Source: a virus. Taken from it: 64,000 nt of DNA. The notes under the pieces were generated by a model. The model did not search any database. It was not told the DNA's origin and was given only the letters and a program-made list of their open reading frames with translations. Position numbers and translations under genes: made by a program. Below are positions 1 to 64,000 of the stretch, in pieces. Positions within the stretch are counted from its first letter, which is position 1; every line of letters starts with the position of its first letter. The stretch is from IMG/VR virus record IMGVR_UViG_3300023110_000024, positions 12,602 to 76,601 of that record; one strand, written 5' to 3'.

Positions 1-441
1 TGATGTTCCAACATCTTGATAGCTATCTCGAGCAGTCCCGTATAGTTTTGATTCTGTCATTGCTTGATCCCCAAAGTGTTGTGATGACATAAATTTATAA
101 TCGCGTTTGTCTAAGTTGCTCTTTGTAATGTTTCTCACATCAAAGTTCATTAGCCTTTTTCTAGCAAACTGTCGTAATTCTTTTAGAAAAGAATACCATC
201 CTTTTTTTGTAGTAGAGGTTTGGTCCTCTAGAAAAGTTTCAGCGTACATTACATTCAAACCCTCTTGGCTCAGTTCAACATTTATTGATCCTGTTCCTGG
301 TTTGAATTCAAAGTCAAAGTAGCGTCCTTCCTTAGGATTGTTTGTAACATTTCCTGATTCGTCACCAATAGTAACCTCAGGAAATCTTCCGCGGATTTTA
401 TTAAACAGCTCTTCGCCTATAAAGTCAATATTCTTATCCAT
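1..441 (-). CDS. Hypothetical protein downstream of terminase; runs off the window edge and is not in the ORF track
   Basis: Hand translation from ATG at 441 gives MDKNIDFIGEELFNKIRGRFPEVTIGDESG...; open for 147 codons to position 1; TAAATA lies 5 nt upstream. Confidence 0.8.
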   Translation of the reverse strand, partial: MDKNIDFIGEELFNKIRGRFPEVTIGDESGNVTNNPKEGRYFDFEFKPGTGSINVELSQEGLNVMYAETFLEDQTSTTKKGWYSFLKELRQFARKRLMNFDVRNITKSNLDKRDYKFMSSQHFGDQAMTESKLYGTARDSYQDVGTS

Positions 442-452
442 AATTTTATTTA

Positions 453-2033
453 TCAATAATGATTAGATATAAAGATTGGCATTGGTGGTTCGTATTCGTC
501 ATCTTGCGTCAAACTCTTGAAAGAGTTATATATTCTAGGATCCCAATCTCGTAACACGCCAATCATTCGTATAGCCAGCAGCATGGCAGAAACCAAGTCA
601 TCTGTTTCCTCCATCTTAGCACTATAAGATGCACCGTTAGCTACAAAATTTTTCAGTTCTGATATCAATGCTGCTGAATTTATTTCTAGTTCGTAGTTCT
701 CAATCATAGTTTTCATTTTACTACACGCATTGAGTTTAGAGCTATGTGTAGTGTTGAAGCCTTTCCTATACTTCCGCATATGTCCTTTGCGGATAGGCTC
801 GCTCAAAAATAATCCAGGTATATGTTCTTCACCTAAGTCATTAATAACAATAAGTGCCGCCTCACCAATGGAATTATTTTCTACACTCCAATATAATGAA
901 TTTACATTGTCTAATTTAGATGCAATATGAATACACAAATCTTTTAGCAATCGTATTTGTCCAGGAATAGCAGTAGTGTTATGTCGCCACTCTGCTACCT
1001 GCTTCCAAGTAGGAACTTCTACAACTTGTATAGCAGCATAGTCACCACCAGTTCCCATAGCCGGGTCCAGTGCTACAACATATGTAGCCGCTGGATCTAT
1101 TTTTCTATACCAGCGTATCTGTCCCATGTTCATTATAATTTTGTTGCCTACCATCTCAGCTAAACGTATAGAGTTGATTAGTGTTTCATCATATACTAAG
1201 AACTCGCAGCCATATTCACGTCTAAAACGCTCTTCACCAATACGTCCTAGTTCAGCCTCTTTCCATTTTTCATCTCTATCAGGATGCTCGTCCCAGCGGC
1301 AGGTAAAAGATTTAAATCCGTTTATACCTAAATCTTGTTCGTTGCCGTGCTCGTCAAACTTGTGTTCAGCTTGCTTCCAAATTGTAGCAAATGTATCTTC
1401 GTCTGAGTTTGGAGTAGATGTAATAATGGCACGCCCACCAGTTGCTAGTGTAGGAGAGATAGAAGTCCAAAATTCTTCAGCTATGTTTGGAGCAACGAAC
1501 GCAAACTCATCACAGTATAGCAGTGATATGGACATACCTCTACCAGTGTTACCTGTAGTGGTTGCACTTACAATCCTGCTACCGTTTTCGAATTCAATGC
1601 TACCTTTATTGTAACTGATTACACCTGCACGAATATGATCTGGACAACATTCATACACATAGCGAACTCTCTGCATAATCTCTTGAGCGCCTGTGTATTT
1701 GTGAGCAGCGATTAGAATTGTTTGATCTGGATGAAACATAGCGTACCACATCAAATATATTGCCGCGCAGGTTGTTTTGCCTGTCTGGCGTGGTAGCATA
1801 TTCACATTGAAGCGATGATTGTGATATGTATCCATTAGTCTGACTTGATAGTCAAACGGATCAAATAACAATTTACCTTTGACAGGATGTTGTATGTAAG
1901 CGTAGTGTTTGGAAAAGTGCAAGTATCCTTCCTCAGGATCCATGCACTTCATTAATTCTTCTATTTGTTCATTGGTGTATTGTTCTTGCTGGTTAGCTTT
2001 TTTAGTTAATACCCCATCCAAAGATTTTGACAT
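453..2033 (-). CDS. gp17: Terminase large subunit (T4 gp17-like)
   Basis: Walker A PRQTGKTT, Walker B LLYCDEFA, coupling motif ITSTPN, RNase H-like nuclease acidic motifs VVALDPA and DDLVSAM. Confidence 0.96.
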   Translation of the reverse strand: MSKSLDGVLTKKANQQEQYTNEQIEELMKCMDPEEGYLHFSKHYAYIQHPVKGKLLFDPFDYQVRLMDTYHNHRFNVNMLPRQTGKTTCAAIYLMWYAMFHPDQTILIAAHKYTGAQEIMQRVRYVYECCPDHIRAGVISYNKGSIEFENGSRIVSATTTGNTGRGMSISLLYCDEFAFVAPNIAEEFWTSISPTLATGGRAIITSTPNSDEDTFATIWKQAEHKFDEHGNEQDLGINGFKSFTCRWDEHPDRDEKWKEAELGRIGEERFRREYGCEFLVYDETLINSIRLAEMVGNKIIMNMGQIRWYRKIDPAATYVVALDPAMGTGGDYAAIQVVEVPTWKQVAEWRHNTTAIPGQIRLLKDLCIHIASKLDNVNSLYWSVENNSIGEAALIVINDLGEEHIPGLFLSEPIRKGHMRKYRKGFNTTHSSKLNACSKMKTMIENYELEINSAALISELKNFVANGASYSAKMEETDDLVSAMLLAIRMIGVLRDWDPRIYNSFKSLTQDDEYEPPMPIFISNHY

Positions 2034-2045
2034 TGTTCTATATTT

Positions 2046-3065
2046 TTAGAGCCCAGATAGTTTGCGGATGTCGTCCATCTCTTCATCATATTGACTACTA
2101 TTGATTTGATCCTCTGGTGCGTCCTCAATCTTCTTCTTTAGATGTGGAGGAAGATTGTGCTGCTTACCTTTGAGTTCTTTTTCTCGTGCTGCTTGCTCGC
2201 CTTCTGTTCTTCTTCCTGCAGATCCACCTGCACGTGTTCGACTAATGTTTGCTAAATGTCTGCGTTTTGCTTTCTTCTCTTCTCGTTCTACAGCCTCGTC
2301 ATAGTCTGTGCCTAGATCCAATACTTTGTTGCCGTACATTCTTTTGAGTTTGCGGAATTTGGAGTTTGGAAGCGCCATGATGTCTGCGTTCTCATTAGGG
2401 ACTTCAATGTCACCAGCAAAGCGATTATCGTCTTGGATGTCCATATAGTCATCGTCGTTAGGAACTATAAAGTATGTTCTGTCACTACGTCCTGAGAAGT
2501 TGTTACTACCTTCATCTCTGCCATCAATCTCTGTAAAGTATTTTTCATTCAATGCTTTCCAAAGTTCTTTCTTAAATTTACTTTCCATTGCCATTGGATC
2601 CTTTACTCTAATGTCTGATTTTTTGTTGCTTGGTCCACCTGATACATTCTTTCTCAAAAAGTCTCCGTCTTGATATTTCTCATCTGGGGAGTTGTCCCAG
2701 TCACCATCGCCTTCTGCTTCTCCGCAGGGTTCGTCACCGTGGATTCCTCCACAAGTGTCACAAGTTGAAGGTCCGTCTAAATCTAATCCAAGAGGTTTAG
2801 ATGGAGGCATCCCGTCCAAGTCTGGAGCAAGTGCTGGTCCAATTGGTGGCTTAATGTCTGGAATGTCCAGCCCAATTGGTGGCTTTGGTGCGTCACCTAA
2901 TCCAATTGGCGGGAGAGCGGGTTTATCTAAACCCATAGGTGGTTTATCTCCACCAGTAAAGATTCCCATCAAATCTTTTATCTCTTGACTGTTTGTTCCG
3001 TTTAGCGATATATTTACGCTAGCTTCATTCAGCCCAGCCAATTTTTTCATGTCTTGTAAATTCAT
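2046..3065 (-). CDS. Low-complexity protein, probable internal head/prohead core protein
   Basis: Pro/Asp/Gly-rich; N-terminal MKKLAGL and C-terminal IRKLSGL match the scaffold C-terminus IRRLAGL. Confidence 0.45.
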   Translation of the reverse strand: MNLQDMKKLAGLNEASVNISLNGTNSQEIKDLMGIFTGGDKPPMGLDKPALPPIGLGDAPKPPIGLDIPDIKPPIGPALAPDLDGMPPSKPLGLDLDGPSTCDTCGGIHGDEPCGEAEGDGDWDNSPDEKYQDGDFLRKNVSGGPSNKKSDIRVKDPMAMESKFKKELWKALNEKYFTEIDGRDEGSNNFSGRSDRTYFIVPNDDDYMDIQDDNRFAGDIEVPNENADIMALPNSKFRKLKRMYGNKVLDLGTDYDEAVEREEKKAKRRHLANISRTRAGGSAGRRTEGEQAAREKELKGKQHNLPPHLKKKIEDAPEDQINSSQYDEEMDDIRKLSGL

Positions 3066-3066
3066 A

Positions 3067-6000
3067 TTACCTTCCTGTTATAAAGTATTTAGCGTTCCTG
3101 TATGTATTTAATCTCTCAGTAAGTTTTTTCATCTTACGATACAATATTATTTTGTGAGATTCTGTTGTTTCTTCTTTATAATGTCCTGAGCTAAGTCTTC
3201 TAAGAATAAATTCTTCGTGAGCATCAGCACGTTCATCTTTATATGCTAGAGGATTTATTGCCTTTACTCTTTCATATTGCTTCTCAGCTTCTGTTGCTAA
3301 AAATCTTGCCATCTCTACTTTTATACCAACAACACCGGATGCTCTTCCATTAAATATGTCATCAACATATCTTCTATCATTAGGATTTTTTATATTTTGG
3401 ATAATTTGGTTATAGTTGTCTGTTAGAAAATATCCATCATAGTTATCGAGAACTTCTTGAAGGGCATACTTAGCATCTGTCATTTTATTTGGATCTACCA
3501 TACCAAAGCCCAAAGCCCCTTGACTCAAATCAACTGTAGGTGCGTTTCTAGCATCATACCTTCCAGCTGGAGCAGTTGTTTCATTACTTCCTATAATAAT
3601 AGGATGTCCTTCTGCAAATACTTGATTGTTAGGCTCGTTTCGTATATCCTTAAATGTTTTACTTAAGACTTGTAATCCACCATTTTTGTCAATATTTATG
3701 AAATAATATGGTCCTTGCTTCCATCGTCTTGCTATACTTTCTACTCTTTTCCTAAACTCTCTCATATCACCGCTTGTTCTAGGTTGTTTAGGAACATCTC
3801 GAACAACACTTAATTTATGAATATTAAACGGAGTCAAAGGCATTTCTACAGGCTCATCTTTTCCTGTTTCAGCATTTGGTTTAGACACTGTTACAGCAAA
3901 TCCTCCTCCACCATATGTTTCTCCCATAAAGTTTTCTTTAGCCCATTTGTTGTTGAAAACTCTACCACCTGTAATATCGTTTTTCCATTGCTCAAGTCCG
4001 CCAAACCACCACTTTGGATTGAAGGCTGATACAGAATCATATTGTAACATTCTAGCTACATATGCTCGTTTATCGTCATCGCTAGTATCATCGTTTCTTA
4101 AATAGGCATCTATTTTTTCTAAATCTTTTTCTCTCAATGCCATTAGCTCTTCATTAGTGTCATCTATCCATCCAGCTGCTACCATGAGAACTACTATATC
4201 ATATACATCTAATAAATCAAGAGCCCATATAGCCAAACCAAATGCGGCACCAGGTACGGCACCAATAGCAGCACTGGTTGCAACTATTGCTATTCCTAAT
4301 TTTTTAGCTATTGAAGTTGCGACTGATTTAGGCATCTTAGCTAATCTCTCAGCTATCTCTCTACTAGATGGGAGACTTTTTGATACGTTAGCTTTATGTT
4401 GTTTCTCTAAACTTTCTGAGTTAGCTCCTGCTTCTATCTCTTTTCGTTGAGCCTCTATTTTTGCTGTGCCTTTGTTTATTGCTGTATCTAATTTCTTTTG
4501 TTCGTCTCTTCCGCCTTCAAGTTCATCAAGTTCTTTAGCATCCTTAACGCCTAATCTATCAGCCTGGGCTCTATCAGCATCTGTTAGGTTTTTCTTGCGT
4601 TCTTCAAAGTTGCCGCCTGACGTTCGTTCGTCGATAGCTTTTCTCTCTTCTTTAAACTCGCCCCATGTATTTTTATTTTCTTCAGATACTGGAATTAGTT
4701 TTCCAGGACCAGCTTTGTTTATTGCGTCCTGTGTTGTGCCTGCCATCGTGTTTGTTTCTGGGCCAGCCATACTACTTGATGTAGGCTTTTGTAGTTCTCC
4801 GTCTTTTGGGGTAATGTTTCTTTGATTTATAGTTCCTGGTTGTTCTGAGTTTGCTACGCCTAAATCGCTTAATGCTTGTTGCATTTGAGCATCAGCTTTT
4901 TGAGGTATAGTAGCAGTTTTTAGTGGAGTAGTGGGACTGTTAAGTTGTTGTGCTACAGTGCTAGTAGCCATTTTGCCAGTAGTATTATTTCTCCACTGTG
5001 CTCCTAGCCATTCATACTCAGCACCGTTTACCATCTTTTTGTCACCAACAGTGTATTTTGTTTGTGTTGAGGATGGCGGTGATTGACCATTCATAGCAGC
5101 AATTTTATCAGCTTGTGCTTGAATTTCTGCTGCTGGGGTAGATGGTTCTGGTTCTACTGTAAGCTGACTTTTAGGATCAAAGTTTGGTGATGGATCTGGC
5201 TCTGCTAGCTTTCTTTGTTGGATATTGTCAAACTCTGTATTGGCTTGTTTTGTTAGTTCAGCTGATTTATCTCCAGCTGGTGCTGTGCCAGTCTCTGGAA
5301 ATGTTTTAGCATCGCGCATTTCTCGTTCAACAGATTGTTGTAGTTGTTCTGAGTTGGGAGAATTTTTTACAGAATTCCAATATGCTGTCGCTGCTTTATT
5401 TGTATCAGCTTGGAGTTGAGCTATCTCTCTTTCATAGGCAGCAGTTCGTCTAGCCCTTGCTGCTTCTTCTCTACCTTCAGCTCCTAATTTTTGAGCATCT
5501 TCAATATATTTTTTTCTTGCGGCTTGTTCTGCTGCCATTGCTTTTTCATATGCTGTATATGCTCGCATACTTTCACCTTCGGCATTTTGCATCAGCCGAC
5601 GCATCTCTCTTTCATGTTTTTGCATAGCAAGAAGCTGTTCTTGCTTTCTAGCTATCGCAGCATTCTCTGCAGCTGATAGATTAGTTTCCAAACTACTACC
5701 AAAAGTAGAACCATCAACCGGTCTATTGTTTGGTGTATGTGCTGCCAGTGTCTTGCTAATATTTGCCTGTCCCATAGCTTTTTCAAGTTTGTCTAAATCT
5801 ATTGTGCTACCTTGCATAGCATTGGCAACAAACTTTGGAGCATTTTTATCTTTCCAAGTTACTTCTATAGACTGTGCAAACTCTTGAGGTTTTATTTGAC
5901 CATGTGTTAATCTTTCTAGTGCTTCTTGCCCAGCGTCTGAAGTTAATGATTTATTCAGTGTAGAATCTTTAGCTTGGAATATGTTTAATAATTCTTCAGT

Positions 6001-9000
6001 TTTTGTAACTTTTGGGTCCACCAGTTCAAATGGAATGTTATTTCGTGTAACCCCGTTTTGCTGTATCCATGATGCTAAATCATCTCCTGAAAGAACTGTA
6101 GCAGAATTTCGGTATCGCTCTAAATCTATTTCTCCACTCGTTAAAGGTTTAGATTCTTTTGAGATTGGTTCTAGTTTTGCGTTGGGTCTTGGTAGCCTAG
6201 TATCAACATTAATCTCAAAGTTTTTAAGCTCATCCATAAAACCTCCATTGGTATAAGTGGAGTTATTAGATATTAGTCCCGCAGTAACTTGTTTCAAGTT
6301 TGTCTTACTTGCTTCTGGCAATCCACCAACATTTATTTTACTGACATATAGTTTAGTTAAATCAGTAATGTCATCTAATAGTTTAGGATTAATATTTTTC
6401 ATTGATGCCCGCATGTCATTTAGATACTTTTCTAAATTTCCATCTGGTGGATTATCAGCTCCGTCTAATATTCCTAGTAATAGTTTATGCTGAGCGTTAT
6501 GTTCTATTTTAGGAAGCTCAGGCATCTTGTTAGGATCAAGAGCTTGAAGCACCTTGACTGGAGTGTTGCTATTGATATCTATTTTGATAGGACGATGGGT
6601 TGCAGGTGTTATGCCTCCACCGCTTACTGATTGAGCTGGTGCAGGAATTTGATTTCCAAGTCTTAGTTGTTGAGCCGTAGGCATTTCTGCTTTTTTAGAT
6701 TTCGTAGATGCCGGCGTTATAATTGGCTCTTTAGGTAGAGCAGGCTTGACAGGTTTTTCACCTCGTAATGCACCTGGGTCATCGAGATTAACTGGGACTG
6801 GTCTTTTGCTTGGATCAGTTGTTTTTGTCCTTAAAGTATCGTCAACATCACCACTTCCTTGTCGAGCTACTCCTGATTTACCTGGACCTTCTTTATCAAA
6901 CTCTATTGGTGTATTTTTACTTGGAGTAACATCATCGTATTTTGATAATGGATTTTCATTTGGGTTTTTTAGAAACTGTTGGCTTTTAGCTATTGCTCTT
7001 TCTCTGCTAGCGTCATCTATACCTGTTTGCCATATAGGCTTTCTTTCTCCATATCCATCATTCGAACTAGTTTTAATGGTCTCTTTACCACCTGTCTTTT
7101 TTATTTGATCATTTCTTAGTGGCTGTTGCGGCCCATGTGGAGTGGGTCTAACGATTGGCTCTTTTATGCTTGATCCGCTTGGGGTAACATCATTGTATTT
7201 TGATAATGGATTATTTGGCTTTGGATTCTTAAGAAATTGTTGAGCTTTCCTAGCAGCATTCTGTCGTCGAAGTTCTTCAGGATCCAATTGCCCAGCAAGC
7301 TCGTCAGCGTGATTTGGACTGGCGCTAGAACCAACACCTGCTTTTAATCTATCTGGGGTTCTCCTGTATTTAGGACCAACATCGTTTGTCCTATATCTAT
7401 TAGCTAGTTCTGTATCAGGGTTAGATCCATCGTATGCTGCAGCATTTCTTCTTGCTAAATCATCAGCACTGCCTAATCTACTTTTGCTTATATCTGTCTT
7501 TTTAGATGCTTCCGGGCGTTGTCTAAATTGATCTTTTCTAGCATTGTCCCATTTATTGTAATTTGAATCGTAACCTGCGTATCTTTTACCGCCTAACCTT
7601 TGATGACTTCCTGCTACACTGCTTGGGCTAGTTAATTTTGATAATCTGTTTAATTTTCTAGTATTAATATCATCAGCTCTTCGTGCTATTTCTTCTGGGC
7701 TAGACGCTCTGTTTCTGCCCATACGAGTATTAGTTCTAAGATTTTGTTTTCGTCTAGTTTCAAAATCAGCAGCTCGTCTTCCTGCTTCATCTGGATTAGA
7801 TGCTCTAGTTCTTCCCCTATTAGCATCAACTCGAAGATTTTGTTTTCGTCTAGTTTCAAAATCAGCAGCTCGTCTTCCTGCTTCATCTGGATTAGATGCT
7901 CTAGTTCTTCCCCTATTAGCATCAACTCGAAGATTTTGTTTTCGTCTAGTTTCCCAATCAGCATTTCTTCTTCCTATTTCATCTGGGTTAGAAGTTCTGC
8001 TGAGATTGCGCCGTCTTTGATTTAATCTGTTTCGTCGTCGCCAGTCTTGCTCAGCCTTGGGATCATAGTCAAATGTATTTTGACGACTCATAGGCCTACG
8101 GTTTGGATCTGGCTTTGGATCTGGCTTTGGATTTTTACCATCACTTCTGCCAGTGGCTACTCTTTTCTCACTCCATGGATCCTCACCATGGATCATTTTC
8201 TTTTTACGTTTTGAATCTAGTTCTTCAGGTGGTCGATTCTTTAGTGGTTTTTCAGGTGGATCTGCTCGTAATCTCTCAGGTGGTTTCTTTTCTGGTGTTG
8301 CTCCATTTACCCGTTTCCTACCAACAAGCCCAGCAGCGAGGATTGCCGGAAGAGCAGCAGCATTAACGGCATTAGATACTGCTTCCTCAGATGGTATAGT
8401 ACAATCAATGTTAGCATTCAACTCGCTTACTGCTTTACGAGCTTCGTCAAAAGAAAGTTCTTTGTCAAAATAAGGATCACCTGCTTCTTTGCCTGGCTCA
8501 GATAGATATATTTTAAATTTTAATCCTGATCTTGCCATAAAAAACTGTGGACAGCCATCATCTTCTGCTTTAGCTGCCACAGGTTCAGTATTGGTTTTTG
8601 CGCTTACTGTTGTAGAATTTTGATTAACTGGACGTTGGACTACAGGAACTTCAGCAGGAGGTAGTTCTTCTTTAGGCTTTTTTTCTTGAGGTTCAAGTTC
8701 TGGTTCTGGCTGAGGTGCAGAGCGATTTAGTTCTATCTCATAATAGTCAGCTGCCTCAGGATGCAATACTCCTAAATCATTTAGTCGTTCAGCAGATGCT
8801 TTGTCACTATCATCTAAATCAATACCAGCGCCAGTTCCTTTTAGATTGGAATAAGCTACAGCAGGAGCTTTAGATCCAAAGAATTTAGTAATTGCATTTT
8901 GTCCCGCATAAAAGAATGCTTTTACTCCTAGCTTGCGAGCAATTCTCCCATAATAGTTATCAGAGAATGATGCTGCGCCAGCTGGACTTTTCCCCCAACT

Positions 9001-9174
9001 AGATTTTGATTGCTCAAATTTTTGTGCTTGGGAATACCCTGCTTCAATTTGTTCAAATGTAGGATTGGCTGGCAGTGAATCAACTATACGTTGTATTTCA
9101 GCATCTAAAACTTTACCGCTGCCAGATTTCCCTTCAACTATTGGACGATGTATTGCGTAGTCCGACTGTTTCAT
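3067..9174 (-). CDS. Very large (2035 aa), mostly low-complexity protein; candidate internal/ejected virion protein
   Basis: Intact ORF with Arg-rich tandem repeats, Pro/Lys-rich tracts, coiled-coil segments and one long hydrophobic stretch (GIAIVATSAAIGAVPGAAFGLAIWALDLLDVYDIVVLMVAAGW). Confidence 0.5.
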   Translation of the reverse strand: MKQSDYAIHRPIVEGKSGSGKVLDAEIQRIVDSLPANPTFEQIEAGYSQAQKFEQSKSSWGKSPAGAASFSDNYYGRIARKLGVKAFFYAGQNAITKFFGSKAPAVAYSNLKGTGAGIDLDDSDKASAERLNDLGVLHPEAADYYEIELNRSAPQPEPELEPQEKKPKEELPPAEVPVVQRPVNQNSTTVSAKTNTEPVAAKAEDDGCPQFFMARSGLKFKIYLSEPGKEAGDPYFDKELSFDEARKAVSELNANIDCTIPSEEAVSNAVNAAALPAILAAGLVGRKRVNGATPEKKPPERLRADPPEKPLKNRPPEELDSKRKKKMIHGEDPWSEKRVATGRSDGKNPKPDPKPDPNRRPMSRQNTFDYDPKAEQDWRRRNRLNQRRRNLSRTSNPDEIGRRNADWETRRKQNLRVDANRGRTRASNPDEAGRRAADFETRRKQNLRVDANRGRTRASNPDEAGRRAADFETRRKQNLRTNTRMGRNRASSPEEIARRADDINTRKLNRLSKLTSPSSVAGSHQRLGGKRYAGYDSNYNKWDNARKDQFRQRPEASKKTDISKSRLGSADDLARRNAAAYDGSNPDTELANRYRTNDVGPKYRRTPDRLKAGVGSSASPNHADELAGQLDPEELRRQNAARKAQQFLKNPKPNNPLSKYNDVTPSGSSIKEPIVRPTPHGPQQPLRNDQIKKTGGKETIKTSSNDGYGERKPIWQTGIDDASRERAIAKSQQFLKNPNENPLSKYDDVTPSKNTPIEFDKEGPGKSGVARQGSGDVDDTLRTKTTDPSKRPVPVNLDDPGALRGEKPVKPALPKEPIITPASTKSKKAEMPTAQQLRLGNQIPAPAQSVSGGGITPATHRPIKIDINSNTPVKVLQALDPNKMPELPKIEHNAQHKLLLGILDGADNPPDGNLEKYLNDMRASMKNINPKLLDDITDLTKLYVSKINVGGLPEASKTNLKQVTAGLISNNSTYTNGGFMDELKNFEINVDTRLPRPNAKLEPISKESKPLTSGEIDLERYRNSATVLSGDDLASWIQQNGVTRNNIPFELVDPKVTKTEELLNIFQAKDSTLNKSLTSDAGQEALERLTHGQIKPQEFAQSIEVTWKDKNAPKFVANAMQGSTIDLDKLEKAMGQANISKTLAAHTPNNRPVDGSTFGSSLETNLSAAENAAIARKQEQLLAMQKHEREMRRLMQNAEGESMRAYTAYEKAMAAEQAARKKYIEDAQKLGAEGREEAARARRTAAYEREIAQLQADTNKAATAYWNSVKNSPNSEQLQQSVEREMRDAKTFPETGTAPAGDKSAELTKQANTEFDNIQQRKLAEPDPSPNFDPKSQLTVEPEPSTPAAEIQAQADKIAAMNGQSPPSSTQTKYTVGDKKMVNGAEYEWLGAQWRNNTTGKMATSTVAQQLNSPTTPLKTATIPQKADAQMQQALSDLGVANSEQPGTINQRNITPKDGELQKPTSSSMAGPETNTMAGTTQDAINKAGPGKLIPVSEENKNTWGEFKEERKAIDERTSGGNFEERKKNLTDADRAQADRLGVKDAKELDELEGGRDEQKKLDTAINKGTAKIEAQRKEIEAGANSESLEKQHKANVSKSLPSSREIAERLAKMPKSVATSIAKKLGIAIVATSAAIGAVPGAAFGLAIWALDLLDVYDIVVLMVAAGWIDDTNEELMALREKDLEKIDAYLRNDDTSDDDKRAYVARMLQYDSVSAFNPKWWFGGLEQWKNDITGGRVFNNKWAKENFMGETYGGGGFAVTVSKPNAETGKDEPVEMPLTPFNIHKLSVVRDVPKQPRTSGDMREFRKRVESIARRWKQGPYYFINIDKNGGLQVLSKTFKDIRNEPNNQVFAEGHPIIIGSNETTAPAGRYDARNAPTVDLSQGALGFGMVDPNKMTDAKYALQEVLDNYDGYFLTDNYNQIIQNIKNPNDRRYVDDIFNGRASGVVGIKVEMARFLATEAEKQYERVKAINPLAYKDERADAHEEFILRRLSSGHYKEETTESHKIILYRKMKKLTERLNTYRNAKYFITGR
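7738..7962. repeat. In-frame 96-nt (32 aa) tandem repeat, about 2.3 near-identical copies
   Basis: aagattttgttttcgtctagtttc starts at 7738, 7834 and 7930; unit ETRRKQNLRVDANRGRTRASNPDEAGRRAADF. Confidence 0.9.
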
Positions 9175-9176
9175 TC

Positions 9177-9680
9177 TTAATTGCTTTCACCTGTGGAAAA
9201 ATTTACTGTTCTTTCTTTACGGGCTACTTCAAGTTCTTTGAGTAAGTCCATTACACGATTGGCTCCTACTTGATCCTGTGCTGATTCTCCACCAAGCTCT
9301 GGATTAGTAATAAGAGGCTCGTATGGTTTGTCCTCATCTTGCTTTGTATATTCATCCATAGGATCGTATTCATTGCGAATGCTTAGATGCGATTCTGGAA
9401 AAGGAACCTCATCTTTAATAATATTAGCCAATATCTGTGTAGTAGTAGGATAGTTTAGCTCAATATCAAAGTGTGTAACTTCTACATTGCTTAGGCGTGG
9501 AAAGTCCAATGGAGTTTCAGTAATAGGTGTTGTTTTAGCTTTTTGGCATTTAATAACCTCAAATTTATTTAGACAGCCTTCTAGCTTTCCTTCAAACCCT
9601 TCAGGTAGCTCTCCTGCTGCCCGTAATTTGAAAACATATGTTTTCTTAGTTTCCATTAAATAATCGTTAAAGTGTTTCAT
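9177..9680 (-). CDS. Hypothetical virion protein with a T4-like capsid-targeting N-terminus
   Basis: Starts MKHFNDYLME, resembling the T4 internal-protein signal MKTYQEFIAE; has its own TAAATA and a Shine-Dalgarno. Confidence 0.45.
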   Translation of the reverse strand: MKHFNDYLMETKKTYVFKLRAAGELPEGFEGKLEGCLNKFEVIKCQKAKTTPITETPLDFPRLSNVEVTHFDIELNYPTTTQILANIIKDEVPFPESHLSIRNEYDPMDEYTKQDEDKPYEPLITNPELGGESAQDQVGANRVMDLLKELEVARKERTVNFSTGESN

Positions 9681-9700
9681 AATCAGATTCCTCGTTTCTA

Positions 9701-10198
9701 CTATTTATCAATATTTTTTAGTTTCTCAATGAGGCTGTTTCTGTCACTTACTACAAATCCTTCAGTCTCAATTACTCCTTGCGCCTCTTTAGGCTTAGTG
9801 TCGTGATCCAATTTGTCCTTTTTTAGTTGTAGCTCTACCATCTTTATCTTTTTATCTAGCTTTGCTACCTTGGCATCTAAATTAGTCTTTAGCATTTGTC
9901 CCGCTACTTCAAAGATGCGCGAGCTATAACGGGACTCTACGTTCATACCTAAGTCCATTAGATCATCATAAGCGTCCATGCTACGTTGTGCTACCTCGTC
10001 TAATTCAGCATCAGCAGCATCGCCCAAGCCTTTTACTTTAGGCAACGCTTCTGTAATTTTGTCAAAGTCTGCTACTTTACGGAGAGTATCATTCAACTCT
10101 TCTTTAGTTTTTCGTTGTTTGCGTTTTGGTTTGGCATCCTCTTGAATGATTTCCTGAGACTCAGGAAGATTCAAAAGTTCCTCAAGTTTTTTTGTCAT
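9701..10198 (-). CDS. gp16: Probable terminase small subunit (gp16-like)
   Basis: Helical 165 aa; SRIFEVAGQMLKT and C-terminal FVVSDRNSLIEKLK resemble the PRAYEVAGQLIK and FVGSTxELxKLL patterns of T4-like gp16. Confidence 0.6.
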   Translation of the reverse strand: MTKKLEELLNLPESQEIIQEDAKPKRKQRKTKEELNDTLRKVADFDKITEALPKVKGLGDAADAELDEVAQRSMDAYDDLMDLGMNVESRYSSRIFEVAGQMLKTNLDAKVAKLDKKIKMVELQLKKDKLDHDTKPKEAQGVIETEGFVVSDRNSLIEKLKNIDK

Positions 10199-10212
10199 AT
10201 ATACCTTTTATT

Positions 10213-10653
10213 TTATTTAGTGTAACGTCCGGTGTGGAACATATCATTTTCGGTTACTACACGAAATGTCATTCCTTGTTGTTTGCAATATTGTCTAGCA
10301 ACTTGCCATTTAGCTTGATTGACTATTAGGTGCATCTGATTTCGTTTGCTTCTGCCAACTCGTTCTTGTATTGCTTGGTTAGCAGGTTTGACTTCTATTA
10401 ATTCTGTTTTGACGTTGCCTTCTTTGTCTTGATACTGTATTAGAAAGTCTGGTACATATACGGTATGTTTTCCTGTAACAGGATTTTGGTATGGTAAGCG
10501 TATTGGTTCTGAGGACCATTTTGTTACTGAGGTGTGATTATCACAGAAGCGCATAAATTGCAATTCCCAACCACTGCGATATGTTGGTAATGTGTTACCT
10601 AGGTATTTGTCTGGATTTGCGAGCTGATATCTGCCCTTAAGATACTTCCCCAT
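10213..10653 (-). CDS. gp4: Head completion nuclease (T4 gp4-like, TnsA-like PD-(D/E)XK fold)
   Basis: NPDKYLG, YRSGWE, WSSEPIRLPY, YVPDF, LIEVKP, NQAKW and FRVVTE motifs. Confidence 0.9.
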   Translation of the reverse strand: MGKYLKGRYQLANPDKYLGNTLPTYRSGWELQFMRFCDNHTSVTKWSSEPIRLPYQNPVTGKHTVYVPDFLIQYQDKEGNVKTELIEVKPANQAIQERVGRSKRNQMHLIVNQAKWQVARQYCKQQGMTFRVVTENDMFHTGRYTK

Positions 10654-11140
10654 CGTTCTGCGTCAATAATATTTTTTGTCCTTGCACAATACCTATTCTT
10701 TGATTTGAGGTATTAGATACGGCGTTAAAATTTAATGCTGATAGTTTGTCAGGATTTGTAATAGTATCACCGATATTTCTTTCTTCATTTTTCATAGTTT
10801 TAGGTTTTTGTCTAAAACCTAACTGAGAAATTTTATCTCTATTTGTATTAAGAATTTTTAAAACAATATTGTTTAGTTCTAGTTTTGTATATCCTTTTAA
10901 TGAATCTAATAATTTAAATATTTTTATATTTTCCATTTTAGCTTGTGCTAATAATACTTGTCCAATAGTAGTGGCAGATGACTTATCAAAGCCACGCTTT
11001 TCAAAAAAGCCAATCACTGCATCAAAATCATTAGACGCAAATTCTAATCTTTGTTTGAATTTGTTATCAAAAAATGCTATAATTTTTTGATCATCTGATA
11101 AAGAGCTTTGTGGTAAATCTGTTCGTGCTACTGCTTCCAT
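10637..11140 (-). CDS. Hypothetical protein (tail module)
   Basis: 167-aa ORF overlapping or coupled to both neighbours; no recognised motif. Confidence 0.6.
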   Translation of the reverse strand: MEAVARTDLPQSSLSDDQKIIAFFDNKFKQRLEFASNDFDAVIGFFEKRGFDKSSATTIGQVLLAQAKMENIKIFKLLDSLKGYTKLELNNIVLKILNTNRDKISQLGFRQKPKTMKNEERNIGDTITNPDKLSALNFNAVSNTSNQRIGIVQGQKILLTQNDGEVS

Positions 11141-12324
11141 TAATCATCTCCAAAAAATCCGCCTTCGCCGCTTACTACATTATCATATAGTCCGCCAAGT
11201 CCTTCATTAACCATTCCGCCTACTTCTTGCATAACACCTGCTTCTGTTAGTTTTCCAGCATTTTTCAAAATATTTACACCGCCAATAATAGCACCTAATA
11301 TATTAGGTGATTTTGGAACTCCGCCTTTAGTATAATCAAATAACTCATTTCTTCCATCGTCGCCGCCGCCTCCGCCGCCGCCAGTAAATGAGTTTATAAT
11401 ATCACCTGCTCCTCCAATGATACTTTTTAGACTTACGCCCCCGCCACCATATATACTATTTGGACTTGGTGTTACATCATAATGTGTAAGATTTCCAAAT
11501 CCTTTTGGTGAAGTTCCTGATAAACCTTTGCCTGCTTGTGTAGCACCACGCTCGATCCATACAGTCTCATAATTGAATGTTGCTCGCAATTCATTTACAC
11601 TATTATCGTTACTCGCCGCATCACCAAAATCCCAGCCAGTAAGTATTGGATTGATTATTTGAAATTGTGTATATGTATGGCGAGTCATTTGGCTAATTTG
11701 AATGCTTTTGAAAAACGGATTCTCAGCACCAGCATTTAAACCGTGTAGTGTTTTGTTCATAGCAGCATTTTTATAAGTATTGTCTCCCAGCCTCATTGCA
11801 CCTGATAGTGCCATCTCTTCTGCTTGTGGGTTATATATACTTGCTGCGCCTGTTCCAGTAGCAGCTCCTGGAAAGTTTTTATTATAAAACGTAGATACAA
11901 CATCTTTCCAACCATCGGCATAATAATATTTGAAGTATGCCTCAAGCATACCTGTCATCATACCTAAGTTATCATCATGGAAAGTCATATCAATAGCATT
12001 ATAACGAATGCCTGTTTGGACGTGTTTAGTTCTGTTATATTTCTTTTTAGTCTCTATGTCAATCTCCATAGCAGGAAGTCTAACAGATTTAACCATCAAG
12101 CCAGACTCTAAAGTATGTCGATCTTTCCAAGTTAACAGAATTTTGTCCATAGTGTTTGGTGAAAACTCAAAAAACACATGGTATAAGAACTTTACTTTAG
12201 GTGCTAATCTAAACTGATTAGCAACAAAAGTTCTAGAGGCATGACGATAATCAGCTAAATTCCCTTTGGGATTTAGAGTTCCACTGATTAGATTGTCAAA
12301 AAATCCGTTAAAAATATTGCTCAT
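11140..12324 (-). CDS. Tail tube-fold protein (gp54/gp48-like tube initiator)
   Basis: VKSVRLP...KKYNRTKHVQTGIRYNAIDMTFHDD parallels the adjacent tube protein (VIDVSRP...VYNSKVNLAGKHSWESLSVNLRED). Confidence 0.65.
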   Translation of the reverse strand: MSNIFNGFFDNLISGTLNPKGNLADYRHASRTFVANQFRLAPKVKFLYHVFFEFSPNTMDKILLTWKDRHTLESGLMVKSVRLPAMEIDIETKKKYNRTKHVQTGIRYNAIDMTFHDDNLGMMTGMLEAYFKYYYADGWKDVVSTFYNKNFPGAATGTGAASIYNPQAEEMALSGAMRLGDNTYKNAAMNKTLHGLNAGAENPFFKSIQISQMTRHTYTQFQIINPILTGWDFGDAASNDNSVNELRATFNYETVWIERGATQAGKGLSGTSPKGFGNLTHYDVTPSPNSIYGGGGVSLKSIIGGAGDIINSFTGGGGGGGDDGRNELFDYTKGGVPKSPNILGAIIGGVNILKNAGKLTEAGVMQEVGGMVNEGLGGLYDNVVSGEGGFFGDD

Positions 12325-12338
12325 AGTATTTCAATATA

Positions 12339-12357
12339 GGGGGAGAAAACTCTCCCC
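12339..12357 (-). terminator. Stem-loop after the tail tube gene
   Basis: ggggaga/tctcccc 7-bp stem directly after the gp19 stop; weak U-tract. Confidence 0.5.
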
Positions 12358-12363
12358 AATATA

Positions 12364-12993
12364 TTAGATACCGCCACCTGTAGCAAGAGTGCTAATAGTT
12401 CTACCAACATTAGTTCCAATACCGCCAGCCGAAATAGGCGACTGAATTGCGTTATCAAATCTAATAGTCAATGCTATTTGCACTACATCTGAGGTAGCGT
12501 AGTTCAGCGTGTTGTAGTTGGCACTTTCCAAAAAGCATCCGTAAAGTTCAAAAGTTTCCAATACAGTTGCTGCATGTGCGCCATTACCACCGTCAAGTAT
12601 TTCGATAGTCATTGTAAACTTATAATCTAAACCTGAGGCAGCACTTGATTGCTCATAGAAATCTAATTGTTTCTGTAGTTGCTCGCCAACAAGTTTTTGA
12701 ACATTGTTGTTTACATCTTCACGCAAGTTAACTGAAAGTGATTCCCAGCTATGCTTGCCTGCTAAATTTACCTTTGAGTTGTACACATCGACTGTGATAG
12801 GCTCAAATGATACAGAAGGACGACTAACATCAATTACTTGTTTTGTCAATTCTGTTGTTGGAGTTGAAACTCCAAAGTTGTTAAATGTTACCCTAAACCG
12901 ATATTGTAGTTTGGGCATCAACAGCCCTTGAGCGCTGGGCGAATCGCCCGTCGCTAATGGTACTGTCATTCTTGATAATGTTGCTATAGACAT
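12364..12993 (-). CDS. gp19: Tail tube protein (gp19-like)
   Basis: 209 aa directly downstream of the sheath; PKLQYRFRV, AGKHSWE, DYKF..IEILDG and LTIRFDNA tube motifs. Confidence 0.88.
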   Translation of the reverse strand: MSIATLSRMTVPLATGDSPSAQGLLMPKLQYRFRVTFNNFGVSTPTTELTKQVIDVSRPSVSFEPITVDVYNSKVNLAGKHSWESLSVNLREDVNNNVQKLVGEQLQKQLDFYEQSSAASGLDYKFTMTIEILDGGNGAHAATVLETFELYGCFLESANYNTLNYATSDVVQIALTIRFDNAIQSPISAGGIGTNVGRTISTLATGGGI

Positions 12994-13026
12994 CTAAATG
13001 ACTCCTAACTATAAGTATTTATGCTT

Positions 13027-16000
13027 TTATAAACCTGCGATTTCGCCAGTATTTTTAATCCTAATAGGAATGTAAATAAACTCAATTGCTTTGACAGGCT
13101 CAATAGCTATATCTACATATAGTTCGTTCCTATCAATCCTTGCGGGAGTGTTATTGGATTCATCACATACTACAAGATAATCATACAAAGCTCTCAAACC
13201 AACAAGTTCAAGTAGCATAGTTTCTACTTGTTGTTTGATCTCATCACGAGTAATTTTATCGTTTGGTTCAAACAAGTATGGTTTAGCAAGAACTCTTAGT
13301 TGGCTACGCAAGTAAATAATCAATCGTGCTACGTTGATTCTATCAAGTGCGCTAGCTACAAGTTGTCGAGTCTTTTGTCCAAAACATACAAGTCCAGCAC
13401 CAGTTACAAATGTAATTGGGTTAACATTGTTGCTATACAATGTATCACGCATACCTTCGTTCAATGCTACACTACGGAATTCGCCTTCCTCTGTAATATA
13501 ACCTGAGCTTGTTGCGTTTGTAATGTTACCACGTCTTGTTCCAGCTGGAGCAAACCATGGATAACTAACTTGATCAGATAAAGCAATAGTTCGCATCATC
13601 ATATGACTTGCTGGAACTACTACATTGTTACCAAAGTTATCGCTTGTAAATCCTGAAGGATAATACACTGCCATATATGGATCAGTTGATACTAAACCGT
13701 TATCATTATCTTCTACTGCAAGATTTTGATTTGTTGCCCATTGTTGTAGTACCGTAGCGTTCGCCGGAAGTCTGAAAGGCGAGTCACCAATAATAAATGC
13801 TGTTAGTCCTCTGTCATAGTTTAGTGAGTTCATCTCACCAATAAGTTCTGAATAACCTGGACATGCCATTAGGTTAAACAGTTTTGATTCGTCATCACGG
13901 ATCTCTTCGTTTGAGTTAACCAATGCTTGTAGTTTTTGAACTACTACTTTTCTCTGAGCTTTTCGTCCAAATGATCCTGAACCATCTACTTGGTTACCTG
14001 ATTCAGTTACCCATCTGTCTCGGAAGTAAGCACCAATACTTTCATCGCCCATTGGTTGATCGTTGTATCGTGTATTCTTATCAACATAATCAATATAATT
14101 TTTCTCATATCGTTTTACATTGAAGCCACTTCGTCGAAGATTAAACAGCAGCATTCCTTTTGGGTATAGTGCTGGATCTGGTGAGTCTGGATCAACATAG
14201 TCTGTTGTAATCATTTCAGAAATTTCACCGGGCTCATCGCTATTGTCGCCGCGTGTATTGTATCTTGCATCAGCAAATAAAATACCTTCCTCAGTTGTTT
14301 GATCTGATGTATCAACTTGGAACCATCGATTCTTTACTGGCAAGTCAGTTCTTTCTCCGTTATATTTGTATAACAACGGATAGTTTTCTAAATCGGAAGT
14401 GTCAATCCATAAATCACCTGTTACAAGAGGAGTTCCATCTTCTTGTGTTTCTGGCGCTGACGCCATTACAAGAGGACCCATTGGATCTGGTTGTAAGTGA
14501 TCATCAACATTATAGTATGGTGATGGACGTGGGCTCATTCCTGATTTTCCATCATATAAATAACCTACAAACTCGTGTCCGTTATGTACTAAAATATCTA
14601 CTTCATCTACAATAGAGTTATACCAAAGTGCTCCATGAAGTGTAGCATTTTTAATTTCTCTATTTTCAGCTTGATACTTCAATACATTCCAAAGGCTTCC
14701 GCGCATTTCTTTAACGGATGATGTGTCGTCTGTTCCTTGTTCCCAATACAAGTTTAGAGCGCCTGTGCTTCCGTTATATGGAACAAACCCAGCTTGAGCT
14801 AAAATATTGTCGCCCATTGTATTTGAATCATATTGGAATTTAATTTCACCACCTAATGAATGCTCAATTACTACTTTGTTATGAATGTTTACACGAGCGC
14901 TGACATTTGGAACATTGGAGTCATTAATAGCCGCAGCCAATAAGTTAGCATCAGTAAATTCTCCATCATAATTTGCAGTAACTAATACCCAAGGGCTGAA
15001 CTCAAGCATAGCAGCATCAGTTGATGCAATCTTAAATGAGTGCGTTCCTACTGATAATACATCTTTATTAATCTTTGCGCCAGAGATGGAAGTAGGTGCT
15101 ACTGAGTCACGTCGATAAAACTTCACTGTTGCCAATGGGCGCTCATCGTTTGCTACGTTAGTAGCAGCATACAAATTGCCAGTTAGCAAGTTAGCGCCGC
15201 CACCTGCTTTATCCATGGAATATAATGCTTCTTCGTGAGAGTCATATAAATTGATATCAACATTATCCCAAAGTTTTGTAGAGTCATTCCATTTTCGAAC
15301 AACGTATTTTGCTCCTAAATTTGGAGTAGTTGTCTTCATCCATACAGATCCAGTTGGGCGTGGAAACTCGTCGTTCATTTTATACTCTGGAATATTTGTA
15401 TGTCGTGAGATTTGGAATTTTGGAATATTATAAAATCCTTGGTTAGTTGCTTCGTTGAAGTCAATACCAAGCCCTTCATCGGACATAGGTCCTAATGGAT
15501 TGTCTGTTCCTGGGATATTGATAAGCTCAATAGTTTCAATTAAGTTTCCAGCTCCGTCAGTTCCATCAGAGTAAATCTCAAGTCGTCCATAAACTTCTTT
15601 AGCACGGATATGTCCTGTTGCTACAAATGCATTTTCAATTTTTGTTACAATTTGAGCAATAGAGTCACCTGTATTGATAGTAATTGGAGTTGGTGTTCCG
15701 TTTACTACAATATTGAATGATCCTGGATTAGATTGATTGAAGATTGGATTGGCTGTAGTTCCTTTGATTACTGGATGGCTCTTAACCCATGCTGGGCTTC
15801 CAACTAATACCCAATTGCCCTCAATATTTCGATAAAAAATTCTGTTTAGTGTAGAGGTTGCTACAGCAGCATAATCGCCTACAGTTCCAATAGATTTTTT
15901 AGGAATATACCCTGCGTAACCATTTATAAAATAGCTACCAGTATTTTCAGTATCACCAACTTCATCAATTGTGATTACTTTTTTATTTTGGAAAACTTGT

Positions 16001-16473
16001 CCACCATCAATAACGGAAGTTCCTTTCCATTCTTGAATACCCCAAAGGCTAATGCTAGTATCAAACCAATATGATCCATCTGACGGATCACCACCTGGAG
16101 CATCTGCTTGTGGCTCGAGCTCATTCAAATCAATGTCTGCTCTTGTAATCCATGCTCGGTTAGCTACTCCTAAATATGAGTAGGCTGCTTGTAGTCCGTA
16201 TTCGTTTAGCTCGCTAGCATGAATTGGATTGTTGTTAATATCTGTTTTGAAGATCGGGTCGCCAAATGTATCAACCAAGTCACGTTGCGAAGTTAGCAAG
16301 TATGGAATACCTGCGTTCTTGCTCAGTGTTCCTGGAGCAACACCTGTTCCTGATCCATTAGGTTTGTTTCCAGCGGAAACAACAAAAATCATAGGTAAGG
16401 TACCTGGTTCAGCCGGCGTATAAAAACTTTCGTCAACGACAGTAACCTGTACACCTGGGGATACTAATGCCAT
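13027..16473 (-). CDS. gp18: Contractile tail sheath protein (gp18-like) with large insertions
   Basis: MALVSPGVQVTVVDES N-terminus; PWFAPAGTRRG, NVNPI, GQKT, ALDRINVARL, FEPND, CDESNNTP and IEPVKAIEFIYI C-terminal motifs. Confidence 0.96.
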   Translation of the reverse strand: MALVSPGVQVTVVDESFYTPAEPGTLPMIFVVSAGNKPNGSGTGVAPGTLSKNAGIPYLLTSQRDLVDTFGDPIFKTDINNNPIHASELNEYGLQAAYSYLGVANRAWITRADIDLNELEPQADAPGGDPSDGSYWFDTSISLWGIQEWKGTSVIDGGQVFQNKKVITIDEVGDTENTGSYFINGYAGYIPKKSIGTVGDYAAVATSTLNRIFYRNIEGNWVLVGSPAWVKSHPVIKGTTANPIFNQSNPGSFNIVVNGTPTPITINTGDSIAQIVTKIENAFVATGHIRAKEVYGRLEIYSDGTDGAGNLIETIELINIPGTDNPLGPMSDEGLGIDFNEATNQGFYNIPKFQISRHTNIPEYKMNDEFPRPTGSVWMKTTTPNLGAKYVVRKWNDSTKLWDNVDINLYDSHEEALYSMDKAGGGANLLTGNLYAATNVANDERPLATVKFYRRDSVAPTSISGAKINKDVLSVGTHSFKIASTDAAMLEFSPWVLVTANYDGEFTDANLLAAAINDSNVPNVSARVNIHNKVVIEHSLGGEIKFQYDSNTMGDNILAQAGFVPYNGSTGALNLYWEQGTDDTSSVKEMRGSLWNVLKYQAENREIKNATLHGALWYNSIVDEVDILVHNGHEFVGYLYDGKSGMSPRPSPYYNVDDHLQPDPMGPLVMASAPETQEDGTPLVTGDLWIDTSDLENYPLLYKYNGERTDLPVKNRWFQVDTSDQTTEEGILFADARYNTRGDNSDEPGEISEMITTDYVDPDSPDPALYPKGMLLFNLRRSGFNVKRYEKNYIDYVDKNTRYNDQPMGDESIGAYFRDRWVTESGNQVDGSGSFGRKAQRKVVVQKLQALVNSNEEIRDDESKLFNLMACPGYSELIGEMNSLNYDRGLTAFIIGDSPFRLPANATVLQQWATNQNLAVEDNDNGLVSTDPYMAVYYPSGFTSDNFGNNVVVPASHMMMRTIALSDQVSYPWFAPAGTRRGNITNATSSGYITEEGEFRSVALNEGMRDTLYSNNVNPITFVTGAGLVCFGQKTRQLVASALDRINVARLIIYLRSQLRVLAKPYLFEPNDKITRDEIKQQVETMLLELVGLRALYDYLVVCDESNNTPARIDRNELYVDIAIEPVKAIEFIYIPIRIKNTGEIAGL

Positions 16474-16576
16474 ATTTTATCTCCTCATAGGCTTAAAAAA
16501 TAAATCGCTAACTGTATTTAGCATATACCCGTAAATCTAGGCTGTTACAAACCATCGAAAAGGACAACGAAAAGGA

Positions 16577-16584
16577 TATAAATA
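16577..16584 (+). promoter_or_regulatory. T4-type late promoter TATAAATA
   Basis: Perfect T4 late consensus 5 nt upstream of ATG 16590; a divergent TAAATA at 16515-16520 serves the sheath gene. Confidence 0.7.
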
Positions 16585-16589
16585 TTTGC

Positions 16590-16943
16590 ATGGAACGCAA
16601 AACACGGCCCTTATGTGAGAGTTGTAACTCTCAGCCGGCAGGAATCAATTATTATAAAGAAGGAAAAGCATACTATCGCAGGAAATGCGACAAGTGTTTG
16701 CGACAAACAAATAAGACTAGGGCTCCTTTTTGGAAGCGAGCTGGCTATGAGATGAAGAATTATTGTGAGAAGTGTAGCTACAAAAGCAATCACGCAGAGC
16801 AGTTCAATGTATTTCACATCGACGGAGATCTTACAAATTGTAAAATAAAAAATCTAAAAACTGTCTGCGCTAATTGTCAGAGGATATTGCACAAAGAAAA
16901 TATTAGGTGGAAACAAGGAGATTTGATTCCAGATATGATTTGA
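16590..16943 (+). CDS. Zinc-finger HNH endonuclease-like protein
   Basis: Four CxxC pairs; HIDGDLTNCKIKNLKTVCANCQRILH is HNH-like. Confidence 0.7.
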   Translation: MERKTRPLCESCNSQPAGINYYKEGKAYYRRKCDKCLRQTNKTRAPFWKRAGYEMKNYCEKCSYKSNHAEQFNVFHIDGDLTNCKIKNLKTVCANCQRILHKENIRWKQGDLIPDMI

Positions 16944-17499
16944 GCATATTGAGATCTCCATTGTTATTCACAATAGAATCCATTTTACTTGTAGCCCAGT
17001 TCCATTCTGAAGGATGAATATTATCAGGTATAATGTTTAGCTTTGTATAGTGCGTAAACCAAACAGGATCGTTCCCACGCTTTATACGCCAAATATTTCC
17101 TCCTAGTCCTTTAATCATATTAATTTCATTTACAAATCTTACATCAGGTATAACAAAATTTGTATCTCTATTAGATAGTAATTGCTGTTTGACTAGGCTT
17201 ACCCAAATACCATCATAGAATCCTTCTCGCATACACTCTGTTCCATACAGTTGTAATACGAGTCTAGGTGTTACTTCTCTTCCTAGTTCCCTAGTCCAAA
17301 AGAAATCTACTTCCTCACGCCACGCACGTGACTCAGGTGTATCACCCTCAAGCATTTGTCTGTCCCAGCCAAACATAGCTGAGACACCATCTTTTAGTTT
17401 ATCCGCGAATGAAATTTTTGTAAAGTTGTGTTCTTTGACTAGAATGTCTGCTACAGTTCCTTTGCCGGAACCAATTAAACCACATAGGCCTATTATCAT
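16903..17499 (-). CDS. gp1: Deoxynucleoside monophosphate kinase (T4 gp1-like)
   Basis: IIGLCGLIGSGKGT P-loop; SFADKLK, TPRLVLQLYGTE, IPDVRFVNE and HPSE motifs. Confidence 0.92.
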   Translation of the reverse strand: MIIGLCGLIGSGKGTVADILVKEHNFTKISFADKLKDGVSAMFGWDRQMLEGDTPESRAWREEVDFFWTRELGREVTPRLVLQLYGTECMREGFYDGIWVSLVKQQLLSNRDTNFVIPDVRFVNEINMIKGLGGNIWRIKRGNDPVWFTHYTKLNIIPDNIHPSEWNWATSKMDSIVNNNGDLNMLKSYLESNLLVST

Positions 17500-17500
17500 T

Positions 17501-18259
17501 TTATCCTATTAAGAAGCCGTACCCAGTTCCTCCTGCTGTTGCGTCTCCAACCTCTTTCTCAAGTTTTTCCATTTCTTGTTGTGCTTCAGCTTTGAGTGCA
17601 TCGCCATTTAGTGTACCACCTCCTTGTGGTCCTGCGATACTAGCAAACTTACTCCTCGCTTCGCCAATCATATATTTGGCTTGTGCAAGTGCGTAACTTT
17701 TGATCCAATAGCCGGATTGGTAGTCGTCTAGCAGTTGTTCTGTGGGACGATAGTTATAACATTTCAACAGTAGTGTTTCGTCGTCCGCCGATGGACGTTG
17801 TAATATAGTTAGCAGTTTTGTGGTCCGGTTCCAATTAAACTCGATAAATCCTCCAAACATTCTACCAGCTAGCTCTTGAAAGCCCGAGTATAATTCAAAT
17901 GTAGCTAAATTGCCTGAGGTTCCTTGCGTGTTCAACAAGTATGTATTTGTCTGTCCTACTTGGAATGGATCAAATCCGCCTGTAGAAGATCCTGAGCGTG
18001 AGGTTAGCCCTCTGCGAAATATGCGTTCTACTTCCATAATCTCTCGTGGAAGTGTGTAGTTGTTTTGATCTCGTATTAGTTGTAAAAAGAAATAAGATTC
18101 TTCAACACTATTATCAGAGCGTTGTCGATATCTATCTAATGCGTTATTTAAAGATATTTCGTAATGCGATGGGTCTAGTTCAACATCAACCATGCCACCG
18201 CCAAGCATATTATAAATGTAATCAAATATATCTTGTCTTGCTGCTCGTAGGTCCTTCAT
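17501..18259 (-). CDS. gp13: Neck protein (gp13-like head-tail adaptor)
   Basis: LGGGMVDVEL, WIKSYALA...GEARSKF, GPQGGGTLNG and C-terminal FLIG. Confidence 0.85.
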   Translation of the reverse strand: MKDLRAARQDIFDYIYNMLGGGMVDVELDPSHYEISLNNALDRYRQRSDNSVEESYFFLQLIRDQNNYTLPREIMEVERIFRRGLTSRSGSSTGGFDPFQVGQTNTYLLNTQGTSGNLATFELYSGFQELAGRMFGGFIEFNWNRTTKLLTILQRPSADDETLLLKCYNYRPTEQLLDDYQSGYWIKSYALAQAKYMIGEARSKFASIAGPQGGGTLNGDALKAEAQQEMEKLEKEVGDATAGGTGYGFLIG

Positions 18260-18276
18260 AAATATTCTCCTACTTG

Positions 18277-18300
18277 TATTTATTTCTATAGCGATAAATA
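18277..18300. promoter_or_regulatory. Back-to-back late promoters for gp13 (-) and gp14 (+)
   Basis: tattta at 18277-18282 and taaata at 18295-18300. Confidence 0.65.
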
Positions 18301-18325
18301 CAATAAATCTTTAAAAGGAATCGTT

Positions 18326-19501
18326 TTGCCCAGACTAAGTTTATACAAACCCGAACGTGGGAAAGATTATCAGTTTATTGACGATAGAATCTTTGAGATG
18401 TTTACTGTTGGTGGGACTGATGTAAATTTACATTTACTGTTAGGAACAACTAATCCAACAGATGAGGATGCTACTGCTACAACACCTCAATATGATGAAA
18501 TGAGTGTAACAAATATTCAAGACTTATTATTTTTAGAAAATAGAGATAGAAAGTATGAAGAAAATATTTATACCATTCGTGGGATTTATAATTTACAAGA
18601 TTTAGAATTCAACTTATCCCAGTTTGGTATGTTCCTAAGTAACGACATGCTGTTTCTAACTATTCATATGAATAGTACAGTAAAAACATTGGGTAGAAAA
18701 ATTGTTATAGGTGATGTTGTAGAACTTCCACATTTGCGAGATGAGTATGCGCTAAATGATTTTCAATATGCTCTTAAAAACTTTTATGTAGTTGAGGATA
18801 TTACACGCCCAGCAGAAGGATATTCGCCAACTTGGTTTCCGCATTTATATAGACTAAAGCTGAAACAAATAGCAGCAGGGCAAGAATTTAAAGATATTGA
18901 TGCTGACTCTACTAGAGAAAAAGAACTTGCTATCAACGAAGCTATTGTACAAGATGCTGAAGCAAATGCATTACTGAGTGGTTATGAGACTCAACATTTC
19001 TTTACATTACAAGTTAATGCTAACGGAGAGCCTGAACTCGTTAGAGCTGATACAACGATGATTGATGCCAGTACACACAAATTAAGTGGATCTATTGATC
19101 ATGTTATGAGAAATCCAGTAAAAGAAGGATACATGGGTTACTTGTTAGGAGACGGAATCCCACCAAATGGATTGCCTTTTGGGTGTGGTATATCATTTCC
19201 ACCTACAGGTATTGACGGTGATTATTGGTTACGAACAGATATGATTCCTAATAGACTGTTTAGATATGATGGAAAACGTTGGATGAAATTTGAGGATAAT
19301 GTGAGAATGACATTGACACCACGTGAAGATAGATATACACAAAAAGGTACATTTATCAATAACACAAATTCTACAGAAATTTGTGGCGAGGATATTCCAG
19401 AACGGCAAAGTTTGAGTAAGGCATTACGCCCTAAAATAGATATGCCACATTTAGATAACCCTGAGGAATGCGATAGTAATACACCAGGGAGGCGCAAATA
19501 A
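18326..19501 (+). CDS. gp14: Neck protein (gp14-like head closure)
   Basis: DLLFLENRDRKY, FNLSQFGMFL and GDVVELPHL motifs; located between gp13 and gp15. Confidence 0.75.
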   Translation: MPRLSLYKPERGKDYQFIDDRIFEMFTVGGTDVNLHLLLGTTNPTDEDATATTPQYDEMSVTNIQDLLFLENRDRKYEENIYTIRGIYNLQDLEFNLSQFGMFLSNDMLFLTIHMNSTVKTLGRKIVIGDVVELPHLRDEYALNDFQYALKNFYVVEDITRPAEGYSPTWFPHLYRLKLKQIAAGQEFKDIDADSTREKELAINEAIVQDAEANALLSGYETQHFFTLQVNANGEPELVRADTTMIDASTHKLSGSIDHVMRNPVKEGYMGYLLGDGIPPNGLPFGCGISFPPTGIDGDYWLRTDMIPNRLFRYDGKRWMKFEDNVRMTLTPREDRYTQKGTFINNTNSTEICGEDIPERQSLSKALRPKIDMPHLDNPEECDSNTPGRRK

Positions 19502-20982
19502 TGCAATGGTTTTATGATGCACAGATACGGCGTTATATTTTACAACTAATAAGAATGTTGAGCTATCTTACATATAAAGATGGCGATGGAGAGCTTATAC
19601 AAGTTCCTGTAATGTATGGTGATCCATCAAGATCCGCTGCTTTTATAATCAAAGACGGTAGTGAAAATATGGCGCAGTCTGCCCCAAAGATTGCTTTGTA
19701 TATTACAAATTTAGAGATGGATCGTGAGAGATCATCAGATAGTACATTTGTTAGCAAAGTCCAAATTAGAGAGCGAGCTTTTGATAAAGATAATCAACAA
19801 TATTTGCACAAGGAAGGACGTAACTATACTGTAGAGCGTCTTATGCCTACGCCATATAAATTATCAGTCAATGCTGATATATGGACAACTAATACAGATC
19901 AAAAGTTACAACTAATGGAACAGATTCTAATGCTGTTCAATCCAAGTTTAGAAATACAAACAACAGACAATTTTGTTGATTGGACATCACTTACTGTCGT
20001 AGAGCTAGACTCTATTACATTTAGTAGCCGATCAGTAGGTGGTGGTAGCACAGAAACAGAAATTGATATTGCTACATTAGGGTTTTCAACACCAATATTC
20101 ATATCACCCCCAGCTAAAGTAAAACGATTAAATGTAATTCATAATATTATTACATCTATATTCAATGAGCAACACGGATCTGTTGAGCGTGGTGAGACTA
20201 TGCCTGAGATGTTAGCATATGCTTCTAACAGAGCATATTTGTCTGATACAAAAACTCGTCCAGTTATAAATGAGGATGGAACATTAGGTATGGCAAGTGA
20301 AGGTATGAGAGCATCGCGCCCAGAGCCAAATACAGTAGCTTGGTCCACTACATATAAAAATTATGATTTGTTAGTCCTAAATGATAAACTAACATTTATT
20401 GATAACAGAGATGAAGGCATACTTCCTTGGCGAGATTATATTAAAGCACACCCTAAAGGTGATTGTTATGAGCCGCATCTAACACAAGTAAAATTATATC
20501 GCAGTGATTTTGAATCTCCACTAGCAGGTTATGTTCATATCAATCCTGACAATGAATATGAGATGCTTGTAGATTGGGATATGGATACATTACCAAGCGA
20601 TACAGTTCTTACAGGACCGTTAGGCGACAATACTAAAATAGATTATATTATAGATCCATTCAAAGTAGATGTTACTAAATTGAATAGAGTTGGGATGCGG
20701 ATTCTAATTCTAAATGAGGATATTGGCAATAAAGATAATGAAGATGGTCCGGATGCTTGGAAAAATTATGATGGATCAGATTTTGTTGCTAGTGCTAATG
20801 ACATTATTGAGTGGGACGGACAGCGATGGTGGATAGTATTTGATGCTGATTTACATTATAATGATCAGACTGTATATACTACAAATCTAAACACTGGCAT
20901 TCAATACAAATATGATGGAGCTGAATGGCTATTGAGCTATGAGGGAGAATACTCAAATGGAACTTGGGCACTAGTGTATTAA
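19501..20982 (+). CDS. gp15: Tail sheath stabiliser/terminator (gp15-like) with C-terminal extension
   Basis: FYDAQIRRY, VPVMYG, MPTPYKL and QLMEQILMLFNP motifs. Confidence 0.85.
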   Translation: MQWFYDAQIRRYILQLIRMLSYLTYKDGDGELIQVPVMYGDPSRSAAFIIKDGSENMAQSAPKIALYITNLEMDRERSSDSTFVSKVQIRERAFDKDNQQYLHKEGRNYTVERLMPTPYKLSVNADIWTTNTDQKLQLMEQILMLFNPSLEIQTTDNFVDWTSLTVVELDSITFSSRSVGGGSTETEIDIATLGFSTPIFISPPAKVKRLNVIHNIITSIFNEQHGSVERGETMPEMLAYASNRAYLSDTKTRPVINEDGTLGMASEGMRASRPEPNTVAWSTTYKNYDLLVLNDKLTFIDNRDEGILPWRDYIKAHPKGDCYEPHLTQVKLYRSDFESPLAGYVHINPDNEYEMLVDWDMDTLPSDTVLTGPLGDNTKIDYIIDPFKVDVTKLNRVGMRILILNEDIGNKDNEDGPDAWKNYDGSDFVASANDIIEWDGQRWWIVFDADLHYNDQTVYTTNLNTGIQYKYDGAEWLLSYEGEYSNGTWALVY

Positions 20983-20995
20983 GATAACTATTTGT

Positions 20996-21427
20996 ATGAA
21001 AAAAGTTATCTGTAGCGGGGCATTATTTTATGCTCTATCATCTAATAGATTCTTATTTTTACATCGAGCTCGCAGTAAGCATTCTGATACATGGGGGCTT
21101 GTGGGAGGTGTAAATGAGGAAAAAGAAACTCCTTGGAATGCTCTTGAGCGAGAAATTGTAGAAGAAATATCACCTACTGAAATCAAAAAAACTATTCCTT
21201 TAGAAACTTATGTAAGTAATGATAACTTTTTTACTTTTCATACATATCTTTGTTTAGTTGAAAAAGAATTTATTCCTGTGCTAAATGAAGAACATGATGG
21301 ATATGCTTGGGTAAGTTATAAGAAGTGGCCTCGACCATTACATCAAGGCCTAAAAAATACTCTAAATAATCGTATCAATCAAGTTAAATTAGATACTGTG
21401 ATGAATCTAATCAATCTTATTAGTTGA
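20996..21427 (+). CDS. NUDIX hydrolase
   Basis: Nudix box GGVNEEKETPWNALEREIVEE; LNEEHDGYAW. Confidence 0.88.
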   Translation: MKKVICSGALFYALSSNRFLFLHRARSKHSDTWGLVGGVNEEKETPWNALEREIVEEISPTEIKKTIPLETYVSNDNFFTFHTYLCLVEKEFIPVLNEEHDGYAWVSYKKWPRPLHQGLKNTLNNRINQVKLDTVMNLINLIS

Positions 21428-22487
21428 AGGTGTAAGTTACATCAGTACCAGATTCTTCTCTAACAATACGTGGATCTGGATTTCCTGTATCAACCATATT
21501 TCCATTTTGTGTTAGTGTACCTAAAAAGTCAATACTTCCTGTTACATATAAATCATCTACAACATATGTCATACCACTAGCTGAGTCTAACTCTAGGTTT
21601 CCAGTAGTTGTGTCAATAGTATTGCCATCAACTATACCAATTTGAAGATTACCAAATGTAAAACCTGCCGCTGAACTACTACTCCAAGTATGCATTCCTG
21701 CTCCATCAGTGTGTAACAGTTGTCCAGAAGTTCCTTCCATAATATTAAAATCTGCTAGTGTTTGTGGTGGTGTTACAAATGATACTGTACCGCTGCCATT
21801 AGTTGTTAGCACTTGTCCAGTAGTTCCGTCTGTAGTTGGGAATGTATAGTTACCATTAAAATTAACACTGCCCATAACTGTTACAGTACCGCCTACTGAA
21901 CTTACTGTTAAGTTTCCTGAGAGTGTGTTTATGTTATTTGTTGTGGTTGCAAGACTATATACATTTCCCCAGGTATTAGTTGTTGCTCCTAAACTGTAAA
22001 CAGCACTAATAATAGGTGCAATTGAGCCTGTAATATTTACATTTCCTGATGCAGTTATATTACCAGATGCAGAGTCGAGAATCAAAGTACCCGAAGTTGT
22101 GTCAATCTTTAGGTCGGAATCAACACCAATTCTAATATTACCAAAGGTTCGTGTTGGATCTGCAAAGGACACGGTGCCTGAGCCATCTGTTTTTAATATC
22201 TGCCCAGCAGTTCCATCAGCTCCAGGAAGTTCATAGGAACTGTTGATTTTATATCCTGTTGTGATGAGATCGGCTGCTAATACAACATTCCCAGTAGCTC
22301 CTAATACTAAATCTCCTGAGGAGGTATCAATAGTGTTGTCAGTTGTTACGCCTACTTGAATATTATCTACAGTTTGTTCGCCTGTAGTTTCAGCAATAAC
22401 ATTCCATACAGTGCCATTATATTCCCAAGTAGTTCCGCCTTCTGAATATTGTTGCCCACTTGAGGGCGATGCGGGAAAACTAATCAT
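21420..22487 (-). CDS. Fibre protein with motif A at the N-terminus and a REE motif at the C-terminus
   Basis: G/T/S-rich; PxxDGTxGQxLxTDGxG repeats and three NIxxGxxxxxxIDTxxGxLxL repeats. Confidence 0.75.
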   Translation of the reverse strand: MISFPASPSSGQQYSEGGTTWEYNGTVWNVIAETTGEQTVDNIQVGVTTDNTIDTSSGDLVLGATGNVVLAADLITTGYKINSSYELPGADGTAGQILKTDGSGTVSFADPTRTFGNIRIGVDSDLKIDTTSGTLILDSASGNITASGNVNITGSIAPIISAVYSLGATTNTWGNVYSLATTTNNINTLSGNLTVSSVGGTVTVMGSVNFNGNYTFPTTDGTTGQVLTTNGSGTVSFVTPPQTLADFNIMEGTSGQLLHTDGAGMHTWSSSSAAGFTFGNLQIGIVDGNTIDTTTGNLELDSASGMTYVVDDLYVTGSIDFLGTLTQNGNMVDTGNPDPRIVREESGTDVTYTFN

Positions 22488-22514
22488 AGTTTGCTCCTTC
22501 CTTTACAATATTTA

Positions 22515-23252
22515 TCAGTCTAGGATTTTATTTTTGAGGTGATGTTCTACTACTTCGTTAGGACAGTTGATGTATAAGGCTTCCATCTCATCTAGCCAAT
22601 TGAGTAAGTGTCTAATAGTAGGTGCTTTTCCTGCCTCAAATAATTCCTCAACAGTTTGAATATATTCTAAACAGTGCCGTCTTGCTACTAGTGGATGGAT
22701 TCCGCTCCATTCTAAACTCTCTTGGATTCCTCTAGGAATAGTTCCTGTGGCTTGGAATTCCTCAATAGCTCTCCTAAATGCTCCGCGGATTTTTTCACGC
22801 TTATCATTCTCACGAACCATCTCGGGTGGAATTTCATCTGGAAGATTAAAGTTTTTTCGTAGTGCATCAATTTGATCTTGATAGCTTTGTAATTCTTCCA
22901 TTGCGTTACGAATAGCAGTTCTAGAACTTTCAAGTCCTGCTTCAAGTTCCTCTGCTTTTAGTTGTGCCATAGGATCATTGATTTTCATACGATATTGTTC
23001 TATTCGTAATTCATTTTTCTTATGTCTAAACCAAGTTTCTCGTAAAGCGTTCAAACGGTTTTGTTGTTGCATGGCGCATTGTTGTAACCATACAAGAGGT
23101 GTTTGTCCTGAATATTGTAAATCAGCAATAGTTGTTTCTGCGTTTTTAGAAACAATAAGTTCATCAATTTGTTTTTGTACTATAGGCAGGGTTGCTTCAA
23201 GTTTTACAGCGATATCATTTGGTACTTGTCTAATATCAATTTCTGTTGTCAT
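22515..23252 (-). CDS. Coiled-coil protein in the Kelch/fibre cassette
   Basis: All-helical heptad pattern, unlike its beta-rich neighbours. Confidence 0.6.
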   Translation of the reverse strand: MTTEIDIRQVPNDIAVKLEATLPIVQKQIDELIVSKNAETTIADLQYSGQTPLVWLQQCAMQQQNRLNALRETWFRHKKNELRIEQYRMKINDPMAQLKAEELEAGLESSRTAIRNAMEELQSYQDQIDALRKNFNLPDEIPPEMVRENDKREKIRGAFRRAIEEFQATGTIPRGIQESLEWSGIHPLVARRHCLEYIQTVEELFEAGKAPTIRHLLNWLDEMEALYINCPNEVVEHHLKNKILD

Positions 23253-23263
23253 AATCCTCTATA

Positions 23264-24295
23264 TTATATGCCAGAGCTCACAGCTCCTTCAGTTGAGTTG
23301 CTCGCTAGACTGTTACTTGTAGTTATTATTTCTATCATATCCTCGTGACGAATATGGTTTATTCTGCTTATAGCGTCACCGTCACCTATCAAATCATGTC
23401 CGCCAGCGCCCATAATAACATCGCCATTGGAGCAGGTTTGAACTTCCTTTGTGGCTGTTGCTAGTGTTATTGATAAAGTAAGAACATAATCGTCATATCT
23501 TAATTTTCTAATTTGATTCCAATTAGCACTATAATCTGGTTCTTCCCCGCCAACTAGCACAATACAATTTCCTCCAGATGCTCCGTTAACATCGTTTCGT
23601 GCTGTTAAATATGAATCCATAGAGGATACAAATATAGAAGTAGAGGATGATCCTGCCATACGATATTTTTCATATGATGCTGTGGCAGCTCCTGCTATAA
23701 TTCCATCTCTTGCTTCGTCACTCCAACCTTGGCAAACAAAAGCATCTTCTCCATTGCCTGCTACAGTATGATGCCATCGTGCTACTGTAAAACTTGGATA
23801 AGTTGTTGCTGCTGCCGAGTCATCATTTCTTAGTCTGTCTGGAGCGTTTATTACGGTGAACATTCCCGATCCCGCATTTCTACCACCAAAGAAATATTGT
23901 TCTGTAGCGGTTCCAGTTCCCATCAGTCCAGTTCGTGCTGAGGTTAGATTATTATTTGTAATAGTTACTGATGCTTCTGATGAGATTTGAAACTTTTCTA
24001 CTGCTTGTCTGTATCCACCAGATCCTCTACCCTGTGCTACATATATATTTGTTCCATCAGATGTTGAGCAGTGATGTCTTCTATCTTCAACCATAGTAGT
24101 TGTTGATGTTGTAACTACCACACTATCATCAAATCTTATTTTTTGTAATGAATCTGTTTGAGAGCCTGGTATTGACGGACGCCCGCCATTGTATATAGCA
24201 ACATCAGCACACCCGTGCCCGTCAATTATAACTGCATCAGCTAAATCAGATGTTGTAATATCAAAAAATCCATCGGCAAATATAATGGCTGCCAT
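23264..24295 (-). CDS. Kelch-like beta-propeller protein (pair 1, second gene); start revised to 24295
   Basis: Repeated GG...(K/R)xR(F/Y)DD blades; ATG overlaps the upstream stop (TAATG) and GGAGG lies upstream. Confidence 0.7.
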   Translation of the reverse strand: MAAIIFADGFFDITTSDLADAVIIDGHGCADVAIYNGGRPSIPGSQTDSLQKIRFDDSVVVTTSTTTMVEDRRHHCSTSDGTNIYVAQGRGSGGYRQAVEKFQISSEASVTITNNNLTSARTGLMGTGTATEQYFFGGRNAGSGMFTVINAPDRLRNDDSAAATTYPSFTVARWHHTVAGNGEDAFVCQGWSDEARDGIIAGAATASYEKYRMAGSSSTSIFVSSMDSYLTARNDVNGASGGNCIVLVGGEEPDYSANWNQIRKLRYDDYVLTLSITLATATKEVQTCSNGDVIMGAGGHDLIGDGDAISRINHIRHEDMIEIITTSNSLASNSTEGAVSSGI

Positions 24296-25503
24296 TAGCT
24301 TATTCCTCCACCACAAGCGGCTTGTTTTGCTTCTTGTAGTCTTGTAGAAAGTATTTGACAGGCGGCGCTATCATCAAATTTCATTTTTTGTATAACATCG
24401 TTTCCTATTCCGCTCTGAGAACCAGCAGAAGTCCAACCATTAGATACATACGCACTTCCGTCAGCATAATCTCCTGCGCTTACATGGCCGGCTGCTCTAG
24501 TAGAGGTTCTATATGTTAGAACTGTGGAAGTAGTTGGATCATCATATTTGAATTTCCAAAAGGACCATGTAGAATAACTCACAACATCGCCATTATATTC
24601 TAGCATAGTTCCATTAGTGATAGCATTATAATTGGCTGTTGTTACTGCAGCAGCATCATCCGCATATCTGTGTTTCTCTCCAGATATTCCAGTTATGGAA
24701 TTACTCATTCCTGGAACTCTACCACCTACTCTTAAGTAATCATATTCCTGTCCTACGGTGCTAGCTCTATAATATGTTTGTGACATTGGGTTTGCTGCAA
24801 CTGCAACAACATTAGGGTCATCCCATCGATATTTGTCTATATCAGTTTGATAGAGATATCCTCCACTGCCACCAATAAAATCAAATTTTTCCATTGCTAC
24901 ATTATGAATATCAGTATAATTAGATACTAAATTTCCTGTTGCAGAGCTTTCGATGCCGCTGGTAGTCGTAGCACCATATCCAACTTTCCAATTGGTTCTA
25001 TTAAATGATCCAGACCAATTTGCGGTTCCGTTTGTACGAAAAGCAGCAACATCATAATTTCTTGTAACTGAGGCGGTAGTAGTAAATGCATTATCTTCAG
25101 CAGGAATAGTACCAACTTTATGAGCCAAATCATCGAATTTGACTTGATCTATATGATCAAGATAATTTGGGATTGGAGTTCCATCTTCATCAAAGCCCAA
25201 GGGTTCTCCTCTTCCTCCCATTACTATTATAGAAATATTTCTTGGATATAGCTGGTGGATATAAGGAAGATTGAGATATTTTAAGGCGCTTATATAAACT
25301 AATTTATTTGTAGTTGGGCATTTTACTGCGTCTAATACTGCATTAACTGGTTTGCCTTGGGTAATGTCTTGTCCTGCAACTTGAACAGGTCCTCGATTCA
25401 TATATGTCGTAAAGTCAGACGAGTTTGCGATTCTTGATAATTGTATTGTTGTTGGGTAAGTTTCTTTTGATTTTACACTAAAAAATCTAAATGTCGTTGC
25501 CAT
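24295..25503 (-). CDS. Kelch-like beta-propeller protein (pair 1, first gene)
   Basis: KFDD, RWDD and KYDD blade motifs with GG doublets. Confidence 0.65.
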   Translation of the reverse strand: MATTFRFFSVKSKETYPTTIQLSRIANSSDFTTYMNRGPVQVAGQDITQGKPVNAVLDAVKCPTTNKLVYISALKYLNLPYIHQLYPRNISIIVMGGRGEPLGFDEDGTPIPNYLDHIDQVKFDDLAHKVGTIPAEDNAFTTTASVTRNYDVAAFRTNGTANWSGSFNRTNWKVGYGATTTSGIESSATGNLVSNYTDIHNVAMEKFDFIGGSGGYLYQTDIDKYRWDDPNVVAVAANPMSQTYYRASTVGQEYDYLRVGGRVPGMSNSITGISGEKHRYADDAAAVTTANYNAITNGTMLEYNGDVVSYSTWSFWKFKYDDPTTSTVLTYRTSTRAAGHVSAGDYADGSAYVSNGWTSAGSQSGIGNDVIQKMKFDDSAACQILSTRLQEAKQAACGGGIS

Positions 25504-25540
25504 TAGCTCTCTTTAAATATTATAGTGTATTTATGCAGAA

Positions 25541-25566
25541 ATGTCAAGCTCCAAAGAGCTTGACAT
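25541..25566 (-). terminator. Perfect 11-bp hairpin after a fibre gene
   Basis: atgtcaagctc-caaa-gagcttgacat, followed on the - strand by a new TAAATA at 25528-25533. Confidence 0.65.
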
Positions 25567-25576
25567 ATATGGATTA

Positions 25577-27268
25577 TTATAGAGGCTGGATCCAGTTTCC
25601 TACGCCTGTGCCGGAATCTACGACCCAAATATAAAGAATACCTGAGTTGCGATCCAACCACATCATGCCCTCATCTGGAGAGGCAGGTGCTGCGGTATCA
25701 ACTGTACAAGCTCCGCCAACTTTTACGCCATCAACATACAAGTCGTTTCCTTGTACTGTCAATGGAATATTTACTGCTGGAGTTGCAGGATCAACCATGT
25801 GAATGGTTTGAGCATAAATGTTAGTCCAGCGAAGAGCTGCTCCGCCCAAGTCCCATGTCAAATCAGCGTTTGGGTTGATAGTATCGGCAGCTACACCAGC
25901 AAGTGAGCTTGCGCCAATTACACCAAGTGTTCCGCCAACTGTTGCGCCGTTTGTCACAGCCAATGTATCACCAGCAGTTACCGCACCAGTTACAGCCAAA
26001 GTTGAACTCAATGTTGCTGCGCCTGTTACATTCAATGCATCACTAAGTGTAGCCACTCCAGTTACGTCCAAAGTTGATGACATTGTAGCTGCGCCAGTTA
26101 CGCCCAAAGTTGAGCTTAGTGTAGTTGCTCCAGATACAGTGGTAGCTCCGTTGATACTAACGTTGCCACTATTTGAACTTAAAACCAAATCACCAGTAAT
26201 TGTGTCAATAGTTTGATCATCTGTTACAGCAATTTGGATATTACCAAAGTTAGTGCTTGGAACTGTCAAGTTGTTAACTGTAATGGAGTCAAAATAACCA
26301 TGGTTCCACATCGTCAATTCATGGCCCAAGTCGTATGTTTTGTCTGCTGATGGCATAACATGACCTGAAAAGTCAGCGCCACCAAATGCTACGTTGCCCA
26401 GTGTTCCTGAGAAAACTTCGCCTGTGTTAGTTGCGTCTGGCATAAAGGTAAATTTCTGAACTGAGCGATCAAAGCCAAAGAAACCAACCTTTGCTGCTGT
26501 GCCGTCGTGCCATTGGTACTCAATACCGCGATCCAATCCGTCGTTTGTAGTAGGAGCAGTGTCGCCACCCAGTGTCATAACGGGATCATCAAGTGTTACA
26601 GTAGTTGAATTTACTGTAGTTGTAGTTCCATTTACAGTCAAGTCACCTGTAATAGTTACATTACCAAGTGTGCTTGTTCCACCAGTTGTGGAGCCTGTAA
26701 TCAAAATGTTACCAGCAATAGTTACATCACCGCCATCACCACTTGGGGAAGGATCAATAACAATAGCATTGGTTGCTGAACTAATAGTGTTGTTTGAGCC
26801 ATCAATTGTCAAATCACCAAGAACTACTTTGCTACCATAAATGTTATTCCAAACATTAGAAGCAGTACCTAAATCGTATGTAGCAGTAGCCAATGGAGTA
26901 ATAGTGTTTGAGGAAACAACGCCATTCAATGTAGTAGCGTCTGTAACAGCCAAAGAATTACCAAGTGCTGTAGCGCCAGTTACAGTGAATGTTCCACCAA
27001 CAGAAGCGTCAGTTGTAAATGTTGAAATACCTGTAACATCTAATGTGCCAGTTACAGCCAAGTTGTCATCAACTTGTGTATTACCAGTTGCAGAGTCTAA
27101 GATCAAGTCTAAAGTCTTAGTGTCAATCTCGTTGTCTGCTGTAATTGAGAGTTGAACATCACCGAAGGATGGTTGAACATTCCATACAGTACCGTCCCAT
27201 TCCCAAGTAGTCGCGCCGTAGGTATATAACTGTCCTACAGTAGTTGCGCTCGGAAAAGCAAAAGCCAT
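25577..27268 (-). CDS. Tail fibre protein (motif A N-terminus, motif B C-terminus)
   Basis: GATTLSSTLGVT-type 12-aa repeats; TTTTVNSTTVTLDDP...DRGIEYQWHDG domain. Confidence 0.8.
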   Translation of the reverse strand: MAFAFPSATTVGQLYTYGATTWEWDGTVWNVQPSFGDVQLSITADNEIDTKTLDLILDSATGNTQVDDNLAVTGTLDVTGISTFTTDASVGGTFTVTGATALGNSLAVTDATTLNGVVSSNTITPLATATYDLGTASNVWNNIYGSKVVLGDLTIDGSNNTISSATNAIVIDPSPSGDGGDVTIAGNILITGSTTGGTSTLGNVTITGDLTVNGTTTTVNSTTVTLDDPVMTLGGDTAPTTNDGLDRGIEYQWHDGTAAKVGFFGFDRSVQKFTFMPDATNTGEVFSGTLGNVAFGGADFSGHVMPSADKTYDLGHELTMWNHGYFDSITVNNLTVPSTNFGNIQIAVTDDQTIDTITGDLVLSSNSGNVSINGATTVSGATTLSSTLGVTGAATMSSTLDVTGVATLSDALNVTGAATLSSTLAVTGAVTAGDTLAVTNGATVGGTLGVIGASSLAGVAADTINPNADLTWDLGGAALRWTNIYAQTIHMVDPATPAVNIPLTVQGNDLYVDGVKVGGACTVDTAAPASPDEGMMWLDRNSGILYIWVVDSGTGVGNWIQPL

Positions 27269-27313
27269 ATCTTATCTCCTTTAAAAATCAGTAGCTTTAT
27301 ATATTTAGCAATA

Positions 27314-27544
27314 TTACATTATTCTTGGTTGCACCCAAGTATCTTGTGTTCTAAAATACAGTTTGCCATTTTCTGTATTCAACCACCTATTCGCTTCAAT
27401 TACATCCTCAGGTTCAGTATCTTGAGCAAAAATAGTCTTTTTATTTTTTGTAACCCACTGTCCACCATTCCAAGCCCAAGTTCGTCCTTCGTGCTCAAAT
27501 AGTTCTCCTACAGTAGTTCCAGTGGGAAAAGCAAATGCTGCCAT
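27314..27544 (-). CDS. Small A+B adaptor-like virion protein
   Basis: 76 aa made almost entirely of motif A (FP..G...TW.WNG.W) and motif B (P...W..TENGKLY...WVQ). Confidence 0.75.
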   Translation of the reverse strand: MAAFAFPTGTTVGELFEHEGRTWAWNGGQWVTKNKKTIFAQDTEPEDVIEANRWLNTENGKLYFRTQDTWVQPRIM

Positions 27545-27557
27545 TTAAGTCTCCTTA

Positions 27558-27803
27558 TTATGTTGGCTGATAGGCAGAGCCCATTTGTACCCATGCCCCT
27601 GAAGTGTCATAGAAATACATTCTGCCGTTTTCTGTGTTAAACCAATAGTTACCTGTTATTGGTGTTGGAGTTGTTGGGAGAGTATCTTGTACATACACTT
27701 CGTCACTGTATAATCGGTCCCAAGCAGTTCCATTATACTCCCAAGTGTTATCTCCTTCAGTATATAAGTTGCCTGCAGAGCCTGCAGGAAATGTAAGTGC
27801 CAT
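27558..27803 (-). CDS. Small A+B adaptor-like virion protein
   Basis: 81 aa with the same two motifs; has AGGAG and TATAAATA upstream. Confidence 0.75.
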   Translation of the reverse strand: MALTFPAGSAGNLYTEGDNTWEYNGTAWDRLYSDEVYVQDTLPTTPTPITGNYWFNTENGRMYFYDTSGAWVQMGSAYQPT

Positions 27804-27824
27804 TCATATTCTCCTTTATAATAT

Positions 27825-29999
27825 TTATACAGTTGTCCAAGGTTTAGCCATAGCTTCCGCTGGTGGTAATGCACCAGGACTAGATGATCCCAGCCATTCA
27901 GCATTAAATCCAGCAGGATTAGTGCCTATGTGTGTTGGTTGGATTATAGTGGCTGGATTTGACAATAAGGATATATGTTCTCCATCATCAGCTACGCCAA
28001 CAAAAAACAGTCTTGAATTAGCAGCAGCTATTGATTCATACTGTCCAAGATATCCTGGAAATCCTGGTATTTGTACTTCATTAGTATCTGGATTCATACC
28101 CATTATAGCCCAACAAGGATATACAAATGAATTATCAGGGAAGGATCTTGCATAAATCAACATACCATAATAGGATATGCCTGCTCTTAAATTAGGTACA
28201 GTTGTTGATCCATTCTCATTAACAAATTGATTAGTATCCGAATCCCAACTTGTAGTTATTGTTCGAGGAATATTTTGGGAAGCTCCTATATTAACAGCCC
28301 CTAGATTGTTTAGTCTTACCCGCATGAGTCTTGCTATTGTTGTTGTATTAGCATCTGATCCTGTTGAATATCCAACAAATGGGAATGTCTGCTCTGTCGT
28401 ATTTTCTACATTGAGGGTAGTCATATTATCTGTTGAGACTGTACTATAAAACGAATCTATTCCTGCTATAATATTGGGTTCAAAAACATAAGCAGCTCCT
28501 GAGTCAGTTTGGGCATCACTAGATTCTTCACCGTATGCCCCGGCGATAGCATATGATTCACATATAGCTACTTGCTCCGCAAATCTATCTGTTCTTCCTG
28601 TGCTTTGTAAATTAGGATTGTCTACTGTATCAAGTAACTTTCCTGTTGCTGGATCAAAGACGTATGCTTTGCCAGAGTAGAGATCCGACGAAGTATGATT
28701 CTCATTAGGAGCACCAACTATAGCATACGATTCACATATATCAACACCATAACCAAACTGATCACTTGCTGTTGTAGTAAGAGCATTTGGATTGTCTAGT
28801 GTATGAAGTAGAGCACCTGTTGCTGGGTTGTAAATGTATGCTTTACCAGACCATAATCCTGTACCACCACCTGGGTTACTTGATCCATCATCTTCTCCAT
28901 GTGCACCAACTATAGCATACGATTCACATATAGCAACAGCATAACCAAATAGATCATTATCAGCTACGTCAAATACATTTGGATTGTCTAGTGTATAAAG
29001 TAAATTTCCTGTTGATGTGTCGTAAATATATGCTCTACCAGAGTTGGCTCCTCCTTGATCTTCATATGGTGCGCCAACTATAGCATACGATTCACATATA
29101 TCAACCCGGTATCCAAACCTAGGGGTAGTACCACCAGAGGTTGGATTGTCTAGTGTATAAAGTAAATTTCCTGTTGATGTGTTGTAAATATATACTTTAC
29201 CAGAGTCGGCTACTGCTCCTTCATCTGCATGAGGAGCACCAACTATAGTATATGAATCAGAAATAGCAAGACCCCAGCCAAATCTAGCAGTGGTTTCTGG
29301 ATTTGGGTTATTTAATGTACGAAGTAAATTTCCGGTTGATGTGTCGTAAATATATACCTTGCCAGAAGCAGTTCCGCCAGTATCACTTTCTCCATATGCA
29401 CCAATTACGGCATAAGATTCAGATATATCAACACAATAACCAAAAAAATCATCTGCTGATGTGCCATCAACATTAGGGTTGTCTAGTGTATAAAGTAAAT
29501 TTCCTGTTGATGTGTCGTAAATATATGCTTTACCAGATTTATTTCCGCCAGCATCCTCTTCCCAATATGCTCCAACTATAAAGTATGAATCAGTGATACC
29601 AACACCCCAGCCAAATCGATCACTAAGTGCATCACCATAAACATTAGGATTTTCTTTTGAGTATTTTAGGTGCAGGCTTATTGATTCTCTCCATGTCATT
29701 GGTCGCCCAATAGGATTGACTCCCCAAGCATTTTTTGCGACAGCTTTATCAGTTTCAGCTGATGCAGTCGTAAATACTGACCCTTCGTTAATCCATTGCC
29801 CATCTAAATATGTATAAAGCCTGCCATTATCAGTATCAGTCCAATGTTGGCCCTCAACTGCTACTGTTGGAGCATCAGCTTGAAAGTAAGTTTTTGACGG
29901 GTCTAAATATTCCCATCCAGTTCCGTTATACACCCAGGTTGAAGTTCCATCTGTATATGTTTGCCCTACAGTGGTTGCTTCTGGGAATGCTATTGCCAT
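27825..29999 (-). CDS. FG-GAP (integrin-alpha-like) beta-propeller protein with A+B N-terminus
   Basis: Seven FG...AIVGA(P/Y/H)..D...SGKAYIYD repeats, several nearly identical at the DNA level. Confidence 0.85.
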   Translation of the reverse strand: MAIAFPEATTVGQTYTDGTSTWVYNGTGWEYLDPSKTYFQADAPTVAVEGQHWTDTDNGRLYTYLDGQWINEGSVFTTASAETDKAVAKNAWGVNPIGRPMTWRESISLHLKYSKENPNVYGDALSDRFGWGVGITDSYFIVGAYWEEDAGGNKSGKAYIYDTSTGNLLYTLDNPNVDGTSADDFFGYCVDISESYAVIGAYGESDTGGTASGKVYIYDTSTGNLLRTLNNPNPETTARFGWGLAISDSYTIVGAPHADEGAVADSGKVYIYNTSTGNLLYTLDNPTSGGTTPRFGYRVDICESYAIVGAPYEDQGGANSGRAYIYDTSTGNLLYTLDNPNVFDVADNDLFGYAVAICESYAIVGAHGEDDGSSNPGGGTGLWSGKAYIYNPATGALLHTLDNPNALTTTASDQFGYGVDICESYAIVGAPNENHTSSDLYSGKAYVFDPATGKLLDTVDNPNLQSTGRTDRFAEQVAICESYAIAGAYGEESSDAQTDSGAAYVFEPNIIAGIDSFYSTVSTDNMTTLNVENTTEQTFPFVGYSTGSDANTTTIARLMRVRLNNLGAVNIGASQNIPRTITTSWDSDTNQFVNENGSTTVPNLRAGISYYGMLIYARSFPDNSFVYPCWAIMGMNPDTNEVQIPGFPGYLGQYESIAAANSRLFFVGVADDGEHISLLSNPATIIQPTHIGTNPAGFNAEWLGSSSPGALPPAEAMAKPWTTV

Positions 30000-30009
30000 T
30001 TATTTCTCC

Positions 30010-30246
30010 TTATATTGAAACAGCCGTTTTTGCTTGTATCCAAGCTCCGCCCATATAAAAATACAATTTGCCTGTATTCATATCATACCAAGTATTGCCG
30101 TCGATTGGATTTGCAGGTGCTGTAGCAGAGGCAAATAATTGATCCGCACTTACCGTTGCCCAACCAGTTCCATTCCACTTCCAAGTAGTTCCTCCTTCAG
30201 TATAAAGTTCACCAACTGTTGTACCTTGTGGAAATGATATTGGCAT
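30010..30246 (-). CDS. Small A+B adaptor-like virion protein; start revised to 30246
   Basis: MPISFPQGTTVG matches the paralog starts; AAGGA upstream; TATAAATA at 30264-30271 lies inside the longer ORF call. Confidence 0.75.
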   Translation of the reverse strand: MPISFPQGTTVGELYTEGGTTWKWNGTGWATVSADQLFASATAPANPIDGNTWYDMNTGKLYFYMGGAWIQAKTAVSI

Positions 30247-30288
30247 AAATGTTTCCTTTATGTTATTTATAGCATTCAACCTATTGTA

Positions 30289-31317
30289 TTAAGTTGTAGC
30301 TTTTTCTAATTCTTCGACTCTTTTGGTTAATTCTTTTACGGCTTGAAGAAGTATTGTAGTCATTCTAGCATAATCTACAGTCAAATAATCTTGTCCAGAA
30401 AGACTCTCGCCATGTGCGCCTTCATCCATTTCAGATAATCTTACAAGTTCAGGAAATTGTTTTTGCACTTGTTGGGCACTCATACCATATTCTTCGCCTC
30501 TATTTTTTACACCTAGCGATTCAGCTAGTGCGTTAGGCGTATATTTGAATGTGGTTAGTTTTGATATTTTATCTAATACTTTGCCTAAATTGCCTGTTCT
30601 TGTTTTCAATCTGTCGTCTGAGGTTGTTGGGGGGACCATTGAAGTAGCTAATCCATGTGACATAGAATAGCCTGGCTGGATCCAAGATCCGCCTGCGTAA
30701 ATATAGAGTCTAGCATTGTTTGTGCTAAACCACATATCACCTTCAACCATTGTAGCTGGAGGTGTGTTGCCTACATGAGTTGCGTTATTGTCAATTTGAA
30801 CTCCATTGACATACAAGTTGCCTTTTATATTTACATTGCCTGTAGCACTTGTAACAGTTAAATCTCCTACGGCTGTATCTAATTGGTTTGGATTTGTAAC
30901 CCCTAATTGTACATCGCCGCCAATAACACCTTTACTTACAAAAGCATTTCCGTTTATGTAAGCATTATTCATTGCTGTGATATCTTGTGCTACAGAAACA
31001 TAACCTGCGTTAAAAGTTCCGTTATCACCAAACAAGTATTGTCTTGTTCCGTTATAGTGTAGAGCTAATTTTCCATTTACTGTTCCGTTAGCATCTAGTT
31101 GAAAGCTCCATTTGTGTGCATATGTTGATTCGGTGATACTTTGGACATACGATTGCGCTTCGCCTAAAACGTCAAAGTCAGTTTGAGGAGTTCCAGTTTT
31201 TACACCAATTCTTTGTTCTGAGACATCAAAGTATAAAAGATTATACTCAAATGCTAAGTCTTCACCATTACTTCTTGTAAGGTTACTTTTTAAATTTTCA
31301 CCTGCTACCTTTAACAT
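30289..31317 (-). CDS. Tail fibre with C-terminal peptidase S74 intramolecular chaperone
   Basis: SDDRLKT...GMSAQQVQKQFPELV...VDYARMTTILLQAVKEL...ELE. Confidence 0.85.
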   Translation of the reverse strand: MLKVAGENLKSNLTRSNGEDLAFEYNLLYFDVSEQRIGVKTGTPQTDFDVLGEAQSYVQSITESTYAHKWSFQLDANGTVNGKLALHYNGTRQYLFGDNGTFNAGYVSVAQDITAMNNAYINGNAFVSKGVIGGDVQLGVTNPNQLDTAVGDLTVTSATGNVNIKGNLYVNGVQIDNNATHVGNTPPATMVEGDMWFSTNNARLYIYAGGSWIQPGYSMSHGLATSMVPPTTSDDRLKTRTGNLGKVLDKISKLTTFKYTPNALAESLGVKNRGEEYGMSAQQVQKQFPELVRLSEMDEGAHGESLSGQDYLTVDYARMTTILLQAVKELTKRVEELEKATT

Positions 31318-31335
31318 TATTTCAAAGTCCTCATT

Positions 31336-32340
31336 TTAATATCCCGAAACCGACACTGCATCATATACTGAATTTGATAGATCATTACTATGTATAGTAT
31401 TAGCATAATCATCAAATTTAATTCTTTGTAATACTACTGTGCCTATAGTTCTTAAACTAGATAATCCTCCAGCAATCAATCCTTCTGTACTGTTGGTTGA
31501 CATTGTCATCCAATATCCTGGATTTGTAACAGTTGTAGTCAATGTTATTGTATCTACAAGATCATCAAATCTAAGTTTTTCTACAGTATCATATTCAGCA
31601 GCAGTTCCAGGATTCTGTCCGCCAACAATAATTGCTTCTTTTCCGTTTGAGCAAGCATCACCTTTTGATCTTCTAGTAGGAAGTGTTTTATCCATAACCA
31701 TTACAGCAATAGTGTCTGCTAATAGAACCTTTTCGTTATTTGGGATTGCATTGCCTGAAGCATTCTCACCTTCAAATATAATGGCTGATTCTCCATTTCC
31801 TGCAACTGCAGCATGATTTCTATTAGTGTTTAGGCTATTTGATGCTACTACTACTGATCCAGTATCATCATATGCTATTCTTCTTGATGTTGCTAATAAT
31901 CCTGTTGTGCCTTCTCCAGCTATAAACCATATATTAGATTTGTTTCCTGTTGCATGATGATGTCTAATTCCTAATCCTATATTGGTTGACATTGTTGTTA
32001 CAACCGTAGAGTCATCGATTCTCATTTTTTCAGCACTACTTAAATGGGTAGATGTTGTATTTTCTCCGCCACCCATTACAGCATCATAGTTATTTGATGC
32101 TCCGCCGTGTGCTTTTCTACTAGTGTTTAACGAATTGGTGTGAATAACTGTTGCCATATCATCGTTAAATCTAGCTCTTTCTATGTCAGCGGTAGGAGTA
32201 TCAGTGCTAGTAAGAGAACCTCCAACCATAATTGCTTGATTGCCAGCACCATGCCCATCTAAACAGAATACATAATCTGCTAGTTCTCCAACACTTATTC
32301 CATCCAATGAATCGGCAACTATAATAATATCTTTTGGCAT
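31336..32340 (-). CDS. Kelch-like beta-propeller protein (pair 2, second gene)
   Basis: RFNDD, RIDD, RFDD and KFDD blades; N-terminus IIVAD...ELADYVFCLDGHG parallels IIFAD...DLADAVIIDGHG in 23264..24295. Confidence 0.75.
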   Translation of the reverse strand: MPKDIIIVADSLDGISVGELADYVFCLDGHGAGNQAIMVGGSLTSTDTPTADIERARFNDDMATVIHTNSLNTSRKAHGGASNNYDAVMGGGENTTSTHLSSAEKMRIDDSTVVTTMSTNIGLGIRHHHATGNKSNIWFIAGEGTTGLLATSRRIAYDDTGSVVVASNSLNTNRNHAAVAGNGESAIIFEGENASGNAIPNNEKVLLADTIAVMVMDKTLPTRRSKGDACSNGKEAIIVGGQNPGTAAEYDTVEKLRFDDLVDTITLTTTVTNPGYWMTMSTNSTEGLIAGGLSSLRTIGTVVLQRIKFDDYANTIHSNDLSNSVYDAVSVSGY

Positions 32341-32341
32341 A

Positions 32342-33451
32342 TCAATAACCTTGGGCGCTCGCTAATCCATATTTTGATTCTGATAGTAAATTTGTATGTA
32401 TTGCGTGAGCACTATCATCAAATTTTACAGATTCAACTGTATCTGTTGTATCCCCTGAATGTAAATTTCCTCCTGCTATCAATAATCCATCAAAACCATT
32501 TGATTGTGCAGTAGCACTATGAACTGCTTGGGAATAGGTATTTACAAATACTGATGTAAAAACAGAATCATCAAATCTTGTTTTCTCAAATAGTGGAGAA
32601 TTAGTTGCACTATCACTATCACCAGTAAATATCATTTCAAATTCTGTTGATCCTCCAGATAATCTATTTCTAGGAACAGTTAAGGAATTAGATAGTGTAT
32701 AAGAGGGTACAACATCGTCATATCTAAATCTTTCTATGCTTGATAATTGCCCTGCAGAAGAGTTAACACCGCCAGCAAAACAAATTTGATTCCTATCTGA
32801 TCCTGCAGCACAATAATGTCTACCTACAGAAAGTCCGTTAGTCATAACTACCATAGCAGAATCATCAAATTTAACTTTATCAATTGCTGATACATCTGTT
32901 ACACCGCCACCAAATAGTGCTTCTCCAAAACTTGCAGCGCCTGCTAATCCTCTTTTATTTGTTGATAATCTATTGGTAAATTGAACTGCAGGTATGCTAT
33001 CATCAAATTTTAGCTTTTGAATTAAATCAGCAGCACCACTTCCTCCCCCAAATACAGCCTGTCTTCCATCTGATGTGCCTGCTAGATAGTGTTTTCCATT
33101 ATTCAAATCGTTTGTATGAACAATAGTTGGTATAATATCATCATACCTTAATCGCTCAACTGTGCTACGACGTCCAGTACCACCTCCGCCAAATCCGCCA
33201 CCAAACACAATTTCTGTGTAGGATCTTTTTACAATAGCTGGGTGTCCTGAAAAAAATAAATCTTTTAAATAAACTTTCTTTGTCATATCCGAAGTCATGT
33301 ATGCGTCAGCAATTACAACACGATCCTTTCCTGTAATTGAATCACCCGATGGAACTCCAACAACTAGTCCCAAGTCCATTGCATAATCGTCTTCGATTGC
33401 AAATTCATTCGTTGGGTTTTTTGTTTTTTCTAAATGCAACTTTACTGTCAT
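32342..33451 (-). CDS. Kelch-like beta-propeller protein (pair 2, first gene)
   Basis: About six F(G/A)GG...(R/K)(Y/F)DD...NxLS blades. Confidence 0.75.
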   Translation of the reverse strand: MTVKLHLEKTKNPTNEFAIEDDYAMDLGLVVGVPSGDSITGKDRVVIADAYMTSDMTKKVYLKDLFFSGHPAIVKRSYTEIVFGGGFGGGGTGRRSTVERLRYDDIIPTIVHTNDLNNGKHYLAGTSDGRQAVFGGGSGAADLIQKLKFDDSIPAVQFTNRLSTNKRGLAGAASFGEALFGGGVTDVSAIDKVKFDDSAMVVMTNGLSVGRHYCAAGSDRNQICFAGGVNSSAGQLSSIERFRYDDVVPSYTLSNSLTVPRNRLSGGSTEFEMIFTGDSDSATNSPLFEKTRFDDSVFTSVFVNTYSQAVHSATAQSNGFDGLLIAGGNLHSGDTTDTVESVKFDDSAHAIHTNLLSESKYGLASAQGY

Positions 33452-35721
33452 TAGTTAAACCTATAAATAACCTGAGTAGCCGTTTCTTCTCTAGATATTC
33501 TTTGTGATGTTGCTAAATCATACATATCTTTTATAACAAATTCATTATTAGCAAAGTCCCATTGTAATATCTCTCCATTGATTGCTTCTGAAGATTCACT
33601 TGGTACTGTCAAACTAAATCCTGCTTGAAATTCATAAGAGCTAGTAGCAGCATTATAAGTTAGGATATCTCCATCGGTTGTAGTTCCAGATACATCATTT
33701 AAATCAGCAATACTAGCGGCAGCTATTCTAGCATCAGCTTGAGCATCTGTATATCCTGTTGCTGTGCCTGGTACCCATGCTGAAGTTCCAGAATCATATA
33801 CTAGTGCTTGTCCATCACTTGGAGTTCCTATGGTTGTATCTGTTAAGTCTGCTAAAGTAGTTGATCCACCACCTCCGCTTGAAACAGTAGCTGGAATCCA
33901 TTTATTAGAAGAACCATCCCATGTAAGAACATCGCCAGTATTCGGTGATCCTGCATCTACATTGTTAAGATCATCCAATACTTTCTTTTGTGGAACCCAA
34001 GTATATCCTGTTCCTGCACCATTTACAATCATCTGATTTCCAGCAGTAAGTGAACCTGGTGCATTTACATTACCAATATCTGTAAGAAGTGCTACGGTGG
34101 TACCACCACCACTAGATACAGTTGTAAATGAAAAAGTACCTGCGCCATCAGTTGTTAATACTTGTCCAGCAGCACCGTCTATAATAGATAAATCAGTCAA
34201 TACAGTAGGAATGACAGGAGGAGTATAGGTAAAGACACCTGTTGAATTGTCATATGCCAATGTTCCTGTACCAGATGCGCTATTTTGGGTTACAGATAAA
34301 TTAGTTAGTGCAATACCTCCGTTGCCTGGTATCCATTTTGAAGTACCAGAATCATATACTAGTGCTTGTCCGTCACTTGGTGATCCTGCATCTATGTCAT
34401 TAAGATCGACTAATAGTTTCTTTTGTGGAACCCAAACATAACCTGTTCCTGAAGAGTGTACTACTAGTTGATTTCCAGCATTAGTTGATCCTGCAATAGC
34501 TACATCGCCAATATCTGTAAGAGACGCTACGCTAGTCAAATAATTAGAGTCATTTGTAAAGGTGCTAACATTTGTAGGAATGCGAGCATCAACTCTAGCA
34601 TCTGTATAATAAAGATTTGTAGATCCTTCAGTTAGATTATCTGTTGTTTTGGTATTGAATCTAGAATCAAACCTTCCGTTAGTGTAATATAAATTAGAAG
34701 TATGTTCAGTTACATTTGAAGTATCTAATGTGACAACGCCTGTTTTTCCAGCAACGGATGTAACTAAATTAGTATCATCTAATAAAGCTGACAAATCCAT
34801 TGTAAAAGTAGTTCCATCGTCTCTAGTAAATGTAACAATGCCTGTGCCTGAGTCTAATGTTCCTGAGGCTATTGAGCGAGAATCTTCATCTAATAATCCT
34901 GACAAATCTATGTTAGTAGTATTTCCGTTTTCATCACTATATGATAAAGTAGTTGTGCCTGCAGTGTATGAAAGTGCTGTTGGTTCTTTTGATCCTGGTA
35001 TCCATTTATTAGTAGAGTTATCCCATTGTAAAAATTGTCCATCTGTTGGTGATCCTGCATTTACGTTATTAAGATCATCTAATACTTTCTTTTGTGGGAC
35101 CCAAGTATATCCATCTCCTGTTCCATTTACTACCATCATATTTCCAGCGGTAGTTGATCCAGGAACATTTACATTGCCAATATCTGTAAGGATTGCTGCG
35201 CTAATTCTTCCATCAGCTCTAGCATCTGTATAATAAAGATTTGATGAGCCTTCAGCTACATCGTCAGTTGATTTAGTAGCGAGTCTTGTATCAAAATCTG
35301 TATTGGTCCTTGCTGTAGTATAATACAGATTTGTTGAACCTTCGGATACATTGTCAGTTGTTTTAGTGGTAAGCCTTGCGTCAAAATCTGTGTTAGCTCT
35401 AGCTGTTGTATAATAAAGATTTGTTGTTCCTTCTGCTAGATCATCTGTTGATCCTATAGCAGAGCCTGAAGTGATAGGAACCCATTTGCTAGTTGCGCCA
35501 TCAAAACTTAAAAGTTGATTATTAGTAGGCGCAGTAGAAAAATCTACATCAGCCAAACCTTCGATGGTTCCGGATGCTACTGTCTTGATATTATTTAATG
35601 TATCTTTTACAAAAATTTTGCCATCGGCTAAGTTTAAGGCTACTTCGCCTGTTTGTAACGAAGATGGAGCAGGGACTGCTCCAGGAGTTGAAGAAGATTT
35701 TAGTTTTATTACGGTTGCCAT
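33451..35721 (-). CDS. Long tail fibre protein
   Basis: N-terminal IKLKSS...GEVALNLADGKIF attachment motif; TDDLxEGxTNLYYT and LxDLxDV...DGQxLxWD...KW repeats; C-terminal REE motif. Confidence 0.85.
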   Translation of the reverse strand: MATVIKLKSSSTPGAVPAPSSLQTGEVALNLADGKIFVKDTLNNIKTVASGTIEGLADVDFSTAPTNNQLLSFDGATSKWVPITSGSAIGSTDDLAEGTTNLYYTTARANTDFDARLTTKTTDNVSEGSTNLYYTTARTNTDFDTRLATKSTDDVAEGSSNLYYTDARADGRISAAILTDIGNVNVPGSTTAGNMMVVNGTGDGYTWVPQKKVLDDLNNVNAGSPTDGQFLQWDNSTNKWIPGSKEPTALSYTAGTTTLSYSDENGNTTNIDLSGLLDEDSRSIASGTLDSGTGIVTFTRDDGTTFTMDLSALLDDTNLVTSVAGKTGVVTLDTSNVTEHTSNLYYTNGRFDSRFNTKTTDNLTEGSTNLYYTDARVDARIPTNVSTFTNDSNYLTSVASLTDIGDVAIAGSTNAGNQLVVHSSGTGYVWVPQKKLLVDLNDIDAGSPSDGQALVYDSGTSKWIPGNGGIALTNLSVTQNSASGTGTLAYDNSTGVFTYTPPVIPTVLTDLSIIDGAAGQVLTTDGAGTFSFTTVSSGGGTTVALLTDIGNVNAPGSLTAGNQMIVNGAGTGYTWVPQKKVLDDLNNVDAGSPNTGDVLTWDGSSNKWIPATVSSGGGGSTTLADLTDTTIGTPSDGQALVYDSGTSAWVPGTATGYTDAQADARIAAASIADLNDVSGTTTDGDILTYNAATSSYEFQAGFSLTVPSESSEAINGEILQWDFANNEFVIKDMYDLATSQRISREETATQVIYRFN

Positions 35722-35727
35722 TATGGT

Positions 35728-35790
35728 ATATCCTTCGTCATAATTCTATAAAAGTATTTATCTTTATATAGAAATCGTATCGAAGGATAT
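35728..35790 (-). promoter_or_regulatory. RBS-sequestering hairpin with a late promoter in its loop
   Basis: atatccttcg (35728-37) pairs with cgaaggatat (35781-90); ttctataaaag pairs with cttt-a-tatagaa; apical loop is tatttat (ATAAATA on -). Confidence 0.65.
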
Positions 35791-35792
35791 TA

Positions 35793-36596
35793 TTAGAAAC
35801 TAGCCGCCTCCCAAACTATCCCATTCCCAGATAAATCAAATTCTGTGACTGATACTGGGCCATCTATTTCTAAAAAGTAACCGTTAGTGCCAAATCCACC
35901 CGTGTATGGTATTGCGCCAATATTTCCATTTGAGTCTGTGCTTATAAAGCTACTTGGATTTGGGAAATCGCCTTGATCGCCATCAATCATATAGCAGCGC
36001 CAAAAATTCATTCCTCCACTGTATGGTGTCATTGAGCCAGCATTATTTCCTATATAAGCTCCAATAGTATGCGTAATTTGTTCGCCTGTTGATGAAGTAT
36101 TTGCATTAAATGCTTGATAAGTGTGCTGATTTGAGAATAAGGAAGTCCAAGCGGTTACAGGTCCAATTATTGCTACACCGTCTCGATAGATAGTGACTGT
36201 TTGATCTGTTATATCAGCTGAATTTCTATAATGATTAACTTGTATATGATACCATTGCCCTGCTACCATACCTGACGCAGTAGATAGGTCTATATTATAT
36301 CCTGAATCATTATTGTGTTGCCAATAATGTAGAGAGCCATCGCTTCTTATCATAAGAGCAGATGATCGAGCAGCACTGCCTTGATATGCTGCTCCTGCAA
36401 TTGCTCTATTTTCTGTAAAGTCAGGTATATTGACCCACATTGATAAAACAAAAGAGCTTCCTAAATTATTAGCAAATGAACCGCCTGTTGATCTTGGAAA
36501 TTTTAAAAACTGATTAGTCCCAAGAGAACTACCTGTTGGCATAGTTATTGCAACAGGTGGTGTTTTATTTGTTTGGCTTATCAGCGGAAAGCTCAT
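35793..36596 (-). CDS. Concanavalin A/LamG-like lectin domain protein
   Basis: SFVLSMWV, GQWYHI, VTIYRDGV and GGFGTNGYFL...DLSGNG motifs. Confidence 0.75.
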   Translation of the reverse strand: MSFPLISQTNKTPPVAITMPTGSSLGTNQFLKFPRSTGGSFANNLGSSFVLSMWVNIPDFTENRAIAGAAYQGSAARSSALMIRSDGSLHYWQHNNDSGYNIDLSTASGMVAGQWYHIQVNHYRNSADITDQTVTIYRDGVAIIGPVTAWTSLFSNQHTYQAFNANTSSTGEQITHTIGAYIGNNAGSMTPYSGGMNFWRCYMIDGDQGDFPNPSSFISTDSNGNIGAIPYTGGFGTNGYFLEIDGPVSVTEFDLSGNGIVWEAASF

Positions 36597-37255
36597 GTTA
36601 AGGATCCTGAAGAGGCTACAAGCACATCAGTTCCATCAGTAAAATATGCTAACCAATAAATACCAGCGTTTCCATTGATTGCTGATAAATCGTTGGCTGA
36701 TATTTTTACATTAGTTCCTTGTGTAACTCCGTGCCCTCCACTGTTATCAAAATATATAGATCCAGATTGTCCATTTACTAAATTTGAAAAGCCTATAGTT
36801 ATAGCTCCTGCAGGAGTGCATTTGAAATTAGTTCCTGCAGACATATCAAATGTTCCAGTAGTTTGTAATACTACTGCTGTAGATCCACCAAACGATGAGG
36901 TTCCGTCTGTATTAACAGTTGCTACATCAGTTCCATTATAGTTAAAAATCAGTTGATTACTGGCATTTACTGAAAATGTCCATTTGGTTGAGCTTATAAA
37001 AGATGCTTGAATACCAATTGGTCCATAAAAATCACTTCCTGATTTGTCAGCTTTATTCATAGACAAGCCGGCATCAACTGAATTTAAATTTTGTATAGCA
37101 GTATCTAGTTTCTCCAAACTTTGAACTACTGAATCTCCGCTAGAAATTGTCCCAGGTGATCCAGATACATTAATTGAGCCTGAGCTTGGATCAATTCCTA
37201 TACTTGAATTAGTAAGGGCCAGCTGGTTACTGACTGAACTTAGTGAAATTGCCAT
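36593..37255 (-). CDS. Fibre-associated protein
   Basis: S/G/N-rich; KWTFSVNASNQLIFNYNG motif; C-terminal FDMSAGTNF...GQSGSI...YFTDGT domain. Confidence 0.65.
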   Translation of the reverse strand: MAISLSSVSNQLALTNSSIGIDPSSGSINVSGSPGTISSGDSVVQSLEKLDTAIQNLNSVDAGLSMNKADKSGSDFYGPIGIQASFISSTKWTFSVNASNQLIFNYNGTDVATVNTDGTSSFGGSTAVVLQTTGTFDMSAGTNFKCTPAGAITIGFSNLVNGQSGSIYFDNSGGHGVTQGTNVKISANDLSAINGNAGIYWLAYFTDGTDVLVASSGSLT

Positions 37256-37266
37256 TTATAATCCTT

Positions 37267-38466
37267 TTATAAAGTTTCCTGTGCAGAAATGTCGCCAGCT
37301 GCTAGAACATTACCTGCTGTTGTAATCTTGAAAAGCGTAGAAGTTCCATGCTTAATAACTACATTCCCATCAACATCTTGTTCCATAGCCCAACCGCCAG
37401 CACCAACTGACAAAGTTTTAGTTGCAAAATCTTGCGTATTATCTCCACTGATGTTAGCCTTGTTAGGAAGTTCTGTTACAGTTACTGCAAGATTTACATC
37501 AGCAGTACCGTCCAATGTTACGCTACCTGTAGTATCTCCACCTAATGTAATAGTTCTAGCAGTTTTCCATTTCTCTGCTCTTTTGACATTTAGTTTGATA
37601 TCTGGCTTATTGGCTGTGCCATCGAATCCTACTGATCCAACAACATCACCTAAATTAGCTTCGTCGTCAATATATGTAACAGTAATAGGATTAGTCCATT
37701 TGTCAGCTTGCAGAGCTGTTAGTGTTACATCAATGCTTCCTTCGTTACCAGTAAAAGCACCTGTTGAACCTGTAGCATATGTGCCAATAAAATTTACAGT
37801 CAAAGAATTTTCTAGTTGAGTAGCAGTATCAGCATTGCCACCAACTGGTCCAACAAAAGAATTTGCTGTTACAGTATTGAATGTTCCATCATTTACTACA
37901 ATGTTGCCTTTCATTCCGCTAAATGATTCGCTAGTGTTCGTAGCGTCAGGAATAAATGTAAAAGCATTATCGGCTCGGCTAAAGCCAAAATAACCAATTT
38001 TTGCACCAGCTCCATCATGCCATCGGTATTCAATACCGCGATCTAATCCGTCGTTTGTAGTAGGAGCTATATCACCACCTAGTGTCATAACTGGGTCGTC
38101 AATTGTAACTTGTTGTGAATTGACAGTTGTAGTTGTACCGCCTACAATCAAATTACCAATAACCGTTAGATTACTGCTGAAGGTTGAAGGTTGAGCCACA
38201 GTCAAAGTATTGCTTAATGTTAGTGGTGAAGCAATAGTTTGTCCAGTAGCTCTGGTTTGTGATACTGAATCAACTTTAATATTTTCAACACTTGTATCCA
38301 TGTTGGAAAGACCCGTCATCAAAGGAACATTTGTTCCAAGATGTGTGCCTGTTACTGTTGATGATCCGCCAGCAAAAGTTCCTCTGTTGGCGCCTGTTGT
38401 TTCCATTCCAAAAGCGGCTAGGCTTTTTTCATAGTCGGTATTTAATTGATTTAATGAAACTGCCAT
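37267..38466 (-). CDS. Tail fibre protein
   Basis: Shared TTTTVNS...DRGIEY domain; GNADTATQL and KWKTARTITLGGDTTGSV fibre motifs. Confidence 0.8.
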   Translation of the reverse strand: MAVSLNQLNTDYEKSLAAFGMETTGANRGTFAGGSSTVTGTHLGTNVPLMTGLSNMDTSVENIKVDSVSQTRATGQTIASPLTLSNTLTVAQPSTFSSNLTVIGNLIVGGTTTTVNSQQVTIDDPVMTLGGDIAPTTNDGLDRGIEYRWHDGAGAKIGYFGFSRADNAFTFIPDATNTSESFSGMKGNIVVNDGTFNTVTANSFVGPVGGNADTATQLENSLTVNFIGTYATGSTGAFTGNEGSIDVTLTALQADKWTNPITVTYIDDEANLGDVVGSVGFDGTANKPDIKLNVKRAEKWKTARTITLGGDTTGSVTLDGTADVNLAVTVTELPNKANISGDNTQDFATKTLSVGAGGWAMEQDVDGNVVIKHGTSTLFKITTAGNVLAAGDISAQETL

Positions 38467-38480
38467 TTATATACTCCTTA

Positions 38481-39866
38481 TTATATAGTTACATCGGTTC
38501 CGCTCTGGAAGACACCAGTAGAATCCATTTTAAACATTACAGTTCCGCCAATAGAGAATAATATATCATTACTGGCGTTTGTTTGAATAGTCCAGTTGCC
38601 CAAATATACTGTGTCAGTAATTTTAGCTGAACCTTGTATTTCGATATTGTCATTTATTTGTACTGTTCCCCCAGCTGAATCTATTATTAAATTGCCAGCG
38701 TCAGTATCAATAGTGTTGCTAGTTGTTACAGCAGTTTGGATATTGCCAACTGCTGTATTTTGAGAAAGTAATCCACCAATATAAGCATACTGCCAATAAG
38801 TAGATGGAGATCCTAAAGATCGAGCTAAATCTGTGTCTGGCACAATATCAGAGTTTACGAGACCATATATTGCTACTCTATCATCTGAATTATTGCCAAG
38901 ATAGTTTTCTGCTCCTGCTGCTATAAATGTTCCAAGGAATGTTGATTGTCCTACTACCGCTAGTTGAGCTCCTAATGTAGTATCTCCGGTTACAGTAAGC
39001 GTTCCGTCTAAACCACTATTACCTACTACATTAAAACCGCCTGTCACTGTAGTAGTGACTAAATTACTAGCACTTAAGACTGTCAAAGCACCGTCTATTT
39101 GCGTAGCGCCTGTAATACCAGCAGTTCCAGAAACAGACAAATTGTTGTTTATATTAGTAGCTCCTGTAACACTAAGAGTATTTCCTAATGTAGTAGCTCC
39201 CGTAACACCTAATGTTGAGCTTAGTGTAGTAGCTCCAGAAACTCCTAAAGTTCCGCCTATAGTAGTGTTTGAAGTAACACCTAATGTTGAGCTTAGTGTA
39301 GTAGCTCCTGCAACTGATAGTGTTCCTAGCAAAGTAGAATTTTCATCAATCTGTAAAGTATCAATAGTTGCTTTTCCGTTGATGTAGAGATCTTTCCATT
39401 GTTGTGTTGTGCTTCCAAGATCATATGTATCATCTACATCTGGAATAATATTTGATGTAATGTCAGCAGCAATAGTCAATGTATCTGTAGCAGCATCACC
39501 AGCATTGGAATTTCCGCCAATAGTAATATTTCCTGTCAAATCAAAATTGCCGCCTACTGCTAAGTCTCCACTAATAGTAAGAGAAGAAATAGATGGGCTT
39601 GATGTAAATGTTAATACACCTGCTCCGTCTGTTTGTAATACTTCTCCTGGATTACCTACTGTAGGTGGTAGCGTTAGCTTAATATTTGATGCTACTTCTG
39701 CTCCAACTATTTGTGTTGAGAATGAGTTAGCTGAGTTATTGACATAAAAACCGCCTCCTTCTCCTGCATCTCCTCGCAATAAGAAAAAATCACCTGGTGC
39801 TAGTTCGCCTAAGGCAGTTACTATTCCAGACGTTTTAATTGCTTTTACTAATTCAACTTGTGCCAT
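38481..39866 (-). CDS. Tail fibre protein
   Basis: 12-aa GATTLSSTLGVT repeats; IIPDVDDTYDLGS motif. Confidence 0.8.
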   Translation of the reverse strand: MAQVELVKAIKTSGIVTALGELAPGDFFLLRGDAGEGGGFYVNNSANSFSTQIVGAEVASNIKLTLPPTVGNPGEVLQTDGAGVLTFTSSPSISSLTISGDLAVGGNFDLTGNITIGGNSNAGDAATDTLTIAADITSNIIPDVDDTYDLGSTTQQWKDLYINGKATIDTLQIDENSTLLGTLSVAGATTLSSTLGVTSNTTIGGTLGVSGATTLSSTLGVTGATTLGNTLSVTGATNINNNLSVSGTAGITGATQIDGALTVLSASNLVTTTVTGGFNVVGNSGLDGTLTVTGDTTLGAQLAVVGQSTFLGTFIAAGAENYLGNNSDDRVAIYGLVNSDIVPDTDLARSLGSPSTYWQYAYIGGLLSQNTAVGNIQTAVTTSNTIDTDAGNLIIDSAGGTVQINDNIEIQGSAKITDTVYLGNWTIQTNASNDILFSIGGTVMFKMDSTGVFQSGTDVTI

Positions 39867-39868
39867 AT

Positions 39869-40084
39869 TTAATTCACCTTAACTTCTGTTTCGCTGCCAT
39901 CCCAGTTTGTAAATGGTACGTTACCAGCTCTATTTAAACATATTGGGCTAAATGCTCCGTCAGTTCTATAAAATGGAAATACTGTCAATGATATAAGCCA
40001 ATTGTTGTTAGCTAAATCTATATAATCTATATCATCGTTACCAAAAGTTCCAATATACTCTAGATTAGTTTCTTCTCGGATCAT
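39869..40084 (-). CDS. Small virion protein beginning with a REE-like motif
   Basis: 71 aa coupled to the upstream gene (ATGA overlap); starts MIREETNLEYIGTF. Confidence 0.6.
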   Translation of the reverse strand: MIREETNLEYIGTFGNDDIDYIDLANNNWLISLTVFPFYRTDGAFSPICLNRAGNVPFTNWDGSETEVKVN

Positions 40085-40425
40085 GCTACATCCTCAAGTA
40101 TAGATGCTAGTGCATCTAATGTTGCAAAGTTTGAGTATAGATGTATTTCATCTCCAAGATTCAATACTATTTTTTGTCCTGAAATAATCTTTAGGGTTCC
40201 TTTTACTGGAACTTCTGCATCTTTTACAATATGATATTGGGTACCTGCGCTAACATCATTTAGCAATACAGTAACATTCGCAATGTTTGTACCTACGTTA
40301 GCAATATCTAATTCTAATAAGATTGAATTTACAGGCGTTCCGTTATTGGCAGTATATAATACTGTTGGGTTAGATGGATCAGTTGATATTCCGTTTGTGC
40401 CTGCATTCTTGAAATTATTTGCCAT
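40081..40425 (-). CDS. Small beta-sandwich virion protein (paralog of 46222..46599)
   Basis: MANNFKN...IANV...KIVLNLGDEI...SILE. Confidence 0.7.
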   Translation of the reverse strand: MANNFKNAGTNGISTDPSNPTVLYTANNGTPVNSILLELDIANVGTNIANVTVLLNDVSAGTQYHIVKDAEVPVKGTLKIISGQKIVLNLGDEIHLYSNFATLDALASILEDVA

Positions 40426-40453
40426 TTATAATCCTTATCTCTACTATTATTTA

Positions 40454-43400
40454 TCAACCAAGTGCAATCGCCATCACTAGGGCAAATTCTTCTGTCGCTA
40501 TAGGTAATTCTCTTAGCGTTCCTGTTTCAGCTATTTGAATGTCTTTTGTTGTAATCATTTCTGTAGCGTCAATATTTGTAGCATCAATATCATTTACTAT
40601 AATATCACCTGGTAATCCACTAAATTCTTCAGCTATATTGGTGGCATCTGGGATAAAGGTAAATGCTTGTGCTGATTTGTCCCAACCAAAAAATCCTAGC
40701 TTTGGATCTGTGCCATCGTGCCATTGATATTCAATACCGCGATCCATTGTATCCGCCACTGTTTGTGGCTCGTCTCCGCCCAATGTAAATATTGGATCGT
40801 CAATAGTAACAGTAGTTGAATTGACTGTTGTAGTTGTGCCTTGTACTGTTAAATCTCCACCAACTACTACACTACCAGACACACTCAAGTCATCATCTAC
40901 AATAGTTTGCCCTGTAGCTGAGTCAAGTATGAGATCCATGCTAAGTGTATCTATTTCATTATTTGCTGTTACCGCTATTTGCAAATCTCCTACTGTAAGT
41001 GATCCTGGAATAGATGACCCAAAGTTAAATTCACCATTTCCATCGCTCAATAAAAACAGTCCTTCAGTAGTCAAAGGATCATTTGTTACAGTATCTAAAT
41101 CTACCATTAGTCTCAACTCAGGATAGATAAAATCATAAGTTGCATCGCCATTTGACACTAACATTAATCCTGGTATGGCTGTCGATGAAGGCGGTAGTAA
41201 TGGATTGATTGGGTCTGCGTATGTCCTATCTGCTTTGACAGTAGTTCCAACGGATTGTGTTACAGTAGTATTGACATCATACATATTATCAAGTCTAGTC
41301 ATCCAATCTGATGGATTTCTAAAGTTGAATCCACCCATTCCATCAGTAGTTAATACAAGACCCATTACAGTTTGATAGTCATCAATACCATCAGGTGTAA
41401 AGTCAATATCAGTTAGCCCAACAAGTGTTTTTGTAATAAGAGTGTTTGGTTCTACAAAATTATACGCACCTCCGCCTCGGCTTGTTAGAACATAGTCAGC
41501 GTTGGTTGCGTCTGTAAAATCTACATCAGTTGCGTATTCAAGTTCTTGATCTACAAATTTATAATAAGGATCTGTTGCGTTACCAGTGCCTGTAGATATC
41601 ATAATCTTATTAGCAGTAGTCTTTGGATCATTAGTAATTGTATCTACGTCTGGTAAGTTATTGAACTCGTTGAATGTGCTAAAATGATATGTTCCGTCAC
41701 CCTTACTTGTCAATACCAAATTAGGAACAATGTCTGGATTATTTGTTGAAGCGTCTAAGTTACGCAGGTTTTGAATGCGTGGCTCAGCCTCTTTGAACAT
41801 ATAAGTTCCATTTGTTCCAGTGCTTGTTAGCACAAGGTTCTCTGTTGTTTTAGGATTATTAGTTGTGTCATCTATATCAACTAAAAAGTCTAAAGTAGGA
41901 AACTTGAAGCTATATGTTTCATCTCCGTCTGTTACAAATACTAGATTAGGTGTAGTAGTTGGGGCATAAGTTGTGCCTGTTACAGGATGAACTGTAGTGT
42001 CATAATCAAAGTCTTCCCATCGTCTGTTGAACAAGTTGTTAGCAATATCTTTAAAGCTAAAAGTGCCATTACCGTTACTTGCTAGTACCCAATTTATCTC
42101 GCTGCCAGCAGTTGTTCCATTTGTAACATCCTGTAATGTTCTCATCAAAGGTTGTATAAATGAGAAGTTATCACTACCGTCTGTAATCATTATATAGCCA
42201 GCACCAGCGCCTGTAGTTGTTACTGAAGCAAATGAATCAAAGTCTAGTCTTTTGAATCCAAATGTGCCATCGCCACGTGATGTCATAACTAAATCATCTA
42301 CGTTACGTGGATCATTAGTTAGTGTATCAACATCTTCTGTAGTTTTTAGAAGTGGCTGTTTAAAGCTATAAGTTCCGTCTCCGTCGCTTGCCAAACTCCA
42401 ATTATTTTGTGTGCTGTTAGCATAATCAATATTCAATAAATGATTGAAGTTTATATTTTCAAATGTATAATTACCCGCTGTATCACTCATTAATACAGTG
42501 TTTGGTGTTACAGCATTGCCTACATTTACATCGTCTAGTCTAGCTACAGATGGCATTTCAAATTGGAAGTTACCTGCGCCTGTGACAGTTAATACTGCTC
42601 CTATAGCATTATCATTGACTGGGTTCCAGCCTACAATATAATCTGTAAGTATGTTAGGAAGTTGGAATTCATATTGATCTGAACCCATTCCTAAACTTGT
42701 AAGAACTAGTCCTTGTGTAGTAATAGGATCTAGTGCAGTTGGTGTTTGTACAACATCTAATAGTCCTCTTACAGTCTCAATAGGCTCTACAAATTCGCAT
42801 ATACCTGCTGCGGTTGTTTTTAGAATTAGATTTGGTGTTCTGAATGTTGTAGCATCTACATTTACATCTTCTAATACTTCCAAGCGTCTTTGTACTGCTT
42901 TCCATTCGTAGTTTGTTCCTGTGCTAGTTAGCACTAAATCAGGACCAATACTTGTGGACCAATCAATGTTTGTGATAGTTCCTGTAGGTGAAAAATCTAC
43001 AGTTGCTCGTTGCCAATCATACTCGCTACCGCCTTTGGAAGTTAGCACTAACCCTGGCATTGACTGTGGAGTGTTAGTAGCAAAATCTATGCTAGTAACT
43101 TGATTGAAGTCTGCATATTCCCAACGGAATGATTGAACTCCTGTTGTAGAATCAATGTGTGATGTTAGATGAACTCCGTCTGTTGCGTATGGATTTGTAG
43201 TAGCCCAGTCAATTAAGTTGATGCCAGTAGGGGCAAAATCAACAGTAGGAACTCTCCAATTATAAGTTTCATCACCGTTAGATGTCATTACTAATCCGTC
43301 AATATTGTGCGGATCATTTGTAACAAAATCTATATTATATAAGTCGTTAAAGTCAGCAAAGGACCATCGAAATGAGTGTGCGCCAGTATTAGGATCAATA

Positions 43401-44296
43401 TAAGATGATAAATGTAATCCTGAGAATGTATAAGGATCATTAGTAATCCAATCAAGTCCTGTTATGTCTTTCAAATCACTTGAGGGTGTTTGCCAAGTAA
43501 ATTCATTTGGGTTAGGCCCTGATGTTAAAACTTTTCCTGCTGTTGTAAGAGGATCGTTTGTGTACCAATCAATCCCTGTTAAGTTAGTAAATTCTGAAGT
43601 AGGAACTTGGAATTGATATAACCCGCTGCCAATAGTTGTAAGCACAAGTCCAGGTGTAACTGTTGGATCTGGTGAGGCTCCCCATACAATGCTAGTAAGG
43701 TTATTGAAGTCTGCTGTTGGTATTTGGAAATTGAATCCGCCTACTCCATCTGTAGTTAGAACAAGTCCTGGAGTGTCTGTTGGATCATTTTCTTTTAGTA
43801 TATCCTGTGCTTCAAGGCTTACATCAAATAATTTTTTTAGTTCTGGTTGTTGCCATTCCCATATACCTGTTCCAACATCTGTTAGAACAAATCCGTTGTT
43901 ACCTGCTGTTGTATGATCTATATCTTTTAGATGAGAAAATAATGTATCTCTAAAACTATAAGTTCCGTCACCATCACTAATCAATACAGTGTCTGTGATA
44001 GCAGCATTAGAAAAATCAATATCAACTAATTCATCTAATTGCATATTGAGCGAAGAGGTAGGAACAAATCTAAATGTTTCGTCACCTTGAGATTGTAACA
44101 ATAATAAAGGAGTTACTTTTGCGTCATCTCTATTAGGAATGTCATATAAATGCTCAATAGCATTTATAGGTTCCATTGTAGAGAATGAATTTATAACCTC
44201 GCCTGTTTCAGATAATGTTACGGAAGACTGATCTCCATAAGCGAATTTTAAGTGATTGTCATTATCTAAAGATACCGACCATTTATTTTTTGCCAT
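40454..44296 (-). CDS. Large repetitive fibre protein (1280 aa)
   Basis: Many LxDID...TNDP...LVLTSxGDGTYxF repeats; shared DRGIEY domain; ends EFALVMAIALG. Confidence 0.8.
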   Translation of the reverse strand: MAKNKWSVSLDNDNHLKFAYGDQSSVTLSETGEVINSFSTMEPINAIEHLYDIPNRDDAKVTPLLLLQSQGDETFRFVPTSSLNMQLDELVDIDFSNAAITDTVLISDGDGTYSFRDTLFSHLKDIDHTTAGNNGFVLTDVGTGIWEWQQPELKKLFDVSLEAQDILKENDPTDTPGLVLTTDGVGGFNFQIPTADFNNLTSIVWGASPDPTVTPGLVLTTIGSGLYQFQVPTSEFTNLTGIDWYTNDPLTTAGKVLTSGPNPNEFTWQTPSSDLKDITGLDWITNDPYTFSGLHLSSYIDPNTGAHSFRWSFADFNDLYNIDFVTNDPHNIDGLVMTSNGDETYNWRVPTVDFAPTGINLIDWATTNPYATDGVHLTSHIDSTTGVQSFRWEYADFNQVTSIDFATNTPQSMPGLVLTSKGGSEYDWQRATVDFSPTGTITNIDWSTSIGPDLVLTSTGTNYEWKAVQRRLEVLEDVNVDATTFRTPNLILKTTAAGICEFVEPIETVRGLLDVVQTPTALDPITTQGLVLTSLGMGSDQYEFQLPNILTDYIVGWNPVNDNAIGAVLTVTGAGNFQFEMPSVARLDDVNVGNAVTPNTVLMSDTAGNYTFENINFNHLLNIDYANSTQNNWSLASDGDGTYSFKQPLLKTTEDVDTLTNDPRNVDDLVMTSRGDGTFGFKRLDFDSFASVTTTGAGAGYIMITDGSDNFSFIQPLMRTLQDVTNGTTAGSEINWVLASNGNGTFSFKDIANNLFNRRWEDFDYDTTVHPVTGTTYAPTTTPNLVFVTDGDETYSFKFPTLDFLVDIDDTTNNPKTTENLVLTSTGTNGTYMFKEAEPRIQNLRNLDASTNNPDIVPNLVLTSKGDGTYHFSTFNEFNNLPDVDTITNDPKTTANKIMISTGTGNATDPYYKFVDQELEYATDVDFTDATNADYVLTSRGGGAYNFVEPNTLITKTLVGLTDIDFTPDGIDDYQTVMGLVLTTDGMGGFNFRNPSDWMTRLDNMYDVNTTVTQSVGTTVKADRTYADPINPLLPPSSTAIPGLMLVSNGDATYDFIYPELRLMVDLDTVTNDPLTTEGLFLLSDGNGEFNFGSSIPGSLTVGDLQIAVTANNEIDTLSMDLILDSATGQTIVDDDLSVSGSVVVGGDLTVQGTTTTVNSTTVTIDDPIFTLGGDEPQTVADTMDRGIEYQWHDGTDPKLGFFGWDKSAQAFTFIPDATNIAEEFSGLPGDIIVNDIDATNIDATEMITTKDIQIAETGTLRELPIATEEFALVMAIALG

Positions 44297-44308
44297 TCAT
44301 CATTCCTC

Positions 44309-46222
44309 TTATATAATTCCAGTAACTGTTTTCTGATTTAGATATATCAGTGTAATTCTCAAGTTATTGACATCAAAGTCAAAGTCTATCTTTATTGTTC
44401 CATCAGGATTTCTTATTTTGGTAACTGCGGCTGTATTAAGTGGTTCAGCAAATTGTATAAAGGTACCTGTTCTTCTTACAAGTCCGTTACCTCTACCTTT
44501 GCCAGTAATTTCGTGAATGTAAAATGCTCCACTACCGTTGCCTCCTAATATATCATCTTCTTCATATGCGCCTACAATAGCAAACTCGCCATCAGCAGCC
44601 AATGAGGATCCATATCTATCATTATCTCCGCTACCTATTACATTTGGATTTAGAATATCATTAATTCGTTCACCATCTGCTGTGTCAAATACATAAACTC
44701 GTCCAGTATCAGTTATGCCAGCAATATCTTCTTGATGAGCTGATGCCATAAAGAAATAATCTGAAACTGCAACCTTATAACCAAAAAAGTCGTTTGCGTC
44801 TGGCACATATGCATTTGGATTTACTATCTCGTATATTGGAACATTAGGCCTATGTCCTTTGATATCATAAATATAAATCCTACCTGATCCAGCTCCAGTA
44901 GGTGTCTCATAATTTGGAGCACCAATAATGGCAAATTCATTTGACATATCCATTGACAAACCAAACATATCTGTGTTATTATTATTTGGGTTGTTAATTG
45001 TAAATAAGTGATCGCCAGTAGCAACTTCAAATACATATACTGCATCTTGTGTATGTGTTCCTACCATAACATATACATCATTTATAGATACCACATCACC
45101 AAAGTCTTGTCCTGTTGCTACTGGATTTTCTAATATCCAACGCGGTTTTGACAAGTCTGCCAAATCATATATGTATGCTTTGCCAGTAGGGTCTGCTTTA
45201 GGAGCGCCTACTACTAAATGAGTTTCTGATAGAGCTACACTATACCCAAACCAATCCTCAGCATCTCCAATGGATATATCTGGATTAGTAAGAGTGTTAG
45301 TCGGGGCTCCTGTCATTGCTGTGAGGCTATAAACATATGCTCTACCTGATTTGTTCCCCGTAGCTACTGCATCATCATCTCTCCAAGATCCAATAGCAAC
45401 CCAATTACTGTTTATTGCTACGCTAGCTCCAAAGTGATCGTCTTGTGCATCACCCACTGCTCTTGGATTGACTATTTTTTGTATTTGTGTTCCTGTTGAG
45501 TCATATAGATATGCAGATCCAGCACTTGCTTCACCCGATGCTGATGCTTCTTTAGGGGCGCCTATAATGCTAATACCGTTAGCAACATCTGCCGAGTACC
45601 CAAAGTTATAGCCTACCATGCCTGGTGTTGGGTTAGGTACTTGTGCTGTTGTCGTAACAGTAGTTGTATAGTTAGCTACAAATATTGTCTCTTCATCTGA
45701 GTTTCCAGATCCTAATACTGTAAAGTCTGTATTACCAGTTTGAATAATCTGATATTCAACACCTTTTACAATTCTATTAGCAGAGACTTCTTCGCCTATT
45801 CCTACTTCTGTTGGATTGCTAATAAAAGTATAATCTTGATTTGGTGTAAAGAATCTTTGATCGACAAACACCAATGTATTGTTTGGATCTAGTTCGTTAT
45901 CGCCATCATCAAGTATATCAGTTAGTGGTCCAAACATTACATCTTGTTTATCAAATCCACTATAGAATACTTCGTTGGTGATAAAAGTTGGTTGATCATA
46001 TCCGTTTAGCCTCCATACACCATCTTGGAAGAACTCAAAGTTCATTAAGTCTGTATTATAACGAACGTATCCTTCAACACCTATTGGACGCTCTGCTGTA
46101 GTGCCTCTTGGTACAAGCATTACAGTTCCATCAAATGAGGTGATTTGGGTTAATGGATCATACTTCAATCCTTTACCTGTAATAACACGAGCATTTGTTG
46201 TTTGATTTTTGATTAGTCTCAT
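44309..46222 (-). CDS. Virion protein with an FG-GAP beta-propeller
   Basis: N-terminal VPRGTTAERP...YVRYNTD motif followed by seven FG...IIGAP-type repeats. Confidence 0.8.
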   Translation of the reverse strand: MRLIKNQTTNARVITGKGLKYDPLTQITSFDGTVMLVPRGTTAERPIGVEGYVRYNTDLMNFEFFQDGVWRLNGYDQPTFITNEVFYSGFDKQDVMFGPLTDILDDGDNELDPNNTLVFVDQRFFTPNQDYTFISNPTEVGIGEEVSANRIVKGVEYQIIQTGNTDFTVLGSGNSDEETIFVANYTTTVTTTAQVPNPTPGMVGYNFGYSADVANGISIIGAPKEASASGEASAGSAYLYDSTGTQIQKIVNPRAVGDAQDDHFGASVAINSNWVAIGSWRDDDAVATGNKSGRAYVYSLTAMTGAPTNTLTNPDISIGDAEDWFGYSVALSETHLVVGAPKADPTGKAYIYDLADLSKPRWILENPVATGQDFGDVVSINDVYVMVGTHTQDAVYVFEVATGDHLFTINNPNNNNTDMFGLSMDMSNEFAIIGAPNYETPTGAGSGRIYIYDIKGHRPNVPIYEIVNPNAYVPDANDFFGYKVAVSDYFFMASAHQEDIAGITDTGRVYVFDTADGERINDILNPNVIGSGDNDRYGSSLAADGEFAIVGAYEEDDILGGNGSGAFYIHEITGKGRGNGLVRRTGTFIQFAEPLNTAAVTKIRNPDGTIKIDFDFDVNNLRITLIYLNQKTVTGII

Positions 46223-46599
46223 TATACTTCCAAATAGCTTATCATCACACCTAAATCTGTTAACATCTGGTTACCAGGAACTAAACTAGGGTCGTCTAGT
46301 ACGCCGGGTTGAGAAAATAAAACAACTTTATCACCTTCACCTAATACAATCTTTTCCGTATCAAATGTAAAAGTTTCTTCAGGAGCTAAAGTAAGATTAT
46401 TGATAACTTTGGTAGCATTTGGATCATTTTGCCCAGCACTAACTGGATCGCCTGCTCCAACAATATGCAAATCAAAACTTGAACTTTCAGTTGAGTTATT
46501 ATTACATACCGTAATAGTTGTAACTGCCAGAGTTTGTCCTGGTTGTGCAACTAATAATTCCAAATTCTCATTTCTTAATCTAACACTCTTAACCGCCAT
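46222..46599 (-). CDS. Small beta-sandwich virion protein (paralog of 40081..40425)
   Basis: AVTTITVCN...EKIVLGEGDKV...ISYLEV. Confidence 0.7.
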   Translation of the reverse strand: MAVKSVRLRNENLELLVAQPGQTLAVTTITVCNNNSTESSSFDLHIVGAGDPVSAGQNDPNATKVINNLTLAPEETFTFDTEKIVLGEGDKVVLFSQPGVLDDPSLVPGNQMLTDLGVMISYLEV

Positions 46600-46608
46600 A
46601 TTTTATCC

Positions 46609-47637
46609 TTAAAAAAGCATACTAAAAATCAGTGAACGATTCCTGCTTATAATCTCATCTCTTGTTTCATGTCTGTTCACGTAGTATATTCCTGTGTCAC
46701 CTGGTCCTTCCTCTGAGGTATATAATCTTACACCTTCTGTGGGTCTTGTTGGTGTATTACCAGGTACTATTTCTTGTATTTCTATAACGTGATCCACTAC
46801 AACTACACCACCGTTTATGGCAGTTAGTTCTAAATTGCCTCCTGCCATAGCAGGGTGAATATTATTTTCAGTAAATTGCAATCCTCTTGTAGTAATGTGA
46901 TCGTTGTCAAATGTCATTTTAAGATCACCATCTACAGTAACTTCAACTCTGCTTGGATCGCCATCAAAGTCAAAATCATACGCAATGACTGAAGTATCGT
47001 AAGTAGAAATAATACTACCTGTGCCAATATTAGCAAAGGCATAATACATATAATCTACTAGAGCACGAACATTAGGAATATTATCATCATCAAGAATGGC
47101 GTCATTGCCATTATCAACAATATCAGCACCCACGTAATTGAAACACTTTCGTTCATAATCAATGCTATTAGTAACACTGATAACTTCGTTACCAACATCG
47201 ATAAAAAGTGTTCCAGGCGATTTAATACCATTGATATAAATTGGTAGCGTACCATATCCAAGATCCTCAAATCTAAAAGTTCCTTGTCCTTTATCGCCTC
47301 CCATTTCCCAAGCAATAGCTTCATCCCAAACCATTCTTACTCGAGATCCGTTGAACCCTCTATCAATCTCAATACCTGATTGTCCTTCAAGAACTGTGCT
47401 AATTCCTGATCCATCTTTGTATTTGTTTAGCACAATGATATTATCATTAATATCTAAATCTGTTGAGTTGATTGTAGTAGTTTTACCTTTTACTTCTAAC
47501 TGTCCATTGATAATAACTTTACCAATAAGCTCGTTATCCGTATTGACTTGTCCTCTAGATGTATCTAGAATAATATGTTCACCAGGTTCAACCTTAACAA
47601 TGTAATTACCGTTTTCTACATTTAATACTTTTGACAT
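46609..47637 (-). CDS. Virion structural/fibre-base protein
   Basis: GKTTTINSTDLDINDNIIVLN...GIEIDRG variant of the shared fibre domain; hydrophobic C-terminus SLIFSMLF. Confidence 0.65.
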   Translation of the reverse strand: MSKVLNVENGNYIVKVEPGEHIILDTSRGQVNTDNELIGKVIINGQLEVKGKTTTINSTDLDINDNIIVLNKYKDGSGISTVLEGQSGIEIDRGFNGSRVRMVWDEAIAWEMGGDKGQGTFRFEDLGYGTLPIYINGIKSPGTLFIDVGNEVISVTNSIDYERKCFNYVGADIVDNGNDAILDDDNIPNVRALVDYMYYAFANIGTGSIISTYDTSVIAYDFDFDGDPSRVEVTVDGDLKMTFDNDHITTRGLQFTENNIHPAMAGGNLELTAINGGVVVVDHVIEIQEIVPGNTPTRPTEGVRLYTSEEGPGDTGIYYVNRHETRDEIISRNRSLIFSMLF

Positions 47638-47682
47638 ATTTGGTCCTATAATAGGGAGACTTCCTCCCTAATATAATATTTA

Positions 47683-48183
47683 TTAGAGCTTATCTTCTTC
47701 TACTTGTGCTTCCATTTTTACAGGCTCAGACTCTTCAGATGATCTTGTAACCTTTTCTTTGATTTGCTCAAACATTGTTTTCTCTTCTTTTTTAGCCGCT
47801 GGTGCTGGCTTTGGTTCAGCTTTTGCGTTTGGTGCTGTAAATCCTGGATTAGTATCAAAGCTCCAAGGTTGTCGAGTTCCGTGGAGTTTTGGGTCAGAGG
47901 AAACAATAGTCATTACTTTATTTTTGAGTGTGCCAACTTGTACTAGTGATCCGTCTTTTAGTTTGACATTAATAATCATCTGTCCTTCTGTTAGTGAGCT
48001 CATTTGTCGAACTTCATTTTGGACTAGATGGCATACTGCTCGATTTCCGTTAGCGTCTTGACATCTAAATTTACGATTCCCAATCTTTCGAATGATCCAT
48101 CCTTGAACGCTCTCTTGTCCATTGTGGAATTGACATTTGATTGGGTTGTCTGCTAGCTTTGATACGCCTAGTGGGCCTGACAT
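47683..48183 (-). CDS. Hypothetical late (virion) protein
   Basis: 166 aa with its own TAAATA, leader hairpin and AGGAG. Confidence 0.6.
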   Translation of the reverse strand: MSGPLGVSKLADNPIKCQFHNGQESVQGWIIRKIGNRKFRCQDANGNRAVCHLVQNEVRQMSSLTEGQMIINVKLKDGSLVQVGTLKNKVMTIVSSDPKLHGTRQPWSFDTNPGFTAPNAKAEPKPAPAAKKEEKTMFEQIKEKVTRSSEESEPVKMEAQVEEDKL

Positions 48184-48267
48184 TTTTTTCTCCTAATATA
48201 GATATTATGACTCATCACCATAATGAGTCATAATGTGTTACTGTATTTAGCCGTATATTAGAAATGA

Positions 48268-48405
48268 TTATTTTGTTTTTTTGTGAGGTTGAGGTTTGAG
48301 TTGTTGTTTTGCCCAGTTAGGCAAGTCTTTGTAGCGGTACTGAGTCATACCAATTGTGTCATTTTCGTCTAGGTTCCATTCGGGTAGAGGATCAGGTTGT
48401 TCCAT
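48268..48405 (-). CDS. Small hypothetical ORF (45 aa), not in the ORF track
   Basis: MEQPDPLPEWNLDENDTIGMTQYRYKDLPNWAKQQLKPQPHKKTK; overlaps the iscU end and fills the gap. Confidence 0.4.
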   Translation of the reverse strand: MEQPDPLPEWNLDENDTIGMTQYRYKDLPNWAKQQLKPQPHKKTK

Positions 48406-48787
48406 TTTCAGTGCATTGCTTTCTTCTATAGTCGTCTATTGCTTGTTTGATGGCGTCTTCTGCCAGTACAGAGCAATGAATTTTTACTGGAGGTAGAGAG
48501 AGTTCGTCAACTATGTGTGTGTTTTTGATTTCCAACGCCTCGTCCACTGTCTTACCTTTAATCCATTCTGTAGCTAGGCTTGAGGATGCAATCGCAGATC
48601 CACATCCAAAGGTTTTGAACTTTGCGTCAGTTATTTTTCCGTCTTCAACTTGTATTTGTAGCTTCATCACATCTCCGCACTCTGGTGCTCCTACTAGGCC
48701 TGTGCCTACATTAGGTGCGGTTTTGTCTAGAGATCCGACGTTGCGTGGGTTGTCGTAGTGATCAATTACGCCTGTTGAGTATGCCAT
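48392..48787 (-). CDS. iscU: Fe-S cluster scaffold protein IscU
   Basis: VIDHYDNPRNVG, GAPECGDVMKLQI, FKTFGCGSAIASSS and LPPVKIHCSVLAEDAIK; all three Cys, the Asp, the His and the LPPVK chaperone motif are intact. Confidence 0.97.
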   Translation of the reverse strand: MAYSTGVIDHYDNPRNVGSLDKTAPNVGTGLVGAPECGDVMKLQIQVEDGKITDAKFKTFGCGSAIASSSLATEWIKGKTVDEALEIKNTHIVDELSLPPVKIHCSVLAEDAIKQAIDDYRRKQCTENGTT

Positions 48788-49917
48788 TACTTGTTGCCTT
48801 TATTGTTGCCATTGTTGTTTTCGTTCCCATTGCCATTACCATTAGAGTTCCCATTGCCATTGCTAGCATCACTATCGTCATTATCATCATTATTTCCATT
48901 ATTATTGTCATTCCCGTTATCATCGTCAACTATATTAACCTTTAATTCTTCATTTGTATAGCTACTAGTTCCATTAGTAATGTTATCAATATTTATCAAT
49001 ATGTTCTCATTACCATTAGAATCATTAACATTATCGTCAATTGCGATTATAGTAATATAATTACTTGTTCCGCCAGCTAAAATGTCAATCCAGCTTGAGG
49101 ATATTGAGTAGTCTTCTCCTGCTGCAGCTGTTCCTGTAACTTTTAGTGTAACTCTTACATCTACAGTTGTAACTTCTGACAAGGTTGCGGTTACAGTTAC
49201 ATTGTCTTGATTTGCTTCTTTGATGTTATCCCCAGATATAGTTACAGTTACAATAGGAATTACTGGAGGAGGTTCTTCTTTAGGTTCTTCTTCCTCTTTG
49301 CCATACTCTTGTAGCGTAGTAGAAAGAACTTTTAGCTCTTCGTTGTCAGCAATATGCTCTGCCAATCCTTCTGATGATAGGGTTTGATGTAGGTGATCCA
49401 GTGCGTCTTCTGCTGTAACCATTGTCTTTCCTACAGTTGCAGTTACAACGGCTGCTTCTTCAGCAAACGAATCTACAGGTACGTCAAACTCTACAGACTC
49501 ATACTTTAGTTTTTCTCTTGTGTTTGATGCGATTGTGATGCCATTTGACGGATCTCCGTCAGCATCTAGTGTCTGTAATAGTCTAGATAGGTTGATTACT
49601 TTGTTATCTGCTGTACCAGAAGCGCCCATTACCTCTACTGGTGTTAGGGTAGGACCGGCTGTTGTAGTGCCTAAGTCAATATTACCTAGCTGAAAGGATA
49701 CAGTGTCGCCCGGATTATACCAAAATCTACCTTGTTCATCTGTAATACCACCAAGTCCTGAGGAGGTTTGGTAATCTACGCCAGCTACTTCTGAGTCTTT
49801 GAATACGCCTGGTGTGCCTTCTCGTATCACATCATCCACAGTTAGGATTTCATCTTCGCTCAATGGGGCGCAGGATACAAGTAATAAGGGTATGAGTACT
49901 TTAGAAAGGTGAGACAT
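48787..49917 (-). CDS. Predicted lipoprotein with Calx-beta-like domain and Asn/Gly/Asp-rich tail
   Basis: Signal plus lipobox LLLVS-C; VTATLS...GTAAAGEDY...IIAIDDN...ENILI...NIVDDD Calx-beta pattern. Confidence 0.7.
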   Translation of the reverse strand: MSHLSKVLIPLLLVSCAPLSEDEILTVDDVIREGTPGVFKDSEVAGVDYQTSSGLGGITDEQGRFWYNPGDTVSFQLGNIDLGTTTAGPTLTPVEVMGASGTADNKVINLSRLLQTLDADGDPSNGITIASNTREKLKYESVEFDVPVDSFAEEAAVVTATVGKTMVTAEDALDHLHQTLSSEGLAEHIADNEELKVLSTTLQEYGKEEEEPKEEPPPVIPIVTVTISGDNIKEANQDNVTVTATLSEVTTVDVRVTLKVTGTAAAGEDYSISSSWIDILAGGTSNYITIIAIDDNVNDSNGNENILINIDNITNGTSSYTNEELKVNIVDDDNGNDNNNGNNDDNDDSDASNGNGNSNGNGNGNENNNGNNKGNK

Positions 49918-49930
49918 TATTGCAGCCCAT

Positions 49931-49957
49931 AAAAAAAGGAGCCAATAATTGACTCCT
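49931..49957 (-). terminator. Rho-independent terminator after the major capsid gene
   Basis: AGGAGUCAA-UUA-UUGGCUCCU (one G-U pair) followed by a U-run on the - strand. Confidence 0.8.
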
Positions 49958-49982
49958 AATTTTATTTATCGACTTTGCAGTA

Positions 49983-51152
49983 TTACATAAAGGAAATGGT
50001 ACTATCCTTAATACCAATTTTTCCTAAGTAATCAGCAGCATTACCAAGAGATGATGCAGTGTTTGTCAGCTCTACGTATCCGTATCGTGTCATAAACGAA
50101 ACGACTGGCTCGAAGGTAGCTGGATCAAGCACAACGCCTGAACTCATCAATGGAATGTATGGACAGTAGAATGCAGGAGCATCGCTTTCAGATGTACCTT
50201 TGTATCCGATCAATACAGGAGCATCGTCACGAGCATATGTATCTACATAAATCTTCATGGAGTTATTCAAAGTTCCTACAAACTTGGTGTTAGTTGGAGC
50301 TTCAAATGTTCCTTCTGTTGTGCGAGCGAATGCACTTGTAGTTGCGCTCTGTAGGATTGTAAGTGTAAGAGGACTTACAACGGCCCAGTTAGCAGCACCA
50401 CGTCGTGTTCGCTGAGCGATTACGTTAGCAGCACGGTTAATCAATACTGCCAAAGCGGCATGCTCGTCACCAACGAATGTAGCATCGCCTGAAGTCATTG
50501 TTTGATCGAATTCAAACAAAGGTGATCCGCCAAGAACCTTCAAACTTTGAAGAACTTCTTGATCAATTTCAACTGTAATTTCTTGTGCAAGAGCAGCCAT
50601 TATTTCTGCTTCAACATCAATTCCGTGCATAGCTTGAGCATCTTGAGCTGCTTCAAAGGTCCAACGAGCACTTAGCTTTCGTGTCTTTGCTTCAACTGTT
50701 TGCTTCAAGATTTGAATTGACATCTTGCGTCCAGCGATACCTTCCATTGACGCTGTTGGGAGTGGCTTTCCATCAGGATCAGTTCCACCACCGGAGTAGG
50801 AAGTAGCAATTTTCCATGGTGTCAATGCTTCTTCACCTGCTGTTACGTTATCGTATGTATCTGCATAACGTACACGCAATGTATGAATCTGTCCTACCGG
50901 GCCGGTAAGAGGTTGAACACCAATAATTTCGTTAGCAATAACGGTAGGCATAACTCTTCGAATAACGGGAAGAATTACACGGTTCAATGTGGCAATATTA
51001 CCAGCTGAGGTTGTTCCAGCGGAAGCACTCTCAATAAGATGCTTTCGTGTGTTCTCAAGTGTAGTTGCCATTACGCTTTTCTTAATACCTTGCAAGCCTT
51101 CAAGAAGTGCTCCTTTGGTATCCTGCCAGCGACTTTCTAACAATTCTGACAT
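49983..51152 (-). CDS. gp23: Major capsid protein (gp23-like)
   Basis: LPVIRRVMP, GVQPLTGPVGQI, VEAKTRKLSARWTFEAAQD, EIDQEVL, FYCPYIPL and FMTRYG motifs. Confidence 0.97.
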   Translation of the reverse strand: MSELLESRWQDTKGALLEGLQGIKKSVMATTLENTRKHLIESASAGTTSAGNIATLNRVILPVIRRVMPTVIANEIIGVQPLTGPVGQIHTLRVRYADTYDNVTAGEEALTPWKIATSYSGGGTDPDGKPLPTASMEGIAGRKMSIQILKQTVEAKTRKLSARWTFEAAQDAQAMHGIDVEAEIMAALAQEITVEIDQEVLQSLKVLGGSPLFEFDQTMTSGDATFVGDEHAALAVLINRAANVIAQRTRRGAANWAVVSPLTLTILQSATTSAFARTTEGTFEAPTNTKFVGTLNNSMKIYVDTYARDDAPVLIGYKGTSESDAPAFYCPYIPLMSSGVVLDPATFEPVVSFMTRYGYVELTNTASSLGNAADYLGKIGIKDSTISFM

Positions 51153-51163
51153 TTAATTTCTCC

Positions 51164-52264
51164 TTAATTAAGTCCTGCAAGTCTGCGAATGTCGATGACA
51201 TTATCCCTTGCACCTGTTTGTTGTGTTTCGTCTTTTACTTTCTTGTTGCCTGTTATTTCTTTGCCTTCTGTTAACGTTGCCTTTTTAGTTTTTGGTTTTG
51301 AGTCTTCATTCAATACAGTCGGTAGGTATTTGTCGAAGGAAGATTTTAGTCGATCAGTTTGAACACTTTCTAACAAGTCCACCATAATAGTCTTTTGTGA
51401 TTTGTTTAGTGGGTCAACCAATTCGGCGATAATTTCTTTTCGACTTACACTTTCTGTAATTTTCTTCAAATCTTGATTGCGTTTGCTAATCATTTGTGTT
51501 GCTTTACTCATCTTTACTCGAGCTTCGTCAAGTTGCTTGTCTTTGAGAGCTACTATCCTCATAAGTTTTGAAGTTTCGCTCTTCTCATTCAAGTAACTAT
51601 TCATATACTCAGTTGAGAAAGCTTCAAACAATCTGCGTCCAAAATCATTTTTGCGTGCCGTTTCAATATCTTCGCGAAGTTGTCCAATTTCTTTTGACAG
51701 AACTCGTTCAACCATTGTAGATACTTTAGATGCACTTTTCTTTACGAAGTTAGATTTCAGCTTGCCATATTGTGTTTTGGCTTCACGTACCAATCTAACT
51801 TTTGTCTCCGCCAAGTCTTTCTTATCAACTTGGAACTCTGTAATTTCTTTTGCTAGTGAGTCAACAACAAATTCTTCCAGCATACGGAACTTTTTTGCCA
51901 TTTCCCTTTGATCTGAGTGTAGTTCAGTAACCTCCTGCTTCAACATCTCATTTACAAAGGATTTAAGTACAGTGCCTTGTGAGTGAAGTCCTTTGACATA
52001 CTTTGCTTTAGCATCAATAAGTTGTCGCCTATCTTCTGCTAGCTCTGCCATTTCTTCTTCTAGTCGCTCATTAACCATGTTGTCAATAGCTTCTACCATC
52101 ACAGTTTTATCATGCTCGTACTTTTGGGCAAATTCTTCTCGAAGCATAGCGGTTACTTCCTGTCGGTTTTCTTTAACCTTTGCGTTCCATGCCTCTTCAA
52201 TTTCTTGCTTGACACTTTCAGAAACTACATCGTTTTCTAATAGTGTTTTTAGAGCTTCCAACAT
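51164..52264 (-). CDS. gp22: Prohead scaffolding protein (gp22-like)
   Basis: Coiled-coil, E/K-rich; located between the protease and capsid genes. Confidence 0.85.
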   Translation of the reverse strand: MLEALKTLLENDVVSESVKQEIEEAWNAKVKENRQEVTAMLREEFAQKYEHDKTVMVEAIDNMVNERLEEEMAELAEDRRQLIDAKAKYVKGLHSQGTVLKSFVNEMLKQEVTELHSDQREMAKKFRMLEEFVVDSLAKEITEFQVDKKDLAETKVRLVREAKTQYGKLKSNFVKKSASKVSTMVERVLSKEIGQLREDIETARKNDFGRRLFEAFSTEYMNSYLNEKSETSKLMRIVALKDKQLDEARVKMSKATQMISKRNQDLKKITESVSRKEIIAELVDPLNKSQKTIMVDLLESVQTDRLKSSFDKYLPTVLNEDSKPKTKKATLTEGKEITGNKKVKDETQQTGARDNVIDIRRLAGLN

Positions 52265-52278
52265 TCTTGTATCTCCTG

Positions 52279-52890
52279 TTATTGGAGTCTGCTGATTATA
52301 TTAACCAGCGATTCTTTTAAGTGTTTTTGTGCCTTTTTATCTTTTGCTATTTCTAGTGCCTTGTAACCGCCTTTATTATTCATCAAATGTTCGTATATTG
52401 GTGTTGGGTATGCTCCAGGTGCGGAAGGTTGAGCTACGACATCAACTGTGATAATTTCAAAATCACTTACATTACCACTGCCGTCTTCTGATACGTTTCC
52501 TGAGCCTCTTGAGCTTACGCCTAGCTTTACACCATTTTCTAACATTGTTCGAACTAATCCTCCCATTGGGGTAGGTAGAATTTTTAGTTTGCCGTAGCCA
52601 TTTGGACCATCCATCCACACCTCTGTAATCATGTGGGATACACGGTCCAAATTGACTGTAAGGCCATCCGGATGATCAACTTCACCGAGAACACTGTAAC
52701 CTCCTGCAATCTGTTCGCTAAGGGTTTTAACAGCCCTACCAATTTCGTTTACAGGATACACTCGCTGATTAGCGTTACGGACTCCGCCTTGTATACAAAT
52801 TCCCTTCATATACAAGTCTTTGCCCTCATTGGCACCCTCAACGACAACTCTTGCCTGATCGAAAGTTAGGTGTTCACGTAGTAAATTCAT
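52279..52890 (-). CDS. gp21: Prohead protease (gp21-like)
   Basis: NANQRVYP, LGEVDHP, RVSH, GVSSRGSG and DVVAQPSAPGA motifs. Confidence 0.96.
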   Translation of the reverse strand: MNLLREHLTFDQARVVVEGANEGKDLYMKGICIQGGVRNANQRVYPVNEIGRAVKTLSEQIAGGYSVLGEVDHPDGLTVNLDRVSHMITEVWMDGPNGYGKLKILPTPMGGLVRTMLENGVKLGVSSRGSGNVSEDGSGNVSDFEIITVDVVAQPSAPGAYPTPIYEHLMNNKGGYKALEIAKDKKAQKHLKESLVNIISRLQ

Positions 52891-52906
52891 CCTTTAGTCC
52901 TATTCC

Positions 52907-54577
52907 TTATTTGGCTCTTTTTGGTGCGCCATTGAGTGGGCTTTGCTTATTCACTCCACCATCTTCACTTGACATAGAACCTTTCTTCTCTGCTCCGTGT
53001 CCTTTTGGATTGTTCTTATAGAAGCTCTTGGCTGCACTAGCTCCTGGAACATTTACATTACCAGTATTCATATCCTTTGGGGATTGTGACAAATGTCCAT
53101 TACCTTGAACTTGTCCGCCTTTTCCAATTGTGTTGGTTTCTTTTGAAGTTCCAGCATTTAGGATGTTAGCAGTTGTCCCGCCCATGTCGTTTTTACCAGC
53201 TACTGGGGATTTGGTATAAGCACCGTCGTCACCTAGCTTGCCAGTATACTGATGATAATGTTCTCCGCCAATTTTATTCACGTATTCGCGCATTTGCTGA
53301 GCAGCCGACTTTGGCTCATTGCTCACCTGCTCATATTGAAAATTTTCTTCAGGCATCTCCTCGTCGTCCATGTCGCCTACAGGCTCTTCCATGTCGTCGT
53401 CTCCCATATCGTCGTCGCCCATGTCATCCATGTCATCGTCGCCGCCTTCGCCGTCTGCCATTAGTTCTTCAAATTCAGCTTTCAAGTCTGCAAGTTCTGC
53501 TTCCAAGTCAGCAATCTGATCTTGTGTCACTTCGCCGCCTTCGTCACCAGCATCCATGTCATCCATGTCGTCGTCGCCCATGTCCATAGACAAATCACCT
53601 TCTGGATCTCCGCCCATTTCCAAATCGTCGTCGGCTTCGTCATACATGCCTTCATTATCAGATGCTAAATCAACACTTTGATCTACTTCATCAATTGCTG
53701 CTTCAATAGCTTCAATTGCGTCATCATCAGCGCCTACACCAGCAAGGTGTTGTGAGAAGATTGCAGCAACTTCTGGATTGTCCGCTGTTGCCTCGCCAAA
53801 CTCACCGTCTTCTGTTGGAATGCTAACTGATGTACCATGATCTCCAAATTGGACTTCATTTGTACCTTGTCCGCCAGTCCAGCTATAATCTACGCCACCT
53901 GGTGTTGAACCTTCGTGTCCAGACTGATAATCTTGATCGTTGTCATTGGCATCTTGGTATGGGGTTGTTTCGTATTCGTCAAGCTCGTCCCATTCGTCAA
54001 GCTCGTCGTCCTCGTCGAGGTCCTCGTCGTCTTCGTCAAGCTCGTCATCTTCGTCAACTTCTTCATCATCCTCGTCAACTTCTTCGTCTTCGAGAAGATT
54101 CTCGTAAATTGAGCGTGACTTAGCTACTACAATTTCGTGGAATAATTCTTCTGCTTTTGCACGATCCTCATTTACAAGGTACTCAAGCATTCTTTGGAAT
54201 TTATCTGCAGATTCTTTTGTAGATACTTTTTCCTCTGCGTGTGGATCTGCTCCATGAGCTCTAGTTTTACTAGGTTTCTTTGTAGCTACTTTTCTTTCTG
54301 CGTGTGGATCTGCTCCATGAGCTCTAGTTTTACTAGGTTTCTTTGTAGCTACTTTTCTTTCTGCATATGGATCTGCAGCTTCTTTTGTAGATACTTTTTC
54401 CTCTGCGTGTGGATCTGCTCCATGAGCTCTAGTTTTACTAGGTTTCTTTGTAGCTACTTTTCTTTCTCCATATGGATCTTCGCCAGTTCTGTTAGAAGTT
54501 ACCGGTCCGCCTTTGCTTCCTGGTACTCGCTTGAGGGCTTCGTTGGTACGTTGCCGTCGTCTTTGCTGTTGTGCCAT
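52907..54577 (-). CDS. Highly acidic prohead core-like protein with basic N-terminal repeats
   Basis: Located between portal and protease like T4 gp67/68; D/E tracts; AEELFHEIVVAKSRSIYENLL helix. Confidence 0.6.
   Translation of the reverse strand: MAQQQRRRQRTNEALKRVPGSKGGPVTSNRTGEDPYGERKVATKKPSKTRAHGADPHAEEKVSTKEAADPYAERKVATKKPSKTRAHGADPHAERKVATKKPSKTRAHGADPHAEEKVSTKESADKFQRMLEYLVNEDRAKAEELFHEIVVAKSRSIYENLLEDEEVDEDDEEVDEDDELDEDDEDLDEDDELDEWDELDEYETTPYQDANDNDQDYQSGHEGSTPGGVDYSWTGGQGTNEVQFGDHGTSVSIPTEDGEFGEATADNPEVAAIFSQHLAGVGADDDAIEAIEAAIDEVDQSVDLASDNEGMYDEADDDLEMGGDPEGDLSMDMGDDDMDDMDAGDEGGEVTQDQIADLEAELADLKAEFEELMADGEGGDDDMDDMGDDDMGDDDMEEPVGDMDDEEMPEENFQYEQVSNEPKSAAQQMREYVNKIGGEHYHQYTGKLGDDGAYTKSPVAGKNDMGGTTANILNAGTSKETNTIGKGGQVQGNGHLSQSPKDMNTGNVNVPGASAAKSFYKNNPKGHGAEKKGSMSSEDGGVNKQSPLNGAPKRAK
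54212..54480. repeat. In-frame 63-nt (21 aa) repeats KVATKKPSKTRAHGADPHAE
   Basis: gtggatctgctccatgagctctagttttactaggtttctttgtagctac occurs three times. Confidence 0.9.
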
Positions 54578-54687
54578 TTATTTCTCCTATAAACTATATG
54601 ATAAGGCTGTCATAACATATAGTTTTATTTACATCATTCGGAGAAAACAGTATAGATACACGCATAAAATCGCCGTTTTGGCGTAAC

Positions 54688-55365
54688 TCATATTATTTGG
54701 AATGCTGATTGAAAATCTTCAATCAGTATAGTGTGGAAATTTGTAAAAGTATTTAGCTCTTTTGGTTGGAAGTTATCCTTTGCTATAACTCGAAAATATT
54801 GAGTATTTTTAAATTCTCTGATAACAGATTGTGTTTGTCTCAGCCAATTTCCGTAAAAAGTTGCTGCCTCATGCGAGCATTTATAGTTAGGTGTGTCAGC
54901 GTAAATGTTATTTACAATGTCTTGCCCGTTCAATCCTTTGTAGTCAAATCCTAATATATAAATTGTGTTGTGCCCTTGCGTAGAAGCTAACCACAAAGCA
55001 GATGGTCCTGAACTCCAGCCTTTCATAGGATCAAAATAGTTAAAGTTTTTGTAATTTTTATAAGATATATTGTAGTTGGTCCAAACTGTATGACTATTTT
55101 GATATCCAGCACGATTTACTTCATGAACCATTCTAGGATCAACACATATCAAATAGTCAGGAGAATATTCTCTATACAGAGCGTTACATCCGTATGTCAT
55201 TCCTTTTTTCTGTAGTGTTTCTAAATTGATTGGTTTGCGTGAAGTGCCGTTGCCTAATACAAAGGCTGGGTTGGTGTCAATTTTTGTTTTGAGTTTTTTA
55301 GCTCTGCGTTCGTTGCGTATAACTTGCCATTGTTGTTTTGTGTAGAGACTTTTATCTACTTTCAT
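54688..55365 (-). CDS. DUF115/MAF- or Cst-sialyltransferase-like fold protein (putative glycosyltransferase)
   Basis: AFVLGNGTSR, YGCNALYR, PDYLICVD, SSGPSA and IYILGFDY motifs. Confidence 0.6.
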   Translation of the reverse strand: MKVDKSLYTKQQWQVIRNERRAKKLKTKIDTNPAFVLGNGTSRKPINLETLQKKGMTYGCNALYREYSPDYLICVDPRMVHEVNRAGYQNSHTVWTNYNISYKNYKNFNYFDPMKGWSSGPSALWLASTQGHNTIYILGFDYKGLNGQDIVNNIYADTPNYKCSHEAATFYGNWLRQTQSVIREFKNTQYFRVIAKDNFQPKELNTFTNFHTILIEDFQSAFQII

Positions 55366-55371
55366 GGCGCA

Positions 55372-55632
55372 TTACATTCCGCCTTCACCTTGAGCGGCAG
55401 CGATTGCAGCCATGCCATACATCTGTCGTACAAATTCAATCTCATTTGCTTTCTCTCTATCGTGTAATTCCGCAGCTTTGCGAGCACGATTGATTTGCTT
55501 CAATGTGAGTCTTGTTTTTCTTGTGTCGTCTAAATCTACGATAGAATCATCATACTCCGGCTCGTACTGATCGTCGTCGTGAAAATTCATATCTGATTCT
55601 TTTTCGTAGTAAAAAATTTCTTTTAGTATCAT
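55372..55632 (-). CDS. Small hypothetical protein in the head module
   Basis: DTRKTRLTLKQINRARK...VRQMYG; TAAATA 5 nt before ATG. Confidence 0.7.
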   Translation of the reverse strand: MILKEIFYYEKESDMNFHDDDQYEPEYDDSIVDLDDTRKTRLTLKQINRARKAAELHDREKANEIEFVRQMYGMAAIAAAQGEGGM

Positions 55633-55640
55633 ATATGTAT

Positions 55641-57401
55641 TTATGCTGGCGGTGGGCCCATACCCATCTCTGCTGCTGCTCCTGGATCTCCTCCGCCACC
55701 CATTGCGTCATCGCCAGCGGCGCTATCCACAGCTCCAGCGTCTCCTCCATCTTCCATATTATCTAAGTCAGCAGTATCTTCCGCTCCAGCTACATCAGAG
55801 GAAATTCCTGCCCCACTAATTCCTGCACCACGCATTTCGCCTGCTGCATCTCCAGTCTTCTTATCTAATTCTTCGTCGTTCTCTTCACGCCATAGCCGTT
55901 CATTTTCAGCCATGTCCTCCTCAGACAGTCCGAGGAATCTCTTTAGCGCAAACCTATTAGCAATAAATGGTATTTGCTGTACGGCTGAGAAAGAAGAAAT
56001 GCGTTGATTGTCCAATTCTGATTGACGATAAGCGGCAAAGTTCTTTGGTGGCATAAACTTTATATCAAACATTGATGTGTCAATGTTAACACCTTTTTCT
56101 AGTAGGTAGCGTTTGAACTCTTGATCGAATTGTACTACCATTAAATTTTGTAGTCTTTCGCAATAGTTATTGAATCGTAGCTCTTGAATAAATGCTGTAC
56201 CTACACGCCCATCATTATAGTTTGCTGTAGCATCTTCTGCTCCAGTAGGCAAATATGACGAAGGAATTCTCAATCCTCTTACTAATTTATTTGTAAAATA
56301 TCGTAAGTCATCAATCTCGCCTAGGTTAGTTCCGCCTGGTAGTGTTTCTACTTTAGAGCCTCTTCCCTCAGCAGTTTGAGGGAAGAAGTAATCCTCGTTG
56401 ATTGACAACGGATTATAACTGCTGTCAATAACATTTGTACTGCCGCCTGACTTGGATGGAATGCGTCTTTGGTGTATTTCTGTCTTTACACGCTCTACAA
56501 ATTGCATCGCTAAGTGGGATGGCATGTTACCAACATCAACGTAAAACACCCTACGCTCCGGCGCTCGTTGAACTCTATAAATGAGGATAGCATCCTCAAG
56601 TAATTCTTTTTGCTTATATACTTTGAATATTGGCTCTAATAGTGAGGAACCAAACGGATAGTTTGCGTCAAGCCCTTCAGACAGCGAAACGTGAACCATA
56701 TGGTTACTAGACACTGGAGTTTCTTCTTGTGCTGTTGTGTATGGTGATCCTTGTGTCTGTGCTGGTGTACCGCCAGTCTTAGTTGTGGCGTTAATCGGAT
56801 TCGATGCACCCGGCCCTTTTGCCGTTTGTATTGGTGCAGTAGCTACTAGATTTTTGAAATTGAAATTAACGTCTTTTACTATGTACTGCTGTGGTATTTT
56901 TCCTTCAGATTCATTGACTATAATCCGAACAACATTGGACGGATCTACATAGAACAACTTTTTCTCTTCTGGATCCCGCATAAAGAAAGAGTCACCATAT
57001 TTGAATGTATTCCTAAAAATCCTAAACATACGATTTTCAAAATCGTTTAGTTTGCACCATGTTTTTAGATATTGCCCTAAAATTTGTATCTCTGAATTTG
57101 TAGCATTTTTATAAAACTTAAATTCAAAGTTAGTGTCATTGATAGGATTTTTTTGAGTACAAAATTCTGCTAAAATGTCTAGAGCAGCATTTACTTCTGA
57201 ATCCAAATCCATGGTATCATATTGTTGGTATCTATCAATACGATTTGGTGCTCCTGTATATACATCTGGCAAAAACGATGAATAATTTGTTTTTGCTGGA
57301 CCAGGACGTGTTGAGGACATTGACCCGTCTATTGGGCTTGCTCCTACGCCTCCTCCTTGTACAGATGTATTAGCTTGTGTAAAATACTTTTTCCACGACA
57401 T
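55641..57401 (-). CDS. gp20: Portal protein (gp20-like)
   Basis: LLEDAILIYRVQRAPERRVFYVDVGNMP, EDYFFP, VETLPGG and LRIPSSYL motifs. Confidence 0.97.
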   Translation of the reverse strand: MSWKKYFTQANTSVQGGGVGASPIDGSMSSTRPGPAKTNYSSFLPDVYTGAPNRIDRYQQYDTMDLDSEVNAALDILAEFCTQKNPINDTNFEFKFYKNATNSEIQILGQYLKTWCKLNDFENRMFRIFRNTFKYGDSFFMRDPEEKKLFYVDPSNVVRIIVNESEGKIPQQYIVKDVNFNFKNLVATAPIQTAKGPGASNPINATTKTGGTPAQTQGSPYTTAQEETPVSSNHMVHVSLSEGLDANYPFGSSLLEPIFKVYKQKELLEDAILIYRVQRAPERRVFYVDVGNMPSHLAMQFVERVKTEIHQRRIPSKSGGSTNVIDSSYNPLSINEDYFFPQTAEGRGSKVETLPGGTNLGEIDDLRYFTNKLVRGLRIPSSYLPTGAEDATANYNDGRVGTAFIQELRFNNYCERLQNLMVVQFDQEFKRYLLEKGVNIDTSMFDIKFMPPKNFAAYRQSELDNQRISSFSAVQQIPFIANRFALKRFLGLSEEDMAENERLWREENDEELDKKTGDAAGEMRGAGISGAGISSDVAGAEDTADLDNMEDGGDAGAVDSAAGDDAMGGGGDPGAAAEMGMGPPPA

Positions 57402-57414
57402 TTATATTCCTTTG

Positions 57415-60165
57415 TTAGCCAATAACCTCTAAACTACCTCTATGTCTAGTAGCCGTTCTTGCTATATTTGTTTGTTGATATGCCTCACCGGCACTGAATT
57501 TTAATATACTTGTTTGTTCTTGTAATAGTTTATTAGAAGCATCGACTTTTTCTGTTAGTGTATTTATAGCTTGGGTCATATCATTATTTGCTTTTTGAGT
57601 AGTCTCATCTTGTGTGTTCTCATTTTGAAACGCATCATACGTTTTGTTAAATGCTGCTTCTACATTTTCCTTTTGTGAGGCTTGTATCTCAGGAAGTGTT
57701 GGTACTGGGCGATTTATAGTTGTAGTTTGAATATTGCTAGTCAAAGCATTCATACTTGCTGAGGCTGTATTCATAGCAGTGGCAGCAGTAGTTGTTGACG
57801 TCTTTATCTCATTACTAAATGTGCCCAAGTTTGTTGAAGCTATATTCATAGCAGTGGCAGCAGTAGTTGTTGATGTTTTTATCTCATTACTAAATGTGCC
57901 CAAGTTTGTTGAAGCCATGTTCATAGCATTGATTGATTCAGTTTGCATTTTTGGAATTGAGCCTTCATCGCCAAATAGTTTATCCCAAGTTTTTCCAAAT
58001 ATATTTCTGTCTTCGTTAGATTCTCTACCAGCACCAATTCTTTCCTCAACTCCTTGAATTACACCTTCCATTACATCGCTTTTTACACCAAGCTCTGTAA
58101 GCAATGCATGAGCCATAGTTTCAGAATCTTTTTGGTTTGCTTTTAGTGTTGCTGCTAATTCTTCAGGTGTATTGCCTAATGCTTTTATTTTTGGATATAA
58201 TTCTACTAGTAACTCTTCTTCACTATCTTTTAGTTCTGTTAGAGTATGTGCTAATACATCAAAATCATTATTTTCAAACAACGATCCTGATCCTAATTTC
58301 TGTATATTGGCTGTTAACTCTTCTATTTTCTTTTCAGTCTCAGCTTGTTGCATTACCATTTGAGCTTCAGTCTGTCGAAGCTTAAGTTCTGGACTTTCAG
58401 CATAAGAAGTTAATTGATGTCCAGATTGTGTTGGATCATTTCCTTGTGGGGAGGTATTATATCTAGTTCTCTTTTCAATTTCTACTTTTTGATCGAATTT
58501 GTCTTCTGCTTCACCAATCATAGTATCCATACTGCCAATTTTTTCGGTTACTTCTGATCTCATTTTTTCTGACATCCAGTCGCCTAGCTCTCCAACACTA
58601 TTTCCAAACTTGTTGATAGCTCCTGTGGCAGCAGCAGATCCTTGTACAAATCCGTTAGGGCCTAATAAAAAGGTATTGAAACCAGTTCCTGCAGTTTTGA
58701 GCATGTCATTAGTTTGCTTTATTGTATTGTTTAATGCTTGCCCTGGAGTTTCTGCTTCAGCTTTTTGTGCCGCTAATTCATCTCTAGCTTCTTGCTCAAT
58801 CTCTTCTCTAATTTGAGCCATAGACTTGCCATGATTTTCTTCTAGCTTTGATCTTCGCATTGTTTCCATATTGAGCTTGCCCATTGAGCTTAGAAATAAA
58901 TCAGCATACGCATCGCCTGTGTCATTCATACCAGCTAATGTTCCAGCAGCCATTGCGCCAGTGTCACTCAATCGTTCTGCCATTGCACCTTCTAGTGCTT
59001 GGAGTTCTTCACCTACATCTTCTCCTGCTTTAGCTGCCTGCCCTAATCGCAAAATTTCATCAGCAGCAGGACCAGCAGCATTCATAAACTGTCTAGCGGC
59101 AGGAGTTACAACATTGCCCCACGCAATAATTTCTTCCATTGCTAGTTTAGCTCCATCACCATACCCTGCAGCCGCAAGTTTTGCTAGCCTAACCGATTCA
59201 GCAACTTCTTCATTACCCAATGCTTGTTGCCTCATAATTTGCATTTGAGTTTGTTTGGACATATTTGCTGTATTAACTTCATCTTGTAATTCTTTTCTAG
59301 ATTTACCAGTAAGTTTAGACATAACGTCCATTTCAGTAGCAAGCAATACAGCAGATTCCATTTGCTTTTGTCTAACAGCCTCATCCTCAAAGTTAGCCAT
59401 TCTATTCATAGTCATTTGTTTTGCTAATACTTCGGTTATTTCTTCATAACCCATTCCCATGCGACGAAGGCTTTCAAACCCTTGTTCATTCTGAAATTTA
59501 AAATCTTTTGCAAATTCAGAAACCATTAAGGCACTTTGAGACATAGTTCCGCCAACGCCAGCAAGGGATTCGCCAACACCGCCTATAACTCCTTGAAATT
59601 CTCGTATCTCTAATCCAGTTGAAGCCGCAGCATTTTTTAATACAAACAAATCTCCAGTAAATGACAATCCAGTTTGAGACATTTCATCTAAAACTTTAGT
59701 ATAATCTACTACTTCTTTTAGCCCACCTTTAAAAACTCCACTAGCAAATTTCATCACTGACGTAAAACCACTAGCAGCCTTACCTAAATACGGAACTTTA
59801 GATAATAACCCACCAGTTGCTTTAGATACACCTATAATAATACCCTCTAATCTATTATAAGTTGATTGAACATCTGCTGTTTGCTTATATACATCGCCTG
59901 CTAACCCGGCGACATTTGACATTATTTCGGAAGCACCCTCAGACATATCTGAGAAATCAAACCATGATTTATTAGCGTCTTTTGTAGCTTGAGTATTCTT
60001 ATCAACACTCTCGCCAACATCTTTGATAGCTTCTGCAGCTTGCGACATATGCGGCGCAAGTTTTGATATCATTTCGTTAGTAGCAGCATTCTCAAATATA
60101 GCACCATCAAGATTTCCAGAGTCTTTATTTTGTGATGATAGCTTAATGGTAACATTTCTTCCCAT
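57415..60165 (-). CDS. Probable tape measure protein
   Basis: 916-aa helical A/M/E/G-rich protein with internal repeats, divergent from the gp26-like chaperone gene. Confidence 0.6.
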   Translation of the reverse strand: MGRNVTIKLSSQNKDSGNLDGAIFENAATNEMISKLAPHMSQAAEAIKDVGESVDKNTQATKDANKSWFDFSDMSEGASEIMSNVAGLAGDVYKQTADVQSTYNRLEGIIIGVSKATGGLLSKVPYLGKAASGFTSVMKFASGVFKGGLKEVVDYTKVLDEMSQTGLSFTGDLFVLKNAAASTGLEIREFQGVIGGVGESLAGVGGTMSQSALMVSEFAKDFKFQNEQGFESLRRMGMGYEEITEVLAKQMTMNRMANFEDEAVRQKQMESAVLLATEMDVMSKLTGKSRKELQDEVNTANMSKQTQMQIMRQQALGNEEVAESVRLAKLAAAGYGDGAKLAMEEIIAWGNVVTPAARQFMNAAGPAADEILRLGQAAKAGEDVGEELQALEGAMAERLSDTGAMAAGTLAGMNDTGDAYADLFLSSMGKLNMETMRRSKLEENHGKSMAQIREEIEQEARDELAAQKAEAETPGQALNNTIKQTNDMLKTAGTGFNTFLLGPNGFVQGSAAATGAINKFGNSVGELGDWMSEKMRSEVTEKIGSMDTMIGEAEDKFDQKVEIEKRTRYNTSPQGNDPTQSGHQLTSYAESPELKLRQTEAQMVMQQAETEKKIEELTANIQKLGSGSLFENNDFDVLAHTLTELKDSEEELLVELYPKIKALGNTPEELAATLKANQKDSETMAHALLTELGVKSDVMEGVIQGVEERIGAGRESNEDRNIFGKTWDKLFGDEGSIPKMQTESINAMNMASTNLGTFSNEIKTSTTTAATAMNIASTNLGTFSNEIKTSTTTAATAMNTASASMNALTSNIQTTTINRPVPTLPEIQASQKENVEAAFNKTYDAFQNENTQDETTQKANNDMTQAINTLTEKVDASNKLLQEQTSILKFSAGEAYQQTNIARTATRHRGSLEVIG
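57768..57925. repeat. In-frame 75-nt (25 aa) tandem duplication
   Basis: tattcatagcagtggcagcagtagttgttga at 57768 and 57843; unit ASTNLGTFSNEIKTSTTTAATAMN(I/T). Confidence 0.85.
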
Positions 60166-60269
60166 AATATTCCTATAACTTTATAGCTATATTTAGCAAT
60201 CAAAACCTAATCAAAATATACGGCAGATTTTTGGTGATAAATAAAACTACAGTATTATGGAGATTAATA

Positions 60270-61109
60270 ATGCAAAACATTGCCCCTTTTAGTGGTAAAT
60301 TAACAAAATTTTATAGACAGCCAAAGGTATACATTGGGCTTCCGTCTGGCGGAAAGTTCTACACCAATGACTTTATTGATGGCGATATTGGAAACATACC
60401 AGTCTTTGGTATGAACGCCATGGATGAGATCATGTTCAAAAATCCAGATGCACTTTTTACTGGAGAAGCTACTGTAGCAGTTATCAAATCGTGTATTCCT
60501 GCCATAAAAGACCCATGGAAGCTATCACAAATTGATATGGATACAGTTTTAATTGGTATTAGAATTGCTACATTTGGAGAGGCGTTAGGGTTGTCGTTTG
60601 TTTGTCAAAAATGTAAGGCAACTCAAGAAATAGATTTCAATTTATTGTCAGCCTTAGACTATTATAGCAAATTGACATACAATTCTAATGTATTTGTTGA
60701 TCCTTTGACATTCAATTTGCGTCCTTTGACATATAAAGAAGGCACCGACCTACAGATTGAAGCATATCGGTTACAAAAATCTATAAATCAACACACAAAG
60801 GATGATGACATTGAGAGATTTAAGTATCTAGAAGAGTTTTATAGGTTATTTGGCAAGCTACAAGCAAATAATATACAAAATCAAATTGAATCTATTACAG
60901 TCGATGAAGATATTATATCAAATCAATCAGAGATTATTGAATTTATTAATAATAGTGAGTCACATTTTTATACAAAAGTAAAAGAAGCTATCGATGGTGA
61001 AAAAGAGAGGTGGCAGATACCCGAACAGGCTGTTACTTGCACTGAATGCTCACACGAACAAACTACTAATATAGGACTAGATAACTCAGCTTTTTTCGTC
61101 AACAAGTAA
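60270..61109 (+). CDS. gp26: Baseplate hub/tail assembly chaperone (gp26-like); start revised to 60270
   Basis: RQPKVYIGLPSGG, DEIMFKNPDAL, IRIATFG and two CxxC; ends FFVNK; GGAG and TAAATA (60238-43) precede ATG 60270. Confidence 0.75.
   Translation: MQNIAPFSGKLTKFYRQPKVYIGLPSGGKFYTNDFIDGDIGNIPVFGMNAMDEIMFKNPDALFTGEATVAVIKSCIPAIKDPWKLSQIDMDTVLIGIRIATFGEALGLSFVCQKCKATQEIDFNLLSALDYYSKLTYNSNVFVDPLTFNLRPLTYKEGTDLQIEAYRLQKSINQHTKDDDIERFKYLEEFYRLFGKLQANNIQNQIESITVDEDIISNQSEIIEFINNSESHFYTKVKEAIDGEKERWQIPEQAVTCTECSHEQTTNIGLDNSAFFVNK
61091..61097 (+). other. Candidate -1 ribosomal frameshift slippery site T TTT TTC
   Basis: X XXY YYZ heptamer correctly phased (GCT TTT TTC) three codons before the stop; the -1 frame stays open to 61330. 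Confidence 0.65.
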
Positions 61110-61150
61110 TTCCCCTCTCGAGCTCTGAAATATTAGAGCTGTCCAAAAAA

Positions 61151-61330
61151 ATGGAAGCAGAAGCCAAAGAGATAAAGTATAATGTCTTTAAGATATGTTG
61201 GTATATGCGTGGAGGAGTAACTGCTCGTGAATTATTTTGGGATTATTCAGCAGAAGATAGGATGATCCTTAACGATATTATAAAAGAAAATATAGAATTA
61301 GTCAATAAAACTGGTATGCCACTACTATAA
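61151..61330 (+). CDS. Small gp51-like baseplate/tail chaperone ORF, not in the ORF track; possibly expressed as a frameshift fusion
   Basis: MEAEAKEIKYNVFKICWYMRGGVTARELFWDYSAEDRMILNDIIKENIELVNKTGMPLL; no clear Shine-Dalgarno. Confidence 0.7.
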   Translation: MEAEAKEIKYNVFKICWYMRGGVTARELFWDYSAEDRMILNDIIKENIELVNKTGMPLL

Positions 61331-61334
61331 TCGC

Positions 61335-61810
61335 AACGATGAGTTATGTAGTGGTATACTAGCTCGTTCAGATGGGGCTAGCCCATCTTGTCTAAAGATA
61401 TTTTCATTTCGCTTACGCTCATTCAATATCTGTATCCAATTTCGCTACGCTTTCTTTCCTTTTATACATTTATAATCCTGTTAATAACTGTACTTGGGGA
61501 AGATATTCCTGTAGATTAAGTCGTCAGGTGGAACCTGTCCGCAGGTTCCATTTACTCGAAGCCAGGAATCTTCCTGTGAGTATCGCCGCCGAGGCAATAG
61601 AAGCAGGTGTTTTCTCTCAGTCCCCGGGGCTTTGGCCTCTCCCCTACCTGCACCAACATCACATAGCAGCATATTTCCCAACATTCTGCTATGTTACCCC
61701 CAACCTCGTTCCGTTGTTAGGGTTTTTGGGACTAGAGTGTGCTCACGTCAGATCCGAACTAGATGTATAAACCTAGCTCTCAAGACGGATCGAGGTTCCT
61801 CGATCAAACA
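61335..61810. ncRNA. Candidate structured non-coding element (ncRNA or replication origin)
   Basis: Largest gene-free gap in the window, GC-richer than the flanks in its 3' part, with many nested inverted repeats; strand not resolved. Confidence 0.45.
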
Positions 61811-61819
61811 TTAGAGCAA

Positions 61820-62335
61820 TTATATAGCCTTGTTACGTTTAGCGAAAGATTCGGCATTATTCTCAAAGAAATCTATCATATTTGAGATCCGCCAAACGTT
61901 TTGTGCCTTATCAGTGTAGTCTAGATGCCTGTTAACTATAAAATTGTTTGGTAATTGTGTAGCTATGAATGTGCCTTTGCGGGTTATTCTGAAGATAAGT
62001 GTGTTACAATCGCCTGGATCAGCTGCCTGTAGTGTTTGTGAGATCCAATCCTCAAGGATTGGTATTGGGCCTAGTGATAATAAGTGATGAAATGGGAAGT
62101 CTGCATAGTTTTTGCATTCAACATTGAAGTATTTCCAATCATCTGGGGGTATAATGTCACCTTTGTGTGCTCGCACTTGTCCTTCCGTGAGTTTTTCACG
62201 TCTAAATGCGTTTTTACCTCCAGTAAATGCACCAGAATCAGGAACCCTGGTGAAGGAATCGTTATATATCTCGCTTAGGTAGTTAGCTACCTCACGTTCA
62301 AACGTCTTTCCCTTTGTTTTGCTTTTGCTTGGCAA
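61820..62335 (-). CDS. Holliday junction resolvase (Hjc-like PD-(D/E)XK nuclease)
   Basis: SKTKGKTFEREVA, RVPDSGA, GDII and NVECKNY motifs. Confidence 0.8.
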   Translation of the reverse strand: MPSKSKTKGKTFEREVANYLSEIYNDSFTRVPDSGAFTGGKNAFRREKLTEGQVRAHKGDIIPPDDWKYFNVECKNYADFPFHHLLSLGPIPILEDWISQTLQAADPGDCNTLIFRITRKGTFIATQLPNNFIVNRHLDYTDKAQNVWRISNMIDFFENNAESFAKRNKAI

Positions 62336-62540
62336 ATCTTTCTCGTTTTTCTTCTAGCGTTTCTCGCATTTCAACTTGTAGTTCTTTAATTCTAACCTTA
62401 CCTAGAGTCCGAATACGCCTAAGATACCTCAAAGCTGATAGTCCATTAGCCATAGAAGGTTTTCTTTCCCACTCCCTCAGCCAATGGATGTAGTTAGCTA
62501 GTGACATCAGTATCTCATCGTGTGTATCAGACTCTTTCAT
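62298..62540 (-). CDS. Small basic hypothetical protein; start revised to 62540
   Basis: MKESDTHDEIL...; TATAAATA lies 5 nt upstream of this ATG. Confidence 0.6.
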   Translation of the reverse strand: MKESDTHDEILMSLANYIHWLREWERKPSMANGLSALRYLRRIRTLGKVRIKELQVEMRETLEEKRERFAKQKQNKGKDV

Positions 62541-62575
62541 ACGATTATTTATAGTAGTATATAATGGATAGGTTA

Positions 62576-64000
62576 TCATTCGGTTGAAAAATCATTCTCA
62601 AACGATGTAAATCCATTCTCTTTGACAACTTTTAGTACATTATTGACACGTCCTACTAGTTCATCCTTGTGTGAGATGAGGAATACATTCTTTTTCCTAT
62701 CTCTACCCATCTTTTTGATGACAGCAAGGGAGTTTTCAACACCAGCAGTGTCCATACCAGAGTCAATAAGCTCGTCAATAAACAATAAGTTGATATTCTG
62801 ATACAATGACTCCCATACATCACGGAAAGCAAAGGATAAACCAAGTATCAACCTGTTTCTTTCACCTCTACTCAAGTTATCAAAGTCTAAATCCTGCCCA
62901 AGCTGGGTAATTTCAACAGATAAGTCGTTCAAAAACAATACCTGATGGGGTAAACCTAGTTTATCTAAGTAATATGTAAGTCTATTATTCAAATAAGCAA
63001 GGTTTTGCTCAATAATCTTCTTTCTAATGAAAGAATCTTTGCTTGTAAGCAGTTTTAGCAAGAACTCTTGATGTTCTTTATATGCATTTAGCTGATTGAT
63101 GTTGTCCCAACTAATTTCTTGGATGGCAGTAGCCCGCAATTCGTCAATCTGTTCCGTATATGGATCAGTTTCACCCTGCTCACGCTCTACTGCTTGCTGT
63201 AACTGGTTGAGATTGTTCATATGCTCGTATGCTTCCTTAATATCCTCATAGAATGTCTCAGGCCTACCATTGATATCACCTATCTCACCTAGTCCCATGC
63301 GAGTATCATGAGTCTTTTTTGCTACCTCATCGAGGTATTTGTCAGCATCCTTCAACTCTTTCAGCTTTTTCTTGAGTATCTCAGCATGTTGCCCTTTCTT
63401 TAAGGGTTGTCCACAAACATAACACTCGGTATTCTCAGCTCTATTGTATTCTTCTAGAGCTTTATGTGCTGCCTTCTGTGCTCTGTTCTCTGCTGCCTCT
63501 AATGTAGCAAGCTCTTTGCGTAAATTATCAATCTGAGAGCTCTTTTCCGTCCATTGCTGTAGCTTTTCGTGCTTTTCAAGCTCTAAATCAATATCAACCT
63601 GCTCTAATTCCTTTATATTCTTCTTTAGAGTCTTGATACGCTCCTTTTTAGATGTATTCCAAGCAGATTGCTTTATAGTTAGGCTATGTATGCTGGCTTC
63701 AATAGCTTCATTTGCTGTTTGTTTAGCCTTTATAGTAGCTTCTTCCTCTGTTATAGCGTCTTTGGTGTATCTAACCTGCTCTTTGAGAGCCACAGCCTTC
63801 TCTGATAGCAGTGTTATACCTAATAATTGCTCAATAATAGCTCTCTGATCCATCTGCCTAAGGTTTAGGAACGGTTCTGTATAGGTATTGAGTGCTACAA
63901 CGTGTTTGAACATGTCATGACTCATACCTAACAGCTCATTTATGGTCTCTTGAGTCTTTCTACTATCCCCTTGGGACTCATCTAGTAGTTCCTGCTCCTG
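62576..64000 (-). CDS. gp46: Recombination endonuclease ATPase subunit (gp46/SbcC/Rad50), 5' part outside the window
   Basis: Coiled coil with CYVC zinc hook, signature LSRGE, Walker B LLFIDE and H-loop ISH; frame open to 64000. Confidence 0.93.
   Translation of the reverse strand, partial: QEQELLDESQGDSRKTQETINELLGMSHDMFKHVVALNTYTEPFLNLRQMDQRAIIEQLLGITLLSEKAVALKEQVRYTKDAITEEEATIKAKQTANEAIEASIHSLTIKQSAWNTSKKERIKTLKKNIKELEQVDIDLELEKHEKLQQWTEKSSQIDNLRKELATLEAAENRAQKAAHKALEEYNRAENTECYVCGQPLKKGQHAEILKKKLKELKDADKYLDEVAKKTHDTRMGLGEIGDINGRPETFYEDIKEAYEHMNNLNQLQQAVEREQGETDPYTEQIDELRATAIQEISWDNINQLNAYKEHQEFLLKLLTSKDSFIRKKIIEQNLAYLNNRLTYYLDKLGLPHQVLFLNDLSVEITQLGQDLDFDNLSRGERNRLILGLSFAFRDVWESLYQNINLLFIDELIDSGMDTAGVENSLAVIKKMGRDRKKNVFLISHKDELVGRVNNVLKVVKENGFTSFENDFSTE

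What the first reader, a model, noticed from the sequence alone, without database searches (positions are those of the whole stretch)
21420..31317. Plug-and-socket grammar in the fibre block: candidate modular, chain-assembled adhesin system
Seen: motif A (FP....G..Y..G..TW.(W/Y)(N/D)G..W) occurs strictly at the N-terminus of six proteins (starts 22487, 27268, 27544, 27803, 29999, 30246). Motif B (P....G..W..T.(N/T)G(R/K)LY....W(I/V)Q) occurs in six proteins, always downstream of A or near the C-terminus. Three ~80-aa genes are essentially A+B only. The first gene of the run (30289..31317) has B only, just before its S74 autocleavage site, so B would lie at the mature C-terminal end. The last gene (21420..22487) has A only. 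Inference: A of one protein docks on B of another, so the small genes act as extenders or branch adaptors that string different binding tips (FG-GAP, Kelch) onto one fibre, allowing combinatorial host recognition.
Basis: partly seen in the sequence, partly recalled or inferred. Interest (0 to 1): 0.78.

Follow-up and report, generated by a model that had tools for sequence, protein, structure and literature searches.

The report
Cap-and-knob connector code in phage fibres
A marine T4-like phage has six fibre genes that start with the same short "cap" and six copies of a related "knob". In many other phages, including cultured cyanophages, caps and knobs occur together, in a fixed gene order and often in equal numbers. 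They are therefore probably the connectors that join separate fibre proteins into one chained or branched host-recognition fibre, although no binding has been shown.

Summary
Motif A sits at residues 1-32 of six minus-strand genes. Motif B occurs six times. Three genes of 76-81 aa are A+B only. The first gene has B only, about 16 residues before its S74 domain, and the last has A only.

- **Against it:** A and B are not different parts. They are homologous variants of one ~38-aa beta-meander bead (hhalign E 4e-6 to 5e-9). B is a common fibre bead (4132 cluster representatives at E<=0.001; up to 18 detected copies per protein; often flanked by collagen repeats). It is usually internal, not C-terminal.
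- **For it:** A lies at the N-terminus in 82 of 82 deduplicated genes. A B-only gene lies immediately upstream of an A gene 16 times and downstream once. All nine complete or near-complete genomes tested that have A also have B. Counts are equal in 29 of 39 independent loci (6:6 here, 4:4 in P-SSM2). Ten of 11 loci chosen by B have an A gene downstream.
- The mini-genes are under purifying selection.

Docking itself is untested. The scan noted the same cap/knob idea earlier on other DNA (e1-6019756). The closest known kind is the anchor-branch receptor-binding system.

The parts
30289..31317 (-). p342: first gene of the run. Fibre protein with one B knob and a C-terminal S74 intramolecular chaperone. 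No A.
   Evidence: PHROG tail-fibre families match down to E 1.9e-17.
30670..30780 (-). B unit of p342 (residues ~180-216), about 16 residues before the S74 domain.
   Evidence: iE 1.9e-16.
30439..30621 (-). Peptidase_S74 chaperone domain of p342 (residues 233-293).
   Evidence: PF13884, E 2.7e-8, 34.4 bits against a cut-off of 22.
30010..30246 (-). p78: mini-protein with A (30142-30246) and B (30025-30135) only.
   Evidence: AF2 model: pLDDT 83.8, two three-stranded meanders.
27825..29999 (-). p724: A (29895-29999), B (29778-29891), then FG-GAP beta-propeller repeats and a C-terminal domain.
   Evidence: FG-GAP_2, E 3.9e-58.
27558..27803 (-). p81: mini-protein with A (27699-27803) and B (27576-27698) only.
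   Evidence: dN/dS 0.12 against the L009 orthologue.
27314..27544 (-). p76: mini-protein with A (27440-27544) and B (27323-27433) only.
   Evidence: dN/dS 0.045 against the L009 orthologue. The 90% cluster is seen on 36 contigs.
25577..27268 (-). p563: fibre segment with A at the N-terminus (27164-27268) and B as its last 41 residues (25583-25705).
   Evidence: The same layout is kept in L009.
22515..25503 (-). Three intervening genes without A or B: two Kelch-like repeat proteins (24295-25503 and 23264-24316) and a helical 245-aa protein (22515-23252).
   Evidence: The same order is found in L009.
21420..22487 (-). p355: last gene of the run. A cap only (22383-22487), shaft repeats and a conserved C-terminal tip.
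   Evidence: The L009 orthologue is 130 aa and keeps the cap and the tip.
19196..19288 (+). Weak B-like unit near the C-terminus of the virion structural protein encoded at 18326-19501.
   Evidence: iE 1.7e-4. It is not found with profile A3 at E<=0.05.

Best explanation
**What the motifs are.** A and B are two variants of one ~38-residue beta-meander 'bead' used by very many phage fibre proteins. B is the general bead or 'knob'. It is probably a node of trimeric fibres. It occurs singly or in tandem: after N-terminal anchors, between collagen stretches, or at C-termini. A is a specialised version that exists almost only as the extreme N-terminus of a protein. It has a fixed 4-5-residue lead before Phe-Pro, and its initiator Met is probably removed.

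**Proposed mechanism (inferred, not shown).** An A-capped protein attaches to the virion by docking its cap on a B knob of another fibre protein. Usually that is the protein encoded just upstream.

**What this would mean in this phage.** The block would encode one multi-protein fibre, assembled roughly in gene order:
1. p342 is the base. It has its own N-terminal attachment region, and its knob is exposed near the new C-terminus after the S74 chaperone is cut off.
2. p78, p81 and p76 are connectors without payload.
3. p724 is a connector that carries an FG-GAP propeller.
4. p563 is a long shaft segment.
5. p355 is the cap-only distal tip.

**Shown:** the motifs, their homology, the predicted bead fold, and the genomic regularities. 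**Inferred:** trimeric state, docking, assembly order, and a role in host recognition.
For: **Homology of A and B**
- hhalign probability 96%, E 4.7e-9.
- With strictly N-terminal A units only: probability 87%, E 4.1e-6 over 30 columns.

**Fold**
- Each unit is predicted as a small beta-meander with pLDDT 80-90.
- In two independent models the best structural analogues are trimerisation elements: the C-terminal 40 residues of CBA120 TSP3 (Z 3.0-4.5, rmsd 1.7-2.1), the collagen XV/XVIII trimerisation domains (Z 3.4-4.5), and the Mtd N-terminus.
- B directly flanks collagen Gly-X-Y repeats in P0023, P0016, L025 and L055.

**Cap**
- A lies at the N-terminus in 82 of 82 deduplicated genes.
- The F of FP is at residue 5-6 in 70 of 82. 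Residue 2 is small in 78 of 82.

**Linkage to B**
- A B-only gene is the immediate upstream neighbour of an A gene 16 times and the downstream neighbour once.
- All B-only genes precede the first A gene in 28 of 33 locus clusters.
- B is the only element shared by the otherwise unrelated upstream proteins.
- Three complete genomes hold exactly one A and one B, in neighbouring genes with the B gene upstream.
- Counts are 6:6 in this record, 4:4 in P-SSM2 and 1:1 in S-SCSM1.
- nA = nB in 29 of 39 locus clusters against a mean of 14 in permutations. In multi-copy loci it is 10 of 17 (P 0.001). Spearman rho is 0.85.
- Ten of 11 independent B-selected loci have an A gene downstream.

**Real genes and virion parts**
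- dN/dS is 0.045-0.12 for the mini-genes.
- In S-SCSM1 the A and B proteins are annotated as virion proteins.
Against: - No binding, co-folding or structure of an A:B pair was obtained. AlphaFold here is single-chain and returns no contacts.
- The A+3B model has pTM 0.36, so rigid bead-to-bead packing is not predicted for a monomer.
- B exceeds A in several genomes: S-N03 9:15, S-CRM01 4:10, DSL-LC01 2:5, L059 4:10. Many knobs therefore have no cap.
- In the domain maps, most of the 150 best cluster representatives carry B arrays without A.
- Only 25 of 74 A genes that have an upstream ORF have B in that immediate neighbour.
- Runs of A-only paralogues exist with few nearby B units (L041, L052).
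- An internal knob cannot be stacked end-on, so two docking geometries would be needed.
- Connectors made only of A+B could in principle polymerise on themselves.
- Fold matches are weak (Z <= 4.5).
- Equal counts arise partly from the common cis A-B architecture.
Confidence: 0.55

Rival explanations
1. There is no A-B contact. B is only a structural or trimerisation bead of fibre shafts. A is a generic N-terminal anchor or trimer cap that binds some other virion site (baseplate, neck or an adaptor protein). The co-occurrence and gene order reflect only the clustering and common descent of fibre genes built from the same bead.
For: - B is a very common internal tandem repeat, with up to 18 detected copies per protein and often without A.
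- B flanks collagen repeats like a registration node.
- Structural analogues such as the CBA120 TSP3 C-terminus and the collagen XV/XVIII domains trimerise without a docking partner.
- B exceeds A in several genomes.
- 53 of 77 complete A proteins lack B, and many have no B in the neighbouring gene.
- B-like units also occur in a virion structural protein next to the gp15-like tail-sheath stabiliser, and half-motifs occur in the large 1148-aa protein at 13027-16473.
Against: - The carriers range from a 47-kb genome with terminal repeats to a fragment that CheckV rates 21% complete. B is the only element shared by the upstream partner proteins.
- The polarity is 16:1.
- Single-copy A and single-copy B lie in neighbouring genes in three complete genomes.
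- Exact count matches such as 3 knobs on one protein followed by 3 cap-only genes (L023), 4:4, and 6:6.
- Ten of 11 B-selected loci have an A gene downstream.
- Simple clustering predicts neither the direction nor the equal numbers.
Confidence: 0.3
2. A and B together form one intramolecular two-meander domain. In proteins such as p563 the fibre is an insertion between the two halves, so the termini fold back on each other. The mini-proteins are then simply that domain alone.
For: - The AF2 model of p78 is fairly confident as a whole (pLDDT 83.8, pTM 0.57).
- A is followed by B at a nearly fixed distance (A1, B37-46) in many proteins.
Against: - 53 of 77 complete A proteins have no B, and many B proteins have no A. 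Each unit therefore folds without the other in cis.
- B-B-B arrays of any number occur.
- In the A+3B model the beads are individually confident but not rigidly packed (pTM 0.36).
- A 500-residue fibre would have to fold back on itself.
Confidence: 0.05
3. The three mini-proteins are not virion parts. They are assembly factors or competitors: they bind knobs or caps transiently during fibre folding, or cap unused knobs, and are then released.
For: - They are small and lie directly downstream of fibre genes, as tail-fibre assembly genes do.
- There are weak matches of B to phrog_3304, 'L-shaped tail fiber protein assembly' (E 6e-4 to 1.7e-3 for window proteins; 5.7e-10 for an L051 protein).
- Cap-only mini-proteins of 51-87 aa exist in other phages.
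Against: - They consist only of the same beads as the fibres.
- They keep both a cap and a terminal knob.
- They contribute to the 6:6 count match.
- No virion proteomics is available for this phage, so this rival is not excluded. It overlaps with the docking model.
Confidence: 0.1

Closest known systems
Anchor-branch receptor-binding systems (G7C gp66/gp63.1; K1-5; CBA120 TSP1-4; Klebsiella phages KP32, KP34, K11; PMC6872550, PMC13352976)
   Same: - A primary fibre or spike with its own virion anchor carries a docking module.
- Further receptor-binding proteins, encoded next to it, carry a short conserved N-terminal element and hang on that module.
- The number of docking sites relates to the number of secondary proteins.
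- The payloads are modular and exchangeable.
   Different: - In those systems the docking module is a T4 gp10-like domain, and the plug is a group-specific peptide unrelated to it.
- Here the candidate docking module is a ~38-aa bead. The plug is a homologue of that same bead. The pair is shared across very different phages.
- Connectors without payload (A+B only) and C-terminal knobs would allow serial chaining as well as branching.
- Binding is experimentally shown there and not here.
T4 long tail fibre (gp34-gp35-gp36-gp37), from textbook knowledge
   Same: Consecutively encoded fibre proteins are joined end to end into one long fibre. Small proteins (gp35, gp36) act as joints.
   Different: No sequence relationship was found, apart from S74-type matches of p342 to families named 'long tail fiber distal subunit'. 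T4 joints are not built from one repeated motif pair.
Small trimerisation nodes: collagen XV/XVIII NC1 trimerisation domain (3n3f, 9bnb), the C-terminal 40 residues of CBA120 TSP3 (5w6f), the Mtd N-terminal domain (1yu0)
   Same: These are the best structural matches to the B bead in two independent models. They are of similar size and also lie next to collagen or a fibre shaft.
   Different: The matches are weak (Z 3.0-4.5) and there is no significant sequence similarity. None is known as a docking site for a second protein.
   Same: It describes the same two elements (Trp-rich knobs and FPxxP caps) and makes the same claim that their numbers change together.
   Different: It concerns a different phage. 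Here there are in addition knobs at C-termini, three A+B mini-connectors, an S74-processed base protein and a 6:6 count. The co-variation was re-tested here on independent loci and on cultured phages.

Membership tests
Anchor-branch RBP systems (G7C / KP32 / CBA120 type) | Secondary RBPs carry a conserved N-terminal docking element. | tested here: met
   Six proteins share A at residues 1-32. A is N-terminal in 82 of 82 deduplicated genes elsewhere.
Anchor-branch RBP systems (G7C / KP32 / CBA120 type) | The primary RBP carries a T4 gp10-like branching domain. | tested here: inconclusive
   Pfam and PHROG scans of p342, p563, p724, p355 and neighbours named no gp10-like domain. No dedicated profile or fold comparison for gp10 domains 2 and 3 was run.
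Anchor-branch RBP systems (G7C / KP32 / CBA120 type) | Physical binding of the N-terminal element to the docking domain. | not testable with these tools
   Only single-chain structure prediction without contact output was available.
Peptidase_S74 intramolecular chaperone (PF13884) | C-terminal domain that matches the Pfam model above its cut-off. | tested here: met
   p342 residues 233-293: E 2.7e-8, 34.4 bits against a cut-off of 22.
Peptidase_S74 intramolecular chaperone (PF13884) | Autocleavage that releases the chaperone and leaves a new C-terminus. | not testable with these tools
   Inferred from knowledge of the family only. The Ser-Asp-Asp-Arg-Leu-Lys start of the domain is present.
FG-GAP_2 repeat (PF14312) | Repeats that match the Pfam model above its cut-off. 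| tested here: met
   p724: E 3.9e-58, 7 stretches.
Kelch repeat proteins | Match to a Kelch model above its cut-off. | tested here: inconclusive
   Only 23264-24316 hits PF24681, at 20.3 bits against a cut-off of 50. The three other similar genes have no hit.
DUF2793 (PF10983) | Match to the Pfam model above its cut-off. | tested here: not met
   No window protein matches. Relatives P0023 and P0146 reach 28-31 bits as summed scores, with no single stretch passing.
Collagen XV/XVIII-type trimerisation node | The same fold, forming a trimer. | tested here: inconclusive
   Top structural match, but Z is only 3.4-4.5. The oligomeric state was not tested.

The most novel reading that the evidence does not exclude
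A portable, near-universal 'cap-and-knob' connector code for phage fibres. One ~38-residue bead exists in a knob form (B) and an N-terminal cap form (A). Each knob takes one capped protein. Knob number and position (internal or C-terminal) would then set how many fibre proteins a virion carries, and whether they branch or chain. A+B mini-proteins would act as extenders or adaptors. The code would be readable from sequence in thousands of uncultured phages and in cultured cyanophages such as P-SSM2 and S-N03.
Probability: 0.45. Interest if true: 0.8.

Novelty: new variant of a known kind. Interest (0 to 1): 0.62.

Why it matters
How phages with many fibre genes mount them on the particle is known for only a few enterobacterial models, all of which use T4 gp10-like domains. 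If caps dock on knobs, the architecture of multi-fibre adsorption devices could be predicted from sequence for a very large and mostly marine or freshwater set of phages. That set includes the abundant cyanomyoviruses. The prediction would cover the number of receptor-binding proteins, which protein carries which, and whether they are chained or branched. It would also supply a small natural connector pair for phage or protein-assembly work in laboratory systems. Even if docking proves wrong, the work defines an unnamed and very common fibre bead together with its N-terminal variant. Pfam has no model for either.

Tried and rejected
**Searches that gave nothing useful**
- Megablast of the block against 50,697 phage records: no match.
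- Pfam has no family for A or B.
- PDB sequence searches with A+B, A, B and a 13-copy B protein: nothing significant. The best was phiKZ gp184 residues 74-92 at E 0.48. This is a monomeric beta wedge inside the capsid (PMC11297242), so it is only a generic resemblance.
- S-TIM5 was the best tblastn relative through the FG-GAP part. It has no A or B in the 33-kb stretch examined, and its small virion proteins are unrelated.
- The search for related loci with p342 found no relative.
- Alignments A2 and A3 were too diverse for the search for related loci.
- A literature search found no description of this motif pair in cyanophages.

**Readings rejected**
- The mini-ORFs are gene remnants: rejected by dN/dS of 0.045-0.12 and by their conserved order in L009.
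- A and B are unrelated motifs: rejected by profile comparison.
- B always lies near a C-terminus: rejected outside this phage, where only 10 of 90 copies do.
- Strict equality of counts as a rule: rejected. Several genomes have excess B.

**Limits and steps not taken**
- Single-chain AlphaFold could not test A:B contacts, because no contact output is given.
- I considered reading through the two stop codons between p76 and p563 to tether B to A for a fold.
Full report
**Context.** The window is part of a 76.6-kb IMG/VR viral contig that CheckV rates 21% complete. It carries a T4-type structural module: a gp15-like tail-sheath stabiliser (PF16724, E 1.6e-24) and many fibre-like genes. Its only named relatives among isolates are marine cyanomyoviruses, and they match only through the FG-GAP part. 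The finding covers a minus-strand run of genes. In transcription order these are p342, p78, p724, p81, p76, p563, two Kelch-like genes, a 245-aa gene, and p355.

**Observation.**
- A regular-expression scan of all six frames finds motif A only at the stated N-termini.
- Profile searches find exactly six A units (E 1e-14 to 1e-17) and six B units (E 5e-10 to 6e-18) in the window and in the whole record.
- p76, p81 and p78 are A+B and nothing else.
- p563 has A as its first 32 residues and B as its last 41.
- p724 has A and B followed by FG-GAP repeats (E 3.9e-58).
- p342 has B at residues ~180-216 and a Peptidase_S74 domain from residue 233. After the cleavage typical of that family, which is inferred here, B would lie about 16 residues from the new C-terminus.
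- p355 has A only.
- The 'Kelch' label rests on one sub-threshold hit.

**What A and B are.** They are the same kind of unit.
- Both follow the pattern P-x5-G-x2-aromatic ... aromatic-x-aromatic-x2-G-x-W, differing by a two-residue indel.
- Profiles built from 42 A and 400 B instances align with probability 96% and E 4.7e-9.
- Profiles built only from strictly N-terminal A units (28) and from B units (37) align with probability 87% and E 4.1e-6 over 30 columns.
- A profile search of 1.84 billion cluster representatives finds 4132 proteins at E<=0.001. In the best 150, B is a repeat with up to 18 detected copies per protein at a period of about 40-63 residues. A is nearly always at residue 1 and is followed by one or more B units. 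A few proteins carry internal units of intermediate type.
- B often abuts collagen Gly-X-Y runs.
- Pfam has no model for either unit.

**Fold.**
- AlphaFold2 predicts each unit as a short lead strand plus a three-stranded meander. For p78, mean pLDDT is 83.8 and pTM is 0.57. For a 197-aa A+3B protein the beads reach 80-90 but pTM is 0.36, meaning confident beads without a fixed mutual arrangement in a monomer.
- Both models give the same weak best matches: residues 583-623 of the CBA120 TSP3 tailspike (Z 3.0 and 4.5, rmsd 2.1 and 1.7), the collagen XV and XVIII trimerisation domains (Z 3.4-4.5), the Mtd N-terminus, and short fibre stubs on the phicrAss001 and P68 capsids.
- Against predicted viral structures, the matches with E<=0.001 are collagen-like, C1q-like and tail-fibre proteins.
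- With the collagen flanks, this points to a small node of trimeric fibres. The Z-scores are too low to prove it.

**Does the grammar generalise?**

*Loci selected by A.* I collected 63 viral loci through A and removed duplicates.
- A is N-terminal in all 82 deduplicated genes. The F of FP is at residue 5 or 6 in 70 of them. Residue 2 is small in 78, which by the usual rule implies Met removal.
- B ends within 6 residues of the stop in 10 of 90 copies, against 2.1 expected. Most copies are therefore internal.
- A clean chain grammar, [..B at C-end][A..B at C-end][A..], recurs in the L027 family (nine loci), in L040 and L050, in the close relative L009, and in the B-selected loci L090 and L091.
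- A B-only gene is the immediate upstream neighbour of an A gene 16 times and the downstream neighbour once. In 28 of 33 locus clusters every B-only gene precedes the first A gene.
- The upstream proteins share nothing except B. It often sits right after an N-terminal anchor of the 'MANTIKIKNSGT..GELA.N..DG' type.

*Whole genomes.*
- All nine complete or near-complete genomes with A also have B.
- Three of them (G003, G004, G013) have exactly one A and one B, in neighbouring genes.
- P-SSM2 has 4:4 and S-SCSM1 has 1:1, both annotated as virion proteins.

*Counts.*
- Over 39 independent locus clusters nA equals nB in 29, against a mean of 14 in permutations.
- Among multi-copy loci the figure is 10 of 17 (P 0.001). 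Spearman rho is 0.85.
- This record has 6:6.
- The rule is not strict. S-N03 (9:15), S-CRM01 (4:10), DSL-LC01 (2:5) and L059 (4:10) have excess B.

*Loci selected by B.* Ten of 11 independent clusters have an A gene downstream on the same strand.

The tests above are my own and agree with it.

**The mini-genes.** p81 and p76 are conserved in the relative L009, with dN/dS of 0.12 and 0.045 against 0.21 for p563. A family of 74-90-aa A+B proteins exists in metagenomes. They are real genes. In L009 the p355 orthologue is only 130 aa. It keeps the cap and the C-terminal tip and has lost the shaft repeats. The payload between conserved ends is therefore variable.

**Interpretation.** The most economical reading is a modular, multi-protein fibre in which N-terminal caps (A) dock on knobs (B) of other fibre proteins. 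C-terminal knobs would give end-to-end extension. Knobs placed after an anchor would give side branches. In this phage the gene order suggests p342 as base, then p78, p724 (carrying the FG-GAP propeller), p81, p76, p563 and p355 as tip. This order and the docking itself are inferences.

The main rival is that B is merely structural and that A binds elsewhere. It explains the B excess and the many B arrays. It does not explain the polarity, the single-copy neighbouring pairs in very different genomes, the count matches, or the reciprocal association.

An obligate intramolecular A:B domain is contradicted by the many A-only and B-only proteins.

**Comparison with known systems.** Functionally this resembles the anchor-branch receptor-binding systems (PMC6872550, PMC13352976) and the serial T4 long tail fibre. 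It differs in three ways: the docking candidate is a tiny bead, the plug is a homologue of that bead, and the pair is shared across very different phages. I therefore rate it a new variant of a known kind. It is of moderate to high interest and needs a direct binding test.

Noticed in passing
window 33451-35721 (-): The 756-aa fibre upstream of the block starts with an Mtd_N-like anchor (MATVIKLKSSS..GEVALN..DGKIF). It contains about ten shorter hairpin repeats of the type DGQxLxYDxxTxKWxPG, which by eye resemble the T4 foldon and the second half of A and B. It is not detected by the A or B profiles.
   Followed up: no
window 21420-22487 and 33451-35721; L009 5365-5757: p355 and the 756-aa fibre end in the same peptide (..REE.G/ATxVxYxFN). 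The L009 orthologue of p355 is 130 aa. It keeps the A cap (78% identity over the first 64 residues) and this tip, and lacks about 210 residues of shaft repeats.
   Followed up: partly
window 13027-16473 (-) and 18326-19501 (+): Half B motifs (..DGSYWFDTS, ..GDLWIDTS) occur in the 1148-aa protein. A weak full B-like unit (iE 1.7e-4) occurs near the C-terminus of the virion structural protein next to gp15. The gp15-like protein itself ends in similar Y-K-Y-D-G-x-x-W strings.
   Followed up: partly
window 25519-25547 (-): A perfect sigma-70 consensus (TTGACA, 17 nt, TATAAT; 12 of 12 matches) lies in the short gap between p563 and the first Kelch-like gene. It is the only perfect match in the 14.7 kb scanned.
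   Followed up: no
L074 (S-N03, NC_070959.1) and L075 (P-SSM2, NC_006883.2): Cultured cyanophages carry the same grammar. S-N03 gp015 has three knobs and no cap, and is followed by a run of cap-bearing genes including an 85-aa cap-only gene (gp010). In P-SSM2 the order is PSSM2_023 (B), 024 (A+B), 026 (A), 027 (B), 028 (A). These are ready experimental systems.
   Followed up: partly
L017, L066, L043, L023, L033, L058: Cap-only mini-proteins of 51-87 aa (A and little else) occur in several unrelated phages. In L023 one protein with three knobs is followed by three cap genes of 917, 660 and 69 aa.
   Followed up: no
L027 3399-4369: Two overlapping ORFs in different frames look like one A..B gene split by a frameshift. 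One carries A at its N-terminus and the other carries B at its C-terminus. The cause could be a sequencing error or a programmed shift.
   Followed up: no

What the first reader, a model, noticed from the sequence alone, without database searches (positions are those of the whole stretch)
61490..61810. Densely base-paired ~320-nt non-coding element with a possible pseudoknot
Seen pairings: 61498-61511/61563-61574 enclosing the perfect hairpin tggaacctg-tccg-caggttcca (61529-61550); 61576-83/61739-46; gcaggt 61603-08/acctgc 61646-51 crossing agtccc 61619-24/gggact 61728-33; perfect acatagcag/ctgctatgt (61661-61694); gatcgagg-tt-cctcgatc (61788-61805), which competes with gatccg/cggatc. It lies between convergent genes at the boundary of the structural and recombination regions. 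I could not match it to tRNA, tmRNA, RNase P or a group I core. G-U wobbles favour different strands in different stems. Inference: an undescribed structured RNA, or a folded ssDNA origin/packaging signal.
Basis: partly seen in the sequence, partly recalled or inferred. Interest (0 to 1): 0.72.

Follow-up and report, generated by a model that had tools for sequence, protein, structure and literature searches.

The report
Large knotted twin-box phage RNA
The gene-free stretch encodes a real, transcribed, multiply knotted non-coding RNA of about 350 bases from a large uncatalogued family of uncultured giant T4-like water phages; it carries one 7-letter word twice, the two copies always change together, and its job is unknown.

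Summary
Window 61466-61815 on the MINUS strand is a gene for a structured RNA. It is GC-rich (50% against about 37%) and folds better than shuffles (z -3.5). It has no conserved ORF and no tRNA, tmRNA or Rfam match.

Homologues occur in more than 250 uncultured aquatic T4-like (mostly giant) phage contigs. On 80 distinct sequences, 41 base pairs in 7 helices are 91% paired (shuffled 78.5%, slid 31-44%). 27 pairs show compensatory changes, and two pseudoknots are supported. G-U pairs outnumber A-C 243 to 32, which fixes the strand.

Metatranscriptome contigs from four salt-marsh samples sit on the element. One spans exactly 61466-61809.

The neighbouring gene is a PD-(D/E)XK nuclease here, a GIY-YIG nuclease in most relatives, and a non-nuclease in divergent ones. 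So the RNA is an independent gene, not the nuclease's guide, and not an intron (no exons).

The strangest feature is two single-stranded 7-mers (ACAGGAA here) that are identical in 194 of 197 members across 10 word variants. No partner was found, and the function is unknown.

This scan has found the same "twin-box" family before on other genomes. The earlier notes link it to Rfam Polynucleobacter-1; I could not reproduce that link.

The parts
61466..61815 (-). Whole RNA as supported here. The 5' end lies near 61809-61818 and the 3' end at or beyond 61466.
   Evidence: Conserved block found by nhmmer. Metatranscriptome contigs lie at 61466-61809 and 61528-61818. The strand is fixed by 243 G-U against 32 A-C cells.
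61819..61824 (-). -10-like TATAAT overlapping the stop codon of the PD-(D/E)XK gene; candidate own promoter.
   Evidence: Sequence. Relatives carry a similar GGC(A/U)AUAUAA word 15-20 nt before the RNA. RNA contigs end at 61809 and 61818. This is an inference; the consensus promoter scan did not list it.
61788..61805 (-). P-a hairpin of the 5' domain (GAUCGAG / CUCGAUC), preceded by the conserved GUUUG.
   Evidence: 7 pairs, 100% paired in 21 sequences, 3 pairs with changes on both sides.
61746..61787 (-). P-c helix (61787-84 with 61749-46) enclosing the P-b hairpin (61776-61759).
   Evidence: P-c is 87% paired, and 3 of its 4 pairs change on both sides. P-b is a hairpin of variable sequence in every relative (by eye).
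61728..61733 (-). H1, 5' strand (AGUCCC), followed by the A-rich joiner 61727-61723.
   Evidence: All 5 H1 pairs change on both sides; 95% paired.
61698..61722 (-). Hairpin A, with the conserved loop GGAACGA.
   Evidence: 7 pairs, all with changes on both sides; the loop is nearly invariant.
61661..61694 (-). Hairpin of variable length.
   Evidence: The base pairs covary strongly. Its length runs from about 10 to about 100 nt among relatives.
61652..61654 (-). Pseudoknot PKa, 5' strand (GGU).
   Evidence: It pairs with 61636-61634 (GCC). The family shows GAC/GUC, GUG/CAC, GAU/AUC and AGU/ACU; 97% paired.
61646..61651 (-). H3, 5' strand (GCAGGU).
   Evidence: It pairs with 61608-61603. 98% paired, and U-A changes to C-G.
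61626..61644 (-). Hairpin b (GGGG / CCCC); its 11-nt loop holds the 3' strand of PKa (61636-61634).
   Evidence: 97.5% paired, 2 pairs with changes on both sides.
61619..61624 (-). H1, 3' strand (GGGACU). H1 crosses H3, which makes a pseudoknot.
61603..61608 (-). H3, 3' strand (ACCUGC).
61570..61581 (-). Box 1: ACUC-ACAGGAA-G, single-stranded in the model.
   Evidence: The 7-mer is identical to that of box 2 in 194 of 197 members, across 10 variant words.
61526..61553 (-). Hairpin D1 (GGAACC / GGUUCC core), lying between the two boxes.
   Evidence: 10 pairs, 95% paired; one position shows U-G, C-G and U-A.
61505..61516 (-). Box 2: AUCU-ACAGGAA-U.
   Evidence: The spacing between the boxes is 47-67 nt with no helical phasing.
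61407..61419 (-). Downstream hairpin word AGCGUAAGCGAAA. Possibly an accessory module or part of a longer form of the RNA.
   Evidence: It occurs only here in the window. It is present 25-100 nt after box 2 in 73 of 125 loci. No RNA contig covers it.
61820..62335 (-). Upstream neighbour: PD-(D/E)XK nuclease gene (a neighbour, not shown to be a partner).
   Evidence: Pfam PDDEXK_15, E 3e-24. The same slot holds a SegE-like GIY-YIG gene in about 80% of loci.

Best explanation
What it is (shown): an independently evolving gene for a non-coding RNA on the minus strand, roughly 61815 to 61466. It belongs to a large family carried by uncultured aquatic T4-like, mostly giant, phages. No Rfam 15 family reached E <= 10 on the window, and none matched in about 65 related loci and 16 records scanned.

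How it folds (shown by covariation):
- a 5' domain made of hairpin P-a and helix P-c, which encloses hairpin P-b;
- a core in which the long-range helix H1 crosses helix H3;
- three bases just before H3 that pair into the loop of hairpin b, forming a second knot;
- hairpin A, whose loop GGAACGA is almost invariant;
- a hairpin of freely variable length.

After the core come two similar units. Each is a hairpin followed by a single-stranded tail that ends in the same 7-letter word (ACAGGAA here, ACAUGAA in most relatives).

How it most likely works (inferred): it acts in trans. The rigid knotted core presents two copies of one single-stranded word, about 55-60 nt apart, to one and the same partner. 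That partner could be two copies, or a repeated site, of a nucleic acid read by base pairing. It could also be a dimeric RNA-binding protein, as the lambdoid nutL and nutR sites share one N protein.

What it is not:
- It is not the guide of the neighbouring nuclease.
- It is not an intron.
- It is not a leader for a downstream gene.

My odds: a real structured RNA gene on this strand, about 0.9; the twin boxes are recognition sites for a shared trans partner, about 0.5; that partner is a nucleic acid, about 0.25.
For: Conservation. nhmmer finds the element in 135 of 253 fetched viral loci, 96 of them distinct at under 90% identity.

Structure. 41 pairs are 91.0% paired against 78.5% when shuffled and 31-44% when slid. 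27 pairs change on both sides, and 0 of 500 shuffles reach the observed values. The 5' domain is 95% paired.

Strand. 243 G-U against 32 A-C cells.

Not coding. The longest open run is a median of 55 codons and differs in frame between members. Gap lengths mod 3 are 939, 485 and 225 for remainders 1, 2 and 0. No ORF reads into the boxes.

Expression. Contigs of four metatranscriptomic libraries lie on the element, one spanning exactly 61466-61809, while the flanking genes are covered only in patches.

Independence from neighbours. The order gp47-gp46-nuclease-RNA holds in most loci. The nuclease is GIY-YIG or PD-(D/E)XK, and eight divergent loci have aldolase, Bax1-I or unknown genes instead.

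Twin boxes. They are identical in 194 of 197 members across 10 words. There are about 18 joint changes on a tree built from the rest of the RNA.
Against: No partner for the boxes was found, so the mechanism is inference only. No complementary word lies at a constant place within about 5 kb.

The RNA-library evidence comes from assembled contigs at depth 2-8. They give no strand and no true ends, and DNA carry-over cannot be excluded.

The count of 18 joint changes may be inflated if recombination swaps the 3' module whole.

No calibrated covariance model could be built, so the alignment is MAFFT-based.

The promoter is only a -10-like hexamer.
Confidence: 0.6

Rival explanations
1. The RNA is the guide or cofactor of the adjacent small nuclease (an RNA-guided or RNA-activated nuclease system). 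The twin boxes would be the guide words.
For: A nuclease gene ends within a few bases of the RNA in nearly all loci that keep the gp47-gp46 context. The box words vary like programmable sequences.
Against: Two unrelated nuclease folds, GIY-YIG and PD-(D/E)XK, fill the same slot. Box words do not track nuclease type: ACAUGAA occurs with both. Eight divergent members have non-nuclease neighbours. The closest cultured homologue of the GIY-YIG protein (70% identity, phage Melnitz) sits in another context, with no RNA hit by nhmmer in the fetched flank. That fits a mobile seg-like homing gene.
Confidence: 0.07
2. It is a group I-like self-splicing intron or a ribozyme derived from one. The nuclease gene would be its homing endonuclease.
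For: The order of helices fits a group I core: H1 as P3, an A-rich joiner as J3/4, hairpin A as P4/P5, the variable hairpin as P6, and H3 as P7 crossing P3. GIY-YIG and PD-(D/E)XK are classic intron endonuclease folds.
Against: There is no P8: only a 10-20 nt unpaired linker lies between H1 3' and H3 3'. H3 has no bulge. No P1 with a U-G splice site can be drawn. There are no split exons: gp46 is complete and the downstream genes vary. Rfam Intron_gpI gives no hit at E <= 10. RNA contigs show no joints.
Confidence: 0.06
3. It is an HDV-like self-cleaving ribozyme with a large insertion, cutting just 5' of H1.
For: The nested double-pseudoknot topology matches: H1 as P1, H3 as P2, hairpin b as P3, with the strands abutting as in HDV.
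Against: The loop of hairpin b pairs with bases 5' of H3, not with the joiner after P1, so there is no P1.1. The linker before H3 3' has no invariant C; that position is U, C or A. H1 has no G-U closing pair. RNA contigs run uncut across the would-be cleavage site at 61733/61734. No HDV-type Rfam model hits.
Confidence: 0.04
4. It is a cis-acting 3' UTR, terminator or insulator element of the gp47-gp46-nuclease operon (stabilising the mRNA, or stopping convergent transcription).
For: It sits at the end of that operon between convergent genes. One RNA contig (61648-61850) runs from the nuclease gene into the element.
Against: It is far larger and more knotted than any known terminator or stabiliser. 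It keeps its structure in loci with quite different upstream genes. It has a conserved -10-like word of its own. No U-tract terminator is present here. The twin boxes remain unexplained.
Confidence: 0.1
5. It is a DNA-level element: a folded single-stranded origin or packaging signal, with the two boxes as iterons for a DNA-binding protein.
For: It lies at the boundary of the structural and recombination modules, next to a gp53-like baseplate gene, as T4 oriE does (own knowledge). Direct repeats that stay identical are typical of iterons.
Against: The strong one-strand G-U bias and the RNA-library contigs point to RNA. Box spacing varies continuously from 47 to 67 bp without helical phasing. 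The GC skew shows no more than gene orientation explains.
Confidence: 0.03

Closest known systems
Polynucleobacter-1 RNA motif (Rfam RF01718; Weinberg et al. 2010, PMC2864571)
   Same: It is an orphan structured motif from Burkholderiales and fresh-water or estuary metagenomes. Earlier notes of this scan report that in other genomes the first third of this same twin-box RNA matches it.
   Different: I could not reproduce the link. RF01718 gives no match at E <= 10 in the window, in 16 related viral or MAG records, or in about 65 related loci, including a freshwater one. The 5' domain is modular, with at least two types, and the window has the minority type. The knotted core and the twin boxes are not part of RF01718 in any case.
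GOLLD and ROOL large ornate RNAs of phages and prophages (Rfam; cryo-EM preprint 10.1101/2024.12.08.627333)
   Same: They are large, intricately folded, phage-borne non-coding RNAs of unknown function that were found by comparative genomics.
   Different: There is no sequence or model similarity. This RNA is smaller, about 350-450 nt. It occurs in lytic T4-like giant phages rather than prophages near tRNA genes. It also has the identity-covarying twin boxes.
HDV-like ribozyme fold
   Same: It shares the nested double-pseudoknot order of three helices.
   Different: It lacks P1.1, the catalytic C and the G-U at the cleavage site, and there is no sign of cleavage.
Lambdoid nutL / nutR sites (boxA + boxB bound by N)
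   Same: Two copies of a short RNA site within one phage stay alike and differ between phages, because one factor reads both (own knowledge). This is the best precedent for the twin boxes.
   Different: nut sites lie kilobases apart in mRNA leaders and are not embedded in a knotted RNA. No N-like protein is known here, and the order is reversed (hairpin first, then box).
T-box leader specifier
   Same: The box, read as A-N-N-A, looks like an ANN codon followed by the conserved purine of a specifier loop. The variants are AUG, AUA, AUC, AGA and AGG.
   Different: There is no Stem I architecture, no T-box sequence, no downstream gene and no Rfam hit. It also has two identical 'specifiers' rather than one. 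This is a resemblance only.

Membership tests
Any Rfam 15 family | Covariance-model match at the gathering score, or at least E <= 10. | tested here: not met
   The window gave 0 hits at gathering and only chance snoRNA or viral hits at E 2-10. About 65 related loci gave none on the element.
Polynucleobacter-1 (RF01718) | Match to the 141-position model (gathering score 37 bits). | tested here: not met
   No match at E <= 10 in the window's record or in 10 related records, nor at E <= 1 in 5 more. The freshwater member L303 also gave none. The link comes from earlier notes on other genomes.
tRNA / tmRNA (including two-piece) | Acceptor and T-arm; a tag reading frame. | tested here: not met
   ARAGORN finds 0 genes in the window. 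The D1 loop is not a T-loop. No tmRNA model hits.
Group I intron | P3-P7 pseudoknot with P4-P6 lying between. | tested here: met
   The order H1 / hairpin A / variable hairpin / H3 fits. This is topology only.
Group I intron | P8 hairpin between P3' and P7'. | tested here: not met
   The linker there is unpaired, 10-20 nt long and variable in sequence.
Group I intron | P1 with a U-G 5' splice site, a terminal G, and flanking exons of one gene. | tested here: not met
   No split gene: gp46 is complete and the downstream genes vary. The 5' hairpin has no U-G with the U on its 5' strand. RNA contigs show no joints.
HDV-like ribozyme | Nested double pseudoknot P1 / P2 / P3. | tested here: met
   H1, H3 and hairpin b lie in the HDV order. 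This is topology only.
HDV-like ribozyme | P1.1 between L3 and J1/4, and an invariant catalytic C in J4/2. | tested here: not met
   The loop of hairpin b pairs 5' of H3 instead. The position before H3 3' is U, C or A.
HDV-like ribozyme | Self-cleavage 5' of P1. | tested here: inconclusive
   RNA contigs span 61733/61734 uncut, but contigs cannot show minor cleaved forms. There is no bench test.
Nuclease guide RNA (omega-RNA / crRNA-like) | Obligate pairing with one effector family, and a guide segment that varies freely. | tested here: not met
   Two unrelated nucleases or none are adjacent. The variable word is only 7 nt with 4 variable positions, and it is present twice.
Protein-coding gene | A conserved open frame with indels in threes. 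| tested here: not met
   No conserved frame. Gap lengths mod 3 are 939, 485 and 225 for remainders 1, 2 and 0.

The most novel reading that the evidence does not exclude
The twin boxes are programmable recognition words that base-pair with a nucleic acid. The knotted core would hold two identical short guides, or codon-like specifiers (A-NN-A: AUG, AUA, AUC, AGA, AGG), at a fixed distance. It could then capture two copies of one target, for example two tRNA anticodon loops or a repeated site in a host or phage RNA or DNA. That would be a new class of phage RNA that reads sequence in duplicate.
Probability: 0.2. Interest if true: 0.92.

Novelty: categorically new. Interest (0 to 1): 0.8.

Why it matters
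Large, intricately folded RNAs are rare, and nearly every class whose function has been solved has turned out to be a ribozyme, a riboswitch or the core of a ribonucleoprotein machine.

This is a class of about 350-450 nt with at least two pseudoknots. It is expressed in nature. It is carried by hundreds of uncultured giant T4-like phages from marine, estuarine and fresh waters. Its knotted core matches no catalogued family.

Two short single-stranded words are forced to stay identical through at least ten word changes. I know of no described RNA family with this signature. It points to a shared, co-evolving partner that could be found.

Solving it would reveal either a new RNA-protein or RNA-RNA recognition device of giant phages or a new ribozyme. 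It would also give a handle on the biology of a phage group that has no cultured member.

Tried and rejected
- Close DNA relatives in cultured phages: none. blastn, near and distant, with four different family members found nothing. The only hit (roseophages DS-1410Ws-06 and RD-1410Ws-07) matches just an insert in the variable hairpin of one relative, not the core.
- tmRNA, including the two-piece form known from the related phage Melnitz (own knowledge): rejected.
- My first long-range helix, GUCGAC / GUCUGAC: dropped. GUCU belongs to the D1 stem and GAC pairs into the loop of hairpin b.
- A cis partner for the boxes: no exact or G-U-tolerant complement lies at a constant place within about 5 kb. 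The recurrent UUGUGU at -50 does not covary.
- The box word as a genome-wide promoter or other motif: it is not enriched in the window. Its complement is common on the + strand only because of codon usage.
- Boxes as stop codons or tiny ORFs: UGA or UAA stands in that frame in 75 of 80 members, but no ORF leads in.
- Boxes pairing with each other through CAUG: the variants break this.
- Loop A GGAA with UUCC after H3: no compensatory change.
- Rfam RF01718 link from earlier notes: not reproduced (see the membership test). Loci from metagenome contigs could not be reached by the genome search.
- Metatranscriptome parts without cover, and small-share runs X19 and X20, are not used as evidence.

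Full report
**Setting**

The window is part of a 76.6-kb IMG/VR viral record, estimated 21% complete. It carries T4-type genes: a portal, a gp53-like baseplate protein at 60231-61109 (+), and a Rad50-like gp46 at 62576-64000 (-). The portal is at most 52% identical to those of cultured jumbo phages such as Phosso, PA5oct and Atu_ph07.

The finding lies between the + strand genes that end at 61330 and a PD-(D/E)XK nuclease gene at 61820-62335 (-).

**Observation**

The stretch 61500-61800 is a GC island: 0.505 against 0.33-0.40 in the flanks. It folds better than dinucleotide shuffles on both strands, with z -3.2 on + and -3.5 on -. ARAGORN finds no tRNA or tmRNA. Rfam 15 gives nothing at gathering scores and only chance hits at E 2-10.

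**A large family**

- A single-sequence nhmmer search of loci fetched through the two flanking proteins found the element beside their homologues.
- A profile then found the element in 135 of 253 loci, 96 of them distinct at under 90% identity.
- The same kind of pattern found three contigs of 73-335 kb binned into MAGs.
- No cultured phage has the element.

**Strand and coding**

In the supported helices there are 243 G-U cells against 32 A-C cells. The RNA is therefore the window's minus strand. In relatives a hairpin after the core has a C(UUCG)G loop on this strand.

No frame is conserved. Gap lengths are mostly not multiples of three: 939, 485 and 225 for remainders 1, 2 and 0.

**Structure**

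The analysis used an 80-sequence MAFFT alignment of the core (A1). Mutual information and pair counts support seven helices:

| Helix | Window position | Note |
|---|---|---|
| H1 | 61733-28 with 61624-19 | all five pairs change on both sides |
| Hairpin A | 61722-61698 | loop GGAACGA nearly invariant |
| Variable hairpin | 61694-61661 | variable length |
| PKa | 61654-52 with 61636-34 | GAC/GUC, GUG/CAC, GAU/AUC, AGU/ACU; GGU/GCC here |
| H3 | 61651-46 with 61608-03 | |
| Hairpin b | 61644-61626 | |
| D1 | 61553-61526 | |

Overall, 91.0% of cells pair, against 78.5% in shuffles and 31-44% when partners are slid. 27 of 41 pairs show changes on both sides, and 0 of 500 shuffles reach the observed scores.

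H1 crosses H3, and PKa crosses hairpin b. The RNA is therefore at least doubly knotted.

The 5' domain comes in at least two types. The window has the minority type:
- GUUUG followed by hairpin P-a (61805-61788), 100% paired;
- helix P-c (61787-84 with 61749-46), with CGUC/GACG, CGCU/AGCG, CACC/GGUG and CUCA/UGAG seen in the family;
- hairpin P-b, enclosed by P-c.

**Expression**

Four metatranscriptomic libraries from salt-marsh samples hold parts of the stretch. Laid on 61000-62400, their contigs concentrate on the element: 61466-61809 (a whole 344-nt contig), 61528-61818, 61648-61850, 61588-61677 and 61564-61732. The flanking genes are covered only in patches.

These are assembled contigs of low depth. 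They show presence in RNA libraries and give a weak hint of the ends; they show neither strand nor level.

A TATAAT hexamer at 61824-61819 overlaps the nuclease stop codon. Relatives carry a similar GGC(A/U)AUAUAA word there.

**Context**

In most loci the order is gp47 (Mre11-like), gp46 (Rad50-like), sometimes a small ORF or a porphobilinogen deaminase, then a small nuclease, then the RNA, then variable genes and a convergent baseplate gene.

The nuclease is a SegE-like GIY-YIG protein in about 80% of loci. It is a PDDEXK_15 protein in about 13%, including the window.

The nearest cultured homologue of the GIY-YIG protein (70% identity, phage Melnitz) lies elsewhere, after nrdB, with no hit to the RNA profile in the fetched flank. 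This is the behaviour of a mobile seg-type gene.

Eight divergent family members have quite different upstream genes: class II aldolase, Bax1-I, or unknown.

So the RNA is a gene in its own right. The nucleases look like homing-type genes parked next to a highly conserved target region, or a fixed neighbour. They do not look like an obligate partner.

**The twin boxes**

After H3 come two similar units. Each is a hairpin followed by a single-stranded tail: ...GAC-GAAC-UC-ACAUGAA-G and ...GAC-UGAAAC-AAUCU-ACAUGAA-N. In the window the tails read ACUC-ACAGGAA-G (61581-61570) and AUCU-ACAGGAA-U (61516-61505).

- Across 197 distinct members the two 7-mers are identical in 194. The three exceptions differ only at position 7.
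- Ten different words occur. Positions 1, 3 and 6 are always A. Positions 2, 4, 5 and 7 vary, always in step.
- On a tree built from the rest of the RNA, each box needs about 18 changes, and the pair of boxes together also needs 18. Recombination of the 3' module could inflate this number, but at least nine co-changes are required.
- The search patterns did not fix the variable positions, so this is not a selection artefact.
- A position five to six bases upstream of each box also tends to match.
- The spacing is 47-67 nt without phasing.

I found no complement in cis, no enrichment of the word elsewhere and no ORF leading into the boxes.

The pattern demands a common reader. The lambdoid nutL / nutR pair is the best precedent for a shared protein. 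The fact that four of seven positions change freely is more typical of base pairing. Read as A-NN-A, the word resembles an ANN codon plus the purine of a T-box specifier. I record that only as a lead.

**Comparison with known classes**

- Group I: the helix order fits a P3-P7 core. However, there is no P8, no P1, no exons, no model hit and no joints.
- HDV-like: the nested knot order fits. However, P1.1, the catalytic C and the G-U at the site are absent, and RNA contigs cross the would-be cut.
- tmRNA, RNase P, riboswitch leaders and guide RNAs fail their defining features (see the membership table).

**Earlier notes of this scan**

After I had reached the reading above, a word search showed that this scan has reported the same family at least fifteen times on other genomes. 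The notes call it a "twin-box phage RNA". They reach the same conclusions on the nuclease and the boxes, and they name Rfam Polynucleobacter-1 (RF01718) as the first third of the RNA.

I tested that link and could not reproduce it. RF01718 does not match the window, 16 related records, or about 65 loci that include both 5'-domain types and a freshwater member. The link may hold for a lineage or a 5'-domain type that I did not sample. The paper lists the motif only as an orphan from Burkholderiales and fresh water or estuary.

**Verdict**

This is a real, expressed, multiply knotted non-coding RNA gene of a widespread phage family whose core is uncatalogued. Function is unknown. My best-supported mechanism is a trans-acting RNA that shows two copies of one word to a shared partner.

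Noticed in passing
L056:5869-6242 (variable hairpin), and L256 2501-2546: A 46-nt stretch inside the variable hairpin of some relatives (ACCGTATA...-type palindrome) is 89% identical to unannotated intergenic DNA of the N4-like roseophages DS-1410Ws-06 and RD-1410Ws-07. It looks like a small mobile palindromic insert shared between unrelated marine phages.
   Followed up: partly
window 61370-61419 (minus strand): A hairpin word GAGCG-NN-AGCGAAA (tandem G-A flanks, GNNA-type loop) followed by a second hairpin (61390-61370) lies 25-100 nt after box 2 in 73 of 125 loci. It is unique in the window. It may be a 3' module of a longer RNA form or a separate element.
   Followed up: partly
window 61820-62579; L010:3677-4519: The 93-aa ORF 62298-62579 overlaps the start of the PD-(D/E)XK gene by 38 nt. 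In L010 the two are fused into one 280-aa ORF. In other loci the same slot holds a GIY-YIG gene, or a porphobilinogen deaminase plus a GIY-YIG gene. It is a hot spot for gene replacement between gp46 and the RNA.
   Followed up: partly
L257, L258, L259 (genome contigs): Contigs of 73, 335 and 153 kb that carry the RNA are binned into a Crocinitomicaceae MAG and a Candidatus Neomarinimicrobiota MAG. They are probably giant-phage contigs mis-binned, or a hint at the hosts.
   Followed up: no
L303:399-477: A freshwater-2 RNA (RF02980, 61.8 bits) lies on the same freshwater metagenome contig as a twin-box RNA.
   Followed up: no
window 61498-61577: In this lineage the box word CAGGAA lets each box form a small local hairpin with a following UUCC(UG), and lets the two box regions pair with each other. 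These are alternative folds that relatives with CAUGAA cannot form.
   Followed up: partly
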